From positions 32,001-96,000 of the forward strand of contig CAWDSK010000006.1 of assembly GCA_963804995.1 (NCBI GenBank): a stretch of DNA of 64,000 bases, in the 5' to 3' direction. Position 1 is the stretch's first letter. Each line of letters starts with the position of its first letter. Source of the DNA: an uncultured Acidobacteriota bacterium. Lineage in GTDB: Bacteria > Acidobacteriota > Terriglobia > UBA7540. Below, piece after piece: positions 1 through 64,000 of this stretch. The notes under the pieces are model-generated. The model made no database searches, was not told the DNA's origin, and worked only from the letters and a program-made list of their open reading frames with translations. The translations under genes and the position numbers were made by a program.

Positions 1-1906
1 CAAGGAGAAGGTCCAACGGTTCTAGTTCTAACTTTTCGCCGGCAGCAGTGCGCACCGGAATGCCTGATTCTTGCCAGAGGAAATTCGGGGCCTCAAGGTC
101 GTCAGTAAAGGCACGAGCGTATGCTGTGCCACAGTTGCGGCAAGTAAAGAACTCTAGGATTCGGGTTCCGCAATCGCATCGTTCACGTGGCTGAGCATAC
201 ATTTTTCCGGCTGGTCCGCCCCGTAGACCTTGTGGCAGTGCAGAACAATTTGGATCCATGCACACCCACAGCCCGGGCAGGCCTCGGTAAAACGAATGTA
301 CTCGGCATGGAAGAAGCCCGGGCTCATCCGGAGACTTTTTTGCCAAACTTCCCAGGGCCATCAGCGCCGTAGTCGCGCGGTCGGCGATCGTATTATCGAC
401 GCCAGGAAATATTAGAGCGGCCAGCCCCTCCAGGGGCTGCGCTTGTTGCATTGTTAGATTTACTATTAAATTCATTGGGGAGAAGCCGACGAGTGCGTTG
501 TAGACCGTCTTGGAGAGGTCCAATGCACGTGCTTCTTGGCGGTAGTCGAGAAATGGCTGGATCGCATTCAGACGCATCACTTCCGATTCGGCGTAGAAGT
601 GATCGAAATCTATAGAGGCCAGCGCTTCGGCATCCGCTCCAGTGCCCACAGATGCAGGTGAACGAAGGGCGAGGTCCCCTGTGATAGGGACGAATGAATG
701 CGGGGTCTTTCCAGTGAGTTCCGCGCCGAACTGAGGCGCGTATGTGTAGTCACTGAAACTTGCACTCGTGCAGATAACCTGTATTCTTTCGGGCGGAATT
801 CCCAGCCGCACCCGCAGCCGTCGAATGAGCAGCGCGACCTCGGCTCCTGCCGCTCCTCGGTACAGGTGCGCCTCATCGAGTACAAGTAGAAAGTTCTCCT
901 TGGGATGATCATGTAGCCACCGCCGAGTCTCGTCAAAAATCGGGCGCTCAAGAGGACGCATCAGCATATATTCAAGCATCGAATAGTTGGTTACTATCAG
1001 ATCTGGAGGCGCTTGCTGCACTTCGTGCCGAGTCAAGAGTTCGGGATCATCAGCCAGGGTTACGCAGCGCTTAAATTCTCCATTCTTGTCCTGCCACCGT
1101 GAGCCGAGCCTTCCGAACCATGCGACCAAATCGGGCTTTGCAGGCCATTTCCCGCGTTTCTGCAATTCTTCGACGAGACTTTTCGAGACTTCACGTCGTG
1201 GGGAATTTGGATCTAATGAATTCAAAATATGACGAACGTAGTAAGCACCGATCGATGATAAACGCTCCTGGTCTTTCTTTGGGTCACGGACTCCCGGGTA
1301 AAGGGTCCTGCTCGTATACCGCGCGAAGCGTGCAGGGCGACCAGCCCATGTTTTGAACCGCAGGGTCAGGCGCTTATCACCGAACAACAACCTCAAACGC
1401 CCGAGCTGATCATTAACGAGTGCGTTCATCGGATACAAGATCATCGCCCTGACCGCAGCGTAATCCCGAAAAGAGCTAGGGTTCGCTGTCGCTTCCCTGG
1501 CAAGCTTGCCCAGTATTGGCAGCAGGAAACTCTCTGTTTTTCCTGACCCGGTTCCGGTCATTATCATGAGGCTTTTTCCTTTAACGAGAGATTGGTAGAT
1601 AGCCTCCGTCTGATGATGATATGGCGGGTCATAGACCAGTTGCCTTCCTTGCTCATTAGGGCTGCTTAGTGTTTCAAAAAGTCCGGCAATGTGGGGTTCG
1701 AGATTTTCGATGTCTCTAAATCTACATCCTGGTTTGTAGCGCGGGGTGCTCTCGATGTAAGGACGCTGATATATGACACCGAGGTCGTCAAGCAGTCTGC
1801 GCCGCTGGGCAATCAAGCCGGGATCACCAATGTGATACGTGGCCTCAATATACTCACGCAAAGAGCGCTGTAATTCGTTGATCGTTTCGTTGATTGTCGC
1901 TGGCAT
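1..1906 (-). CDS. druE: Large SF2 DEAH-box helicase, DruE-like (5' part only; runs off the window)
   Basis: Not in the ORF track because no stop lies in the window. Hand translation from ATG 1906 gives MPATINETINELQRSLREYIEATYHI..., Walker A TGTGSGKTESFLLP, motif Ia YPMNALVNDQ, TNYSMLEYMLMRP and motif II LDEAHLYRG. The DruE label is inferred from these motifs plus gene context. Confidence 0.8.
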   Translation of the reverse strand, partial: MPATINETINELQRSLREYIEATYHIGDPGLIAQRRRLLDDLGVIYQRPYIESTPRYKPGCRFRDIENLEPHIAGLFETLSSPNEQGRQLVYDPPYHHQTEAIYQSLVKGKSLMIMTGTGSGKTESFLLPILGKLAREATANPSSFRDYAAVRAMILYPMNALVNDQLGRLRLLFGDKRLTLRFKTWAGRPARFARYTSRTLYPGVRDPKKDQERLSSIGAYYVRHILNSLDPNSPRREVSKSLVEELQKRGKWPAKPDLVAWFGRLGSRWQDKNGEFKRCVTLADDPELLTRHEVQQAPPDLIVTNYSMLEYMLMRPLERPIFDETRRWLHDHPKENFLLVLDEAHLYRGAAGAEVALLIRRLRVRLGIPPERIQVICTSASFSDYTYAPQFGAELTGKTPHSFVPITGDLALRSPASVGTGADAEALASIDFDHFYAESEVMRLNAIQPFLDYRQEARALDLSKTVYNALVGFSPMNLIVNLTMQQAQPLEGLAALIFPGVDNTIADRATTALMALGSLAKKSPDEPGLLPCRVHSFYRGLPGLWVCMDPNCSALPQGLRGGPAGKMYAQPRERCDCGTRILEFFTCRNCGTAYARAFTDDLEAPNFLWQESGIPVRTAAGEKLELEPLDLLL

Positions 1907-1907
1907 G

Positions 1908-2984
1908 TTATCTCCCACTCCCGTCCTGCCGAACCATCCACATTCGTTCTTGAGCGAAATTAATTTCCGTGTCGAGTTGCGTCATGTCGAATGCATATGA
2001 GAACAAACAACCGGTGCTTACGACGGACCTACCGACGAAATCCCACCTCCGGCGAGCCCACAATGGCACAGGAGAGAAGAAATCGAGAAGCCTTTCGTTT
2101 GGGCGGGCGCCGTCACGCACTCGGAAAATCTGAGGTGTGCCTCTCATTGAATCTATTGCCTGCTGTAAGTGGAAGGCCTCATCGCAAGCTCTCCATTTGT
2201 GCTCATATATCGGCAAATCAAGTAGCTTTTCGAGCGCCCCGCCTTGGATTGAGACATAGCACCATAAATCGGCCCCGAATGGCTGCGGTCGCCTCGCGAC
2301 GAATAATCCGGTCTGAGTCTTTAGCGGTATCCACCTGGCCCGGTAGAATCGGACGGAGCGTTTGGGATCAAGCAAAATCATTTCCGGGATGGCCCCAGAA
2401 ATGCCCGCGAGGGCAAGTTTCTGGTCGTACTTTGCTACGTGGTTTCCTGCGGGGGCACACGATGGTAATCTCAACCACGCCTCTGGTTGCACCTCCAAAA
2501 GACCGAGATCCAAAAGGCGAGAGCGCGTCTTGATGTCCGCGTTGTGGATGGCCACTCGATAGTTTTCAAACGTTAATGTGACATCAATTTCCACGTCAAT
2601 TGGAAATCTTCCGTCGGGGTAGATACCGAATAGCAGCACTGTTGATTCAGACAGATATACGAAGCTCGGTGGAGCGGCGTACAACAGTTGAGCAGAGGTC
2701 TGAGAGGCAATATCCCTAGATTCAATAAAATCTCCGTAGGCCAGCAGCGAATCCAACATGTCCTCAATGTTGTCTCCGAGCTCCTCCGGGTCAAGATCGA
2801 AGCCTTCGAATGCCCCTGTGACTGTCCGAATAAGTTGGGAAGGTGGACAAGGGCAGAGGAAGGCTCCTGCTCTCCTCAAAAGAGCCGCAATGGCTTCGGG
2901 GGCAGTCATGTTGATGAGGTCGGATTCGAAACCGAGATCCGAGGCGGCAATTGACTGCACGGCTTCCACACTGATTTGCTGCAT
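1908..2984 (-). CDS. Hypothetical protein (~358 aa), Druantia accessory-like (DruG/DruD position)
   Basis: ORF 1908..3164; likely start at ATG 2984 (MQQISVE), 8 bp after the upstream stop. Ends 1 bp before the helicase start. No recognisable domain. Confidence 0.65.
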   Translation of the reverse strand: MQQISVEAVQSIAASDLGFESDLINMTAPEAIAALLRRAGAFLCPCPPSQLIRTVTGAFEGFDLDPEELGDNIEDMLDSLLAYGDFIESRDIASQTSAQLLYAAPPSFVYLSESTVLLFGIYPDGRFPIDVEIDVTLTFENYRVAIHNADIKTRSRLLDLGLLEVQPEAWLRLPSCAPAGNHVAKYDQKLALAGISGAIPEMILLDPKRSVRFYRARWIPLKTQTGLFVARRPQPFGADLWCYVSIQGGALEKLLDLPIYEHKWRACDEAFHLQQAIDSMRGTPQIFRVRDGARPNERLLDFFSPVPLWARRRWDFVGRSVVSTGCLFSYAFDMTQLDTEINFAQERMWMVRQDGSGR

Positions 2985-2992
2985 TATGAGCC

Positions 2993-5878
2993 TCAGTGAG
3001 CTACGTTGTCGGTAGACGGCTGCATTAGAGTGACAAACCTTGCCGTCCTCGCCAGGAGACGCTGCCGACGCAGGTAAGTGAGAGCGATGGCAAATTCGTC
3101 GGCAGCCCACAGGCGGACGCCTTCGGTGGCGCCGAAGGAGCGGAGAGCAAACTCCGTGATCCATTGATAGCCACTCATCCCGTGGTCATGTGCAAGCGAG
3201 ATGGCAGGGAGTTCAGCGAATTGGTGCAACGTGCGAACCAACAGCTTCGCTGCGCCATTTATGGATAACCATTTAAAATCGTCAGATTTTGTGGCCAATT
3301 GATTCAGGATATAGTTCTCCCTCGGGCTCGTGGAAATCGTCTCCTTGAACGTCTCAACAAGGTCGCGGTCTTGGTTCAGGGTACGTTCAATTGCGGCCCA
3401 TTTGTCGCCGCAGAGCAAGGCTACAATAGTATTCCTAAGCATACTGAGCACTTGTTCTTTTCGTATTTTTGCGAACAAGTCGCCTGGCAGGCGCGATCTC
3501 GACCACAACTCGAAGACCGCGAATATGTGATCGAGACGGTTCTCAGCGCTCTGCGTTCCAACACATGTACTTCCTAGGCCAAGATCGTTCAGAGAATGAA
3601 TCCGCGGCGGGATAACTACGGAGCATTGGTGGTCGCCAGATTTTCCGAGATACAGGCCGCCGTTTTCGGGAACCTGGAAGCCCGCAAGAAACTGAGGCCC
3701 GTTCAGTATTTCTTCCCGGTCTGGGTGGTCAAAGGACAGATACGACACCGTAATCGGTCGCTCCTCGTCGAGTTGAACGATGCGCAGAAAGTAGGATTGA
3801 TTCTGATGGCGTAATGCCCATCGTAGTGGAACAAACTCTCGCTCACATCGAACTTTCTGCTGACCTAATTCCCTGGTCCGAATATTGAGAACACATGCTG
3901 ATGCCTCGTCATATGCATTCTGCATGTGTTGAGTTTGAACGGCAGTTTTGAACGTGTTGAAAAATGTGTTGGCCGATACCGGTAATTTAATGGGACCAAA
4001 TTTGCGTTCAGCAATTAGAGCGGAGCAGTTCCGATCTCGATACATGAGGAGTTCCACCTCCGCATCATGGCAATCGGGCCCTAGAATCTCCACAACTGCA
4101 CTGCCTTCCCACAACTGCTCCATTGTTGGATTCGCCGGAGTAACAACGAGTTGGAGCGGCGAAGTGAATCCAGTGAGGTGATGTACGGCGCGGGGTGGCC
4201 TCACTTGCAAGTTAAGAGTTCCTATTGTTGCACGTTCCTGCGAGGCGTCGAAAAGGGAGAGCGTATACTTACCTTGGCCGAGTTCGCCAAGGCAAATGAA
4301 CATCGGATTCCTAATTTCACTCTGAGGAATAACCATCTCCGCTGGCTGTGGTCCTGAGAGACTCAGGACTAGGCCGGCTAAGGGAAAGTCAATCGCGATC
4401 CCTATACAGGGCCGGTCAGTATTCAGCCATTCGCAGGCACCCTCTCCGTCCCATACGGGAGGGACCAAACCGGCTGGCCAGACTCGAACTGCCCTAGCTG
4501 TGGTCAGTCCCAGTTCTCTAATTTTCTGTGAATAAGACTTGGAAATAGTTTCGGGCAGCGAAGTGCGAATCGCATGGATTCCAACGCATACCAATGTTAC
4601 GGGCGTGGCTCCTATGCCAGTTCCACAGAGAGGATCAGCACTCAGGACGACGTAGTCATTGCCCGGTCGTAAGATTTTGGTCAAATGTTCGACGGCTGAA
4701 CCGTCACTTGCACAGCGAAACACCCACGTTGGTCCCGGACGCAGCAAACACTCTGTGTGAAGCAGGCAATCAAGTTCTGGCACAGAATCGTCGAATTTCA
4801 AGAGCACTTGGCCTGTTTTTGGCCACCGAACAAGCGAAACCTCTTGTTCTGAAAATAGTACTCTGCCTCGGGCGAGCGGGCGGGGATCCCGCGCTCCAGC
4901 AACCGAGCAGCGCTGGCCAACGAGAATTTCCTTGAAGTTCGGAAACTTGGAGAGGAGGGGAGACAAGTTTGAAATTCGTAGCCGAACATCCCACGATCCA
5001 TTGGGGAGAGGGCGCAAAATGATTCTGGGTTCGATCCCGATTTCTCGCAATTCCCGTTTCGTACTGTTTTCATCTTCATCAGTTTGGCAACTCTCGCTTT
5101 TCTCGTCGAGTTCACCTACTGGCGCGCTGCCTTTTCGCAGCCCCGTCAGCCGAACCGCTGTAGCGTGCTGTCGAGCATCGCTCAACCATTCGCGCGACCT
5201 ACGCTCTAAATCCAAATCGGTCGCGATGCGTCGGCGCGTAGTCGGAAGGATCAGGCTGCTTGATTCTTCATTTTCGTTTAGCAGCAGAGAGGAGGCGATT
5301 TGTCCGACCAGGAGATGTTGTTCTGCGAGGTTTTGGAATCTCGAACTAGTCCTCCAACTGTAGGCCTCGATCCGTTCACCTAACATTTGCGGCGAACTTA
5401 GAAGTTCAGCATCAAAATAACCTCGGATGTCGTATAGAACTTCTGCGAGTTGCCGTTGAAGGTCTTTGGGAATAATGGCGTGCGTTATTGGCCAGGAGAT
5501 GATTGAAAAATGTTCAGCCCAACGGCCGTAGGGTTTTGCACCACCGAACCCCCGGTGAAACTTGCGAAAGGCCTCTCTAATCCAGTCACGATCCCCATGC
5601 ATTGACCAGCCGGGTGTACGGTCCGAAAAGGTCTGCCAGTATTCATCGCCGGAGAAGTCATACCCGATTTCGGTGGCGTAAACTACCCAGGCCAGCCAGT
5701 GGCGGTCCGACGGGCCAGTCTGCGCTATGTGATATTTTATGGCTTGTGAAAGAGCGTCGCGGTCAGATTCATTCATCCCATGCTCTAGGGCAAACAGAGC
5801 ACGCCTATTGCGATCAGGCTGCCGCTGCAGGGTCGCGAAATGCTGTTCGAGATTGACTTGCCATTCATTTAGTGTCAT
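2993..5878 (-). CDS. Large hypothetical protein (~961 aa), Druantia accessory-like (DruF/DruH position)
   Basis: 975-aa ORF; likely start ATG 5878 (MTLNEWQ). N-terminal FALEHG...EIGYDFSGDEYWQTF block. Operonic with the downstream ORF and the helicase. Confidence 0.65.
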   Translation of the reverse strand: MTLNEWQVNLEQHFATLQRQPDRNRRALFALEHGMNESDRDALSQAIKYHIAQTGPSDRHWLAWVVYATEIGYDFSGDEYWQTFSDRTPGWSMHGDRDWIREAFRKFHRGFGGAKPYGRWAEHFSIISWPITHAIIPKDLQRQLAEVLYDIRGYFDAELLSSPQMLGERIEAYSWRTSSRFQNLAEQHLLVGQIASSLLLNENEESSSLILPTTRRRIATDLDLERRSREWLSDARQHATAVRLTGLRKGSAPVGELDEKSESCQTDEDENSTKRELREIGIEPRIILRPLPNGSWDVRLRISNLSPLLSKFPNFKEILVGQRCSVAGARDPRPLARGRVLFSEQEVSLVRWPKTGQVLLKFDDSVPELDCLLHTECLLRPGPTWVFRCASDGSAVEHLTKILRPGNDYVVLSADPLCGTGIGATPVTLVCVGIHAIRTSLPETISKSYSQKIRELGLTTARAVRVWPAGLVPPVWDGEGACEWLNTDRPCIGIAIDFPLAGLVLSLSGPQPAEMVIPQSEIRNPMFICLGELGQGKYTLSLFDASQERATIGTLNLQVRPPRAVHHLTGFTSPLQLVVTPANPTMEQLWEGSAVVEILGPDCHDAEVELLMYRDRNCSALIAERKFGPIKLPVSANTFFNTFKTAVQTQHMQNAYDEASACVLNIRTRELGQQKVRCEREFVPLRWALRHQNQSYFLRIVQLDEERPITVSYLSFDHPDREEILNGPQFLAGFQVPENGGLYLGKSGDHQCSVVIPPRIHSLNDLGLGSTCVGTQSAENRLDHIFAVFELWSRSRLPGDLFAKIRKEQVLSMLRNTIVALLCGDKWAAIERTLNQDRDLVETFKETISTSPRENYILNQLATKSDDFKWLSINGAAKLLVRTLHQFAELPAISLAHDHGMSGYQWITEFALRSFGATEGVRLWAADEFAIALTYLRRQRLLARTARFVTLMQPSTDNVAH

Positions 5879-6586
5879 CTGTGGAATCAAGCCTTTGAGA
5901 TGACCGAGCCATTGCCCCACTACTGTTGCAAGAGTCTACACCACAGCCGGGACCAGTGAAATCGGATTTCTAGGGCTACAGTGCTGCTTGGCAAATGTGT
6001 TTGACCGATCGGTCGGGTGGGGTTGTGCTGCCCAAAGCTGTTTTCGCCCGCAACCCAAAGGGCCCGGGCGTTACACTTGTCTGCCTCTCCGCGCCAGCCA
6101 ATTCCGCGTCACCATTTGGCTCTGCGAATTTCTCGAGGCTTCATTCCCTTTGATTTGTCCGCGCGTGAATAAGGCGGCCAGCGGAGGAAACAAAATGATT
6201 GGGCTGGTGCATTCTCTCTGGACACGGCATTTGGGTTTCGGTCACGCAAACTACGGGCGATAATTATCTTGTTTCTGTCATGAGGTGCGCAGTGTGCCTG
6301 TAGTGAGGTATAGGTGGCGCGTGGACTCGCGAGCCGTAGCTGAATCACTGCAGACGATTCGGAAGAGAGACACTCCCACCAGCCTCGCCTGAAAGCAATC
6401 GGGAAGAGGCTGAAGTAAAGCTTGTCACCCTGCTACGCGGCACGTTGCCAATTCTCGTCATTGCATTGCTCGCCATCTACTTTGAGCAGGTCAGGAAGGT
6501 AAGGAAGTCGCCGAAGTCGTGCAAGGGCTCGCATAAACCGGTTTCGGACCGAGAAAGGAACTCCGCCTGGCGACACTGAATGAGAG

Positions 6587-8569
6587 TTACTCCTCCGTAC
6601 ACGACGGCAAGATGACGCGGGCCCCATGCTCTAGAGGGTAATTGACCGAGTGCTTCTCAACTTCAGGCAATGTGTCTTCTCTCAGAATCCTTTTGGAAAG
6701 CCACCTCTTTATCCAATAATCACCAATTTTTCGAGTTACTTCCCTTGGATTTGACCTGCCGTATATGAAATTGGCCCGCTTCGCTACCCCCAATAAAACC
6801 TCTCGAAAATTTGAGGCGAGGCTTATGCCATAAATTATTCGCGCGTTCCCGTGCATTAACAGCGAATCGGACGGCAGTCCAACAAGGGCGAGCCCGTCAC
6901 GGATCTTTCGAAACCTCGGATTAACGCCCTCGCCGAAGATACTGTTGACCCTGCGGCCCCCCTCACTCCTTGCCAACAGCACTTCGATTTCGTCTACGGT
7001 CGTCGGCGAAAGGTGATTCGAGCCGAACCCGAGCGACCGGCCCAACAATTCGTATTGCACTCCCGTTGCGGGCTTTCCGCCGACCTCTTCCGCAGGTATC
7101 CTCAAACGGTTGTATTGGCTGGAAGCGACGCCGTACAAACTTGTGGTCCCAAGTAGGACGAGTTGCGGCGTACGAAGGGCTGGTTTTCCGGCCATGGAGG
7201 AAGCAATAATGCTGGGAGTATTCCCATACCGCCGTTCGTACGCTACCGCAACCTCTGGGCTCGTAACGAGCATGGCGACCAGCTTTCCTCCGAGGAGAGG
7301 GTTATATGGAGCCACTGCGCCGCAAACCATGATATCTAGCATGTCGATGCCGATGTGACTGGCCTTCATATGCCGGATGATCACCTGGATGCCCCTTCGT
7401 CCTGGACTTGTCTTCAGTGCTAGGCCGAGAGTGTGTTTCGTGGGGGACTTGAATCCGGCTTCAAGTAAATTGAGTCTTGCTGCGAGGAGTTCGGCTAAGA
7501 CTTTTGCCCGCTTCGCCCTGAATAAGTACGATCGGGCTTCCTGCTCCCAGTCCTGTGTTGACTTCTTGTGTTGGCTTGACTTAGGGAATTTCCTATGCCA
7601 CTGACGAGCTAAGACGGCTTCCCTTAGTAGGGTGTCGACGATCTTTGGCGATGGGCTAAGCAGGTCTCTGCGCCTGACAATTTGTTCCTCTAGAAAGTCA
7701 TTGATATACACTGCCTTGACAAGTCGACTCCATGACTGCCAAATCCACTCCGCCCACCGTTTGGTCGGTTTTTGTTCGAGGCTCTCGATAAATCTGGCCG
7801 GCGTCCACCCTATCCAATTATCGCGCGGCGTCAATTGCACCACAGCACTCCCGAGTGCAGCGATGCCGATGATCGGATGGTTTTCGGCGGCCGCGTCCCG
7901 GACCAGAAGGCAGACTTGTCGTCCGGGCACGCTGTGGTATGGAATGACCCACGTATGTCTGAAGTACCGCCAAATATCGGCTAACCTGAGGCCAGTGAAT
8001 TCACAGGTTGCGCCTCGCTCGACGACTTGAATGTAAGGATCAATGCAGGCTCGAAGTGACTCCAGCCTCTTGGCTTCGTTCTCGCAATGGTCTATGGCCC
8101 GGAGTTTAGCGCTTAAGTCGGGTCCATCGCGCACAAGGGATAGGACCGACACCCAGCCGTTTGCTCCGACCCGTTTTGTCTCCATGCTTCGGATGAATTG
8201 CCGTGTGGCTGGAAGACAAAGCTGTGAGTCTCGTTCGAAAAGGTGGGCCTCCCGCACGCGTTGCTTCTCTAACGAAAACGAACTTGAGTCCGCTTCTGGG
8301 GGACAGCCCCAAAGCTGGGGCCCCTCCACGCGGAAAGTCCACCCTTGAACCCGAAGGTCGCAAAGAACTGAGACGCAGACCCGGAGTTCGTGGTTGCACT
8401 TGCCGGCTTCCTCTGCGGCTCTGAAGGCAGTTGTGCGAAGGGCCGCCGTTTCATTTCTGTCCGCGATCTTCCCTAGCTTTCGCGCAAACTCGAGCAGAAG
8501 GGCCCTTGCCTTGCCGTCGGAAAGGAGATTGGGCTTAAGTGGAACACAGTCTTTGTGCTGCTCGCTCAA
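6587..8569 (-). CDS. druA: DUF4338 / Druantia DruA-family protein
   Basis: 660 aa, TTG start with GGGAG RBS. Motifs WRYFRHTW..PY...PGR, HPIIGIAALGS, CGAVAPYNPLLGGKLVAML and TTSLYG..SSQYNRL are typical of DruA. Confidence 0.75.
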   Translation of the reverse strand: MSEQHKDCVPLKPNLLSDGKARALLLEFARKLGKIADRNETAALRTTAFRAAEEAGKCNHELRVCVSVLCDLRVQGWTFRVEGPQLWGCPPEADSSSFSLEKQRVREAHLFERDSQLCLPATRQFIRSMETKRVGANGWVSVLSLVRDGPDLSAKLRAIDHCENEAKRLESLRACIDPYIQVVERGATCEFTGLRLADIWRYFRHTWVIPYHSVPGRQVCLLVRDAAAENHPIIGIAALGSAVVQLTPRDNWIGWTPARFIESLEQKPTKRWAEWIWQSWSRLVKAVYINDFLEEQIVRRRDLLSPSPKIVDTLLREAVLARQWHRKFPKSSQHKKSTQDWEQEARSYLFRAKRAKVLAELLAARLNLLEAGFKSPTKHTLGLALKTSPGRRGIQVIIRHMKASHIGIDMLDIMVCGAVAPYNPLLGGKLVAMLVTSPEVAVAYERRYGNTPSIIASSMAGKPALRTPQLVLLGTTSLYGVASSQYNRLRIPAEEVGGKPATGVQYELLGRSLGFGSNHLSPTTVDEIEVLLARSEGGRRVNSIFGEGVNPRFRKIRDGLALVGLPSDSLLMHGNARIIYGISLASNFREVLLGVAKRANFIYGRSNPREVTRKIGDYWIKRWLSKRILREDTLPEVEKHSVNYPLEHGARVILPSCTEE

Positions 8570-8571
8570 CG

Positions 8572-10086
8572 CTAGCTCCCGAGAAAGGCCGCCAGAATAT
8601 TACTCCAAGCTATGCGCTTTCGGTTGTACCAATATCGTTGCTGGGGATTGACCGCTTCTGCCTCGGCTCTTGCCAGCGAAAAAAGAAGGCAATCGATGCT
8701 TACTCGCAATTCCCTGGAACCCTCTCCGCAGAGTGGGGCATAGACACGGTCGAAAAAAGGATGGTTACGGTTAAGGACCAACACGAGGGCGCCACGCTGG
8801 CGCTTCAAGGAATAAAAGGCCTCTTCGCGTAAGGGAAGAATAGATAGAGCGTATTTGGGGTTTCGATCCGTGCCTCTAGAAAGGGAAGAGAGCATCGGAG
8901 GATGCCGCCCTCCTGCCTTCTCTGGAATCGGGGGAAGGTATTTATCCCTTTGAGAGAGAATCTGAGCCGCGGGAGTCTTGGGGCGATCGTTTACCTTCGA
9001 ATATGCACGCCGGACGCGCGAATTCAGCGTGTGTGCGATGGCTTCGAGGTCTGCAGTTAGAATAGCTTCCAATTCGGGGCTCGGGTGAATAGCCTGCTTC
9101 GTGTAAGTCGGCCGGAAGTACTCGTCCAACTCCGCTCCGAAGGCTATCTCACATCGCCACCAATCGTCATAGTTTTCTCTTCGCTTCTTTCCCATGAAAT
9201 GCCAACCGTAACTGACCTCGCGACCTGCCCTTACAAGGGATGCGCCAGCGCCTTTGACAATGCCGTACCGGCGCTTGTCCTCAACAGGCAGATCGTGCCA
9301 ATCGGCGACTGGGAGTTCCGAAAAACGAACACAAATAGCTGAATTCCTCCCTGGATTGCCTGGCAGCCGGAACTTGTACGTGAGGGGCTTGGCGTAGATC
9401 TTGGCGCCGGTGAGGGGCGTGTCATGGTGGCAGAAGAGGGGATCAACGGGGACCACTCGTGTCCCGTTGATTGAGATCTCGACCCCGGCCCAGATTGAGT
9501 ATCGAAATATCCTTCCGATTTGGTTGCGCAGCTTTTCCCCTGAGACCGAGGTTGGCGTCTTTTCCAGCCTGTCGCATTTCCGCCAAACGACTAACGTGCC
9601 TGTTGCGCCTGAATAGGCTCGTGCCCATCCGGGCAATTTGGCGCTTCGGGGAGGCGGGATCTCCCGCATGGTGCCGTCGGCGATTTCGTCTACATCCAAA
9701 TACGAGTAGAGCGTACCGCCAGATCTTCTCCACGTGTAGATTTCCAGCCTGCGGGCTTGACTCAGTGAACTGGAGGGTAATCCCATGCCAAAGCGACCGG
9801 GGCCTGTCCGGTCATTGAATCGCGTTGTGCCCCCGAACTGTAAGGCCGCCCTGAGAGTGCGGTCGTCCATTCCGCAACCGTTGTCTAGGGCTGCAACCGT
9901 GACGCCGTGGTCCTTTTGAGATGTATCTTCTGTTGTAATGAAGACGCGCACTTTACTTGATTTGGCCTGAATGGAATTGTCCAAAAGTTCTGCAATTGCA
10001 TATGCTGGCCCTCCGTACCCGACCTCTCTAATTGCCAAGATAAAGTTCTGATCAGCCACGATGGAGAAGTCCCGTTGCAGTCCCAT
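8572..10086 (-). CDS. GHKL (HATPase_c_3 / MORC-like) ATPase
   Basis: N box AIAELLDNSIQA, G1 DNGCGM, G2 GRFGMGL, G3 GTLV. Its stop is 2 bp from the druA start; AAGGA RBS. Confidence 0.85.
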   Translation of the reverse strand: MGLQRDFSIVADQNFILAIREVGYGGPAYAIAELLDNSIQAKSSKVRVFITTEDTSQKDHGVTVAALDNGCGMDDRTLRAALQFGGTTRFNDRTGPGRFGMGLPSSSLSQARRLEIYTWRRSGGTLYSYLDVDEIADGTMREIPPPRSAKLPGWARAYSGATGTLVVWRKCDRLEKTPTSVSGEKLRNQIGRIFRYSIWAGVEISINGTRVVPVDPLFCHHDTPLTGAKIYAKPLTYKFRLPGNPGRNSAICVRFSELPVADWHDLPVEDKRRYGIVKGAGASLVRAGREVSYGWHFMGKKRRENYDDWWRCEIAFGAELDEYFRPTYTKQAIHPSPELEAILTADLEAIAHTLNSRVRRAYSKVNDRPKTPAAQILSQRDKYLPPIPEKAGGRHPPMLSSLSRGTDRNPKYALSILPLREEAFYSLKRQRGALVLVLNRNHPFFDRVYAPLCGEGSRELRVSIDCLLFSLARAEAEAVNPQQRYWYNRKRIAWSNILAAFLGS

Positions 10087-10124
10087 TTGCGTTTCCTTTC
10101 TTTGCCTAGTTCAATTCCATTAAG

Positions 10125-10153
10125 ATTTAATAATCGTACGCACGATTTGTCAA
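10125..10153 (-). promoter_or_regulatory. Sigma70-type promoter with palindromic operator in the spacer
   Basis: TTGACA (10153-10148)-N17-TTAAAT. The spacer holds a perfect AATCGT-N4-ACGATT palindrome (10132-10147). Confidence 0.55.
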
Positions 10154-10193
10154 GGAAGAACTTTCCCCGGACTGCACGTACACCTCGACGCGA

Positions 10194-10412
10194 TTAGTTG
10201 AGAGATTGGGCCGCCGTGGGCTTAACATACCCGCAGGGGCAGCGTCCCGTGCTAGGCGAAAATCGGTGCGAACGGTAAAGTGGGCATCGAGGGTAGAGCC
10301 GGGGTTGTCCACCAGTATGCGGAACAAGATTGGCTCGTTCAGGCCTTGGGATCTTTGCCCACCGTTTGCGTGCAAGCTTGGAGGCGTGAATGTCTTTGCG
10401 TTTCTTGGTCAT
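10194..10412 (-). CDS. Small basic protein with Cys/His cluster (possible Zn-binding regulator)
   Basis: 72 aa, Lys/Arg-rich N-terminus, C-terminal CPLYRSH...CPC. TACAAT lies shortly upstream of the ATG. Confidence 0.45.
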   Translation of the reverse strand: MTKKRKDIHASKLARKRWAKIPRPERANLVPHTGGQPRLYPRCPLYRSHRFSPSTGRCPCGYVKPTAAQSLN

Positions 10413-10720
10413 TCGAAGGCGAGATTGTACGATATCCTTGGACTAGCTGCATACAGCTTTCTACTTTCTGCAATTCGTGCCCGACCGAGACTTGTGCCGT
10501 CGCCCAATCCTACTACCAGTAATTCCAAACATATTCTGGTAACTTCACTGTTCTCTGCTCACATGGGCACCCGTTGGGCTGACCCGAAGACAGCATAAAG
10601 AATGGTCATGCATATATGCAAATTCAGGCCGTCTCAGAGGGGGCTTAGCCCAACCTAGGGAGACGTTCTCGCGCAGCCAGCCTGGCATAATAATTCTCAC
10701 GAGGGTTCGAACTCCAAGCA

Positions 10721-10906
10721 CTACGGACCGCACCGTTGCACCGCGCACATGGTGCAAACAATTGCAGATGGATTGTAGCGCACATTTCGAGGATATCCGC
10801 GCTGAAGCTGCATCGTTCCCAGGCGCCCGACCTGAATACGGGCATTGCTCGCACAGGAAAGAATCAACGCATATGTTCCGGGTTTTGGCTCAATGATAAT
10901 TCCCAT
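10721..10906 (-). pseudogene. Truncated DUF123/GIY-YIG (Uri-like) endonuclease fragment
   Basis: MGIIIEPKPGTYALILSCASNARIQVGRLGTMQLQRGY resembles the DUF123 N-terminus. Similarity is lost before the expected YVGSA motif. Confidence 0.5.
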
Positions 10907-10981
10907 CGATGTCCTATTCTGGACTGGCAGCATCTCGCTCCGACTCTGCTAAAATACCTCGCAAGGAACATTGACAACCAC

Positions 10982-11197
10982 ATGGCCGACTGGAAAGTCA
11001 TCGCGCTGATCAGCGGTAATATCGAAGCCGTTTCAGGCCCGGTTGCTCATGACCGACCGGGAAGGCACGAACGAACTGTCTGGGAAGGGGAAGCCGCTGA
11101 CAAAGCCGAAGCCCTTCAAAATGCCGAGAAAGCCGACCCCAGGGTTGATCTGGAGTGGATGCGCATTCGCCACGAGCGGGACCTAGACGTAAGGTAG
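10982..11197 (+). CDS. Hypothetical protein (71 aa)
   Basis: MADWKVIALISGN... is the protein-like 3' part of ORF 10736..11197. Confidence 0.4.
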   Translation: MADWKVIALISGNIEAVSGPVAHDRPGRHERTVWEGEAADKAEALQNAEKADPRVDLEWMRIRHERDLDVR

Positions 11198-11429
11198 GAT
11201 AGCGCTTAGCCCCTTTCAGCGGCACCCGAAATAGGCCCCCCCAACTCTTTCCTCACTACCTTAGATTTACCTACTCATGCCCCTTTTCTGGTGCTCCTTC
11301 TTCTCGCGGGCACGGCGAGATGGGGACTGCTTGCGCTCGCGGCACGGCGGGCGTCTGTTTTGTCGCCGCGGCGACACCCTCCCCACCGGATGAGACGACC
11401 TGGCAAAAGCATCCCCCACTGTCAGCCCT

Positions 11430-11550
11430 GCCCTCACTCTGGATCAACAAGAAACCATTGGAGAAGCTCAACTATATGTTCAGTAATCCTTTAAATGGCC
11501 GCGTCGCGAAGCCGCCAAGGAACAGGCCTTGGTCGAGTTGGCGATCCCGC
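11430..11550 (+). pseudogene. Degenerate C-terminal remnant of a REP-associated (Y1/RAYT-like) transposase
   Basis: KKPLEKLNYMFSNPLNGRVAKPPRNRPWSSWR resembles the RAYT C-terminal EKLxYMHxNP...WPWSS motif. Confidence 0.45.
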
Positions 11551-11559
11551 CGCTTCGGA

Positions 11560-12561
11560 ATGACTTTGATTCTGGGGATACTCGCGTTGGTCTGCCTGAT
11601 GAGTTTGGGTGGGGTTTTAGTATGGACAGAAAGTGCGAACTCGACCGCAGACGCAAAGCTCCTCCCCAGCCCGTTCAATGAACAAAGCGCTTTTGAGGAT
11701 TTGGAGAGGTTCGCGGCCCTCGGGCCGAGGCCACCAGGTTCAGACGCGCACGACTGGACGTATCTCTTCATCCACCTTTCGCTGCTTGGCGCTGGCGTGG
11801 ATGTCCACAACGTCGAGGTCGACAATTTCAAGGCCTCAACACCAGTGGGCGAAATCGAGATGACCAACGTCATCGCTAAAATTCCCGGCGCTCGGCCGGA
11901 GATGGTCATTCTTGGCGGGCATTACGACACCAAGAGGATGAAGATGCGTTTCGTCGGAGCCAATGACGGCGCGTCCAGCACAGCTTTCCTCATTGAAATG
12001 GCCCACGTGCTCGCTCAGCGGAGAAATCGCTTTACGTACTGGATTGTCTTATTTGACGGCCAAGAGGCACTGAAAGACTGGTCTGCCTCGGATGGCTTGT
12101 ACGGGAGCCGCCACTTTGCCCAGTCGCTCAGCGCGGACCAGGTGAAGCAGATTCGCGCCATGTTCAACGTGGATATGATTGGGGACAGGAACCTTCACAT
12201 CCACCGTGAGAGCCGCTCGGATTCTCAGCTCACCGATCTCATTTTTCGTGACGCCCAGGACCTCGGTTACGGGCGGTATTTTCTGGAACGGCCGCTTTCC
12301 GTGGAGGATGATCATATGCCTTTTGTTCGGGCGGGGATTCCCGCCGTTGAGTTAATTTCGCTCGATTACGGCCCGTTCAACATTTTCTGGCATACGCCCT
12401 TCGACACCGTGGGAAAGTGCAGCGCCGTGAGCCTCGGGATCGTCGGGCGGGTCCTGCTCGACGCCCTGGACGATCTTGAAAGCGGTCGGACGCCCAAACC
12501 TCTGCTTGCTTTTCTGGAGAGCGGCGCAGCGGGTATGGTCCGTGAGCAGGCCGGACGATGA
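11560..12561 (+). CDS. M28 family peptidase / glutaminyl-cyclase-like exported protein
   Basis: N-terminal hydrophobic signal, GPRPPGS, GHYDTK, GANDGASS, FDGQEA, DMIGD, EDDHMPF, WHTPFDT. Confidence 0.85.
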   Translation: MTLILGILALVCLMSLGGVLVWTESANSTADAKLLPSPFNEQSAFEDLERFAALGPRPPGSDAHDWTYLFIHLSLLGAGVDVHNVEVDNFKASTPVGEIEMTNVIAKIPGARPEMVILGGHYDTKRMKMRFVGANDGASSTAFLIEMAHVLAQRRNRFTYWIVLFDGQEALKDWSASDGLYGSRHFAQSLSADQVKQIRAMFNVDMIGDRNLHIHRESRSDSQLTDLIFRDAQDLGYGRYFLERPLSVEDDHMPFVRAGIPAVELISLDYGPFNIFWHTPFDTVGKCSAVSLGIVGRVLLDALDDLESGRTPKPLLAFLESGAAGMVREQAGR

Positions 12562-12754
12562 AACTCCACACCGCCGGCCCAGCGTTGGCAGGGATCTTTC
12601 GGGACCGCATCCTCCGTTGAGGACGCGCCTGGCCTGGGGCTTCTTCCGTCTGCTTTTCGTGCATAAAGGGCTCAGGACGCGACCGTTTACCTTCGGAAGA
12701 GGGCCCCCCGCGACTTACCAGCAGGCAAGCGAGAGGAGAAACAGGTGTTACACC

Positions 12755-12945
12755 TTAGTTACCCACCTTCACTGCACGGACAAGCCCCGAAATCCTTGTG
12801 CTGAGGGGTGTGAGATCGCCGCGAATGGTCGCGTCATCGGTTTGCTGCTCGATCCGTCCGCCCTCCCACGAATTCCAATTCCGTGTGATCGTGACAATCA
12901 CAGCAGCAGCGAGGAGCAACACCAAAATTGGAGTTGCATACCCCC
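12755..12945 (-). pseudogene. HlyD/EmrA membrane-fusion protein N-terminal fragment
   Basis: TM segment followed by QQTDDATIRGDLTPLSTRISGLVRAVKV, then an early stop. Confidence 0.6.
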
Positions 12946-13321
12946 GCGCTTGGAGGAGAAGAGCAATCGATATTTTCGGTTCCTCAGAGCCTGGTGGAGG
13001 CTCAAGAGCGTCGAAGGTTTCAGTACGATAGCTGAACGGATCAGGCGGGCGGGGCGAATGAGGAGAGCACACAAACCTGCGACGAGGCGATCGGAAGTGA
13101 GTAGATGGGGGGACCGCTGCCGCGAACGATTGAGGATCAGGAGTTGTTGCTTGACAAGAACGGACTCGGCGACCACAGAACGGATGCCGCCCGGACCCAA
13201 GAGTCGGGCAAGAGTAGCCATGACATGGACGAAAAGGATGACGAGATTGCGCATCTCAGCATGTTAGCAAGAACGGCTAACCCCAGGAATTGTGCCCTAA
13301 ACTAGCAATTCGCCAGGGACA
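12945..13321 (-). mobile_element. Truncated IS: left end plus the N-terminus of an integrase-core (rve) transposase
   Basis: ORF from 13254 reads MRNLVILFVH...LVKQQLLILNRSRQRSPHLLTSDRL...VLKPSTLLSLH. Putative TG-starting end TGTCCCTGGCGAATT at 13321. No DDE domain is present. Confidence 0.65.
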
Positions 13322-14196
13322 GCCGGCACAAAGCGTTGGCTGACTCCGGCGATGATCAGCGCCCCAAAGCCCAGCAACTGGATATCCCGAAGCGGGCCGT
13401 CAATCAGCGCGATGCGCATCACCAGTTGGTCCACGCCGGCGGTCGTCACCTTGGCAAAAAAGAGAATGTCACTCACGATGGCCTGGAAGAAAAACCAGAA
13501 GAACGCGCCGAAAATGAACTTCTCATAAATCTGGTGCGGCTCCACGGATTGCTGCGCGGTCTTGAGGATAATGAGGATGAACAGGGTGATGGCAGCAAGC
13601 TCGGTACCCGCCGCCAGAATTCCCAGGCCCACTCCCACTGGCATCGGCTGGAGCATTTCCGCGGCCACGCGCGAGGCGATGCCGATCAGCATCAAGTACA
13701 ACGTCAGGTTGGCTAGGTCGGCGCGCCACAACGAAACGTATTTGAAGCGCGGGAACGATTGGTACGCGAAGCCCATCACGAACAGCCCCATCCAGCCGAA
13801 AATCATGGCGTGCGCGTGCGCCTGAATGGCGGGCACAAGGCGAACTTGCAGGAAAGTGCCCCCCAGGGCAATCTGCAAAAGATTGATCGCGCCCCACAAA
13901 GCGCCCACGGAAAGGACGATGGCGATTCCCGCCTTGAAGAATCGCCGGTAGATGAAATCCCCCAACGATCCCTGGTAAACGTACTCTTTGCTGCTGGGGT
14001 TCCGCATTTCGGCGTTCAATTCCCGCACCAACGCGTCGACGTCAACGTTGTGGACCGCGGCAAAAAACGCCAGCGCCTCGGTGGGGCCGTGCTCGCCGCC
14101 GCATCCTTTTAGCCCGTATTTATCAAAAACGCGCCGCGCCGTGGGGCAAGCTTTGACGATGTCGGCGACGCTCGTGAGTTTGGTGAATTCCGTCAT
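13297..14196 (-). pseudogene. ScdA_N/DUF1858 + NnrS-like membrane protein, 3'-truncated by the IS
   Basis: N-terminal VFDKYGLKGCGG domain, AHAHAMIFGWMGLFVMGFAYQSFPRF and multiple TM helices. The last codons (VPGELLV*) are read from the IS end. Confidence 0.65.
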
Positions 14197-14303
14197 GACG
14201 ATTCCTCCATTCGATGCCGTCCCGGTGGGGACGATTTCTCAGGCCGCGACGCTCTGCGCAAGAAGTGGGCGGCAGTTGGCAACGTGCTTCGTACCAGGAG
14301 GTC

Positions 14304-14513
14304 TTATGGGTTAGGAACTGCCGCCCCGGCCACGGCCGCGTTCAACTCTGCCAGAATCGCTTCCAGATCGAATCCATGCTTACCAGCGGCATAAGCGAGT
14401 GAATGAACTCCGCCACAGTGCAAATTCAGGTTATAGCTCCTGAAAACTCTCATTGTCTCCGGCCAGGTCCTGACGATATCTCCTACCTTCATGTCGGGCG
14501 TGATCGCTGCCAT
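14304..14513 (-). CDS. Small ScdA_N/DUF542-like protein (RIC N-terminal domain)
   Basis: MAAITPDMKVGDIVRTWPETMRVFRSYNLNLHCGGVHSL...LNAA; GAGGAG RBS. Confidence 0.7.
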   Translation of the reverse strand: MAAITPDMKVGDIVRTWPETMRVFRSYNLNLHCGGVHSLAYAAGKHGFDLEAILAELNAAVAGAAVPNP

Positions 14514-14573
14514 GGTTGCGTCTCCTCTCTCGATCGTGCGGTTACAGCGTAGAGCAGCGGGGAAATGGGGGCG

Positions 14574-14587
14574 ATGACTTCTGTCAC
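14574..14587. promoter_or_regulatory. Crp/Fnr-type box 1
   Basis: ATGAC-TTCT-GTCAC. A TACGCT -10 element on the minus strand (14551-14546) sits at class II (-41.5) spacing. Confidence 0.6.
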
Positions 14588-14702
14588 AGGGCATTCGGCC
14601 GTCGAAGGTTGAAGGTCGAATGCGCGGGTCATGACCCATCCCTGGCCTCAACTCTCACCTTTCAACCTTTATCTTTCGACTTTTGACTCCCCGCCCCCTT
14701 CT

Positions 14703-14716
14703 GTGACTTCTGTCAT
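14703..14716. promoter_or_regulatory. Crp/Fnr-type box 2
   Basis: GTGAC-TTCT-GTCAT upstream of the radical SAM gene. Confidence 0.55.
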
Positions 14717-14762
14717 CGCCAGGGGGCCGGTACTGTAGTGAAATGGGTGGCGAGGTGGAGCA

Positions 14763-15923
14763 ATGCGTGAGACAGCCGAAAACGAGCCCCAGGTGGATTT
14801 CAACGAGCGGCCTTTTATCGCGATCTGGGAGGCGACCCAGGCGTGCGACCTGGCGTGCGTGCATTGCCGGGCCAGCGCGCAACCCCTGCGGTCTTCGTTT
14901 GAACTGTCCCCGGCAGAAGCCAAGCGGCTGATCGATCAGATTGCCGAGATGCGGGTTCCAGTGTTCGTCATCACCGGCGGCGACCCGCTGAAGCGGCCCG
15001 ATATTTTCGACCTGGTGGAATATGCCACCGCGCGCGGATTGCGGACGTCCCTGACTCCCAGCGCCACACCCCTTCTGACGCGCGAGGCGATTGCCGAGCT
15101 TCAGCGGCGCGGACTGGCGCGCTTGGCCGTGAGCCTGGACGGCTCATCGGCGGACATTCATGACGCTTTCCGGCGCGTCCCGGGCTCGTATGAGTGGACG
15201 CTACGCGCCATCCGCTGGGCACGCGAACTTGCCTTGCCCGCACAGATCAACACCACCATTACACGTCGCAATCTGGCGGATTTTGATGACATGGTGCGGC
15301 TGCTGCAAACGCTCGATATCGCCATGTGGAGCGTCTTCTTTCTGGTCCCCACCGGACGCGGCCAACTGGACGACCTGATTTCTGCTGAGGAGTTCGAAGC
15401 GGTCTTCGCCAAGCTTTATCAAGTTGCACGGCGCGCGCGATTCGACATCAAGACCACCGAGGCGCAACACTATCGCCGCTATATTCTCCAGACGCGCGCG
15501 GCAGAACGGAGATGCCAAGAGCCGGCGACCGTCGCCAACGCCAAGGCCGCACCCACGCAAGCAACGTGGAATGAAATCGCGGTGAAAAACTCCCCCGATG
15601 GCATTGGCCGGGCGCCCCGTGGGTTGAACGATGCCAAGGGTTTCGTCTTCATCTCGCACTTCGGCGAGGTCTTTCCCAGCGGCTTCCTGCCTATGTCTGC
15701 GGGCAATGTGCGCCGGCAACCGCTGGCGGAGATTTACCAACACTCACCGCTGTTTGTTGCCTTGCGCGACACCTCTCGCCTGCAAGGGAAGTGCGGCGCC
15801 TGCGAGTTCCGCAACGTGTGCGGCGGCTCGCGCGCCCGCGCCTTTGCCCTCACCGGCGATCCCTTTGCCGAAGAGCCTTGCTGTGGGTATGAACCGAAAG
15901 CCGCGGCAGTTTACTCCCATTAG
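14763..15923 (+). CDS. Radical SAM/SPASM protein (TIGR04053-like, NirJ/AhbD-related)
   Basis: WEATQACDLACVHCRA (CX3CX2C), TGGDPL, C-terminal CGACEFRNVCGGSRARA...C SPASM domain. Confidence 0.85.
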   Translation: MRETAENEPQVDFNERPFIAIWEATQACDLACVHCRASAQPLRSSFELSPAEAKRLIDQIAEMRVPVFVITGGDPLKRPDIFDLVEYATARGLRTSLTPSATPLLTREAIAELQRRGLARLAVSLDGSSADIHDAFRRVPGSYEWTLRAIRWARELALPAQINTTITRRNLADFDDMVRLLQTLDIAMWSVFFLVPTGRGQLDDLISAEEFEAVFAKLYQVARRARFDIKTTEAQHYRRYILQTRAAERRCQEPATVANAKAAPTQATWNEIAVKNSPDGIGRAPRGLNDAKGFVFISHFGEVFPSGFLPMSAGNVRRQPLAEIYQHSPLFVALRDTSRLQGKCGACEFRNVCGGSRARAFALTGDPFAEEPCCGYEPKAAAVYSH

Positions 15924-16008
15924 TGCCGGGGGTTAGCGTGGATTTCTCACCACGCTGGGATTTTAAAGGGCTTCAGCGCGGTGATCATTCCGGTAAGAGA
16001 ATACACCT

Positions 16009-18297
16009 CTACACCGGAGGAGCCATGTCCCGCTTCCACACGCTGCGCAGCGCGCCGAGCGCGATAGGTACAGCACCGACGAGGATGAAGATCATGTCTC
16101 CCGCCATGCGAACCCATTCCAGCTTGTGGTAGAGGCCGCCCATCAGGAAGGTCAGCCGACGCGCGTGCCAGTACCCCTTGGCGATGGAGTCCCAGAGTTG
16201 GAGGACGCCTCCGGGAAACAGGTCCAAGAGGACCATAAGGGCGAGGCCCACGTTAGCACCCCAGAAGCCTATCTGGATGAACTTCTCTGTCCCCTTCCAG
16301 ACGGCGTCGGACTGCATGGCTCTCAAGCAAAATACCAGGACCGCCAGCGCCAACATCCCGAAGACGCCAAACAGGGCGGCGTGTGCGTGGTTGGCGGTGA
16401 GTGTCGTGCCCACCTCGAAGTAAGACACAATTGGCAGGTTGATAAGGAAGCCGAAAACCCCGGCGCCGACAAAGTTCCACACACCGACCGCCATCAGGAA
16501 GTAGATGGCCCACTTCTGGCTGGTCGCGAATTCCTGGCCGCACACGGAGCACTGCCGATTCTTCAGCTTGATGAAGTCCCAGGCGTCCAGGGTCAGAAGC
16601 GTCAAGGGCACAATCTCCATGGCGGAGAAGCACGCCGCCAGGCCCATGTTGAGCGTCCCCTGGCCGGTGAAATACCAGTGATGGCCTGTGCCAATGATCC
16701 CGGCGCTGAGGTAGAGGATGGCGTCGAGGTAGATCAGGCGCGTGGCGGTCTTGGTGCTGACCACGCCCATCTGGTGGAACATGATGGCCACCAGGACCGT
16801 GGCGAAGAGCTCGAAGAATCCTTCCACCCAAAGATGGATGATCCAGAAACGCCAGTTATCGATGACCGCGAAGTTGGTGTGGGGGCCGTAGAAAAGCGCG
16901 GGCAGGTAAAAGACGGGAATGGCCACGGCAGCGTAAAGAAAGAGTGCGGATAACTCACGCTTGCCAGGACTCTTCATGGCAGGCTTCAAGGCTCGGAACA
17001 TCAAAAAGAGCCAGAAGACAAGGCCCGCCGCCAGCAGGAGCTGCCAGAACCGCCCGAGGTCCAGGTATTCTGAACCCTGATGCCCGAACCAGAACCATAC
17101 CTGCCCGAGCTTGTCGTTGATGCCCAAATACTCTCCGAAGAGGCTGCCGAAAACCACTACAACTAACGCCCCGAGGAGAACGTAGACGCCAGCCCTTTGG
17201 CCTTTGGGCTCCTCGCCACCCACCCAGGGCGCCAGGAAAAGGCCGCCGCCTACCCAGGCCGTTGCGATCCAGAAGATGGCGAGTTGGAGGTGCCAGGTGC
17301 GTGCCAGAGTGTAGGGCAGGAAGTGCGCGATGTTGAAGCCGTAAAAGCCTCCGGGCTCCACGCGGTAGTGGGCGAGTGCGCCTCCCAGGAACGATTGCGC
17401 CAGGAAGAGGAGCGCCACCACGGCAAAGAACCACCCGGTGGCCCATTGGCTGGGCGTCAGGATCAGAGGCGTGGGAGCGGAGTGCGTAACGTGGGCGACA
17501 TCGCCCTCACCCTTCCAGCCCAGGTAGTCAAACTTGCCGACGACGAAGAGGATCAGGCCCAGACCTCCCAGAAGGGTGATGAGACTCAAAGCGCTCCAGA
17601 CGTAAGCCTCAACGGAGGGCCGGTTGCCTACCAGGGGCTCATAAGGCCAGTTATTCGTGTAGGTATAGTCCTTGCCTGGCCGGTTCGCCGACGCCGCCCA
17701 GGCGGCCCACGCGAAAAAGGCGGTCAGCGCTTGGAGCTCCGTGGGGTCCTTGATATAGCGTGCAGGCAGTCCAGGGGCGGCGCCCTGCTTGGTGAAGTAG
17801 TCGCTCCATTCGGCCGTCTGGCTGCGAAAGGCTGCCACCTCCCCGGGGGTAAAGAAGAGCGTTCGCGAGGCCGATTCGTACCGGTTCTCCTTAAGAACCC
17901 TCCGCACCTCCCCGGACGCGACGATCTGCTCATCAGTCGAGAGCTGTGCGAAGGGTTTGCCGTACTTATCCACCGCGATCGTATCCCGAGTCACTTCGCT
18001 GAGCCGGTGCAGATACTCGGCGCTGTAGTCAGGACCCAGATAAGCCCCGTGACCCCAAAGGGTCCCGTGTTCCATGAGGCCGTATTTAAAGAAGACCTCC
18101 TGGCCTTTTTGGATATCGGCTCCTGTGAATACTACATTTCCCGCCGCATCCACGGCCTTGTCGGGAATGGGAGGGGCGTTCGTGTAGGTCAAGACGGTTA
18201 CGAAAGATAGAACCGAGAAACCACCGATCATGACGAGAATCGCCGCATGTCGCCACCACGGAGAGAGACCTGTAGCACTACCGGACGTGTCTGCCAT
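16009..18297 (-). CDS. norB: Quinol-dependent nitric oxide reductase (qNor)
   Basis: 762 aa; GTLWGHGAYLGPDY, RTWHLQ, HLWVEGFFE, GTGHHWYF and HAHAALFG motifs. Confidence 0.95.
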   Translation of the reverse strand: MADTSGSATGLSPWWRHAAILVMIGGFSVLSFVTVLTYTNAPPIPDKAVDAAGNVVFTGADIQKGQEVFFKYGLMEHGTLWGHGAYLGPDYSAEYLHRLSEVTRDTIAVDKYGKPFAQLSTDEQIVASGEVRRVLKENRYESASRTLFFTPGEVAAFRSQTAEWSDYFTKQGAAPGLPARYIKDPTELQALTAFFAWAAWAASANRPGKDYTYTNNWPYEPLVGNRPSVEAYVWSALSLITLLGGLGLILFVVGKFDYLGWKGEGDVAHVTHSAPTPLILTPSQWATGWFFAVVALLFLAQSFLGGALAHYRVEPGGFYGFNIAHFLPYTLARTWHLQLAIFWIATAWVGGGLFLAPWVGGEEPKGQRAGVYVLLGALVVVVFGSLFGEYLGINDKLGQVWFWFGHQGSEYLDLGRFWQLLLAAGLVFWLFLMFRALKPAMKSPGKRELSALFLYAAVAIPVFYLPALFYGPHTNFAVIDNWRFWIIHLWVEGFFELFATVLVAIMFHQMGVVSTKTATRLIYLDAILYLSAGIIGTGHHWYFTGQGTLNMGLAACFSAMEIVPLTLLTLDAWDFIKLKNRQCSVCGQEFATSQKWAIYFLMAVGVWNFVGAGVFGFLINLPIVSYFEVGTTLTANHAHAALFGVFGMLALAVLVFCLRAMQSDAVWKGTEKFIQIGFWGANVGLALMVLLDLFPGGVLQLWDSIAKGYWHARRLTFLMGGLYHKLEWVRMAGDMIFILVGAVPIALGALRSVWKRDMAPPV

Positions 18298-18379
18298 TCA
18301 TGCCCCCATTGCGGGCCATGTCGATGCCTTATGGCCACGCTTGATTTATTGATGTTAGGGGAGCAACGGGCACATGACG

Positions 18380-18393
18380 ATGACTTTTGTCAC
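18380..18393. promoter_or_regulatory. Crp/Fnr-type box 3 upstream of norB
   Basis: ATGAC-TTTT-GTCAC. A TAACAT -10 element (18357-18352, minus strand) sits at class II spacing. Confidence 0.65.
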
Positions 18394-18955
18394 GGCCCTT
18401 ACAATACGACCCGCAAGACCTTGAGAGGAACTTGGGGATCAGCGAGACAGAGCGCCTGAAAATCCTGCTTGATCACAAAAAGCACGGTGACGCCGTCGAC
18501 CGCGGCTGCTGACGCGGGTACTTCGCCGGATTGGGAACGAAAAACGCCCTTTCATGCTCGAATCCCACTTGCCTGAGTCCCACTGAAGACATCGGACTCT
18601 TCGGTCGCCTGGTACAGTCTTCCCAAGCGTGTTGACGGACATGATAGTAATGTTCCCGCTTAGGCGAACTGTGGCGGTGTTAGCCGTGTCAAATGGCGGC
18701 TGTGCCCGACGGCGCACAGGAGAAGAATTCACTGTTACCGTGAGATCACAAGTCGTCCCTCTAATTTACTACCGCGGCTGGCGCATACAGAAGAAGTGAA
18801 TGAGCCACCCACGAATTTGACGTGTTGGCGTGCTATCGGGAACAATCTAATCTACGATAGGCGGTGCAGTGGATAGTCGCGATCGGAAAAAGGCTGTCTA
18901 TGTCAGATCGGATTAAGAGATGACCCATGACGAGCGACAAGATAGGGATAACTGA

Positions 18956-20812
18956 ATGACTCGCTTTCTCTCGCGTGCATGGGACGATCCACACTGCGGC
19001 AGCTTCAACAAAGAAACCCATCGTCTATTCGCCTATCACCAGGCTACGAAGCATACCTTTCAATCGGTTCACACCACTGCGCATTATCTCGATTGGGATA
19101 ATCAACCTGATCCTTTCCGCACTTATGAAGGTGCCCCCGTTATCCTGCTCCCGCCTGAACCTGGCTTTCCAAACATCGGAACATTCGCTGCCATGACATT
19201 GCTTGCGGCCGGAGCAAGCGTGGCCAGCGACAATGAAATTGAAGATCACAATCCAGCTCCGCGGGACAAGATCTGGCTCAGTCAGTTGCTCTGGCACTCC
19301 ATGGCGATCAGCGCCCAAAAGAGGGTCCCGAATTCGGACCATCACTACAGCCTGCGAGTAAATCCCTCTTCAGGAAATCTTCACCCCACGGAAGTCTACT
19401 TGGCGCTACGAGGGTTCGCGGACCTCGGCGACGGCTTTTATCATTACCGCGCCGATCTCCACGCGCTGGAATTGCTGTGTCCGGGCGCTCGGACAGCCCG
19501 ACTCGCGCAAGACCTCGCAATTCCCTGGGCGGCGGAATCGCCGCTGATTGTAGGGCTGACCTCGATTTTCTGGCGCGAGGCTTGGAAGTACCGCAGCCGT
19601 GCCTATCGTTATTGCTGTCTTGATTTGGGTCACGCAATGATGAGCCTGCTGCTCGCGGCTCGCGCCTTGGGACTGTCCGGTGGCGCAATCACCCACTTCG
19701 CAGATTCCCGCCTCACGAGTGCCCTCGGCTTAGCCGGTGGCGATGAGGCGCCCATGGCCTTCTTAGTGTTTCCGTCGAGAAGGCCGGCGGAGCGAGCACC
19801 TTCCTGTTTAGAGGAAGCATTTGCCGGTATTCCCAACGATTTATCGGCCGAGGAAGTACCCTACGAACTTTTGCTTGGAATCCATTGCGCCACGATCCTG
19901 CCTGATCCTTTGGGCCCACGGCCTCTCCTGCCAATGGCAAATACTGAAGCAGCGCCCAGTGTGCCCGAATCTTTGCCCGAACCAGCGCGCGATGCCCTGC
20001 TGGGAGTGATCGCGCGCCAACGTCGTTCGGCGCTCGAATTTGACCCACGGACTCGACCCTTCGAGCGCGCCTCTGTGGAACAACTGCTGGATTTTGCGAC
20101 ACGGGACTGGCCCGCGGATTGGCGTGGGAACTTCCAGGGCCCGGAGCCACAGGTGGAGCCATCGATAGATTTCGTGACCCTGTACCTCTATATCCACCGC
20201 GTCCGCGGCTGCGAGCCCGGGATATACCGTTGGGATAGAAAAAGCCGAAGTTTGGAGCAGCTCCGTCGCGAGAATGTTGAACGCCAGGCGGCTTATCTCA
20301 GTCTTGAGCAACCCCTGGCGGGAAACGCCTGCTTCGCCATGTCAATGGTTGCAGACCTGGCGCGGGCACCTCGGGTGTTCGGAAATCGGGGCTATCGGTA
20401 TATCCATTACGAAGCCGGGGCGATCGGGCAGCGGCTGTACCTGGGGGCGGAAGCATTGAACTGGAATGCCACCGGCATCGGCGCCTTTTACGACGATGAG
20501 GTGCACCGTTACCTCGGGTTTCTAGATGAAGGCGACAACACGCTGGATGCTTCGGTCGATGCCGCGGAGCACGCAGCACTCATCATGCTGGGATCACCGG
20601 CGAGCCGTCACGCGGCAACGCGGAGTCCGGACCCGCTCCATCTCCATGCGGCGAATTGCGGCCCAGACGATGATCAGTCGTACAAAAAGAGGAAGGCCCG
20701 AGAGAACCCCGGGGCAGTTGCCGAGCGGCAGGATACCATCCTGCTACCACAGCAGGTAATCTATCACTTCGCCATCGGGCGCGCCATTCCCGACACGCGA
20801 ATTGAGGGTTGA
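18956..20812 (+). CDS. SagB/ThcOx-family (tandem nitroreductase-domain) oxidoreductase
   Basis: YHQATKH, LDWDNQPDPFR, LRVNPSSGNLHPTEVY, WKYRSRAYRYCCLDLGHA, second domain RGYRYIHYEAGAIGQRLYL. Confidence 0.85.
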   Translation: MTRFLSRAWDDPHCGSFNKETHRLFAYHQATKHTFQSVHTTAHYLDWDNQPDPFRTYEGAPVILLPPEPGFPNIGTFAAMTLLAAGASVASDNEIEDHNPAPRDKIWLSQLLWHSMAISAQKRVPNSDHHYSLRVNPSSGNLHPTEVYLALRGFADLGDGFYHYRADLHALELLCPGARTARLAQDLAIPWAAESPLIVGLTSIFWREAWKYRSRAYRYCCLDLGHAMMSLLLAARALGLSGGAITHFADSRLTSALGLAGGDEAPMAFLVFPSRRPAERAPSCLEEAFAGIPNDLSAEEVPYELLLGIHCATILPDPLGPRPLLPMANTEAAPSVPESLPEPARDALLGVIARQRRSALEFDPRTRPFERASVEQLLDFATRDWPADWRGNFQGPEPQVEPSIDFVTLYLYIHRVRGCEPGIYRWDRKSRSLEQLRRENVERQAAYLSLEQPLAGNACFAMSMVADLARAPRVFGNRGYRYIHYEAGAIGQRLYLGAEALNWNATGIGAFYDDEVHRYLGFLDEGDNTLDASVDAAEHAALIMLGSPASRHAATRSPDPLHLHAANCGPDDDQSYKKRKARENPGAVAERQDTILLPQQVIYHFAIGRAIPDTRIEG

Positions 20813-20818
20813 GGCGAG

Positions 20819-21109
20819 ATGATCGGCATTTTGGTGCTTGGGAATAACCACTTCATCGTGCGAGGTCCATTGCCGGATCGAGCGACCGCGCTGGCTCTCG
20901 CCCGGCATTGGACTATCATCCAAATCGCGCAGACAACGCCTGATTCGTTACGGACATGGAGCATTTCTACAAAGGAATTCCGGGAAAACATCGAGTGGGC
21001 GGCGGTCGTTCCCGGAGACGGCGAGGTTACGCCAGCCGTGGCGCAGTTGGTTGACGAGATCCTGGCAAGGGGAATCAAAGTCCACGACTCCAACACTGAA
21101 TGTTGGTGA
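20819..21109 (+). CDS. Hypothetical protein (96 aa)
   Basis: Starts 6 bp after the SagB-type gene; protein-like composition. Confidence 0.6.
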   Translation: MIGILVLGNNHFIVRGPLPDRATALALARHWTIIQIAQTTPDSLRTWSISTKEFRENIEWAAVVPGDGEVTPAVAQLVDEILARGIKVHDSNTECW

Positions 21110-21301
21110 TGGGCGGATGGTGTGCTGAAGGACAAAATTGCCGTCGCGAACAGACCTGGAGAAGGTATACTGAAGTGGATCAGGATTCCAAAATGGAAAT
21201 ACGGATTTAAAGGGTCGGGTGACTGACGAAAAGCCCGGGCCGGAGAAGAGTAGGCTGGGTATGCCCGCTATCCCTTCCTGTTCCCATCAGTTTGTCCTTC
21301 A

Positions 21302-22744
21302 ATGAACATTCTCTTCGACAACACCTATGCCCGACTGCCGGAACGATTCTTCACCAATCAGAAACCCGCCCCTGTTCCGGAACCGAAGCTCATCCGTCTC
21401 AACCTCGGACTCGCGGCAAAGCTCTCGATGGACACCGACTGGCTGCAATCTACCGACGGAGTGGCGATGCTCGCGGGCAACGCGATTCCCGAGGGTGCCG
21501 AGCCGATAGCACAAGCCTATGCCGGCCACCAGTTCGGTGGATTCGTACCCCAACTCGGTGACGGCCGTGCCCTCCTTCTCGGTGAAGTGATCGGCACGAA
21601 TGGCGCGCGTTACGATATGCAATTAAAAGGCTCAGGGCGCACGCCATTCTCGCGCGGCGGCGATGGCAAATCCGCCCTCGGCCCCGTGCTCCGCGAATAC
21701 ATTGTCAGCGAAGCCATGGCCTCGCTGGGAGTTCCCACGACGCGAGCGCTGGCCGCGGTTGCTACCGGCGAAAGAATCATGCGCCAGGAAGGGATGCTCC
21801 CTGGCGGTGTATTCACCCGCGTTGCCGCAAGTCACATTCGCGTGGGAACTTTTCAGTATTTTCTGGCACGCAAGGATATCGATGCTCTGCGGCTGCTCGC
21901 CGACCATGTTATTGCCCGGCATTACCCGGCGTCGGCCGAAGCACCCCATCCCTATGGGGCCTTGCTCGAGTCGGTCGCAGCGGCCCAAGCGGATCTGATC
22001 GCCCAGTGGATGTCTCTCGGCTTCATCCACGGGGTGATGAATACGGACAATACCGCCGTCTCTGGGGAGACGATCGACTACGGACCGTGCGCATTCATGG
22101 ACGCCTTCCACCCGCAGTGCGTCTTCAGCTCCATCGACTCCCGTGGGCGCTATGCCTGGGGTAACCAGCCCGACATCGGGCTCTGGAACGTCACCCGCTT
22201 CGCGGAAACCCTGTTGCCCTTATTGTCTGAGGATCCTGGCGAAGCGACCAAGATTGCCGAAGCAGTTCTCTCCCGATATCCTGAGCGATTCCAGTGCCAA
22301 TACATCGCCCGCTTCCGCGCCAAATTTGGTCTCCCCCCTGAGGCGCCCGTCGCGCTCATCCAGGAAGGTCTCGATCTGCTCGCCGCCCAGGAGATCGATT
22401 TCACCCTCTTTTTCCGCCACCTCACACGTCTCGCCGAGGGAGAGGATTCAACGGCGCTGGAGGCGATGTTTTCCCAGCCTTTTGCACAATGGTTCGCCCA
22501 ATGGCGTCGCGAAGCCAACCCCGCCCTGCGTCTCGCCGAAATGCGCGCTGCCAACCCGATCCTTATCCCGCGCAATCACCGCGTCGAGCAAGCCATCCAG
22601 AGCGCCTATGGTGGCGACTTTGGCCCGTTCCACCGTCTCGTCGATGCCCTAACCGCGCCCTACGCTGACTCGGTCGAATACATTGACCTCGAAGCGCCAC
22701 CGCGACCAGAAGAAATCGTCCATGAAACTTTCTGTGGCACTTAG
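21302..22744 (+). CDS. selO: Protein adenylyltransferase SelO/YdiU
   Basis: YAGHQFG, QLGDGRA, QLKGSGRTPFSRGGDG, GFIHGVMNTDN, TIDYGPCAF, PRNH; ends TFCGT. Confidence 0.93.
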   Translation: MNILFDNTYARLPERFFTNQKPAPVPEPKLIRLNLGLAAKLSMDTDWLQSTDGVAMLAGNAIPEGAEPIAQAYAGHQFGGFVPQLGDGRALLLGEVIGTNGARYDMQLKGSGRTPFSRGGDGKSALGPVLREYIVSEAMASLGVPTTRALAAVATGERIMRQEGMLPGGVFTRVAASHIRVGTFQYFLARKDIDALRLLADHVIARHYPASAEAPHPYGALLESVAAAQADLIAQWMSLGFIHGVMNTDNTAVSGETIDYGPCAFMDAFHPQCVFSSIDSRGRYAWGNQPDIGLWNVTRFAETLLPLLSEDPGEATKIAEAVLSRYPERFQCQYIARFRAKFGLPPEAPVALIQEGLDLLAAQEIDFTLFFRHLTRLAEGEDSTALEAMFSQPFAQWFAQWRREANPALRLAEMRAANPILIPRNHRVEQAIQSAYGGDFGPFHRLVDALTAPYADSVEYIDLEAPPRPEEIVHETFCGT

Positions 22745-22764
22745 CCCGAGCTTGGGTTTCTTGG

Positions 22765-22950
22765 ATGCTTCACCCCCCGCTCCATCAGCGCCTCGTGAAT
22801 CTCCTGCTTGGCGAAGGTGGCATTAGCGCGGAACTCCACCTCTGTGCCCCGCTTCTGAAACCGCTCAATCTCAGGTAGCAGCAGTTCTTCCCAGTCCTCG
22901 GACTTTGGACGTCGCCAGATCGAAGTTTCCCCGCCAGACGATTGCCTTGC
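22765..22950 (-). mobile_element. IS1380-family transposase internal fragment (frameshifted)
   Basis: KLRSGDV.. in one frame and EDWEELLLPEIERFQKRGTEVEFRANATFAKQEIHEALMERGVK in another resemble the IS1380 RADAAF region. Confidence 0.6.
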
Positions 22951-23232
22951 TGACCTACCGTCGTAGAGTCCAAGCCGCAACGACAGGCATGACCGCGATC
23001 GGCAACGACCGCCCCATCTTGAGCAAGTCAATCGTGTCGCGCAGCGTGCTCGCCATACCCATTAATCCGGATTCCGCCTGATAAACGCCCTTCCACGCCA
23101 AGATCCAGCCGGCCCGCAACACAACGTCAGTCGGCAGCTCCGAGAGCGATCGTAACTAGCGGTAGTATCTCGCTTGGCCTTTTGCTGTCCCCCGCTTCGG
23201 ACCCGCTCACTCATGCACAAGAAATCGGAAAC

Positions 23233-23254
23233 TTACTGTCCATTTACTGTCCAT
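23233..23254. repeat. 11-bp tandem direct repeat (possible integrase arm-type sites)
   Basis: TTACTGTCCAT x2, about 110 bp beyond the tRNA 3' end. Confidence 0.5.
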
Positions 23255-23364
23255 TTCTATAGCGCACGATATAGACTTGCGAGACTCCAAGAGACAGGAA
23301 AGAACTACTCCAGGACCACATGGATCGCCATTGTTTATGCGGTTGAAATGCTAAGTTACAGATT

Positions 23365-23439
23365 TGGTAGCGCTACCGGGAATCGAACCCGGGTTTTCAG
23401 ATTGAGAATCTAACGTCCTAACCCCTAGACGATAGCGCC
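23365..23439 (-). tRNA. tRNA-Glu (CTC)
   Basis: GGCGCTA/TAGCGCT acceptor stem, anticodon arm TTAGA-TTCTCAA-TCTGA, GGTTCGATTCC T-loop, encoded CCA. TTGACA upstream at 23485-23480. Confidence 0.97.
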
Positions 23440-23527
23440 CCAGAGGCAATCTATTTTTCTAACACCCACTCGCGGAAGTTGTCAAGAAGCGGTGGCGACA
23501 CATTTTGAGGTGCCACGGGCGTCCGAA

Positions 23528-23650
23528 GGTGTGAAAAAATACCATTTTCACCGCTGAGTCGCTGAGACGCAGAGAAATGACCCTTTGTTTTCAAACCTCT
23601 GCGCCTTCGCGCCTCTGCGGTGAAAGTTATGCGGGGATTTTTTCACAGCT
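23528..23650. repeat. Nested inverted-repeat (MITE/REP-like) element
   Basis: Outer GTGTGAAAAAATACC / GGGATTTTTTCACAGC; inner TTTCACCGC...GCAGAG / CTCTGC...GCGGTGAAA. Confidence 0.5.
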
Positions 23651-23795
23651 TCTCCCGCCCGTGCCGCAGTCACGGCCAAGACCCCGATGGATCGGGGCAG
23701 GTCGGCCGTGGCACTTCAGAAAAAGTCAATACGGAAGACGCTCACTCCGCAAGCAGAGCCGAGCATAACAAAACTCGCGAGGGCTTCCCGGCTGG

Positions 23796-25133
23796 TCAGT
23801 ATTTCGTGGTGGAAGCAAAATTGAATTCATGAACCTTGGCGGCGGGGACGACCATTTCAAATGACTCTTCGCCGGCGGTGCGTTGCGGCGGGCTCATCAT
23901 TTCCACTTGCCCCAGCATATCCACCAGGCTCTGATTGAAGCGCAAGTTCCTGACGCCATGCTGCACTTGCCCGCCCTCGATCCAAAACGTTCCGTCGCGC
24001 GTCATGCCGGTCAGGATTTTCTTATAGGGATCGACTTCGCGAATATACCAGAAGCGGGTCACCAGCAGGCCGCGCTCTGTCTTGCGAATCATCTCCTCCA
24101 CTGCCGTGCGGCCTCCGTCCATAACGATATTGACGGGAGCTTCTCCGATCTCATTGGGCAGCGGGAAGCCGTGGCCAGTGGGCTGCACACCCAACTTATG
24201 GGCAGTCTGGCGTGCGTAAACCAGGTTTTTCACTTCCCCTTTTTCGACAATCGCCACGCGCTGACGCGGTACCCCTTCCCCGTCGAAGGGCGCGCCGGTC
24301 TGGAGCGGGTGGAAAACGTCATCGCGAAAGTTGATGTTCTTACCAAACACCTTTTGGCCTACCCGGCCGGTCAGGCAACTGCGCTGCTCATGGACCGCCA
24401 GGCCACTGAAGTCGAGGATCATGAAACCCAAAAGGTCGAGCATGGCCGCAGGCTCAAGAATCACTGTGTAACGCCCGGGCTCGATCTGACGCGGCTCGCG
24501 GCTGGCCAGGGCCTTCTGGGCAGCGCGCTCGGCCAATGCGGGCGGATCGAGTTCCATCCAGTAAGGCGCGGTCTTCTTCGCCCAGCCGGAACTCGAGTCC
24601 GACATCATGGTCACCGAGAATTCCGACATCGTCTCTTCATGGAAGGCCCGCAAGCCGCGCGAGTTGAAGAGGCCGTAGGCGGAACTGCCGCTTGAAAACA
24701 CGCCGGCCGCCGTCAGGTGGTCCTGCTCAGCGCGAGCCACCACTTGCTGCACGGTCTCCGCCCGGGTCTGGGGGGTAAGGTCCGCGGTCTCCTTGAAAGA
24801 GCGATCTACGGCGCGGTAAGTCTGCGGGCTGGCCATCGGCAGCAACTCCGGGTCAGGCGGCTGCAAGCGCGCCAGCACCAAAGCGTTTTCGCAGAGTTGC
24901 CGGATGGAGGCTTCGTCAAATTTGTTGGTGCTGGCGCGCGCCATGCGCCCTTCGCTGACCAGCCGCACCGAAAGCGATCCGGTCTCCTCCGCCACGTTCT
25001 GGTGAATAGCGTTGTTGGCAAAACGCGTGAGCGCGTAGGCGGTGGACGAGATCATGGCTTCGGTCTCATCCGCCGTCGAGTACTTCAGCACTTTGTCGAA
25101 AAGTTCGTCAGCGCGTTGTCGGGTCAGGTTCAT
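23796..25133 (-). CDS. tldE: TldE/PmbA-family protein
   Basis: TRFANNAIHQNV, PFDGEGVP, LTGMTRDGTFWIE, NLRFNQS; lies downstream of tldD. Confidence 0.85.
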   Translation of the reverse strand: MNLTRQRADELFDKVLKYSTADETEAMISSTAYALTRFANNAIHQNVAEETGSLSVRLVSEGRMARASTNKFDEASIRQLCENALVLARLQPPDPELLPMASPQTYRAVDRSFKETADLTPQTRAETVQQVVARAEQDHLTAAGVFSSGSSAYGLFNSRGLRAFHEETMSEFSVTMMSDSSSGWAKKTAPYWMELDPPALAERAAQKALASREPRQIEPGRYTVILEPAAMLDLLGFMILDFSGLAVHEQRSCLTGRVGQKVFGKNINFRDDVFHPLQTGAPFDGEGVPRQRVAIVEKGEVKNLVYARQTAHKLGVQPTGHGFPLPNEIGEAPVNIVMDGGRTAVEEMIRKTERGLLVTRFWYIREVDPYKKILTGMTRDGTFWIEGGQVQHGVRNLRFNQSLVDMLGQVEMMSPPQRTAGEESFEMVVPAAKVHEFNFASTTKY

Positions 25134-25166
25134 GGAGAAATTTGGCGATTTAGTGATTCAACGATT

Positions 25167-26625
25167 TCATCCCGGGTAGGCGACGCCCACCTGCACTTTG
25201 CGGAAGCGCGCGGGTGAGGCCCCATGTCCCGTGCCCATGGTCTGCATGGGCTGTCCTTTGCCGCAATTCGGCGTTCCCCAGAGCGTCCAGTAATCCGGGC
25301 CGCAGATCGCGTCGCAGGAATTCCAGAACTCTGTGGTGATGCCGCCGTAGCTGGGGTTCTTGAGCATCCGGGTCTTCTTGCCGCCGCGAATTTCCCAGCC
25401 GATTTCGGTGCCGAACTGGAAGTTGTAGCGCCGGTCGTCAATCGACCAACTGCGGTTAGTCTCCATATAAATGCCGTCGTCAGTTCGAGGCAATCAAATC
25501 GTCCGGTTTCCAGGCGCCGGGGAGAATGCTCACATTCGTCATGCGGATCAGGGGGATGCGATTCCAGCCTTCGGCGCGCATGGATCCGCTGGACCGCTTC
25601 AGGCCGATGGCGGGCGCCGTCTCACGCGAGGAAAGGTAGCCGACGAACTGTCCGTCCTTGATAATTGGCGTGCACTGCGCGGGAACGCCTTCGTCGTCAT
25701 AAGCGAACGTGCCGAGCCCAGGCCCGTGCGCGGGCGTAGCGTCCGCAACCACATTGACGATGTCAGACGCGTACTTGAGCGTGCCCAACTTCTCCAGGGT
25801 CAGGAAGCTCATGCCGGCGAAATTCGCTTCCGTGCCCAGCACGCGGTCAAGCTCAATGGGGTGCCCGATGGATTCGTGAATCTGCAAGCCCAACTGCGAG
25901 CTATCCAGAATGATGTCCTTCACGCCCGCCGGGCATTGCTCCGCGGAGTGCAACGCCACAGCCTCCTCCGCGACACGAGGTGCGTTCTCCAGCAGGTTAA
26001 GCTCTTCCACAAGCTCATAGCCTTTTGTCTGGTATTGCCCGCCGAACGAATTGGGGTAGGAGCGCCGCTGGATTTCCGTTCCCGCAAAGGAAGTGGCGAC
26101 GTATCCCGCGCCTGTCTGGGTCTTCAACTGGTAGATCTCCGAGCCCAGGCTGGAAAGGAAGAGCTGTTCGATGCGGCGAAAATCCATGGCGGTTTCAGCC
26201 AGGGTGATGCCTTGCACCTTGCGCAATTCCCCGTCCACCTTCAACATCAGTTCGAGACACGAGGAAATGGGAACGGAGAACGGGTCGATGCGGCAGGGCG
26301 CCGCCCAGCGGTCCACAATCTTCTCTTCCGGCGCCAACTCCACGTCGTGCTTCTTGGCCAGAGCACTCGCCAGGGCGATCTCGACCGCCAGGGCCGCGGT
26401 TCGATCCACGTTCGCTCGGGTCAAACTATCGGTGGAAGCAAAACCCCACGCTCCGCCCGCGATGACGCGCACGCCCAATCCCAGCGATTGCGATTCCCGC
26501 ACCTGGGAACACTGGCCATTTTTGGTGGAAAGGTAACGCTGGCGAGTATCGAGCACTCGTACTTCCGCGTACGTGGCACCGCGTTTGAATGCGGTGTCCA
26601 ACGCCCAAGTCGCGAATTCTTTCAT
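25167..26625 (-). CDS. tldD: TldD-family metalloprotease (single frameshift near 25484)
   Basis: HESIGHPIELDR, YDDEG and RMTN in 25480..26625. The C-terminus (SWSIDDRRYNFQF, CGKGQP) is in 25167..25493. Removing one A from TCGAACTGAC restores the frame. Confidence 0.85.
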
Positions 26626-26629
26626 AGTT

Positions 26630-26790
26630 AGCTATCAGCTCTCAGCGATCAGCTCTCAGCTACCCGTAGCACCGGGCCGAGGCCCGGTATGCCGCCCCAG
26701 GGGGCGCGCTATTTTCGGTTACCAGTTTTCAGCCACCGCCTTGCGGTTGGAGTGTGAGCTGAAAGCTGATCGCTGAGAGCTGAAAGCTGC
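26630..26790. repeat. Inverted clusters of heptamer tandem repeats
   Basis: GCTATCA/GCTCTCA/GCGATCA units, with reverse-complement units TGAAAGC/TGATCGC/TGAGAGC. Confidence 0.7.
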
Positions 26791-26794
26791 ATGG

Positions 26795-28069
<1,275 letters not shown>

Positions 28070-29224
28070 TTAGAGTCCAGCCTCCTTCTTCAGGATGGCG
28101 GCCTTATCCGTCTTCTCCCAGGTAAACTCGGGCTCGGGACGGCCAAAGTGGCCATAGGCCGCGGTCTTCTTATAGATAGGACGCTGGAGATTAAGCGACT
28201 CAATGATTCCCCGGGGCGTCAATTTGAAATGCTTGCGAATCAAACTTTCGAGTTGGCTATTGTCGATCCGCCCGGTCCCGAAAGTATCCACCATGACGGA
28301 AACCGGGTCCGCCACGCCAATGGCGTAAGCAAGCTGTACTTCCGCCCGGCCCGCGATGCCCGCCGCCACGATGTTCTTGGCAATGTAGCGCGCCATGTAG
28401 GTGGCGGAGCGATCCACCTTGGTGGGGTCTTTCCCTGAGAAGCATCCGCCGCCATGGTGGGCGCTGCCGCCGTATGTGTCCACAATGATCTTGCGTCCGG
28501 TCAGGCCGGAGTCGCCTACGGGCCCGCCGGTCACAAAGCGTCCAGTGGGATTGATGTGGTACTTGGTTTCCGAATCGAGCAGGTGGGCAGGAACGACGGG
28601 CTTGATCACGCATTCCATAACGCCGGCGCGCAAGGTCTCATTGCTGACCGCCGCGGAGTGCTGGGTGGAAACCACCACCGCGTCCACCCGCACCGGCTTC
28701 GAGCCGTCGTACTCGACCGTGACTTGCGACTTGCCGTCCGGGCGTATGAAATCGAGAATCCCCTTGCGCCGCACTTCCGCCAAACGCAGACAGAGTTTGT
28801 GCGCGGTCATGATGGGAAACGGCATCAACTCTTCCGTCTCATCGCAGGCGAACCCGAACATCAATCCCTGGTCGCCTGCCCCGCCCGTGCCTACGCCCAT
28901 GTCAATGTCGGCGCTCTGGCGGGTCAGGTTGACGATCACCTGGCACAAATCCGGGGTGAAGCCGCCGCTGGGGTCGTTGTAACCAATATCCCTTACGGTG
29001 TCGCGGACCAACTTCTCAATGTCCGGCTTGGCGGAGGTGGTGATTTCTCCGGCCACATAGACCGACTGGTCCTTGACCATGGATTCGCAGGCGACGCGCC
29101 CGCGAGGGTCTTCCCTAAGCACCGCGTCGAGAACGGCGTCAGAAATCTGATCGCAAATCTTGTCGGGGTGTCCTTCGGTAACAGATTCAGAGGTAAAAAG
29201 ATAGTGATGCTTCGGCCCGCCCAC
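28070..29224 (-). CDS. metK: S-adenosylmethionine synthetase
   Basis: [51 protein letters not shown]. Confidence 0.97.
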
Positions 29225-29276
29225 GCAGAGCCTCCTTCCGGTCAGTTAAGAATTCCAGGGGACACACAAACCAAAA

Positions 29277-29306
29277 ACCGTAGCACACGGCAAGCAAAAG
29301 TGTCAA
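29277..29306 (-). promoter_or_regulatory. Putative metK promoter
   Basis: TTGACA-N18-TACGGT with an extended TG element. Confidence 0.45.
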
Positions 29307-29518
29307 CGGTTTCTGGCCTTTCTCGCTAAAACCTAGGCCCATTTGTCGCGAATTAGATGCGAATGGGGCAGGTTTGCACCCAAGTGGCGCCAACTAAGAC
29401 CTCTAAGGGAATCACGGCCACTGCCCCATAAGCGTTAACTTGAGCCCCTGTCAACGTTGAGCCAACGCTGTCAGATTGAGGCGCTATGCACAGCGCCATA
29501 AGTGTTTGTGCATTCGGC

Positions 29519-29588
29519 TGTAGCAGCGCTCTATGAGCGCCGACCGGCGGTCCCCGCCAAGGCGGGGCAGGCGCCGACCGCCGCTACA
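29519..29588. repeat. GTAG-type REP inverted pair
   Basis: TGTAGCAGCGCTCTATGAGCGCCG ... GGCGCCGACCGCCGCTACA. Confidence 0.55.
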
Positions 29589-29912
29589 ATTTATGGCGCT
29601 GTGTATAGTTTCCGAATAGGCAACGATACAGGGTACCCAACGGTGTAAGGCAGGAGCGATCGCCTCCGGCGCGCCGGAGAGGGTCGCTGCCAGCCGGTTC
29701 CGGGGCAAACTTCCGAGTCGCGCGTGATCCGGAAGTTGGTCGCCGCCCAGATCTACGGTAAGCCGACTTAGCGGAAAGCGAAGCGCTCGGGAATGGCGTC
29801 CGAGGTCATTGCTAGAGGTTTGTGGTTGTGGCTTCATACGAACCACGAAGTTTTTGTCGAAGGGCATCCGGCGACAGGGCTGCGTCCACCTGTCCAGTTC
29901 ACGTTCCTCCGC

Positions 29913-31640
29913 TCAGCTAAAGGCGTCCGCGATCATGTGAAGTGAAGTCACGCAGGTACTTAGCAGGTCTCTTCCCTGCATTACGAATGGCAAAGCTCTG
30001 TCAACCCGAGCAAGTTCATAGGCTTCGTCGAGGTCCTTGCTAGCGACATGCGCATCTGCAAGCCTGAGGTTGTAGATGCCATGTAAGGGGCCGAGTAAGG
30101 CGCGCGCCGGCTGGTCCCCTGTTAGGGTGGCGAGAACCTTTTCGAGTGACTTTAGGGAACCCCGGATCTCTTTGGGCGGAGGCGGCACGATCTTGTGAAG
30201 AACTGCCGTATCAATGTGCTCAACAACGACGCGCACTAGGTCTTTCGCCAGACCATAGAGACCCGACGTGGTCAGAGCCCTGAAGCGGTGGCAAGGTTTG
30301 AAGGCCTCCTCGGGGTCGAACGAACGGAACAGCGGTACTCGGAACCGGTTCACGAACGCATCGTTCAGCGTTGCGACGCCGATGGAAAGAAACGGCTCCG
30401 GTGGTTGAGTGTCCGCGGGCACTCCCTGTGCCTGCGCCGAAAATAACTCCTCGCAAACCTTACCTTCTGGGCTTACGTTGAACCCGGCCCAAACGCGCTG
30501 GAGCCATTCCGGAAGAAATGCGACATCCTTGGCGTATGCGTTCACCAGTCCGAGGTTGTTGACGCCGAAGGGGATGTATCCATGCGGCCATCCACTCACG
30601 CCGCCCGTTTCCCTGGTGTACCACCGCAACGCTCCACCGCGCCGCTCCGCCAGAGCAGGTATTACATCCGGCCTGAACCATAACCACCTGCCACTTTCCT
30701 TCAAAATCTCGGCTGTTTGCTTTTCGCCTGCTGCATCGACTGTAAACGAGATTACCGAATCTGATTTGTCGCGGCGAATGCGGATGCTCCGTGCCCCAGG
30801 CTCAATCCACTCGTCGCGCCAGACCTCGCCAACAACGCGAAACAACTTTCGCCCTTGTGAAAGCTTCCGCGTGAAAGTAGAGGACGCCATCTCGTCGGAA
30901 CTTCCGATTTGTGGCACGTCCTCACCGAAGTCAAGGTTGGGTCGAGTCATGTGCACGACTGCCATTGAACCGCCAAACTCGTGTCCCCCTTCGTGTATCT
31001 CCTGAATGCGGCCCTCCCACCGCTCACCATTCTTGTATGCACCGTCCGGTTTGGGCCACTCAAATTCCGGCTTTGATTCGACAACTTCTTCACGCTCCCG
31101 GTACCAAGAGACGAGAAGTGCCATTCGTCTTGCGCACAAGTAGTCCTTAAGGTGGTCGGCGCGCACCTCGAGCAGGCTCGGCCGGCCCTCGTTGTCCACT
31201 CTCATTCGGACCACTTCGATGTAGTCCTCGTCCATCGCGACCCAGATGTTTCCCTCCCGCTTCAGGCCAAGCGTGACCACAAAGTCCTGGTGGATGTGCC
31301 AGGTTGGCGGGTCAATGGAATTGCCACGCTGCGACAAAACTAATGGGATCGCTCCCTTAAGCGAACTGTGTCCTTGCTCATCCGCTGCTACGTAACGACG
31401 ACGCTCTACATAGCCTCCGTGATCATGCGAAATGCCAATATCCATCCAGCCCAAGGTCTCGGCTGCGGCGCGTTTTCTTTGCGGAACCGCAAGCGACCCC
31501 GCCCCGAAGAACTCTGATTTGTACCCGAGATATCCTCGCCTGCCTTCTCCGATTCTTTGGCTTGCACGGAGTGGGATCCATACTGCGCCATCGAAGCGAC
31601 GCCTGCGGATTACCGCCATTTCGAACCATTCTTTTTCCAT
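29913..31640 (-). CDS. Hypothetical 575-aa protein with C-terminal HEPN-like RX4H motif
   Basis: Long standalone ORF; helical C-terminus GSLKSLEKVL...LHGIYNLRLADAH. Confidence 0.7.
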   Translation of the reverse strand: MEKEWFEMAVIRRRRFDGAVWIPLRASQRIGEGRRGYLGYKSEFFGAGSLAVPQRKRAAAETLGWMDIGISHDHGGYVERRRYVAADEQGHSSLKGAIPLVLSQRGNSIDPPTWHIHQDFVVTLGLKREGNIWVAMDEDYIEVVRMRVDNEGRPSLLEVRADHLKDYLCARRMALLVSWYREREEVVESKPEFEWPKPDGAYKNGERWEGRIQEIHEGGHEFGGSMAVVHMTRPNLDFGEDVPQIGSSDEMASSTFTRKLSQGRKLFRVVGEVWRDEWIEPGARSIRIRRDKSDSVISFTVDAAGEKQTAEILKESGRWLWFRPDVIPALAERRGGALRWYTRETGGVSGWPHGYIPFGVNNLGLVNAYAKDVAFLPEWLQRVWAGFNVSPEGKVCEELFSAQAQGVPADTQPPEPFLSIGVATLNDAFVNRFRVPLFRSFDPEEAFKPCHRFRALTTSGLYGLAKDLVRVVVEHIDTAVLHKIVPPPPKEIRGSLKSLEKVLATLTGDQPARALLGPLHGIYNLRLADAHVASKDLDEAYELARVDRALPFVMQGRDLLSTCVTSLHMIADAFS

Positions 31641-32144
31641 AGCTCAAGTGTCTTTCGGAGCACCGTTCGGGACCGTACTACAGTCCAGCATGCTATCTCG
31701 CGCACGCCAACTCCCGCATGAGTGCATCGACAAAAAATGCAAGATTTGCACGAGTGCAGAGGTCGGCCCACTGACCCTTCGAGTATACCGAAAAATCGCC
31801 CCGCCGAAACAGAGGTCAGACTGTTGCAGATGTCTGTTTAGACGGAGGTTCAGTTAAGCTTGTACGGCGATCGCAGAAATGCAGGTTCTACTTGGCCCTA
31901 TAATGCCCTTTACGCCGATGTGGCGCGGTGCTTCCGGTCGCATTGTCGGCCACCCGGAAGTTACACCGACTGCGGACTCGAGATCCTGCCTGGTCGCCTG
32001 GTGTTTACCGACCACCCCGCGGGGCTGATTCGAAGTTCTGCCACGTCGTACTCGGGAACAAGTCTTTATTTAGGTTAACGCCTATGGGCCGCTGCCCAGG
32101 GTGGCTCGAAAAGTCCGATAGCTGGAACTTACACAAACCGCTCG

Positions 32145-33252
32145 CTACTTGCTGCTGACCACCCCGCGTCGTGAGAGCAGGTAAGACTGGATCAAGGGGT
32201 CCAGATCCCCTTCCAGCACGCGATCCGCGTCGCCAATCTCCAATTTCGTCCGATGGTCTTTCACCAGCCGATACGGGTGCAGCACGTAGGAGCGAATCTG
32301 GCTGCCGAAGTCGATGTCCGCCTTGGAAGCCTCCAACTTATCCGCCACTTCCCGTCGCTTGCGCAACTCCAGCTCGTAAAGTCGCGAGCGCAGAAACTTC
32401 ATGGCCACTTCGCGATTGCGGTGTTGCGAGCGCTCGTTCTGGCACTGGGCCACGGTTCCGGTAGGAATATGGGTAACGCGTACCGCCGAATCCGTCGTGT
32501 TCACGTGCTGGCCGCCCTTCCCGCCGGAGCGGTAGGTGTCCACACGGATTTCGTCGGGCTTGATCTCAATCTGGATCGACTCATCGATCTCAGGGCTGAC
32601 GAAGACCGAAGCGAAGGAGGTGTGCCGCCGCTGATTCGCGTCGAAAGGCGAAATCCGCACCAGCCGATGCACCCCGCTTTCCCCGTGCAACAATCCGTAG
32701 GAATACTCCCCTTCCACGGTAAAGGTCGCGGATTTCAGCCCCGCTTCGTCCCCGGGCTGATAATCGTTCAAGGTGAACTTGAAGCCACGCTGTTCCGCCC
32801 AGCGCCGGTACATGCGCAGCAGCATGTCAGCCCAGTCCTGCGATTCCGTGCCCCCTGCGCCGGGATGGATGGTGACAATGGCGTTCAGGTGATCGGTTTC
32901 ACCGCTAAGGAGCGTTGCCGTTTCCAGGCGGTCCACTTCCTGCCGGAGCGCGTTCAGGTCGGTGCGCAGCTCCGCGGTGATGTTCTCCCCTTCGCGCAGC
33001 AACTCGAAATACGTCTCCGTGTCGGCCAGGCGGCGCGCCAGCTTCTCATCGCTCTCCAGTATTTCCTGGAGACGCTTGCGCGCCGTCATGATCTTTTGGG
33101 AGGCTTCCTGATCCTGCCAGATGTTGCCTTCGGCGATTTGCTTCTCGAGGGCTTCCATTTCCTTGCGGCGTTGGGGAGCGTCAAAGAAAACTCCGGAGGT
33201 CAGCGCTACGCTTCTTGAGTTCGTCAAATTCCCGTTGCAGTTCTTCGATCAC
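32145..33252 (-). CDS. prfB: Peptide chain release factor 2 (programmed +1 frameshift)
   Basis: GTG at 33252, 23 codons to CTT TGA C (33186-33180) preceded by an internal SD-like CGGAG. SPF and GGQ motifs in the +1 frame. Confidence 0.97.
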
Positions 33253-33305
33253 GATTACTCCTTGACAAGGGTTAATAAGCGCGCATAAACCCTCATAAAC
33301 TGTCA

Positions 33306-34930
33306 CTAGCGTTCAGATTTCACTCCGTAGGGTGTACAGCCAAGAATCAAACCCGCCATCGCCGCCGCGAGCCACGCGAACACATCCCCGTGGGCCGAAT
33401 AGAAGGTCTGGCGCGACTCAAAGTTGAAGTGCGCAGGCATCACCATCTGCCGATGTCGCGGGATTTGCTGTGTCACCCGGCCGTAAGGGTCGATCCGTAC
33501 GGTTATGCCGTCGTTGGTAGCCCTCAGCAGGTAGCGATGGTTTTCGATAGCGCGCAGCCGGGCCATTTCCAAATGCTGGTACGCCGCCGCGGTTTCGCCG
33601 TACCACCCGTCATTCGAGATATTCACCAGCACGCCCGCGCCCGCCGCCGTCAGTTTCCGAGCGAGTTGCGGGATGATCGCCTCGTAGCAGATCATGACGC
33701 CCACGCCCCCCGCCGGCGTCTTCGCCACCGAGTAACTCGAACCCGGAACGAAGTTCCCCACCTCCGACGTGATCTTTTCCACCAGCCCGGGGAGCGCCCA
33801 GAACGGAACATACTCACCGAAGGGCACCAAATGAATTTTATCATACCGTGACACTTCGTGCCCCTGGGGGTCGAGAGTGATGGCGCTATTGGTAATCGAC
33901 TTATCGGCTAAATCGAGTGGAATGACACTGTTAGCTATAACATAGGCGTGCGCCTGCCGCGCCAGATTCTCCAAAGCGTTGCGAAAGACCGGGTCGCGGG
34001 TGAAATAGAAGGGCGCGGGATTCTCCGCCCAAATCATGAGGGGTGGTGAAGCTGCAGTCGCGCTGGTGGTAACGGCTCGTTCTTCGACAGATCGGGGTTT
34101 TGATCGACCGCAGAAAGGCTGAGTTGGACGAGTTGCTGAAGCTTGGTGGGATCGCGCCAGGGCGCCCAGGCCTCCAGCAACTTATCGTCTAACGGCACGT
34201 TCGGCTGCACCAGGAAAGCCAATTCCCGGCCCGCGGGTTCAGGAGGCGGCAACAGTTTCCACTGGGCGAACAACAACAGCACAACCCAGCACGCCACGCT
34301 GACGCAGACCGCCAGGCGTCCACGCGAAAGCAACATCCAAGCCAGGCGCGCGCTTGTCGCGACAGCGAGGAATGAAAGTCCATACACGCCAGTGACGGAG
34401 GCCACCTGCCGCAAGCCGGAAGCCTGCATGGCATAGCCGAGAAGGTTCCAGGGGAAACCCGTGATCAGGTAGGTTCGCGCCAGCTCCATCGCCACCCACA
34501 GGAAGGGACTGAGAGCCAGCGCCCAACCCGTCGAGCGGCGCGCCGCCCATCCCATGAGCAGGCCAAAGGCGCCGAAGAAGGTCGAGTCAACGATGACGAA
34601 GAGGACCAGAACACCCACCGCCACCGCGGGCGCCAGGTGCCCGTAACCTTCCATCACATCTATAAACCAATAACAGCTTCCTGCGAAAAACACGGCGCCG
34701 CATCCATACCCCAGAAGAAACGCATACTTCAGCCGCTTTTCAACGGCCAATGCCATCAGCATGGGCAGGCAAGCGACCCACACCAGACCGGGGAGATGAA
34801 TCTTGGGGAAGCACGCTACCAGTAGGAGACCACTGAGCGCGCAGGCCGCCCAGGATTTTAGATTTTGGATTTTGGATTTCGGATTTCGGACTGGAACTAC
34901 TTCGATTCCGTCATTGCTCATCGGTTGCAA
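33306..34930 (-). CDS. lnt: Apolipoprotein N-acyltransferase (frameshift near 34080-34110)
   Basis: N-half has TM helices, GFPWNLLGY and VQPN. C-half has IWAENP, YDKIHLVPFGEYVP, ICYEAI, NISNDGWYG and RAIENHR in another frame. Confidence 0.85.
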
Positions 34931-35350
34931 GCGGGAGCCCTTTTATGAGGTTTTTATGTTAGAAGCGCAGTTAAAGACAAACTGCGACTAACTCACCATT
35001 GCCCGCTTCTACCCGCTGCACGTCCGGCTTGACGCGGGGACTGGAATTCGGACTCGGTGTCGCATGGTGTCCCACTTTACTTTCGTACGCTCGCGACCCT
35101 TTGTAAGAAAGTGGGACTGTCCCAGTTGTTGGGCTGCGCGGGCCAGCGCGGGCGTAGTCCCACCAAATTCCCCGCCTTCATGCGTTTTCTTCCTATGACT
35201 TTTCACCTGCGGTTCCGCCGAGCAACCTACCCGCTTCCAAATTGGTTCCGGGGTGCCCCCCTCACGCGTCCCGGCTGATGAGTACGCCGGCGGTGGTCCG
35301 CGCTATTCACTCCTCCGCACCCTCCGTATTCAATCCAAAATCCATAATAG

Positions 35351-35977
35351 TCAGTGCCGGATAAAGGGTTTGAAGCCTTCCTGGGCAAGCTTGGCGCGGA
35401 CCTTTTCGGCGTCGTCACGAGTCTTGAAGGGGCCCACCTGCACGCGGAAAAGATTGTCATCTGCGTGCGCGTATTCGGGCGCCACCAGAAAGACCGGATA
35501 GCCCCGCCCCTTCAGGATGCCGACCAGTGCTTCCGCATCCTGCTTGGTGCGCAACGCGGCGACCTGCAGCGTAATGCCCTCTCCCACTTCGCCCGGAGTG
35601 GCGGCGGCCGCAGGCTGCGGACTCGCTGGGGCTTTCGCCGCTGGTGAAGCGGGGGTCACGGGTTGCGGCGCCGAAGCAGTCCCGGCCGGCCCTTTCGTTG
35701 CGGGCGGCGTCACGCCGGCGTCCGGGGCGGGGTTCGTCTGTCCGGCAGGCGCCACGGGAGGCGTAACCTGCGCACTCTCCGCCGGCGGGATTACGGTAGG
35801 TGGAATGACCGTGGGCGCGGTGACAACCTCCGTCTTAGGCGTCGAAGAGGAGAATCGCTCGTTGTAACCCACCATGAATCCCATCGAAAAGAAAACTGCG
35901 CAAGTTGCGACGCACGCGAGAAAAATGAGGATCAAGTACCGCGCGGAATGTCCTCTCTCCTCCTGCTCTCGCACCAT
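35351..35977 (-). CDS. SPOR domain-containing cell division protein
   Basis: TM anchor, Pro/Ala-rich linker, C-terminal LQVAAL...FRVQVGPFKTRDDAEK. Confidence 0.85.
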   Translation of the reverse strand: MVREQEERGHSARYLILIFLACVATCAVFFSMGFMVGYNERFSSSTPKTEVVTAPTVIPPTVIPPAESAQVTPPVAPAGQTNPAPDAGVTPPATKGPAGTASAPQPVTPASPAAKAPASPQPAAAATPGEVGEGITLQVAALRTKQDAEALVGILKGRGYPVFLVAPEYAHADDNLFRVQVGPFKTRDDAEKVRAKLAQEGFKPFIRH

Positions 35978-36031
35978 CGTGGTCACCGTGGACCTCCTGA
36001 TTCGCAAGATGGCGATGAGAAATCGCTTCGG

Positions 36032-36243
36032 CTAATGGTTTTTGAATTCCTGGAATTCTCAAACGCCCACGTGACCCCTCACCCGTCCCGCACCGGCTGA
36101 TGAAAACGCCGGCTGCGGTCCACCCTCTGTCGCCGCGGCGACCGAGGGTGTAAGTTCAACTCTCCCCTCGCCCCCTTGGGGGAGAGGGGCCGGGGGTGAG
36201 GAGGTTCTCTACTAATCAGCGAACTTCTAACTCAGGACACTAG
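36032..36243. mobile_element. MITE A (degenerate, with REP-like internal hairpins)
   Basis: Internal CCCCTCACCCGTC...CTCCCCTCGCCCCCTTGGGGGAGAGGGGCCGGGGGTGAGG as in MITE C. Right end AACTCAGGACACTAG; left end degenerate. Confidence 0.5.
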
Positions 36244-36339
36244 TACTTGCTTGGATTAATTCGCGCATTTTTAAGTCGTTGAAATCAAAGTGCGACCAAC
36301 AGCCAGTTACGTACGCTAATTAAGTCAAGCAAGTACTAG
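36240..36339. mobile_element. MITE B (100 bp)
   Basis: TIRs CTAGTACTTGCTTGGATTAATT / AATTAAGTCAAGCAAGTACTAG (20 of 22 match). Confidence 0.7.
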
Positions 36340-36546
36340 TGTGGTGTCCCGTGCTAGAGTTGACAATGGGCAGAACCCCCTCACCCGTCTGGCCTCGGCT
36401 GATGAGAACGCCTCGGCCAGCCACCCTCTCCCCCAAAGGGGCGAGGGCAAGAGAATTAACTCTCCCCTCGCCCCTTTGGGGGAGAGGGGCTGGGGGGTGA
36501 GGGGGTCGGACAGCCTTGTCAAATATTAACCGGGACACCACACTAA
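36336..36546. mobile_element. MITE C copy 1
   Basis: Perfect 15-bp TIR TAGTGTGGTGTCCCG / CGGGACACCACACTA; near-identical inverted copy at 50831-51041. Confidence 0.85.
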
Positions 36547-37319
36547 CTCTTCGCGTCCTCGCCGGGTTTCAGAGGAAGCCCCACTTTGCCGAGTAGAGCC
36601 GACAGTAACTCGACTGGAACCGGGAAGACTACGGTGGTGTTCTTTTCGGTCCCGATCTCAACTAACGTCTGGAGATATCGCAAGGTGATGGCCACGGGTT
36701 CCTTGGCGATGACGTTGGCGGCTTCGGCAAGTTTCGCGGACGCCTGATACTCGGCGTCGGCGTGGATGATCTTCGCCCGGCGCTCGCGCTCGGCTTCGGC
36801 CTGCGCGGCGATGGCGCGCTGCATTTCCTGCGGCAAGTCCACCTGGCGCACTTCCACCTTAGTTACCTTGATGCCCCAGGGCTCCGTGTGCTCGTCCAGG
36901 ATGGATTGCAGCCGGCTGTTGAGCTTTTCACGCTGGGAGAGCAAATCGTCCAGCTCCACTTCGCCCAACACCGAGCGCAAAGTGGTTTGCGCCAACTGCT
37001 CAACGGCATAACGGTAGTTTTCGAGCTCCACGAACGCCTGCTGCGCGCTGATCACGCGGAAATACACGACCGCGTTGACTTTCAGTGAAACGTTATCCCG
37101 GGTGATGATGTCTTGGGGGGGCATATCCCACGCCACCACGCGGAGAGAAACCCGGACCAGCTTATCAATGGGCCAGAGGATAAAGATCAGCCCCGGCCCC
37201 TTATCCGGCTTCTGGAGCCGTCCCAGGCGGAAGATCACCGCCCGCTCATACTCCCTCATCACGTTCAAACACGCTGAAACCCACATGAAAATAATAACCA
37301 CCACGACGATGTAGCCCAT
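36543..37319 (-). CDS. SPFH/slipin (stomatin-like) protein
   Basis: [50 protein letters not shown]. Confidence 0.93.
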
Positions 37320-37373
37320 TTGAAGCTCCTTTCCGCCTTCTGCCTTCTGCCTACTGCCTTCTGCGTCCGCAGT

Positions 37374-38690
37374 CTACCGGGATTCCGGCGCTATCTCAAC
37401 CTCTAAGGTCAAGCCCTCAATTTTGCGCACGCGAACTCGGGCGCCCTGGGGGATTTTCTCGCTTGCGTGAGCCCCCCACAATTCGCCACGCACCATGACT
37501 TTCCCCGCCGGATCGAGGTCGGTTTGCGCCACACCCACTAAACCGATCATTCCCGCCTCGCCCGTAACCGCTTTGCGCAGCTTCGCAGCAATGGCAAAGC
37601 GCACCAGGATAACGGTAATGAATCCCAAGGGCAGCGCCACACTCAGGGCGGTGGAAAGATGAATGCGCGCCTCGGGCCAGGGTGACTTGATCAGAATCAG
37701 GGCCCCCAGCACCATCGCCACGATCCCACCCACCGCCAGCACGCCATGCGAAGAGAGATTAGCTTCGAGCGCGAACAGAACCAGGGCGGTGAGAATCAGC
37801 AGCGCGCCCGCATAATTAATGGGTAGGAGGTTGAAGGCATAAAGCGCCAGAACCAGGGAAATGGCGCCCACTACTCCAGGAGCCACCATGCCGGGATGCG
37901 TGAACTCAATGTACAAACACAAGACCCCGATCGCACCCAGGATGAAGGCGATATTGGGGTCGGCTACCCAAGCGAGAAAAGCCTCGAACCTCAACATCGT
38001 GTAGGGCTCAACCTCCGCGTTGGTCAAGCGCAGCGTCGTAGTGGCGCCGTTGAATCGTGCGACCGCCTTGCCGTCATATTTCGCAAAGATATCCGCGGGT
38101 GAACCGGCAATCGCATCGATCAGCTTGTCGTCGAGGGCTTCCTTATCGCTAAAAGAGGAGCTCTTGCGGACCGCCTCCTCTGCCAGTTGCACATTGCGGC
38201 CGCGTTTCTGGGCGATGGAACGAATGTAGGCCGCAGCGTCGTTTTCGATCTTCTCTTCCATGGTCTTGCCGATATCCGATCCACCCAGAAGGACCGGATG
38301 AGCTGCGCCGGCGTTGGTGCCTGGAGCCATCACGGCCAGGTCGCCCGCCAAAAGGACGAAGAAGCCCGCCGACGCCGCGCTTCCCCCACTGGGCGCCACA
38401 TAAGTGATCACGGGAACGCGCGAATCGTAGATGGCCTGGATGATGTCCCGCATGGAGGTCATCAGCCCGCCGGGCGTGTTCAATTCCAGCAGGACAGCGT
38501 CGGCGTTCTGCTGATTGGCGTGACGAATTCCCTCCACCACGTACTCCGCGCTCACCTGGTGAATCATCATGTCGAGATGGATCAACACCACCCGTGGCCG
38601 GGGGCGATCCGCACGCACGGGATTGGAAGATAACGCAGCGGCAAGAAATACCCCGAGTAAGAGTGCACCACGAAACATTTTGGCGTTCAA
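37374..38690 (-). CDS. nfeD: NfeD membrane-bound serine protease
   Basis: LNTPGG, AASAG, GAAHPV, TM region and C-terminal OB fold; paired with the SPFH gene. Confidence 0.9.
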   Translation of the reverse strand: MNAKMFRGALLLGVFLAAALSSNPVRADRPRPRVVLIHLDMMIHQVSAEYVVEGIRHANQQNADAVLLELNTPGGLMTSMRDIIQAIYDSRVPVITYVAPSGGSAASAGFFVLLAGDLAVMAPGTNAGAAHPVLLGGSDIGKTMEEKIENDAAAYIRSIAQKRGRNVQLAEEAVRKSSSFSDKEALDDKLIDAIAGSPADIFAKYDGKAVARFNGATTTLRLTNAEVEPYTMLRFEAFLAWVADPNIAFILGAIGVLCLYIEFTHPGMVAPGVVGAISLVLALYAFNLLPINYAGALLILTALVLFALEANLSSHGVLAVGGIVAMVLGALILIKSPWPEARIHLSTALSVALPLGFITVILVRFAIAAKLRKAVTGEAGMIGLVGVAQTDLDPAGKVMVRGELWGAHASEKIPQGARVRVRKIEGLTLEVEIAPESR

Positions 38691-40324
38691 GGCGTCTTCC
38701 TTGGAGACGTGGCTCCAACCTGGATTTGGTGGACCAACTGTTCAGCTTCCTGATTCTGGGGGTCGAGATCCAAAGCTCCCTGGGCCTCGGTGCGAGCCAG
38801 AGCGGGCTGGTGCAACGAGAGGTAAACACGCGCCAGGGAAAGGTGTGCTTGGGTCGAGTTCTTCAGCTTGAGGGAAGTCTGCAGTTCCCCGGCGGCCTCC
38901 TGATGTTTGCCCTCGGCCTCGAGGGTCTGAGCCAGCAACAGATGTCCCTGCGGGTCAGCCGGCATCAAGGAAACCACGTCTGCGAACTCGCGGTCAGCCT
39001 CCGCGTAGCGCTTTTCCTCGAAGAACTTTTTCCCCAGGGCCAGGTGAGCGTCGCTGTGTGCCTGGGGCGAGGCGTTGGCCAGGCGTTGCTCCAGAGCGTT
39101 GTGCAACGTCAACTCCAGCAACTGGAAGGCGCGGCCGGTATAGTTCTTCTTGATGCGCGGTTGGGGGAGCACGTCTCCCAGGCGGTCGCCCGCCGCCCCC
39201 ACTTCGTGCCCGGACATCCACTCCAACTCTCTCTGTTTCCCGGCCCCGTCTCCCAACTTCTCCAGAACCACTGCCAGCAAGATATGCGCCTCAAAATCCT
39301 CATCATTGGCGCGCACCGCCTCCTGGAGGGAGTTTGCCGCATCCTGGTAGCGTTTTTCATACCAAAGCGCCACCCCGCGATTGAAGCAGAAGTCAGGGTC
39401 AGAGGGATCGTTCTTGTAAGCTGGCTCGAAATGCGCCAAGGCCTCGTCATAGCGGCCGCGGCGGGCCTCCAAAACACCGAGGTTGTTGGAGACTTCGTTC
39501 AGGGGAAGCTGCTTCCAGAGAGATTCGAATTCCTTTTCTGAAGCCTGCTCGTGCCCCAGGAAGAATTCGTCCACGGCGCGTAGAAACAACGACTCATCGT
39601 AGCCTGTATCGGATTCCTCCAGCTTGCGCAACCATTTGGCGGAATTCGCATAGTCCTTCTGATCGAAGTAAAACCGGCCCAGAGCGAAGGCGGCCCGATC
39701 ATCCGAGGGGTCGAGGCGGTCCGACTCCTCGAAGAAATGCAGGCGGCTCGCGTCCTCCGTGGCCAACAATCCACGAATATAATTCTCGAAAGCGTCCAGG
39801 CGAATATCATGGAAAAGCCGCCGAAAATCTTCTTCCTTCCCCACGGTGAATGTGGGGTCGTGCGCAGCCAGCATGCGCCAGGCAATCTGCGTCTGGAGAT
39901 CCACCAGGTCAGCCAGGTCTCCCGAGACTTCCAAGGGGGGCGAAAGCTTCAGCCGGGGAACATCCAGAAGTTGCGTGCGGGCCGTCAAACGATTGTCGTT
40001 GACGTTGAAACTGCCGAGGACCGCCCATTCCACGCCGAGAGTTTGCGCCACCTTGAATTCACTGGCCAGGGTCAAAGCCGTGTCGATGGGAATGCCGAGC
40101 TGTGCGTAAGCGGCGTTGCGTTCGTCGCGATCCAGGGTGTAATTCTGGGGTCGCGCCAGGCGGGCGGAAACGACCTCCGCAAAGCTTTCCGAAATCCAAT
40201 TCAGATCCGAGCGGGAACTCTGATTTTCAAACGGGAAAACCAGAACGGTCCGCACCTCCGAAGAGGCCTCGAGCGGCGCAGAGCAAAACAGCAAAAGCGC
40301 AAGGAATTCAACCACTCTTCGCAT
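38687..40324 (-). CDS. Exported TPR protein
   Basis: Signal peptide, VLVFPFEN N-domain, multiple TPRs. Confidence 0.8.
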   Translation of the reverse strand: MRRVVEFLALLLFCSAPLEASSEVRTVLVFPFENQSSRSDLNWISESFAEVVSARLARPQNYTLDRDERNAAYAQLGIPIDTALTLASEFKVAQTLGVEWAVLGSFNVNDNRLTARTQLLDVPRLKLSPPLEVSGDLADLVDLQTQIAWRMLAAHDPTFTVGKEEDFRRLFHDIRLDAFENYIRGLLATEDASRLHFFEESDRLDPSDDRAAFALGRFYFDQKDYANSAKWLRKLEESDTGYDESLFLRAVDEFFLGHEQASEKEFESLWKQLPLNEVSNNLGVLEARRGRYDEALAHFEPAYKNDPSDPDFCFNRGVALWYEKRYQDAANSLQEAVRANDEDFEAHILLAVVLEKLGDGAGKQRELEWMSGHEVGAAGDRLGDVLPQPRIKKNYTGRAFQLLELTLHNALEQRLANASPQAHSDAHLALGKKFFEEKRYAEADREFADVVSLMPADPQGHLLLAQTLEAEGKHQEAAGELQTSLKLKNSTQAHLSLARVYLSLHQPALARTEAQGALDLDPQNQEAEQLVHQIQVGATSPRKTP

Positions 40325-40398
40325 GAAACCTCAACCCGACTTGATCATTATAGCATTGCGCGAAGCCGGGTCCGCCGCGCGCCCTTCGCTCCTGCTGC

Positions 40399-41217
40399 TC
40401 AATTCCGGATGGCCACGGGAGGGTTCTTCATGAGTTCGACGTAGGCCGGGTGTTGGCTGATCTTCTGGAAATCCGGGTCTCCCTCCACCCGCTTGGGGTC
40501 GGCGAAACCATCCTCGAAAGCACGCCGGAGATAACGCACCGCATCCTCGGCCCGCCCAATCGAGGCAAAAGCCTTGGCCATGTAGAAATAGAACTCCGTA
40601 TCCGACCCGCGGGCCCGGATGACGGTTCCGAGGGATGATTGCTCCGTCAAGACATTCGGGTCCAAACCCAGGGCGATGCGATATTCTTCCACAGCCTGCG
40701 GATATTCCTTCAAGTGGTAGTAGGAGGTACCCAGGTTTAAATGGAACGCCGCATCCCTCGGCCTTATCTCAAGGGCCCGATGATAGTATTTCACCGACTT
40801 TCCAAACTTGTTTTCCATGAAGAAAATCGTGCCAATGTTGTTGAAGGCTTCGGCATAATCTTTTCTTAAGTGCACCGCGTTGCTATAAGCTTTGGCGGCA
40901 GCGCGAAACTTCACCTGTTGCTGGTAAGCGATCCCCAGTTTGTTCCAAATCGTGGCATTCTTGAAGTCTGATTGCTTTAAAGCCCGGTAATAGTAGTCCG
41001 CCGCATCACCGTAGTTTTTCCTGGCCATGAAGATGTCGGCTCGATCTTCCAGACTAAGATCCCTGGAAGGGGCGGCGCGGGCCTCGGGGGTCGCCGGAAG
41101 CGCGACCTGTCCCTCGGCAGGGGTGGATGGAACCACCTGCCCTGCCCCCAGAGCGGGGTTCCCCGCGAGCAGGAGGATGGCAACAACCTGAGCCGCGGTT
41201 CGTGTTCTGACTTTCAT
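40399..41217 (-). CDS. Exported TPR protein
   Basis: WNKLGIAYQ, AFNNIGTIF and HLNLGTSYY repeats. Confidence 0.8.
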   Translation of the reverse strand: MKVRTRTAAQVVAILLLAGNPALGAGQVVPSTPAEGQVALPATPEARAAPSRDLSLEDRADIFMARKNYGDAADYYYRALKQSDFKNATIWNKLGIAYQQQVKFRAAAKAYSNAVHLRKDYAEAFNNIGTIFFMENKFGKSVKYYHRALEIRPRDAAFHLNLGTSYYHLKEYPQAVEEYRIALGLDPNVLTEQSSLGTVIRARGSDTEFYFYMAKAFASIGRAEDAVRYLRRAFEDGFADPKRVEGDPDFQKISQHPAYVELMKNPPVAIRN

Positions 41218-41277
41218 CGGTAGACCTCGCTTATGCAAGAGAATCCTCGCGGGTCCGGGCCTTGCAGTTCTGCATCC

Positions 41278-43890
41278 TCACCCCTCGGGCGGCGATTTCT
41301 TGGGCGGCTCCGGAGGGGGGGTGGACTTGGAACCCTTGCCCTTGAAAATCGTGAGGAATTTCTTCAGCACACCGCCTTTCTTTTCCGCGGAGGGTTGAGG
41401 TGCGTCAGGGTCCGAAGTGGAGGGAGAGGCGTGCTCCTCCCCCACGGGAGGGGTCGTGGCAGCGACGGGCAGCGTGGTCGAGTTCCGCGAATGGAACAAC
41501 CGGCTGAGAATCCCCCCGCCTTCCCGTCCCGGGGATTGCGCCTGCGGCTCGGTCCCTTCAATGAAGCACTCGTTCCTAACCACCGTGGACTCCCCGCCAC
41601 CGGGAAGGTTGGCCGTCATCTGCACGGGAACCGTGACGATGCCGGGCGGAGCTTCAAACGGCGTGGGGTCGTGGTAGGCGGGATTCCGGGTAGCCAGTTT
41701 CATGAACTCAGCCCAGATGGGGAGCGCCGACGCCGATCCGGTCAGCTTGAGTTCGTGATCGTCATCATAGCCCACCCAGGCTACGGCCAGCAGATTGGAA
41801 GTGAAACCCGCGAACCATCCGTCATGCGAGGTGCCCGTCTTCCCCGCGGCGGGCAGCGTAAATCCGCGAGTGCGCACCCCCGCCGCCGTCCCGTTGTTCA
41901 TCACGCTCTCCAGCAGGTTCACCATCAGATAGGCCACGCGCGGGTCCAGCACCTGACTGCTAACTTCCGTGCTTCGCCACAGCGTGTGCCCGGAGGCGTC
42001 ATTGACCGCCAGAATGAATCGCGGTTCCACGTAGCGCCCACCGTTCGAGAAGATAGTGTAAGCGCCCGCGATCTCGAGCGGCGTGGCCACATAGCTCCCG
42101 AGTGCAATGGCCGGCGTGGCCAGCAAATCCTTGTTGATCCCGGCCGCCACCGCCAGACTTCGCACCTTATCGTATCCCACCATTTCCGCCAGGCGCACCG
42201 TGGCCACGTTCAACGAGTACATCAACGCTTCCCGCAGGCTGACCAGCCCGTGGTATTCCTGCTTGAAGTTCTCCGGCTCATACGACTGGTCGGCGAACTG
42301 AAAAGTGGTGGGCTCGTCGTTGACCACCGTGGCGGGCGTGATGAGCGGCAGGGAGCCATCCACTCCGGAGCTCAGCGCGGCGGCATACACAAACGGTTTG
42401 AAGGATGACCCCGGCTGACGTTTGGCCAGGACGTGGTTGAGTTGGCTGCGGCCGTAATCCCGCCCCCCCACCAGCGCCTTCATCCACCCCGTGTGCGGGT
42501 CAAGCACCACCAACGCCACCTGCGGTTGCAGAGTGTCGACGGCGGCAGCCTCTTTCGCGGCCTTGGGCCTCTTCAACTGCTTATCGACCTCGGCCGCACC
42601 CGCGCGGATTCCCTCCGAAGCAGCCTCCTGCACATCCAAATCCAGCGTGGTGTAAATCCGGTAACTCTGGGAAAGCAGGTCGTGTTCGGTGAACTGCGCA
42701 AGCAATTGGTCTTTCACCATGTCGACGAAGTACGGCGCTTGCATGCCCTCCACGTTCCGCAGCACCAGTCCCAAGGGAGCCGCATTGGCCTTTTCCGCCT
42801 CCGCGGGTGAAAGGAGCCCAAGCTCCAGCATGCTGCGCAACACAAAGTTGCGGCGCTCCAGAGCCCGCGCGGGATACTTGTAGGGCGAATAGATGTTCGG
42901 TCCGCGAATCACGCCGGCCAGCAAAGCCGCTTCCGCAGCGTCAAGGCTGTTCACATCCTTGTTAAAGTACGCGCTCGCCGCTTCGCCAAATCCGTAAATG
43001 GAGAAGCTCCCCCGCTGGCCCAGGTAGATCTGGTTCGCGTACAGTTCGAAAATCTGTTCCTTCGTCAGGCGCTGCTCGAGCAGCAGAGCCAGGAAGACTT
43101 CCGTTATTTTGCGGCCGTAGGTGCGCTGCTGCGAGAGGCCGAAAATATTCCGCGCCAATTGCATGGTCAGGGTGCTGCCGCCTTGCACGACTTGTTCCTT
43201 CCGGAAAAAATCATGCATGGCGGCAGCTATGATGCGGTAGAAGTTCACGCCGTGATGCGAGAAGAAACTGTGGTCTTCCGCCGCCAGCACGGCATTAATC
43301 ACCGGCTTGGGAAGGTCCTGGTAACGCACCAGACGCCGTTTGGAGCGGGAATTATCAAAGAGCGTGGTGATAACTTGCGGTTCGAGCTGGTAGCTCTCAA
43401 GCTGTCCCGCGCCGGAAAGGGAGCTAATGGAGGCAACACGTCCGTCGCGAAATTCCAGCGCCGCCGCTCCTTCCTTCACCACTTCACCCTGGAAGAAGGA
43501 GGCGGGCCCGGGACGGATCTCCAGGCGGTTTCCCTCCAGGCGGTAGGTGCCCACCTGTGAGCCGCTCTCGTTTTCGGCGTACATCGCCTTGCGCAGCCGC
43601 GCCGCAATAGTTTGGGGAGTCTCGGCTTCCCCCACCAGGACGGGCGTGGGGGCGCCAAACACCAGGGAGGCATTGTTAAAGATGTCGCCGCTCAACCGGG
43701 CGTCAATCACCCGCGAAAAGCGGACGTAAAAGTAAACGAAGGTCCCGGTCCCCACCACCAAGCCCAACAAGGCGGCGCCCAGCAGAATTTTCTTCCACAT
43801 CCGCAGACGTGCTTTACCCGCCCTCACAGGCTTCAGGAGCGCCCGTGAGCCAGAGGAACCTCGCGATGCCGAAGCTGGACGGAGAGGCAC
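41278..43890 (-). CDS. Class A penicillin-binding protein (PBP1B-like)
   Basis: Glycosyltransferase motifs EDHSFFSHHG, GGSTLTMQLARN, RKITE; transpeptidase motifs SSFK, SLN, KTG. Confidence 0.93.
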   Translation of the reverse strand: MPLRPASASRGSSGSRALLKPVRAGKARLRMWKKILLGAALLGLVVGTGTFVYFYVRFSRVIDARLSGDIFNNASLVFGAPTPVLVGEAETPQTIAARLRKAMYAENESGSQVGTYRLEGNRLEIRPGPASFFQGEVVKEGAAALEFRDGRVASISSLSGAGQLESYQLEPQVITTLFDNSRSKRRLVRYQDLPKPVINAVLAAEDHSFFSHHGVNFYRIIAAAMHDFFRKEQVVQGGSTLTMQLARNIFGLSQQRTYGRKITEVFLALLLEQRLTKEQIFELYANQIYLGQRGSFSIYGFGEAASAYFNKDVNSLDAAEAALLAGVIRGPNIYSPYKYPARALERRNFVLRSMLELGLLSPAEAEKANAAPLGLVLRNVEGMQAPYFVDMVKDQLLAQFTEHDLLSQSYRIYTTLDLDVQEAASEGIRAGAAEVDKQLKRPKAAKEAAAVDTLQPQVALVVLDPHTGWMKALVGGRDYGRSQLNHVLAKRQPGSSFKPFVYAAALSSGVDGSLPLITPATVVNDEPTTFQFADQSYEPENFKQEYHGLVSLREALMYSLNVATVRLAEMVGYDKVRSLAVAAGINKDLLATPAIALGSYVATPLEIAGAYTIFSNGGRYVEPRFILAVNDASGHTLWRSTEVSSQVLDPRVAYLMVNLLESVMNNGTAAGVRTRGFTLPAAGKTGTSHDGWFAGFTSNLLAVAWVGYDDDHELKLTGSASALPIWAEFMKLATRNPAYHDPTPFEAPPGIVTVPVQMTANLPGGGESTVVRNECFIEGTEPQAQSPGREGGGILSRLFHSRNSTTLPVAATTPPVGEEHASPSTSDPDAPQPSAEKKGGVLKKFLTIFKGKGSKSTPPPEPPKKSPPEG

Positions 43891-43893
43891 GGT

Positions 43894-44271
43894 TTATAGT
43901 ATCGACCGGTTTTCGGATGAGGGAGTAAAGTGGAGCGGCAGCGTGAAAACCTTTAAATCCACGGGGACTTTGTAATCGATATTGATCTTGACGATGTTCT
44001 GGTTGGCTACCACGGTTATATCGTCCGCGGTTACGGGAAGACCCAGGTCATCGGCCTTGGCCAGGATAACTTTTTTGATTCCCTCGGGCGTGGCACGCTG
44101 CGTCAACCAGAAGGGTGTCTGGCTCTGAATGTAGTCGTTCAGTTGGAAATTGTTTACGTAGACGGGTATGATTTTAAAACTGGCATAGATCACGGCCACG
44201 ATAAAGGCCAAATAGAGGATGGCCTTCATCGATATCATCCCTGACTCAGTTCGCCGCGCCGTATTCCCCAT
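43894..44271 (-). CDS. Small membrane-anchored hypothetical protein (DUF4845-like)
   Basis: Pilin-like N-terminal hydrophobic helix; KIIPVY. Confidence 0.6.
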   Translation of the reverse strand: MGNTARRTESGMISMKAILYLAFIVAVIYASFKIIPVYVNNFQLNDYIQSQTPFWLTQRATPEGIKKVILAKADDLGLPVTADDITVVANQNIVKINIDYKVPVDLKVFTLPLHFTPSSENRSIL

Positions 44272-44292
44272 GGCAAGCGACTCCCCTTTCCG

Positions 44293-45990
44293 CTAACCCA
44301 AACGTTTTGCGAGCAATTCCGCTACAACCGACTCCAGCTTAACATCCTGAATTTGCTTTGTCGAGCGGCGGAAGATCTCCGCCAGACCTTGCTCGAACTT
44401 GCGTTTGCCCACGGTCACGCGATACGGCACGCCGATCAGATCCGCATCCTTGAACTTTACACCCGGCCGTTCGGCGCGATCGTCAAACAGCACATCGATG
44501 CCCTGCGCCCGCAAGTCGGCGTAGAGCGATTCCCCGGCCGCACGCAGCTTCGCGTCATCCATGTTGGCGACAGTCAGAATCACCTCAAAAGGAGCAATAG
44601 TGGGCGGCAGAAACATACCGTCCTTGTCGTGATTCTGCTCCACCGCGGCGCTCAGGATGCGTTCCACGCCAATCCCGTAAGAGCCCATAACCAGCGGCAC
44701 CTCCCGGCCATTTTCGTCGAGCACACTGGCGTGCATGGCTTGGGAATAGCGCCGTCCCAATTTGAAGACGTGCCCCAGCTCTACGGCGATGCTGATGCGC
44801 AGCGGCTTGCCGCACCGCAAGCAGAAATCGCCGGCGGAGACCACCCGCAGGTCACGATACTCTGGCGTGAAGTCCCGACCCGGAGTCACATTGCGCAGGT
44901 GCGTGTCGTCGCGGTTGGCGCCGCTGATCATATTCTTCCTGCCCTCCAGAGCCTGGTCGGCAAGAATCCGCACTCCACTTAAGCCCACCGGACCGAGCGA
45001 GCCCAGGTGCGCCCCGTGCAGTGCCAGGGCCTCCTCCGGCGTGGCGGGACGGAAAGCGTCAGTGCCGAGCGTCGCCGCCAGCTTGGTCTCACTCAGCGTG
45101 TGGTCGCCGCGCAAGAGGATGACGATTGGCTTGCTGTCCGCGACGAAGACCAGCGTCTTGATCAACCGGTTGGCGTTCTCGCCCGTGAATTTCACCAGGT
45201 CATCGATGGTCTTCAGCCCCGGCGTGGGGAATGGTTCCGGCGCGGCGTCGCCTGCGGGGTCCGCAACCTCCGGCGCCTTCCCTTCCGCTTTCTCCAGGTT
45301 CGCGGCGTAACCACAATCGCACATCGTGATGGCATCTTCGCCGGCGTCGGTGGGCGCCGTGAATTCGTGCGAGTACGTCCCGCCCATCGTGCCCGAATAC
45401 GCTTCCACGATCACGTACTTCAGGCCGCAACGGTCGAAGATGCGGCGGTAGGCGTCATAGTGCTTGCGGTAGCTCACATCCAACCCGGCGTCATCGAGGT
45501 CGAAGGAATAGCAGTCTTTCATCCAGAATTGCCGCAGGCGCAACAAGCCGGATTTGGGACGAGGCTCGTCGCGGAATTTCTCCTGAATCTGGTACCACAT
45601 CTGGGGAAGCTGCTTGTAGGAGCGCAATTCCCCGCGCGCGATGTTGGTCATCTCCTCTTCATGGGTCACGCCCAGGCACATGTCGTGGCCGTTGCGGTCC
45701 TTGAACTTGAACATCGTGGGGCCATAAGCCTCGTAACGCCCCGTCTCTTTCCAGAGCTCCGCGGGGTTGAGCGCCGGCAGGTAGAATTCCTGCGCGCCAA
45801 TGGCATTCATTTCTTCGCGGATGATCTGCATGATCTTCAGCAAAGACCTCTGCGCCAGCATCAGATGGGCGTAAAGGCCGGCCGCCACTTGGCGAATGTA
45901 CCCCGCCCGCAGCAGAAGGCGGTGACTGGGAACATCCGCTTCGGCGGGATCTTCCCGCAAAGTGGGAATGAAAACTTGACTCCAACGCAT
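44293..45990 (-). CDS. proS: Proline--tRNA ligase
   Basis: SHRLLLRAGYIRQ, THEE, KFRDEPRP, editing domain, ELGHVFKLG, GSYGIGVER, PGVKFKDADLIG. Confidence 0.97.
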   Translation of the reverse strand: MRWSQVFIPTLREDPAEADVPSHRLLLRAGYIRQVAAGLYAHLMLAQRSLLKIMQIIREEMNAIGAQEFYLPALNPAELWKETGRYEAYGPTMFKFKDRNGHDMCLGVTHEEEMTNIARGELRSYKQLPQMWYQIQEKFRDEPRPKSGLLRLRQFWMKDCYSFDLDDAGLDVSYRKHYDAYRRIFDRCGLKYVIVEAYSGTMGGTYSHEFTAPTDAGEDAITMCDCGYAANLEKAEGKAPEVADPAGDAAPEPFPTPGLKTIDDLVKFTGENANRLIKTLVFVADSKPIVILLRGDHTLSETKLAATLGTDAFRPATPEEALALHGAHLGSLGPVGLSGVRILADQALEGRKNMISGANRDDTHLRNVTPGRDFTPEYRDLRVVSAGDFCLRCGKPLRISIAVELGHVFKLGRRYSQAMHASVLDENGREVPLVMGSYGIGVERILSAAVEQNHDKDGMFLPPTIAPFEVILTVANMDDAKLRAAGESLYADLRAQGIDVLFDDRAERPGVKFKDADLIGVPYRVTVGKRKFEQGLAEIFRRSTKQIQDVKLESVVAELLAKRLG

Positions 45991-46019
45991 GAGTTCAACC
46001 TTTCGTGGTGTGTAGCTGT

Positions 46020-46150
46020 AAGCTTTCAGCGATCAGCTATTAGCTATCAGCTTTCAGCGATCTGCTTTCTGCCTTCTGCCTTCTGCCTTCTGCTTTCTGC
46101 CTTCTGCTTTCTGCTTTCTGCTTTCTGCTTTCAGCTTTCAGCGATCAGCT
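46020..46150. repeat. Heptamer tandem repeat tract
   Basis: (TTCTGCC/TTCTGCT)n flanked by GCTTTCA/GCGATCA units. Confidence 0.8.
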
Positions 46151-46338
46151 TGACCGTCGGCCCTCAGGCCACTGGCCGATTTCGAGACGGCTGATTGCCC
46201 TCAATCAGAATCCGTCATTGTTGAGGATACGGCTAGAGATTGTCAAGAAAGGCGCGCCCGCGGGTGTGAGTCGGTTTGGGCTTTCGTCAAATTGATATAC
46301 TAGCGGTGAGTTTACTCCCAGCGGGTATGAGGCACCTG

Positions 46339-46520
46339 ATGACCAAACCCGGAAGACTCCAGAGAGCGGCGGTGGTGGTCGTCCACGCTGCGGTGGGCTG
46401 GGCGTACTGCGGCACACTCATAGGCATGGGTCGGCAGTTTCTCTCGATGCACGCTACGCTTGTCCTTCACGCCATAGGCGCGCCGGTTGGATTCTCCTTG
46501 ATATCGTTTTTCTACTACCC
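46339..46520 (+). pseudogene. Truncated membrane-protein gene fragment
   Basis: Hydrophobic HAAVGWAYCGTLIG...LHAIGAPVGFSLISFFYY, after which the frame runs antisense into arsC. Confidence 0.35.
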
Positions 46521-46619
46521 ACAAAATCTCCCATACGGGCTCGTGCGCAACAACGGCTTCTTCGCCACGCCACATTCGCTCAAATGTCGAAGGAAGAACC
46601 GCCCCGATGCATGGGGGCG

Positions 46620-47030
46620 CTACGCTTGCTCTTCCGCGAACCGGCGCAGGAGCGATCGGAGCTGGTCGCGCACGCGGCGGAATTCTGCCAGCCTCTCCCC
46701 TTCTGGGCCCTGGAGGGCGGCAGGGTCATCGAGGCTCCAATGGATGCGCTGGGTGGCGGCGGGAAAAACGGGGCAACTCTCCTTGGCGTTATCACAGACG
46801 GTTATCACATAATCGAAGCCCTGCCCCACGAACTCGTCCACTGATTTCGACCGGTGGCCCGAGATATCAATCCCGATTTCACGCATGGCCGCAATGGCTT
46901 CCGGACGCACGTGGCTGGGGTTGGTGCCCGCGCTCAAGACCTCAAACGCCGCCCCTCCATCGTGCCGAAGTAGTCCCTCCGCCATCTGGCTTCGCGCTGA
47001 GTTCCCCGTACAAAGGATCAAAACTCGCAT
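46620..47030 (-). CDS. arsC: Arsenate reductase, LMW-PTP type
   Basis: [26 protein letters not shown]. Confidence 0.93.
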
Positions 47031-47036
47031 GGCTCT

Positions 47037-47225
47037 TCACCTTTCACGAAGATCTTCCGGATGTTGGTTGACAAGGTGTGATCCGGATGGAAGGGTTCGC
47101 TGTTGGAGCTCATTGGCTTCTTGCTGCAAGGACATGTCCGAGCTGATCTCCGGCGTGCAGCTAGGCAGTGTTACCCAAGCTGCGAATACGGAGACAGCGG
47201 TGATGGATTTCAGAAGCCTATTCAC
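47037..47225 (-). CDS. Small putative lipoprotein (62 aa)
   Basis: ATGA overlap with the upstream arsC; signal-like N-terminus ending in LPSC. Confidence 0.4.
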   Translation of the reverse strand: MNRLLKSITAVSVFAAWVTLPSCTPEISSDMSLQQEANELQQRTLPSGSHLVNQHPEDLRER

Positions 47226-47659
47226 GGGTGCTCGCTGGGCGGTGCTTCTTTCGCGACAAACTCTTCGATCTTTTGCTCGATCTGGTCACGAACACGGCGG
47301 AACACAACTAACTTTTCAGCCGCCGTACCCGGTGTTGCGGCAGGATCCTCAAAACTCCAATCAAGGTACCAAATTGCGCCGGGTAGAACCGGGCACTTCT
47401 CTCTCACCTTATCGCAAACCCTGATGATGTAATGGAACCTTTGTCCCAGGAACTCCGCTACATCTTTCGCGTGTTGACCGGAGATATCGATGCCGATTTC
47501 CTTCATTACTTCCACCGCAGCAGGGTTGAGTTCCGTGGGTTGGGCTCCTCCACTAAAGACATCGAAGCGATCGCCGGCGAGGTGCCGCAAGAATCCTTCC
47601 GCCATTTGGCTGCGGCAAGAGTTCTCGGTGCAAACGAACATCACTTTTTGGTTGATCAT
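47222..47659 (-). CDS. arsC: Arsenate reductase, second copy
   Basis: CTENSCRSQMAE, VCDKVREKCP, FEDP. Confidence 0.92.
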   Translation of the reverse strand: MINQKVMFVCTENSCRSQMAEGFLRHLAGDRFDVFSGGAQPTELNPAAVEVMKEIGIDISGQHAKDVAEFLGQRFHYIIRVCDKVREKCPVLPGAIWYLDWSFEDPAATPGTAAEKLVVFRRVRDQIEQKIEEFVAKEAPPSEHP

Positions 47660-47727
47660 GGTTCCCCCTCCTTGTCCGTCGGACTATTGCCATCGCCCCG
47701 TGAGATCGGGAAAGGTGGTCACGAGCC

Positions 47728-48807
47728 TTACGCCAACTTCGCTTCGCCCATCGGCGCCGGAGTGGTTGGAAAGAAAAGCCGCTGAAAACGCAGCGAAACT
47801 CCTACCAATCCAATCAATACCGGAACCTCCACCAGCGGACCGATCACCGCCGCAAAGGCTGCGCCTGAGTGAATTCCAAAAACTGCCACCGCCACCGCAA
47901 TGGCCAGCTCAAAATTATTGCTTGCCGCCGTAAAGGAGAGGGTAGCCGTCTTGGAGTAGTCAGCGCCCAGCTTCTTGCCCATGTAAAAGGAGACCAGGAA
48001 CATCACCACGAAGTAAATCAAGAGGGGAAGCGCAATGCGCAACACGTCCAGCGGCAGTTGAATGATGTATTGCCCCTTTAGCGAGAACATCACCACAATC
48101 GTGAAGAGCAAGGCCACCAGCGTGAGTGGGCTGATGCGGGGCACAAACTTCTTTTCGTACCATTCCCGCCCCCGCGCGCGAACCAGGGTGAATCGTGTAA
48201 TCATTCCCGCGAGAAACGGGATGCCAAGGTAGAAGAAGACGCTCTGCGCGATCTGCTTCATGGAAACATCCACGATCGTCCCCTTCATACCGATCCACGA
48301 CGGCAAGAGGGTGATGAAGAACCACGCGTAGACGGAGTAGAACAACACCTGGAAAACGGAATTGAAGGCCACCAGTCCGGCCGCGTATTCAGTATCTCCC
48401 TTGGCGAGTTCGTTCCAAACAATCACCATGGCGATACACCGCGCCAGGCCGATCATGATCAGTCCCACCATGTATTCGGGATAATGTCGCAAGAAAGTGA
48501 CGGCCAGAACAAACATCAAAACGGGGCCGATAATCCAGTTTTGCAGCAGGGAGAGCAACAGGACACGTTTGTTCCGGAAGACCTCGCCCAGTTCTTCGTA
48601 TCGGACCTTGGCCAGGGGCGGGTACATCATCAGAATTAAACCGGCGGCAATGGGGATGGAGGTGGTACCTATCTGAAAGGTGGTAACCGCCCGAACCACA
48701 CTTGGCAGGAAATAGCCGGAAGCCACGCCCACAGCCATGGCGAGGAAAATCCAAACCGTAAGATACCGGTCAAGAAACGATAGCTTGCGCGCCAAGTGTT
48801 CTGACAT
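47728..48807 (-). CDS. acr3: ACR3 arsenite efflux transporter
   Basis: [46 protein letters not shown]. Confidence 0.95.
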
Positions 48808-48892
48808 CCTTCTGTGCCTCTCAATTATGAAATCGGACGATTGCGAGGAGACTCCCCCGCCAAAGGACTCCAGTGGCAGGCGAGTCGCGGTG

Positions 48893-49714
48893 CTACGCGC
48901 TCGGCTTCTTCGCCCGCACGAAAGCGCTCATGAACTTGCCATCCACCAGCGGCGCAATCGCATCCACGTCGATGCCCTTGCTGGAAAGCAGTTCCCGCGC
49001 ATCCTCAACCCGGTAGATTCGCGTCGGTTCCATGTTGACGACTTCAAACCCCACACGGGCAAGCTTCGCAAGATATTCGTTTTCCTCTAGCGCTCCTGCC
49101 ATGCAGCCGACCCACAACTCCACGCTGCGCCGAATATCGGCAGGAACCTCCCCGCGAACCACGATGTCAGAGACCGCGAACCTTCCTCCGGGCTTAAGCA
49201 CACGAAATGCTTCCTGCAACACTTTGTCCTTGTCCGCAGAAAGGTTGATGACACAATTGGAAATGATCACGTCCACAGAACTGTCGGGCAGCGGTATGTT
49301 CTCAATCTCGCCTTTCAGGAATTCCACATTCTCAACGCCGGCCTTCCGCTGGTTCTCGCGGGCCAGCGCCAGCATCTCATCGGTCATATCCAGACCGTAT
49401 GCCTTGCCCGAGGGGCCCACGCGCTTCGCGGAAAGCAGCACATCGATGCCACCTCCCGACCCCAGATCGAGGACAGTCTCGCCGGGTTTCAACTCAGCCA
49501 GCGCCGTCGGATTCCCACAACCCAGGGAGGCCAGCAAGGCCTCTTCCGGGATCTGGCTGGTTTGGCTGCCATCGTAGAGGTTCGAAGTGATCGGATCAGG
49601 ACACCCTTCCACCGCGGGCGCCGCGCCGCAGCAGGAATTCCCCCCTTTAATGACCCGCAAAGCAGCTTGGCCGTACTTCTCTTTCACAACTTCTTTGATA
49701 TTATCCACACTCAT
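48893..49714 (-). CDS. arsM: Arsenite methyltransferase
   Basis: [37 protein letters not shown]. Confidence 0.95.
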
Positions 49715-50091
49715 CTGCTCTTCCTTTCCCTGATAGCTCCAGGGGCCGGTCCGATGGCGACAAGTTCTCCCGGCTCAATGGCCTTGTTCCGCGTACAGCA
49801 CTCCGCATACAAAAAGTTCATGACCTCCTGCAAGGCTTCCAGGTTCGCCGAGTACCACAGGAACGTCCCCTCCCGCCGCACCCTGACGAGTTCCTCATTC
49901 TTAAGCTTGTCGAGGTGATGGGAAAGCGTGGAGGCGGGGATTTCCAATTCATCTTGGATATCGCCGACCACCAGTCCCTGCGGGTGCGCAGTGAGTAGCA
50001 GTTGCATGATGCGCAGCCGGGGCTCGGCGCCCATGGCAGCAAACATATCCGCATAGCGGGTGACGGGTGGGGAGTCCCTCCGAGTTCTCAT
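49711..50091 (-). CDS. arsR: ArsR/SmtB transcriptional repressor
   Basis: RLRIMQLL, STLSHHL, C-terminal ECC arsenite-binding site. Confidence 0.92.
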   Translation of the reverse strand: MRTRRDSPPVTRYADMFAAMGAEPRLRIMQLLLTAHPQGLVVGDIQDELEIPASTLSHHLDKLKNEELVRVRREGTFLWYSANLEALQEVMNFLYAECCTRNKAIEPGELVAIGPAPGAIRERKSR

Positions 50092-50125
50092 ACTTCGATG
50101 ATACTAGAAATATGCAAAGATGCAA
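50089..50125 (-). promoter_or_regulatory. ars promoter/operator (probably leaderless)
   Basis: TTGCAT-N16-TATCAT-N6-ATG. Inverted repeat CATACTTC...GAAATATG overlaps the -10 element and start codon. Confidence 0.55.
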
Positions 50126-50544
50126 GAGGACTTTAACGCCTTGCCGTGTCCAACCGTGGCGGTGGGGCCGATTTTCCCGTGGCCTGAGCCGTGGGCAACG
50201 ACCTTTCGCCACTGCGCGGGTTGGCGCACGAACGATTTCAGACAATTCGACACGCCTCCTTTACGATTTGGGCTACCGGTAGCCCATTTCTATATATCTT
50301 TCTTGACAAGGGCTGGCTACCTGCTAGGCTATTAGGTGGGATGTTGTGCCGTGGGGAAGCCTCGTGCCACAGGGGTACCCGAAACGCGCCGCGGAAACCG
50401 CGCCTACCCACCCCAACGCACGCCTCATGCGCAGAATGCAAGAATTTAACTTTCGAGAAGTGCGGCGGATTACCAACCTGCTGCTCAAGATCAAACGCCG
50501 AGAGCGCAAAATGGAACCTGGGGAAGCGAGCGGAGATGACCTCC

Positions 50545-50815
50545 TAACCCATGATGTAATAGAAAACAAAGGAACTTAGCGGTGAAATGGCAGAAATGTC
50601 CAAGCACCTATGTATTTGAAATTAAATAAGATCGCGCATGTCGGGGGCTTGGGCGGGGAGAAAAAGGGGGAATTAAAAGTGAAGGATGAACCCATCATGT
50701 CGTTGAAAACACATGTAGAAAAAATGTCAGTTTGGTGCTAACCCATTATGTTTATGATAATTAAGCTAGTTATAGTCGCTAACCCATGATGTTGATGAAA
50801 AGAAAGGGAGTTATA
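50545..50815 (+). repeat. AT-rich array of four AACCCATnATGT direct repeats
   Basis: Copies at about 50546, 50689, 50740 and 50781, each followed by a GAAAA/GATAA-type A-rich tail. Confidence 0.65.
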
Positions 50816-50830
50816 GAAAGGTGCCAGGTG

Positions 50831-51041
50831 CTAGTGTGGTGTCCCGGTTAATATTTGACAAGGCTGTCCGACCCCCTCACCCCCCAGCCCCTCTCCCCCA
50901 AAGGGGCGAGGGGAGAGTTAATTCTCTTGCCCTCGCCCCTTTGGGGGAGAGGGTGGCTGGCCGAGGCGTTCTCATCAGCCGAGGCCAGACGGGTGAGGGG
51001 GTTCTACCCATTGTCAACTCTAGCACGGGACACCACACTAG
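50831..51041. mobile_element. MITE C copy 2 (inverted)
   Basis: CTAGTGTGGTGTCCCG...CGGGACACCACACTAG; reverse complement of 36336-36546 with very few differences. Confidence 0.85.
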
Positions 51042-51556
51042 AGAGCGAATCCGGGATTGGGGACTGCGGGGTCGGCGCCGAGTGCGGCTACGAAAAGCTG
51101 CATGGCTCCTTAGCGGGATTGGGAGTGAAAAATGATCGGTAAAACGCCCTTACTCAGGATTGGTCAAACCGGCCCACAACCGAGGCCAAGCTCGGGAATC
51201 GGCCACCTATCGCGCCCACCCATCGGAAAGCGAGGCTCTGGCAGGCCTCCTTCCGGCCGCCTGTTTGCATCCAAGCCTAAAGCCAGGGGTACTGGCCCGG
51301 CCACCCCGCCGCTTCGATTTAACACTCTTAACACCAATCCGAAACAACTAATATCTACAGCTTATGCATCTCATTGAACGTGCGATAAATACAATTATGT
51401 AACCATGGTTTAGGTTGTTTCGTATAACAGGGCGTGAAAGGAAAACGGAAGATGATCCGAAGATTGACTCAGGGCAACATGAGAAAATCAGGGTTGAATC
51501 ACCCGGCTGAGGCCAGGCTGATCGCCCAGAGCAAATTCTCAAGCAGGAGGACAACA

Positions 51557-52315
51557 ATGCGAAACAAACTTTTTTCTCTACCGCTGTTCCTGGTCCTGGC
51601 CGGTGGGGTGTGCTGGGCCGGAGAACCGCCCACGGTCGACGTACAGACGGCCGCGAACATCGACGCGCGGCTTCACCACTCGAATGTCATCAAACACGGT
51701 GACGTCCAGGTGACGTACGCGAATGGCGTGGCAACCCTCACGGGCACTGTCGATAACCTGGGAAGCAAACTGGATGCCGAGAAAGCCGCGCGCAAGGTCC
51801 ATGGTGTGACCCAGGTCGTGGACAACATCCAAGTGGTCGCGAAGGACGTAGGCGACCAGCAGATCCTCAATCGGGCCAGGCACGAGATCTTGACCTATTA
51901 CGCCTACACGATTTTCGATAACGTGAACCTGCAAGTAGACAATGGGAACCTCATAGTAAGCGGGCAGGTCACGCTCCCGATCAAGAAAACCGACATTGGA
52001 AACACCCTAACGCGCGTGAAGGGCGTGGCGACGCTCGTCAACAACCTGGAGGTTCTACCCACCTCCATGTTCGATGACCGCCTGCGGATGCAGTTGGCGC
52101 GGTCGATTTATGGCGATCCCTTCTTTGTTCACTACGGGGTCCAGCCGAACCCGCCGATTCATATCATCGTGAAGAACGGAAACGTGACCCTGGAAGGCGT
52201 GGTAGCTACGACTCTGGATCGCACCAAGGCCGAAATGGCGGCCCACGGGACGGGGCTCTCCTTCTCCGTAGTGGATAACCTTCGAGTGGATAATCCTCGC
52301 GGGGCAAACAGTTGA
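51557..52315 (+). CDS. BON domain-containing exported protein
   Basis: GGAGG RBS, signal peptide, three BON-like repeats (ATLTGTV, VSGQV, VTLEGVV). Confidence 0.88.
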   Translation: MRNKLFSLPLFLVLAGGVCWAGEPPTVDVQTAANIDARLHHSNVIKHGDVQVTYANGVATLTGTVDNLGSKLDAEKAARKVHGVTQVVDNIQVVAKDVGDQQILNRARHEILTYYAYTIFDNVNLQVDNGNLIVSGQVTLPIKKTDIGNTLTRVKGVATLVNNLEVLPTSMFDDRLRMQLARSIYGDPFFVHYGVQPNPPIHIIVKNGNVTLEGVVATTLDRTKAEMAAHGTGLSFSVVDNLRVDNPRGANS

Positions 52316-52511
52316 AGACTTGCTTGGACACCTCACATGCCTGCGCTGCGCAATTTCAGCGCAGGCATTTTTTTGCCGTGATAGCTTATGGCGAGATCGT
52401 CGTTTGCCCAGGGGCATCTGCGCACAGCCCTCACAGTGGAAGGAGCAGATTGCGCGCCTTCGACTCCTCCGCTAGAATGCCAGAGGGGAATTTTCATCAC
52501 TAAGTTCAGGG

Positions 52512-53003
52512 ATGCCGGAGGGAGTACTCGTGCCGGATAAAACTCATATCGCTTTGGCGTCAGACCATGCGGGTTTCGAGCTGAAAGAAAAAGTCCGCGC
52601 TTACCTGACGCGCAAAGGCTTCGATGTGCAAGACCTGGGGCCACAGTCGGCGGCATCGGTGGACTATCCCGATTACGCGGAAAAAGTCGCGGGCCAGGTT
52701 GCGCACGGCCAAGTCGATATCGGCATTCTGGTTTGCGGCACGGGCTTGGGAATGTCGCTCGCTGCGAACAAGGTCCCGGGAATCCGCGCCCTTCCTTGCA
52801 ACGATACTGTTTCCGCCCACTTCGCTCGCGCTCACAACAATGGCAACGTCCTCACCATGGGCAGCCGCCTGCTGGATGAAGCCACCATGCAGAAGGTCGT
52901 TGACACGTGGCTGGCCACACCTTTTGAAGGCGGGCGGCACGAGGACCGCCTCAAGAAAATTGAAGCCATCGACGAACACTCTCACGGGGAGAAAACTTCA
53001 TGA
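52512..53003 (+). CDS. rpiB: Ribose-5-phosphate isomerase B
   Basis: [40 protein letters not shown]. The true start may be GTG 52530. Confidence 0.95.
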
Positions 53004-54289
53004 ATGCTCCGGCCCGCTCTCATCTCAGCCCACTCCACCAAGTGGACCCGGAAATCGCCCGCGCCATTGATCTGGAAACGGACCGCCAGGCGCGCACCCT
53101 GGAGCTGATTGCTTCCGAGAATTTCGTGAGCGAGGCGGTGCTGGAAGCGCTGGGCTCGGTGATGACCAACAAGTATGCCGAGGGCCTGCCCGGCAAGCGC
53201 TACTACGGCGGCTGCGAGTTCGTCGACGTGGCGGAGGAACTGGCCATCGAGCGCGCCAAAAAGTTATTCGGCGCAGAGCACGCCAACGTGCAGGCCCACT
53301 CCGGCAGCCAGGCAAACCAGTCCGTCTACATGACCGTGCTGAAACCGGGCGACACGGTTCTGGGCATGAGTCTGGCGCACGGTGGCCACCTGACGCACGG
53401 CCACCCGCTCAACTTCTCCGGCAAGATGTACAAGATTGTTTCCTACGGAGTCCGCCAGGATACCGAGATGATCGATTACGACGAGCTGGCGCGGCTGGCT
53501 ATGGAACACAAGCCCAAGCTCATTCTGGCAGGAGCGAGCGCCTATCCCCGCATTCTCGACTTCGCACGCTTCGCCTCGATCGCCCGCGAGTGCGGCGCTT
53601 TGCTGATGGTTGACATGGCGCACATCGCTGGCCTGGTGGCGGCGGGGCTGCATCCTAGTCCCCTTCCCCACGCTGACTTCGTCACCACAACGACGCACAA
53701 GACCCTGCGCGGCCCACGCGGCGGCGCCGTCTTTTGCAAAGCGGCTTATGCCAAGGACCTCGACCGCACAACCTTTCCCGGCATCCAGGGCGGGCCGCTG
53801 ATGCACGTCATCGCCGCCAAAGCGGTGTGCTTCCACGAAGCGTTGCAGCCGGAATTTTGTGATTATCAGAAACAGATCTTAGCCAACGCCAAGACTGTCG
53901 CGGCCACGCTGGCGGCAGAGGGCTTCCGCATCGTCTCCGGCGGTACCGACACACACTTGATGCTCGTGGATGTATTTTCGAAGAAGGTTACCGGCAAGCA
54001 GGCGCAGGAGACGCTTGAGCGCGCCGGCATTACTGTGAATAAGAACGCCATCCCCTTCGACGCCAATCCGCCTGCCGTGGCCAGCGGCATTCGCGTCGGT
54101 ACCCCCGCCGTCACCACGCGCGGCATGAAAGAATCCGAAATGCGGCAGATTGCCGGCTGGATCGCCGAAGTCCTGAATCACATCGAGGACGATTCCACTG
54201 TGAAGGAGGTGCGCAGCCAGGTGGAAGCGCTGACGGAGAAATTTCCGCTTTACGAAAACCGGCGCGTCGGAGCGGCACAGACGATATAG
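53000..54289 (+). CDS. glyA: Serine hydroxymethyltransferase
   Basis: [40 protein letters not shown]. Confidence 0.97.
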
Positions 54290-54345
54290 GTAGGCGTAGC
54301 GTGGACCTCCGCCTTTGAGGTCCGCGGCTCTTCATGCGAAAAACT

Positions 54346-54450
54346 TCAGATCGCAGCTAGGGGAGCGGTCCCTGGATTCGACAGCGTGGATTTAAGGAAG
54401 AACTTGATTTCACGCAAAGCGCGAGGCTCGAAGTTAACGGTCCAGGCCAA
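54346..54450 (-). pseudogene. Truncated RelE/ParE toxin
   Basis: TTG start overlapping the antitoxin 3' end; MAWTVNFEPRALREIK then unrelated sequence and a stop after 34 aa. Confidence 0.55.
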
Positions 54451-54652
54451 GTCGTTTCACCACTTCCGTGAGCGGAATGGGGGGCAGGTTGTCTTCCAAC
54501 CTGGAAATGGCGATTAGATAATCTTCCTGTTCCTCCAGGAATTCCCCGATCGCCTTTTTTGCGTAATAGGCTTTTGGCCGCCCCGTTCGCTTGGAGAGAC
54601 GGCTGAGGCGTTTTTCCATATTGGCCGGAAGTCTTACGGTCAGCATTGGCAT
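54434..54652 (-). CDS. Ribbon-helix-helix (RelB-like) antitoxin
   Basis: MLTVRLPANMEKRLSRLSKRTGRPKAYYAKKAI...EDYLIA...LTEVVKRLGL; TGTAATACA palindrome upstream. Confidence 0.8.
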   Translation of the reverse strand: MPMLTVRLPANMEKRLSRLSKRTGRPKAYYAKKAIGEFLEEQEDYLIAISRLEDNLPPIPLTEVVKRLGLDR

Positions 54653-54714
54653 CGATTCACTCCTGCCTGAAATACATGTAATACATTCTACCACGCTCCT
54701 GAACCGCCTGCGTC

Positions 54715-54881
54715 GGTAGCCACGGTCAGTGCTTTTCTGACCGTTCTTCCCTCGATGACATTTTTCGGGTCAGTGGTGGGGGATGCCCTATCCAGATTGA
54801 TTAAGTACGATTGACGATGGGATATCGATAAGAGAAAAGCCCACGGTCAGGACTGGTCGCCGCGGCGACACCGTGGCTACC
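54715..54881. repeat. GTAG-type REP inverted pair
   Basis: GGTAGCCACGGTCAG...CTGACCGT and ...CCGTGGCTACC. Confidence 0.55.
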
Positions 54882-54884
54882 CGC

Positions 54885-56220
54885 TTAACCCCCTTGCAGG
54901 ATTTCCTGCGCCGCGGTGTAGCCGCTCTGCACGGCGCCTTCAATGGTGGCAGGCAATCCTGTGGCGGTCCAATCGCCCGCCAGGAAGAAGCCGCGAATAG
55001 GAGTGCGCGCCGGCGGCCGCATCGGCTCCGCTTCCGGACGTGGCGAAAACGTTGCAAAGCGTTCCTTGACGACCAGTGAATGCACGAGTCGCGCGCCGCG
55101 GGCGCCGGGAAGCAGCTCCCTGAGTTCTCCGAGCGCGATCGCCAACAACTCCTCTTTCGATTTGGTCACATGCTCGTGCGCGCCGCTTAACACTAAGGAG
55201 ATGTAATGCTCGTTGGTCCCTAAAATCCGGCCCTTGTTAAATAGCCATTGAATCGTCGTGCCCCGCAGCCCCGCAAACTCCAGTTCGGTTAGAGGCGCGT
55301 CAAACCACAGGTTGATGGAAATTATGGGCGCCGGGATGAGCGCCAACGCCCCGGCAAATAAAGGCTCCGCACGCAGCAAGTCACCGGGAAGGAGGTTCGC
55401 GATTTGCATCCACGGCACGGCAGAGACAACGATGTCGGCCTCGATTGTTTGCCCATCGCCCAACACTACGCCGCGGTAAACCCCGTCCGTGATGAGAATT
55501 TGCTTCACACTACGGTCCGTTTCCACGCGGCCACTGCGCACCTCGATGTAAGCCGCCGCGGCCGTCGTATAACACTCACTCAGGCCCACGCGCGCGATGC
55601 CCAGCCGCGAATCCTGAGGCGAGGTAAAAAGCGCCAGTCGCAGCACGCGCTCGAAAAGCCGAGCCGAAAGCAAGGCGCGGATCTTCGTTCATGGCGGCAA
55701 TGCATAACAGGTCCCAGAAATTGTGCTGCAGGCTCGCGGATTGCCCCAAGCGCGAGAGCCACGCCGCAACATGCTCATCCGCCTTAGCTCCAGTGCCGGC
55801 GCTTGTGGAGCGCAACGCTTTCCCAAAGCGCAGGACTTCCAATTTTTCTTTCCAGGAAAAACTCCCCGAGCGCAGCACACCCAAGAGCAGGTGCCAGGGC
55901 GATGGCCAATCCGGGCAGTCGAGGCGAGTGAGCCGCCCGCCTCGATCAAGAAAAGGCACAGCTAGGTGCGGTTGGAATTGAATCCGGTCGAGAGTTCCGA
56001 GGGTCGAGAGGAATCGAATCGTCGCGTGGTAACAACCCATGAAGAGGTGCTGGCCATTGTCCACAACCGAACCCGTGGCAGGATCATGAAACGAACGTGC
56101 CCGGCCGCCGAGATGCGGCTTCTGTTCGAGCAAATGCACTCGCTTGCCAGCTTCAGCCAGCGCCACACCCGCCGCGAGGCCTGCGAAACCGCCACCGATG
56201 ATGAGGATGTCAAAAGGCAT
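54885..56220 (-). CDS. hpnE: Hydroxysqualene dehydroxylase (frameshift near 55668)
   Basis: GGGFAGLAA, LGGRARSF and DNGQH in 55576..56349; LAGDWTATGLPATIEGAVQSG in 54885..55673. Removing one T from GCTTTCG restores the frame. Confidence 0.85.
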
Positions 56221-56352
56221 TTTGGATTTTAGATTTTGGATTTCCGATTTAAGAGATCTGGACTGCTGGCCCGCCCTTTGGGCGCTGATGGACGAAGCTG
56301 AGCTCAAAGGAGTGCAGTTCCAATCCAAAATCCAAAATCTAAAATCCAAAAT
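56221..56352. repeat. Inverted heptamer repeat clusters
   Basis: TTTGGATTTTAGATTTTGGATT... and ...AATCCAAAATCCAAAATCTAAAATCCAAAA. The same unit occurs at about 34853-34890. Confidence 0.75.
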
Positions 56353-57207
56353 TCATTTCCGCCACTCTGCTCCCAAGTAGACACTCAGTGCCGTCCAAAG
56401 TTTGAGTGGGCGGGAGAGCCTGACGCGTTTTCCAAACACGTTATAGCGACGCTTCTGGATACGCTCCAACACGCGCCAGTATATGGCCGCCATGATTTCC
56501 GCCGCCTTCATCGAACCCCGGTCTTCCGCCGGCAGCATCTCTCGAGCCAGGTCGAAATAGCGCCGCGCGCGGTCGCATTCGAACTGCATCAACTCGATAA
56601 AGGGATCGTTGTATTTACCCGCCAGCAGCTCACTGGGGCGAATACCAAAGCGGCTCAGATCCTCTTGTGGAATGTAGATGCGCCCGCGCTGCACATCGCG
56701 CTCGATGTCCCGCAGAATGTTCACAAGCTGGAGAGCCTTGCCCAGGTTTATGGCGTAATCCCGAGTGCGGGGATTCTGATAGCCAAAAATTTCAACGCAG
56801 ATGAGTCCGATGGTTGAGGCCACGCGGTAGCAATACAATGACAAATCCTCAAAGGTCTCGTACCGCGTTTGATTCAAATCCATCTCGAGGCCCAGGATCA
56901 GGTCTTCGAACGGGTGGCGAGGGATATGGAAGCGCTGGATGCTGGCCGCGAGGGCGCGCAGCTCGGGCGAATCCAGGCGGCTCTTATCTGCCTGGTAACA
57001 GGCCTCGAGCGTCTGGCGATAGGCGCGGAGAGCCTCCTCAGCTTCCGCCGGGCTGAGACCGCCATCCACAATGTCGTCGCCACGGCGCGCGAAGGCATAG
57101 ACCGCTTCGATGGCGAGCCGCTTCTCAGGGGGAAGGAAAACAAACGCGTAGTAGAAATTGGTCACGCGCGCGTTGGTGAAGTGCGACTGTCTGGAGGAGA
57201 CGTTCAT
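56353..57207 (-). CDS. hpnD: Presqualene diphosphate synthase
   Basis: NFYYAF, YAFARRGDDIVD, YCYRVAS, LQLVNILRD, GRIYIP. Confidence 0.9.
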   Translation of the reverse strand: MNVSSRQSHFTNARVTNFYYAFVFLPPEKRLAIEAVYAFARRGDDIVDGGLSPAEAEEALRAYRQTLEACYQADKSRLDSPELRALAASIQRFHIPRHPFEDLILGLEMDLNQTRYETFEDLSLYCYRVASTIGLICVEIFGYQNPRTRDYAINLGKALQLVNILRDIERDVQRGRIYIPQEDLSRFGIRPSELLAGKYNDPFIELMQFECDRARRYFDLAREMLPAEDRGSMKAAEIMAAIYWRVLERIQKRRYNVFGKRVRLSRPLKLWTALSVYLGAEWRK

Positions 57208-58103
57208 GATGGGCTGGCAACCACCGGAGTGTGTCGAAACCCCGCGTTCAGTGGGGCGCGCCGGGCTCGCAAATAAAGACGCAGAAAATCCCACTTGCCA
57301 AGCGAAGGCCGCCGTCGAAAGATATCATAGGAAGCGGCTTCAATCTTGGCGAGAATGGCAGTGCCGCCGAGCCAGGTCAGCCGCAGTTGCACGCGCAGCT
57401 CAGGCCGGACTTCCTCCGGCAAGCCTCTTCCCCGCTCGAATAGCTCCCGCGTGCGCGCGATTTCAAAGGCCAGTAATTCCTGCCAGCGCGTGTCGGCACG
57501 CTCTGCATGCAGATCGTCAAGCGTGTAGTTGAACCGCGCCATATCCTCCTGGGGAAGGTATACGCGGTCGTGGGCGAAATCTACGGCCACGTCCTGCCAG
57601 AAATTGGTCAGTTGCAGCGCCGTACAAATGTTGTCTGACAGTTCGAATAGGTGGGCGTCGCGATGGCCGAAGAGTTCGAGCACCAGCCGGCCCACCGGAT
57701 TTGCTGAGCACGTGCAGTAGGCAAGCAGCGAGGCGAAGTTCGAATGACGGTTAACCACCACGTCCGATTCAAAAGCGTGCAAAAGGTTCTCAAAGTTCTC
57801 GCGCGAGAGTCCGAAACGCTTCGCACTGTCGTTGAGCGCCAGGAAAACCGGATGATCGATCTTGCCGGCGTAAGAATCCACCAGCTTGGCGCGCCATTCG
57901 GCCAGCTTTTCGAGACGGCCCTCGACTCCGGGCTCGTCGGCGATGTCGTCAGCGTAACGCGCGAAGGCGTAGATGGCCGCCAGCGCATCGCGGCGGTCGC
58001 GCGGAACCAGAAACGAAGCCGTGGGAAAGTTCTCGTAATGGCGGCGCGCCAGCCGGCGGCATTCCGCATAAGCAGCGCGCAACTCAGTTTCAGTAGCAGT
58101 CAT
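57204..58103 (-). CDS. hpnC: Hydroxysqualene synthase
   Basis: HYENFP, YAFARYADDIADE, SANPVGRLVL, LQLTNFWQD. Confidence 0.92.
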   Translation of the reverse strand: MTATETELRAAYAECRRLARRHYENFPTASFLVPRDRRDALAAIYAFARYADDIADEPGVEGRLEKLAEWRAKLVDSYAGKIDHPVFLALNDSAKRFGLSRENFENLLHAFESDVVVNRHSNFASLLAYCTCSANPVGRLVLELFGHRDAHLFELSDNICTALQLTNFWQDVAVDFAHDRVYLPQEDMARFNYTLDDLHAERADTRWQELLAFEIARTRELFERGRGLPEEVRPELRVQLRLTWLGGTAILAKIEAASYDIFRRRPSLGKWDFLRLYLRARRAPLNAGFRHTPVVASPS

Positions 58104-58278
58104 TGACGAAGAACCCGCGTGCCATTATAGGGCCTTCGAAGCTGGTTAGGGAACGGATTGTGGGGACTCGGTCCGCCAGGGCCACAGGCTCTTCGGAGTG
58201 CCGTAACGGAGCCGCAGTGATCTATGGCGCAAGGGAAGCTTGCGCCTTCCTCCTGGTCAGGGGCAACCGGAATGCCGA

Positions 58279-60108
58279 TTATTGGCTGGGCGGCCCGGCC
58301 TGAACCTCCTGCTGAACTTGCGCTTCGGCCTGGCTTGCAACCCTCTGTTGGTTGGCCAATTGCACGTCTACGTTCGCATCGGGCACCGGCGGCGGAACTT
58401 CCCCGGGTGTGCTTTGAATATCCGGGGCCGGGGGCAGACCGCTTTTGCCGGAGTTATCCGCAAGAGTTTTAAGCCCGGTGTCAAGCTGCTCCCGAAACGT
58501 GTTATGCATCTCTTGCAAGTCGTCTACGGCGACCCTGGGCATGGCGCCAATACTGCAATCGCTTTGCTTGCTGCTCATCACGCTGACGCGCACCCTATTG
58601 TCATCCCCCGGCGTGTCATCGATGCGGGTAATGACGTCCCCAGGCGTAAGCTCACATTCCTGACCTTCTGCGGTGGCCACACCGAGATTACTGGACACCA
58701 CGAAAAGGCGCTGTTTGGGATCGAGCGCGGCCGGCGGGGTTTGGTCGCCGACCGGCGCCGTCGGAGGGTTGGCCGGGGGGTACTGGGCTGTCGCCTGTTC
58801 CTCGGCGAGCTGGCGCTTTACTTCCGCGTCAATCATTTGCTTGACTTCCGGACTCATGGCGCTGGCGTTGGGATTCTGAATCTCATTGTCGGGTGGGGGC
58901 TGATAGGTTCTATCCGCCTCGGCCCGGGCTTCAGCCTCCTGCCTCGCTTCGTAGGCTTGCCTGAGGTTCTCAGCGAGCAAGAAATCCGTAAGCCACAAGG
59001 AGGCGGAAAGGTATACGGGAGCCGGAGCGAAGTAGCCTCCGTAGAACCAGGGGGCCGGGCCCCACCCCCATTGGTAATAAATCGGCCGCGGCCACGGGTT
59101 GAACGCCCAAATATAAAATGCGGGGTGGTAATAGTAGACGGGTACGTAACGGTAGTAACGCACGCCTCGGTAAAAGTGCTCGCGGTAAACGCGTGCGTAC
59201 GCGTGTCCATTGACCCAGTAGGTCCGCTGAGAGTATATCCGGCCATTGCGGTTGAGATAAGGCCGCTCGATGAAGCCGCGGTTTGGTCCTTCGGCGACCA
59301 GACGCCGGCCGTTCCGTTCCGTAATGATTCTGGTGTCGCCGCGACGGAGCCCGTGTTCGATCGTGAGGTTGCGCTTGGGGTCGTGGACTTCCTTTATTTG
59401 TCCTTTGGAGCCGAACCGTGCTTCCTGGCCGTCGCTTCCCACGTAGTGGATGGGTTTATTGCCAGGGTCAACTTCCATTCGGCCCCCACCACGCGTCATG
59501 ACCTCGTGCGTGGGCTTGGGGTTTCCCATCGGTCCGCCCGGGTGGGCTTCTGGACGGATAACTTCAGTGCGCGGGTTGGGATTCACGACTTCAGTGCGGC
59601 GGTTGGGATTGACCACTTCAGTGCGGCGGTTGGGATTGACCACTTCAGTGCGGCGGTTGGGATTGACCACTTCAGTGCGGCGGTTGGAATTGACCACTTC
59701 GGTGCGGGGGTTTGGATTCACGACTTCAGTGTGGCGGTTGGGATTGACCACTTCGGTGCGGGGGTTTGGATTCACGACTTCAGTGCGGCGGTTTGGATTG
59801 ACAACTTCAGTGCGCGGGGTTGGATTCACGACTTCAGTGCGGCGGTTTGGATTGACAACTTCAGTGCGCGGGGTTGGATTCGCCACGCCCGCCGGCTTGC
59901 CCCCGGGATTGGCAAGCTGCTCGTGTCTCGGCTGCTCGGCCTTCCGTTCCACTTTTTTTTCGGGTGCGGGTGGCGCTGGCTTGCCGGCTGGGGCGTGTTT
60001 GACTGGTGGCGGCTCGTTGGTTTTCTTATCGTCACCCCAAGCGAGCGCAGAAGAGATTATCAGGACCAGAATTACGGTCGACTTCTTGAGGATCATTTTG
60101 TTTGGCAT
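58279..60108 (-). CDS. Exported hypothetical protein with 9-aa tandem repeats
   Basis: Signal peptide, about 11.5 x RTEVVNPN(R/P), Tyr/Trp/Pro-rich segment and a globular C-terminus. Confidence 0.8.
   Translation of the reverse strand: MPNKMILKKSTVILVLIISSALAWGDDKKTNEPPPVKHAPAGKPAPPAPEKKVERKAEQPRHEQLANPGGKPAGVANPTPRTEVVNPNRRTEVVNPTPRTEVVNPNRRTEVVNPNPRTEVVNPNRHTEVVNPNPRTEVVNSNRRTEVVNPNRRTEVVNPNRRTEVVNPNRRTEVVNPNPRTEVIRPEAHPGGPMGNPKPTHEVMTRGGGRMEVDPGNKPIHYVGSDGQEARFGSKGQIKEVHDPKRNLTIEHGLRRGDTRIITERNGRRLVAEGPNRGFIERPYLNRNGRIYSQRTYWVNGHAYARVYREHFYRGVRYYRYVPVYYYHPAFYIWAFNPWPRPIYYQWGWGPAPWFYGGYFAPAPVYLSASLWLTDFLLAENLRQAYEARQEAEARAEADRTYQPPPDNEIQNPNASAMSPEVKQMIDAEVKRQLAEEQATAQYPPANPPTAPVGDQTPPAALDPKQRLFVVSSNLGVATAEGQECELTPGDVITRIDDTPGDDNRVRVSVMSSKQSDCSIGAMPRVAVDDLQEMHNTFREQLDTGLKTLADNSGKSGLPPAPDIQSTPGEVPPPVPDANVDVQLANQQRVASQAEAQVQQEVQAGPPSQ
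59560..59883. repeat. 27-bp coding tandem repeat (11 full copies plus a partial)
   Basis: ACTTC(A/G)GTG... period-27 units with no spacers. Confidence 0.9.
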
Positions 60109-60509
60109 GATTGAGCTCCTCACCATCGCTTATTCGTCCGAGTCATTTCTGTGCGCCCGCACTGTCGAGCCCAGAGGGAAGTTAATTCGCTGACCGTGGG
60201 GGACTCTCTATTTCTGAGGCTCCGGTTGCCCGGTCGGGGGCGGACACCTTCTCATAAACCGCCTTAACCGGAATCCACACTTCAAGAACGTGGCTGCGGT
60301 CTAAATGTACACAGTCCAACTCCCGGTGTCTGGACGTTCATTACGCCGCTTCCCACCTTCAATATGTAGTGGACTCGCTGGACAACCAACGGTAGCGTAG
60401 CGCGACCGGGCCGCAAAGGAAAGCCAAAACGCAAAGTTGCCAACGGCGGGCGCGGACCCCGCTTCTTGGGGGTCTGCGCCCCCCCGCGCTCAAACCGATT
60501 CCGCTAACG

Positions 60510-61766
60510 CTAGGTGAGGAAAATAATCATCGCAGCGGTTCCCACGGGTGTGTATTGCCCAGTGAAGGTAAGCGCTCCGGTCTGGCGATTGACCTTGTAG
60601 GTGGTGATGTTATCCGCGCGTTGATTGCAAGAGTAAAGGAAATTACCGGTGGGATCGATGTTGAAAGTGCGCGGATAATCGCCGCGCGTCCATTCTTCGC
60701 CGCCGAAGGTAAGCGTACCCGTCGTAGGGTTGACGGTGAACCAGGCGATGCTATCGTGCAGCCGGTTCGCGCCGTAAACAACTTTGCCGTCGGCAGAGAT
60801 CATCAAGGCGGAAGTGAAGTTCGTGCCCACAAAACCCTTGGGCAGCGTGGAGATCGTCTGTTTCGGGGTCAGCCTGCCATTCTTCGCGTCGTAGTCGCAA
60901 GTCACTAGCGTCGAAGCTTCCTCTTGAATGGAATAGAACCACCGGCCGTTGGGATGAAATGTGAAGTGCCGCGGGCCGTCGCCGGGAGGGTATACCAGGG
61001 AGGGAGGATCATTGGGGATCAGTTTCCCCGCCTCGGCGTCAAACTTCCAAATGAAAATCTCATCGAGTCCGAGGTCAGGCGAGAACACGTAGCGGCCCGC
61101 CGGGTCAGTCTGAATCATGTGGGCGTGGGCGTGGTCGTGGCCGCTGATGGCAAAACTTCCCTTCGGCGCGTTAGTCGCCTGGTCCGGCCCCAGCTTACCC
61201 TTATTATGAATGACGTCCGAGGCAGGGCCCAACTCGCCGCTCGCGCCGATGGGGAAGACTGCCACCGTCCCTCCCTCGTAGTTCGCCGCGAAGGCAAACT
61301 TGCCGGCAGGATGGATGCTCATGTGGGTAGGGCCGCCGGCGCCCTCGGCATTGACCGCGTTGAGAAAGGTCAGATGCCCGGTGGCGCGATCGATGGCGTA
61401 CGCGTTGATCGAACCGGACTCCGTACCCTCAAAACCCGAGACCTCGTTTGCGGAGTAGAGATGCGTGCGCGAGGGATCAAAGGCCACGCAGGCCGGGTTC
61501 CGGTCGTTCGGAAAAACTTCGCGCTGGGTCAGAGCCCCCGTCGCGGGATTCATCTCGAACAGGTAAATGCCCTGTCCGCGCCCTGTGGACCCTTCCGGCC
61601 CTTTTTGCGCACTGTAGGTGCCGACATAGGCCAGGATGGGGCGGCTGGTTTTACTTTGCCCAGCGCGCGCCAGCGCCGGTGCTGTACCCGCCAAAGCTGC
61701 TGCGCCTTTCATAAAACTGCGTCGCGTGGTCTTGTGTAACAACTTGCCCTGGTAATCGTGCGTCAT
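60510..61766 (-). CDS. Lactonase family protein (6-phosphogluconolactonase-like) with Tat signal
   Basis: TRRSFMK twin-arginine motif, YVGTY, ANYEGG, HAH, GDGPRHFTFHP, PRTF. Confidence 0.88.
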   Translation of the reverse strand: MTHDYQGKLLHKTTRRSFMKGAAALAGTAPALARAGQSKTSRPILAYVGTYSAQKGPEGSTGRGQGIYLFEMNPATGALTQREVFPNDRNPACVAFDPSRTHLYSANEVSGFEGTESGSINAYAIDRATGHLTFLNAVNAEGAGGPTHMSIHPAGKFAFAANYEGGTVAVFPIGASGELGPASDVIHNKGKLGPDQATNAPKGSFAISGHDHAHAHMIQTDPAGRYVFSPDLGLDEIFIWKFDAEAGKLIPNDPPSLVYPPGDGPRHFTFHPNGRWFYSIQEEASTLVTCDYDAKNGRLTPKQTISTLPKGFVGTNFTSALMISADGKVVYGANRLHDSIAWFTVNPTTGTLTFGGEEWTRGDYPRTFNIDPTGNFLYSCNQRADNITTYKVNRQTGALTFTGQYTPVGTAAMIIFLT

Positions 61767-62003
61767 CCGAGTTCTCCTCTCGCGCTGGCGAAAATTGTGG
61801 GAATCTTGAACGGCAGATTATGCGGTGATTCGCGGCAGAAGGCAAGCCTGGACATGGCAGTCCCCCACCCCGAAAGTGCGCGAGCCACTTGCGTGGCCCG
61901 CGCCGTGGGATAAAGGCAGCAACGTCCTTGATAAATTCGTCGTGGAGGGATTAACGATGAGGCATGAGGCAGACTATCCGCGGCATCGGTAACCGGAGAA
62001 GGC

Positions 62004-62204
62004 TTAGCCTTTCTTTTCTTCCTCTACCTTCTTTTCTTCTTCGTCTTTCTTAGAAGTGTCCATCCCGCCGCGTAGAGCGTCCTTGAACTCTCGGATACCT
62101 TTACCTAAACCCTTGCCCAGCTCCGGTAATTTGCCGGGGCCGAACAGGATCAAGACGATCAGCAAAATGAAAATCAGATGGGTCGGCGACAGCAAACCTT
62201 CCAT
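62004..62204 (-). CDS. tatA: Twin-arginine translocase TatA/E
   Basis: [24 protein letters not shown]. Confidence 0.93.
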
Positions 62205-62236
62205 TCGTTACTCTCCTTCCGGGTTGGCGTAGCCGC

Positions 62237-62404
62237 CTATTTCTTTTCCGAAGAATCTTCCAACCCGCCGCGCAGGGCGTTCTTGAACTCTTTAATGCCT
62301 TTTCCCAAACCCTTGCCCAGCTCCGGCAATTTACCGGGCCCGAACAGGATCAGGACGATCAGTAGAATGAAAAACAGATGAACCGGCTGTAACAAACCTT
62401 CCAT
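62237..62404 (-). CDS. tatA: Twin-arginine translocase TatA/E, second copy
   Basis: [48 protein letters not shown]. Confidence 0.92.
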
Positions 62405-62484
62405 TATTGATTCTCCTTCCAAGCCAGCGGGATCGCCGGCGGGACAGTCAGGGCCATTATAGCCCAGGCAGGCACAGAACCCAA

Positions 62485-63072
62485 TCACGATTCGCGATTC
62501 GGGAAGATCATATTTCCGGGCTTCTTCCCTTCTTCCAGGCATTTCTTGCGATAAAGCGCGGCGTAGCTGTCAGTAATGTACTCCTGGCGGGAGTACCCAA
62601 GCTGCCTGGCCACCTCATCAATCCAGCGCTGGGGGCCTTCGAGCTCCAGGAAATTGCCCACCGGCGTCTCGTCGTAAACCAGGTGCGGGGCGTCGGTGAC
62701 ATCCCCCTTGCCGCGCGGGGCGTATATGGTGCGATACTTCTCGTAACAGAAGACCTCGCGCATTCCCAGGTTGTGAAGGATCTCACCCAAGCGGTGCCCG
62801 TCTTCCACATGCGTTTCGATTTCCCGCCGGATCTTATAGTCACGGGATTGAACCGGGGCGCCCTTGAAAGTCAGCAAACCCTGGTCATGGGTAAAGCGCA
62901 GGCGCAGCAGGCAACGCGATTTCCGCAAGCGCTGGTCGGAAAAATCGAACAGATAGTTGCTTTCAAAATGGCGGGCCAGGACGGGCCGAAAGCCGAGCTC
63001 CGTCAGCCGCCAACGGAGTTCTTTGGGGTTCTTGACCACCAGCTTGATTTCGGTTTCGTGGCGATGTTTCAT
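62485..63072 (-). CDS. CYTH-domain protein (class IV adenylate cyclase-like)
   Basis: ETEIK (ExExK), LLRLR, LTFKG, REIET, YEKYR, FLELEG. Confidence 0.88.
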
Positions 63073-63091
63073 GCCGGGGGCGGGCTCGATT

Positions 63092-64000
63092 TCAGGATTC
63101 ACGTTCCAGAATAAAGTCCGGGAGTGAGCGCAAGGCATCTTTGAAGGGTGAGTTCGGGTACCCTTCCAGGAACCCGCGGGCCTTGTCGGAAAAATCCTGA
63201 GCTTTCTCCCGCGCCGCTTGCAGGGTTCCGTAGCGCTCCACCAAATCCAGGATTTCAGAAAACCGCACAGACTGGAATCCACCCTCGTCCAGCACCAAGG
63301 AGACCTTGTGCGCCTCCTGCGGCGTGCATCTCTGCAAGAGATAAATCAAAGGCAACGTCAGCTTCCCTTCCCGGAGGTCGTTGCCCGTAGGCTTGCCCAG
63401 CACTTCCTCCGAGGAGGTAAAGTCCAGAACGTCGTCAATCATCTGGAAAGCCAGGCCCAGGTTGATCCCGTAGAGGCCCAGTTGCGTCTCTTCCTGCTCA
63501 TTCTTACCGCCCAGCAGCGCACCCAGGCGCAGGCAGGCCGAAAACAGGCAAGCAGTTTTGCGATAGGCCAGCTCCAGGTAATCTTCCTCGGTCACGGTCA
63601 GCTTGCGCAGGCAAGTCAGTTGGAGCAACTCACCTTCCACCATGACTTGCGTAAGCCGAATCAGGACGTCCAGGATGCGGAAGTTCCGCTCCGTCAGGGC
63701 AATGTTGAAGGCCTGCATGTAGAGCCAATCGCCCGCCAGCACGCTCATGTGATTGCCCCAGCGGGAGTTGGTGGAGGGGCGCCCACGGCGGGTGTCGGCC
63801 TGATCGATCACGTCATCGTGAACCAGAGTGGCGGTGTGCAGCATTTCCACGACCGCGCCCAAACGGATGGCCGCATCGCCCTCATATCCGCACATCTTGG
63901 AGGCCAGCAGAACCAGGGCCGGGCGCAGCCGTTTTCCGCCGCCCTCTTGCAGGTACAGGCCGATCTCCGTAATGGGACGGATGCCGCAGGAGGTCTGCAA
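63092..64000 (-). CDS. Polyprenyl diphosphate synthase (5' end outside the window)
   Basis: GGKRLRP, HDDVID, RRGR, KTA, FQMIDDVLD, DLREGK. Confidence 0.92.
   Translation of the reverse strand: MQTSCGIRPITEIGLYLQEGGGKRLRPALVLLASKMCGYEGDAAIRLGAVVEMLHTATLVHDDVIDQADTRRGRPSTNSRWGNHMSVLAGDWLYMQAFNIALTERNFRILDVLIRLTQVMVEGELLQLTCLRKLTVTEEDYLELAYRKTACLFSACLRLGALLGGKNEQEETQLGLYGINLGLAFQMIDDVLDFTSSEEVLGKPTGNDLREGKLTLPLIYLLQRCTPQEAHKVSLVLDEGGFQSVRFSEILDLVERYGTLQAAREKAQDFSDKARGFLEGYPNSPFKDALRSLPDFILERES

Follow-up and report, generated by a model that had tools for sequence, protein, structure and literature searches.

A relative of type I Druantia with a MORC-like ATPase beside a long DruA and a 961-aa protein in place of DruB and DruC

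The left end of the 64,000-nucleotide stretch of Acidobacteriota DNA analysed here (the window) carries Druantia-like genes preceded by a GHKL ATPase gene, which raises the question of whether this locus mixes known types of the defense system or varies one of them, and of which neighbor the ATPase serves. An earlier note on this DNA had described five co-oriented genes, with the ATPase stop codon 2 bp from the druA start, and had proposed a type I/II hybrid in which the ATPase takes the place of DruM.

Gene content and type of the cassette

The coordinates bear out the described order: on the minus strand, the MORC-like GHKL ATPase (10086-8572, 504 aa), the predicted partner of DruA, is followed by the long form of DruA (8569-6587, 660 aa, DUF4338), with the ATPase TAG and the druA TTG start separated by two bases, exactly as had been noted. 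A non-coding gap of 708 bp (5879..6586) precedes the gene for an unnamed 961-aa protein (ATG at 5878 to 2993), which occupies the place of DruB and DruC and is followed by druD (ATG at 2984 to 1908, 358 aa) and the 5' part of druE, encoding a YprA-like helicase of the type I clade (ATG at 1906 to 1 and on past the left window edge). Upstream of the ATPase, a minus-strand leader (10087..10471) extends to the cassette edge, position 10471 being the blastn boundary at which the similarity to loci L005 and L022 stops; an 82-aa ORF within it (10375-10127, minus strand) produced no match in PADLOC. The five genes constitute one 14.3-kb unit, the edges of which are common to L005, L022 and contigs from peat.

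Profile searches identified DruA (PF14236, E = 1.1e-35; the long PADLOC DruA1 model PDLC00001, 583 bits), DruD (PADLOC DruD1, PDLC00010, E = 3.9e-104, 346 bits) and a helicase for which the DruE1 model gave the highest score (1286 bits, compared with 478 for DruE2 and 336 for DruE3; neither DruE2 nor DruE4 was the best model). The DruE match and the DUF1998 domain that the earlier note had wanted to look for leftward on the contig were thus both found, the MZB/DUF1998 domain lying outside the window at about 28,800-29,050 of contig C6 (E = 7.9e-14). The type I order is kept on one strand: DruA, then DruD, then a helicase of the DruE1 clade that has DUF1998/MZB. Models of the type II proteins DruM (a cytosine methylase), DruF and DruG and of the type IV proteins DruF and DruL matched none of the five genes, and a type III assignment, which calls for DruE3 and two genes only, does not describe this locus. 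No methylase gene is present inside the cassette; the one nearby encodes an adenine Mod and belongs to its own type III restriction-modification (RM) locus, beyond the cassette edge. Because the matches are to DruA1, DruD1 and DruE1, we consider the cassette, as judged from its sequence, to be a relative of type I Druantia and type I-derived; the hybrid reading does not hold, given a DruE1 helicase, a DruD1 protein encoded by the 358-aa gene and the lack of DruM, DruF and DruG among the five genes.

Type I Druantia reportedly consists of druABCDE. By gene content, the cassette departs from this canonical set in two respects, namely the head of ATPase and long DruA, and the 961-aa protein in place of DruB and DruC, and the two swaps occur in all four combinations (short DruA or ATPase with long DruA; DruB with DruC or the 961-aa protein). 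In the type I locus of P. putida pKF715A (L012), which served as our example, DruA is short and has no ATPase, in contrast to the 660-aa DruA with a GHKL ATPase 2 bp upstream found here; DruB and DruC are present there instead of the single 961-aa protein, and the helicase is only 38% identical to the DruE of the window over the first 900 aa. The Nitrosococcus watsonii plasmid pNWAT01 (L013) has the same order, with a 955-aa homolog (32% identity), DruD (35%) and DruE (55%), but its DruA is a 410-aa short form and the ATPase is absent. The NCBI annotation of the pNWAT01 locus names DruA and the helicase only. Because PADLOC, Pfam, NCBIfam and PHROGs all miss the 961-aa family, such loci would be called incomplete.

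The ATPase and its DruA partner

The ATPase belongs to the HATPase_c_3 family (E = 4.7e-19), has MORC2/3/4 as its closest solved relatives (E = 2.7e-12) and contains the four GHKL ATP-binding motifs of the MORC family (PMC2292703); E33, D36, N37, D68, G70, G72 and the G-rich lid are conserved in 119-120 of 120 homologs. The strict S5 motif GhXhhpXXRhl (PMC2292703) occurs in 2 of the 120 homologs, and in 117 when one position is relaxed; in the window protein (residues 281-291) the tenth position is E. Because the strict motif is lacking, we label the protein MORC-like. It resembles the prokaryotic MORC/paraMORC proteins of RM operons (PMC2292703) in its GHKL motifs, its MORC relatives in the PDB and the nearby SFII helicase, but differs from them in that its fixed partner is DUF4338, the cassette has no methylase and the strict S5 motif is rare. 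The similarity to MzaB of the MZA system is weak (64 bits, with a cut-off of 850).

Among 80 metagenome loci selected by the ATPase, some of them near-copies, long druA directly follows the ATPase gene in 66, with a spacing of -29 to +15 bases, and in the remaining 14 the contig ends first, at most 438 bases downstream. The recurrent adjacency to druA that the earlier note had asked about is therefore real, and our literature search found no description of such an ATPase-DruA pair. In 401 Acidobacteriota genomes, all three ATPase matches above 650 bits precede long druA. No ATPase was seen at short-DruA loci. Furthermore, pairwise identities across 20 loci (leaving out L014, L073 and L114) correlate between ATPase and DruA (rho 0.79), compared with 0.20 for ATPase and DruE and 0.19 for DruA and DruE. 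Among 36 loci whose flanks reach 8 kb or more, 26 contain genes of the DruE module, whereas in 8 the head is accompanied by another ATPase and no helicase gene is visible. On these comparisons the ATPase belongs with DruA and not with the helicase. A likely role of the pair is to mark or guard self DNA on behalf of the helicase.

Compared with five short DruA proteins, the long form has an insertion of 143 residues (265-407). Candidate residues for a GNAT cleft that are invariant in both forms include R201, W207, R217, D225, R249, D250, D412, K429, T475, S477, Y486 and R488. Short DruA heads type I loci with no ATPase (L012, L013, L017, L020, L129 and L138); where long DruA lacks the ATPase, it stands ahead of SspF/SspG/SspH-like genes, which form the restriction arm of a different self-marking system. 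A search of GTDB with the single DruA sequence returned one near-copy only, and three runs from one study that had almost none of the words were set aside. The tree keeps 77 rows, after removal of near-duplicate loci and of long DruA sequences that were incomplete. DUF4338 has been termed a GNAT, and its DndF-fused form has been read as a suicidal co-effector and not a writer, in one report (PMC10853773). Phage Mu Mom is likewise reported to have a GNAT fold and to modify adenine N6 in DNA (PMC13219725); it serves as a functional model only, DruA being chromosomal and 2-3 times longer, and a link at the sequence level was not significant by profile comparison (E = 0.024 over 25 columns with short DruA; E = 0.14 with long DruA, no better than shuffled sequences). 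PHROGs matched DruA with an unnamed family only, and the Atlas gave no usable match once PF14236 clusters were skipped. A match of the DruA C-terminus to ribosomal L18 (E = 0.006) was taken as chance.

The 961-aa protein, the helicase and the gap

The 961-aa protein produced no match in Pfam, PADLOC, NCBIfam or PHROG, and yet its family comprises 1467 cluster representatives at E <= 1e-10. Its sequence offers weak leads to DruH/YjiT and to DruB. The N-terminus aligns with DruH by hhalign at E = 0.034-0.041 (reversed and shuffled controls, 0.52-0.9), and in the ESM Atlas the protein reaches 0.94 to clusters with YjiT_N in 10-21% of their members, with a recognition value below the threshold; the PADLOC DruH models matched none of 41 family members, and the DruH structure 9tud in the PDB did not match the protein. 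A partial, weak hhalign hit joins residues 285-468 to DruB (E = 0.00075, probability 25%), whereas the DruB1 model, which gives 762 bits with the DruB of L012, matched neither the protein at E = 10 nor the 41 members at E = 0.1. The DruC1 model likewise matched neither protein nor family (hhalign to DruC, E = 0.51). A plain DruB-DruC fusion is thus ruled out, as neither BLAST nor HMM searches matched either protein and the link to the DruB region is weak. An Ig-like PKD domain is a further weak lead (about residues 513-561, E = 0.006); DruH is described in 2026 preprints as a YjiT-family protein with Ig-like domains. The layout recalls type III Druantia (DruH-DruE), in which one large accessory protein also stands ahead of a YprA-like helicase, but there the helicase is DruE3, and the present locus has DruE1 together with DruA, DruD and the ATPase.

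The 961-aa gene is swapped independently of the head, as it also accompanies short DruA without an ATPase on the Nitrosococcus plasmid. Where the 961-aa family is present, DruE proteins are 55-64% identical to one another and 38-39% identical to those of DruB/C loci, whatever the head.

In the window's genome, druE runs on leftward to position 28380 of contig C6 and falls into three ORFs, the breaks being a stop codon at 30459, within helicase motif VI, and one additional base at about 29421; all three pieces match the DruE1 model. The L005 allele, 99.25% identical, is open for 1772 aa, past both breaks and up to the edge of its stretch, and scores 1927 bits with DruE1. Because DruE reads as broken, one must suppose either that the tail no longer functions in this strain or that the assembly contains an error. 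The four damaging differences from L005 may or may not all be sequencing errors linked to the tetranucleotide TCGA: it accounts for 7 of the 104 differences (2.7 expected), but RpoB and RpoC, with 24-26 TCGA sites, are intact. The changes relative to L005 comprise 44 synonymous and 38 non-synonymous ones, which rules out that all the differences are errors.

The 708 bases between druA and the 961-aa gene compare with 6-458 in most related loci and only 8-12 in L050 and L072. The gap recurs in L005 and L022 (665 bp up to the first start codon), matched no fetched proteins except copies of the same stretch, and contains no consensus terminator; promoter scans found no consensus promoter. It weakens a single-operon reading. 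The broken DruE, the gap and the independent swap of the 961-aa gene had all escaped the earlier note. Head and tail can be co-oriented, divergent or convergent. In L133, other genes lie directly upstream of the trio of 961-aa gene, druD and druE, and the L133/L114 contig carries ATPase-DruA just downstream of DruE; nearly all the loci seen have a DruA of one form or the other next to the tail.

Possible mechanisms

Our main reading, tentative at a probability of roughly 40%, is a type I-derived defense of two swappable halves that marks self DNA and unwinds unmarked DNA. In the head module, DruA, with its reported GNAT fold, would likely write a chemical mark on host adenines, and the ATPase, a predicted ATP-gated DNA clamp, would load or license DruA, perhaps making contact through the 143-residue insertion. 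The tail module consists of the 961-aa protein, DruD and DruE1. For the first of these we predict a role as DruH-like scaffold, or as sensor of single-stranded DNA or forks, in which it would substitute for DruB and DruC; DruE would be loaded onto phage DNA that lacks the mark, unwind it and block phage replication. These functional roles are predictions placed on a head pairing and a tail composition that were observed directly. Self-marking is supported by a PacBio 'm6A' call at CAGCTGNC reported for type I Druantia, for which no methylase gene is known according to that report (10.1101/2024.04.14.589459), by the description of DUF4338 as a GNAT, by the adenine modification of Mom and by long DruA heading SspF/SspG/SspH-like genes. 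The PacBio result comes from a type I locus other than this cassette, and the main reading is further weakened by the non-significant Mom profile, the co-effector reading of DndF-DUF4338, a head that does not track DruE, the head loci without a helicase and the weak DruH link.

A bolder version, which we regard as possible but doubtful, holds that DruA is the DNA writer of type I Druantia, adding a Mom-like, non-methyl acyl mark to adenine, that its long form is run by the MORC-like ATPase clamp, and that this writer module combines with unrelated restriction arms (DruE with DruB/C, DruE with the cryptic DruH-like 961-aa protein, or DndFGH/SspFGH-like genes). If true, this version would define a new methylase-free class of restriction-modification.

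The pair might instead be a sensor-effector backup in which the ATPase restrains a toxic GNAT and frees it upon infection or inhibition of the helicase arm, whereupon DruA would acylate a host protein or tRNA and growth would stop. We think this rather unlikely: the role has been proposed for the DndF-fused DUF4338 (PMC10853773), and tight coupling, co-variation and the 8 of 36 well-flanked loci without a helicase suit a toxin and its guard, but type I loci with short DruA and no ATPase imply that DruA does not always need this guard, and modification of host DNA has been reported for type I (10.1101/2024.04.14.589459). Also unlikely is that one mobile cassette carries two separate systems, a self-sufficient ATPase-DruA and a DruH-like/DruD/DruE set sensing DNA structure in the manner of type III; the 708-bp gap, the varying orientation of the head, the other genes ahead of the L133 trio and a DruE identity that goes with the accessory gene fit such independence, whereas DruA adjoins nearly every tail, the L133/L114 contig has the head beside DruE, and head and tail lie 8-12 bases apart in L050 and L072. 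Improbable, finally, is an ATPase that serves the entire restriction complex as a structural motor and loops DNA from the recognition site to DruE. Looping has been proposed for MORCs of RM operons in a report that finds an SFII helicase in about 70% of prokaryotic MORC neighborhoods (PMC2292703), and 26 of 36 loci here have DruE-module genes; the ATPase, however, follows DruA and not DruE in identity and is missing from every short-DruA locus seen. The earlier note's view was close to this one.

One screen of 263 phages ranked type I Druantia as the strongest system (10.1101/2024.04.14.589459), and the mechanism papers of 2026 that we consulted deal with type III. Heads and tails form a natural two-by-two set, which offers ready-made swap and knockout tests of the job of DruA and bears as well on whether a prokaryotic MORC-like ATPase controls a DNA-modifying enzyme.

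Gene content and borders of the cassette

The five genes, all on the minus strand, follow one another in the order given by the earlier note: a GHKL ATPase (window 10086-8572; Pfam HATPase_c_3), a long druA (8569-6587; PADLOC long DruA1 model, 583 bits) starting two bases past the ATPase stop, a gene for a 961-aa protein (5878-2993) beyond a 708-base gap, a 358-aa DruD (2984-1908; PADLOC DruD1, 346 bits) and the helicase gene druE, which runs leftwards from 1906. The helicase scores 1286 bits with the PADLOC DruE1 model versus 478 with DruE2 and 336 with DruE3, and its MZB/DUF1998 domain was located by Pfam outside the window. The GC content of the cassette genes is 52-56% versus about 58% genome-wide.

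Similarity to two other loci sharing the cassette (L005 and L022) starts at window 10471, and contigs from peat diverge from the source assembly (G000) at position 28211 of contig C6, immediately beyond druE; these shared edges indicate that the five genes travel as one 14.3-kb cassette. The L005 allele, from a Terriglobia MAG, is 99.25% identical across 13.9 kb, with 44 synonymous versus 38 non-synonymous differences, and therefore the genes have been under selection. In the window copy, DruE reads as broken: a stop within motif VI and one extra base split the helicase into three ORFs. Both breaks are absent from the L005 allele, and the extra base is absent from contigs of all four peat or wetland runs (4/4). 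This base may be an assembly error because lon (contig C2) and, apparently, mfd (contig C3) are also frameshifted in G000, a state that suggests scattered single-base insertion errors; rpoB, rpoC, gyrA and gyrB are open.

The surrounding DNA holds several further elements. Adjoining the cassette edge on the outside is a stretch of approximately 430 bp (window 10790-11220); copies of it lie at C6 825094-825517 (85%) and, in part, at C6 370171 (75%), and one of its minus frames resembles a putative broken GIY-YIG/DUF123-type gene. An ORF cluster at window 13297-20812 was labelled by eye and includes a putative radical SAM protein (14763-15923), a putative nitric-oxide reductase (16009-18297) and a putative nitroreductase-like protein (18956-20812). 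Past druE, left of the window, lies a defence island (C6 9964-27635; L001, L002, L003) that encompasses type III RM genes (BPTD_3080-family Res and a 935-aa Mod), which are outside the cassette, GmrSD/DUF262 and AbiEii genes, a UvrD-like helicase with a weakly HigB-like N-terminus, and a gene encoding 1051 aa, of which the first 372 match a PADLOC pAgo model (483 bits) as well as SIR2-type Aga models.

Association of the ATPase with long DruA

In an alignment of 120 homologues, all GHKL motifs of the ATPase are kept; because its closest solved relatives are MORCs and the strict MORC motif is missed at one position, we denote it MORC-like. The profile derived from this alignment retrieved 540 metagenome relatives. 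Among the best 80 of the 540, some of which are near-copies of one another, the ATPase stop lies -29 to +15 bases from the start of a long druA in 66, and in the remaining 14 the contig extends at most 438 bases downstream. In 401 Acidobacteriota genomes, all three ATPase matches above 650 bits directly precede a long druA; a fourth match (G084, 246 bits) is without a DruA match. The recurrent adjacency on which the earlier note made its proposal depend is borne out. Pairwise identities among 20 loci, which are non-independent and make the coefficients descriptive, gave a rho of 0.79 for ATPase and DruA (0.63 without two distant loci) and 0.20 for ATPase and DruE (0.13). Judging from these sequence comparisons, the ATPase belongs with DruA.

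The converse is not absolute. The 19 DruA loci on viral contigs comprise six long with the ATPase, eight long without and five short without; among long-form plasmid loci (6 fetched of 11), three have a more distant ATPase and three have FtsK-like genes. The FtsK-like gene matches SspH in both ATPase-free loci scanned, one of which also has upstream genes matching SspF and SspG. In a tree of 77 DruA rows, a fully supported branch separates short DruA from the rest, and two changes are needed for the 'long with ATPase' state. Long DruA without the ATPase, sometimes grown to about 1190 aa, was also seen heading SspF/SspG/SspH-like genes of the DndFGH type in haloarchaea, in Hymenobacter and on prophage-like contigs (L006, L010, L011, L016, L118-L123).

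Flanks of 8 kb or more were available for 36 metagenome loci: DruE-module genes occur in 26 and a second ATPase in 10, both being present in 2, and a further 2 have neither. The gene order of the window recurs in L030, L049, L050 and L117, with one additional gene in L072, L073 and L076, and in divergent arrangement in L093. In eight loci (L026, L035, L038, L047, L057, L067, L075, L100), the ATPase-long DruA pair is accompanied by another GHKL ATPase and by a sigma-70-like gene, with no helicase gene in view. In a further subtype (L014, L015, L048, L052, L055, L065, L116, L007, L009), the same pair heads a distant relative (about 1000-1050 aa) of the 961-aa protein, followed by an SNF2 helicase, along with DruE1 and a convergent NERD-UvrD gene.

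The 961-aa protein and classification of the locus

The 961-aa protein, which stands in place of DruB and DruC, produced no match in Pfam, PADLOC, NCBIfam or PHROGs, and its family comprises 1467 cluster representatives at E<=1e-10. It is a second swap, independent of the head, because all four head/tail combinations exist: short DruA with DruB/DruC (L012, L138) or with the 961-aa family (L013, L017, L020, L129), and ATPase-long DruA with DruB/DruC-like genes (L023, L024, L051) or, in the window, with the 961-aa family. DruE identity follows the accessory gene, not the head (55-64% within 961-aa loci versus 38-39% to DruB/C loci). In the Atlas, the protein scores 0.94 to clusters that carry YjiT_N in 10-21% of their members, recognition being below threshold; DruH is described as a YjiT family member with Ig-like domains in the 2026 type III Druantia preprints. 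Alignment with the DruH N-terminus gave E 0.034 (controls 0.5-0.9), residues 285-468 aligned with DruB at E 0.00075 (controls 0.28-0.96), and a PKD Ig-like domain matched at E 0.006. These clues to its nature are weak but mutually consistent. Speaking against them, PADLOC DruH matched none of 41 family members, and the 961-aa protein did not match DruH in the PDB.

By its DruE, the locus belongs to Druantia, yet outside canonical type I, because DruB and DruC were tested for and neither was called; it is also outside types II, III and IV. The core is type I Druantia (DruA1, DruD1, DruE1), and the type I/II hybrid envisaged earlier does not hold, given 1286 bits for DruE1 versus 478 for DruE2. 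The PADLOC DruA1 model has 675 positions; therefore, long DruA itself is already catalogued. Our literature search, with subscription papers and bioRxiv supplements outside its scope, found no paper pairing Druantia with MORC or linking it with GNAT; there was no Druantia paper among the 20 of 143 GHKL/HATPase matches that were listed, and the terms GHKL, HATPase and Hsp90 are all absent from PMC12458937. The ATPase-headed arrangement is real, recurrent and apparently unnamed in the literature searched, as the suggestion of an undescribed variant had anticipated. The window locus adds an ATPase-DruA pair inside a complete helicase operon, an unnamed replacement of DruB/C and two-by-two modularity.

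A tentative scheme for cassette function

Starting from what was observed (the genes present, the pairing of ATPase and DruA, the swapping of modules and the intact catalytic motifs of the ATPase), together with published analogues, we propose that DruA would put a mark on self DNA, the ATPase clamp would load or license DruA, and the tail would unwind DNA without the mark; we assign this scheme as a whole a probability of about 0.4. DUF4338 has been termed a GNAT (PMC10853773), and a PacBio m6A call at CAGCTGNC is reported for type I Druantia, for which no methylase gene is known (10.1101/2024.04.14.589459). Type III DruE is reported to unwind DNA starting at overhangs and DruH to bind or trim DNA (10.64898/2026.05.13.724313, 10.64898/2026.05.12.722862, 10.64898/2026.05.12.724681), and type I DruE has a predicted inactivated nuclease domain (PMC12458937).

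DruA could instead be a toxic GNAT under gate control, a less likely alternative; slightly less plausible still is that the cassette joins two systems independent of each other. An ATPase acting as a looping motor serving DruE appears improbable. As to the self-marking step of the proposed scheme, the GNAT enzyme Mom modifies DNA adenine, with charged tRNA-Gly as its reported donor (PMC13219725), and the link between DruA and Mom in a profile comparison was not significant. In Microbacterium phage MenE (L190), a Mom-like gene at 195-928 directly adjoins a tRNA-Gly gene.
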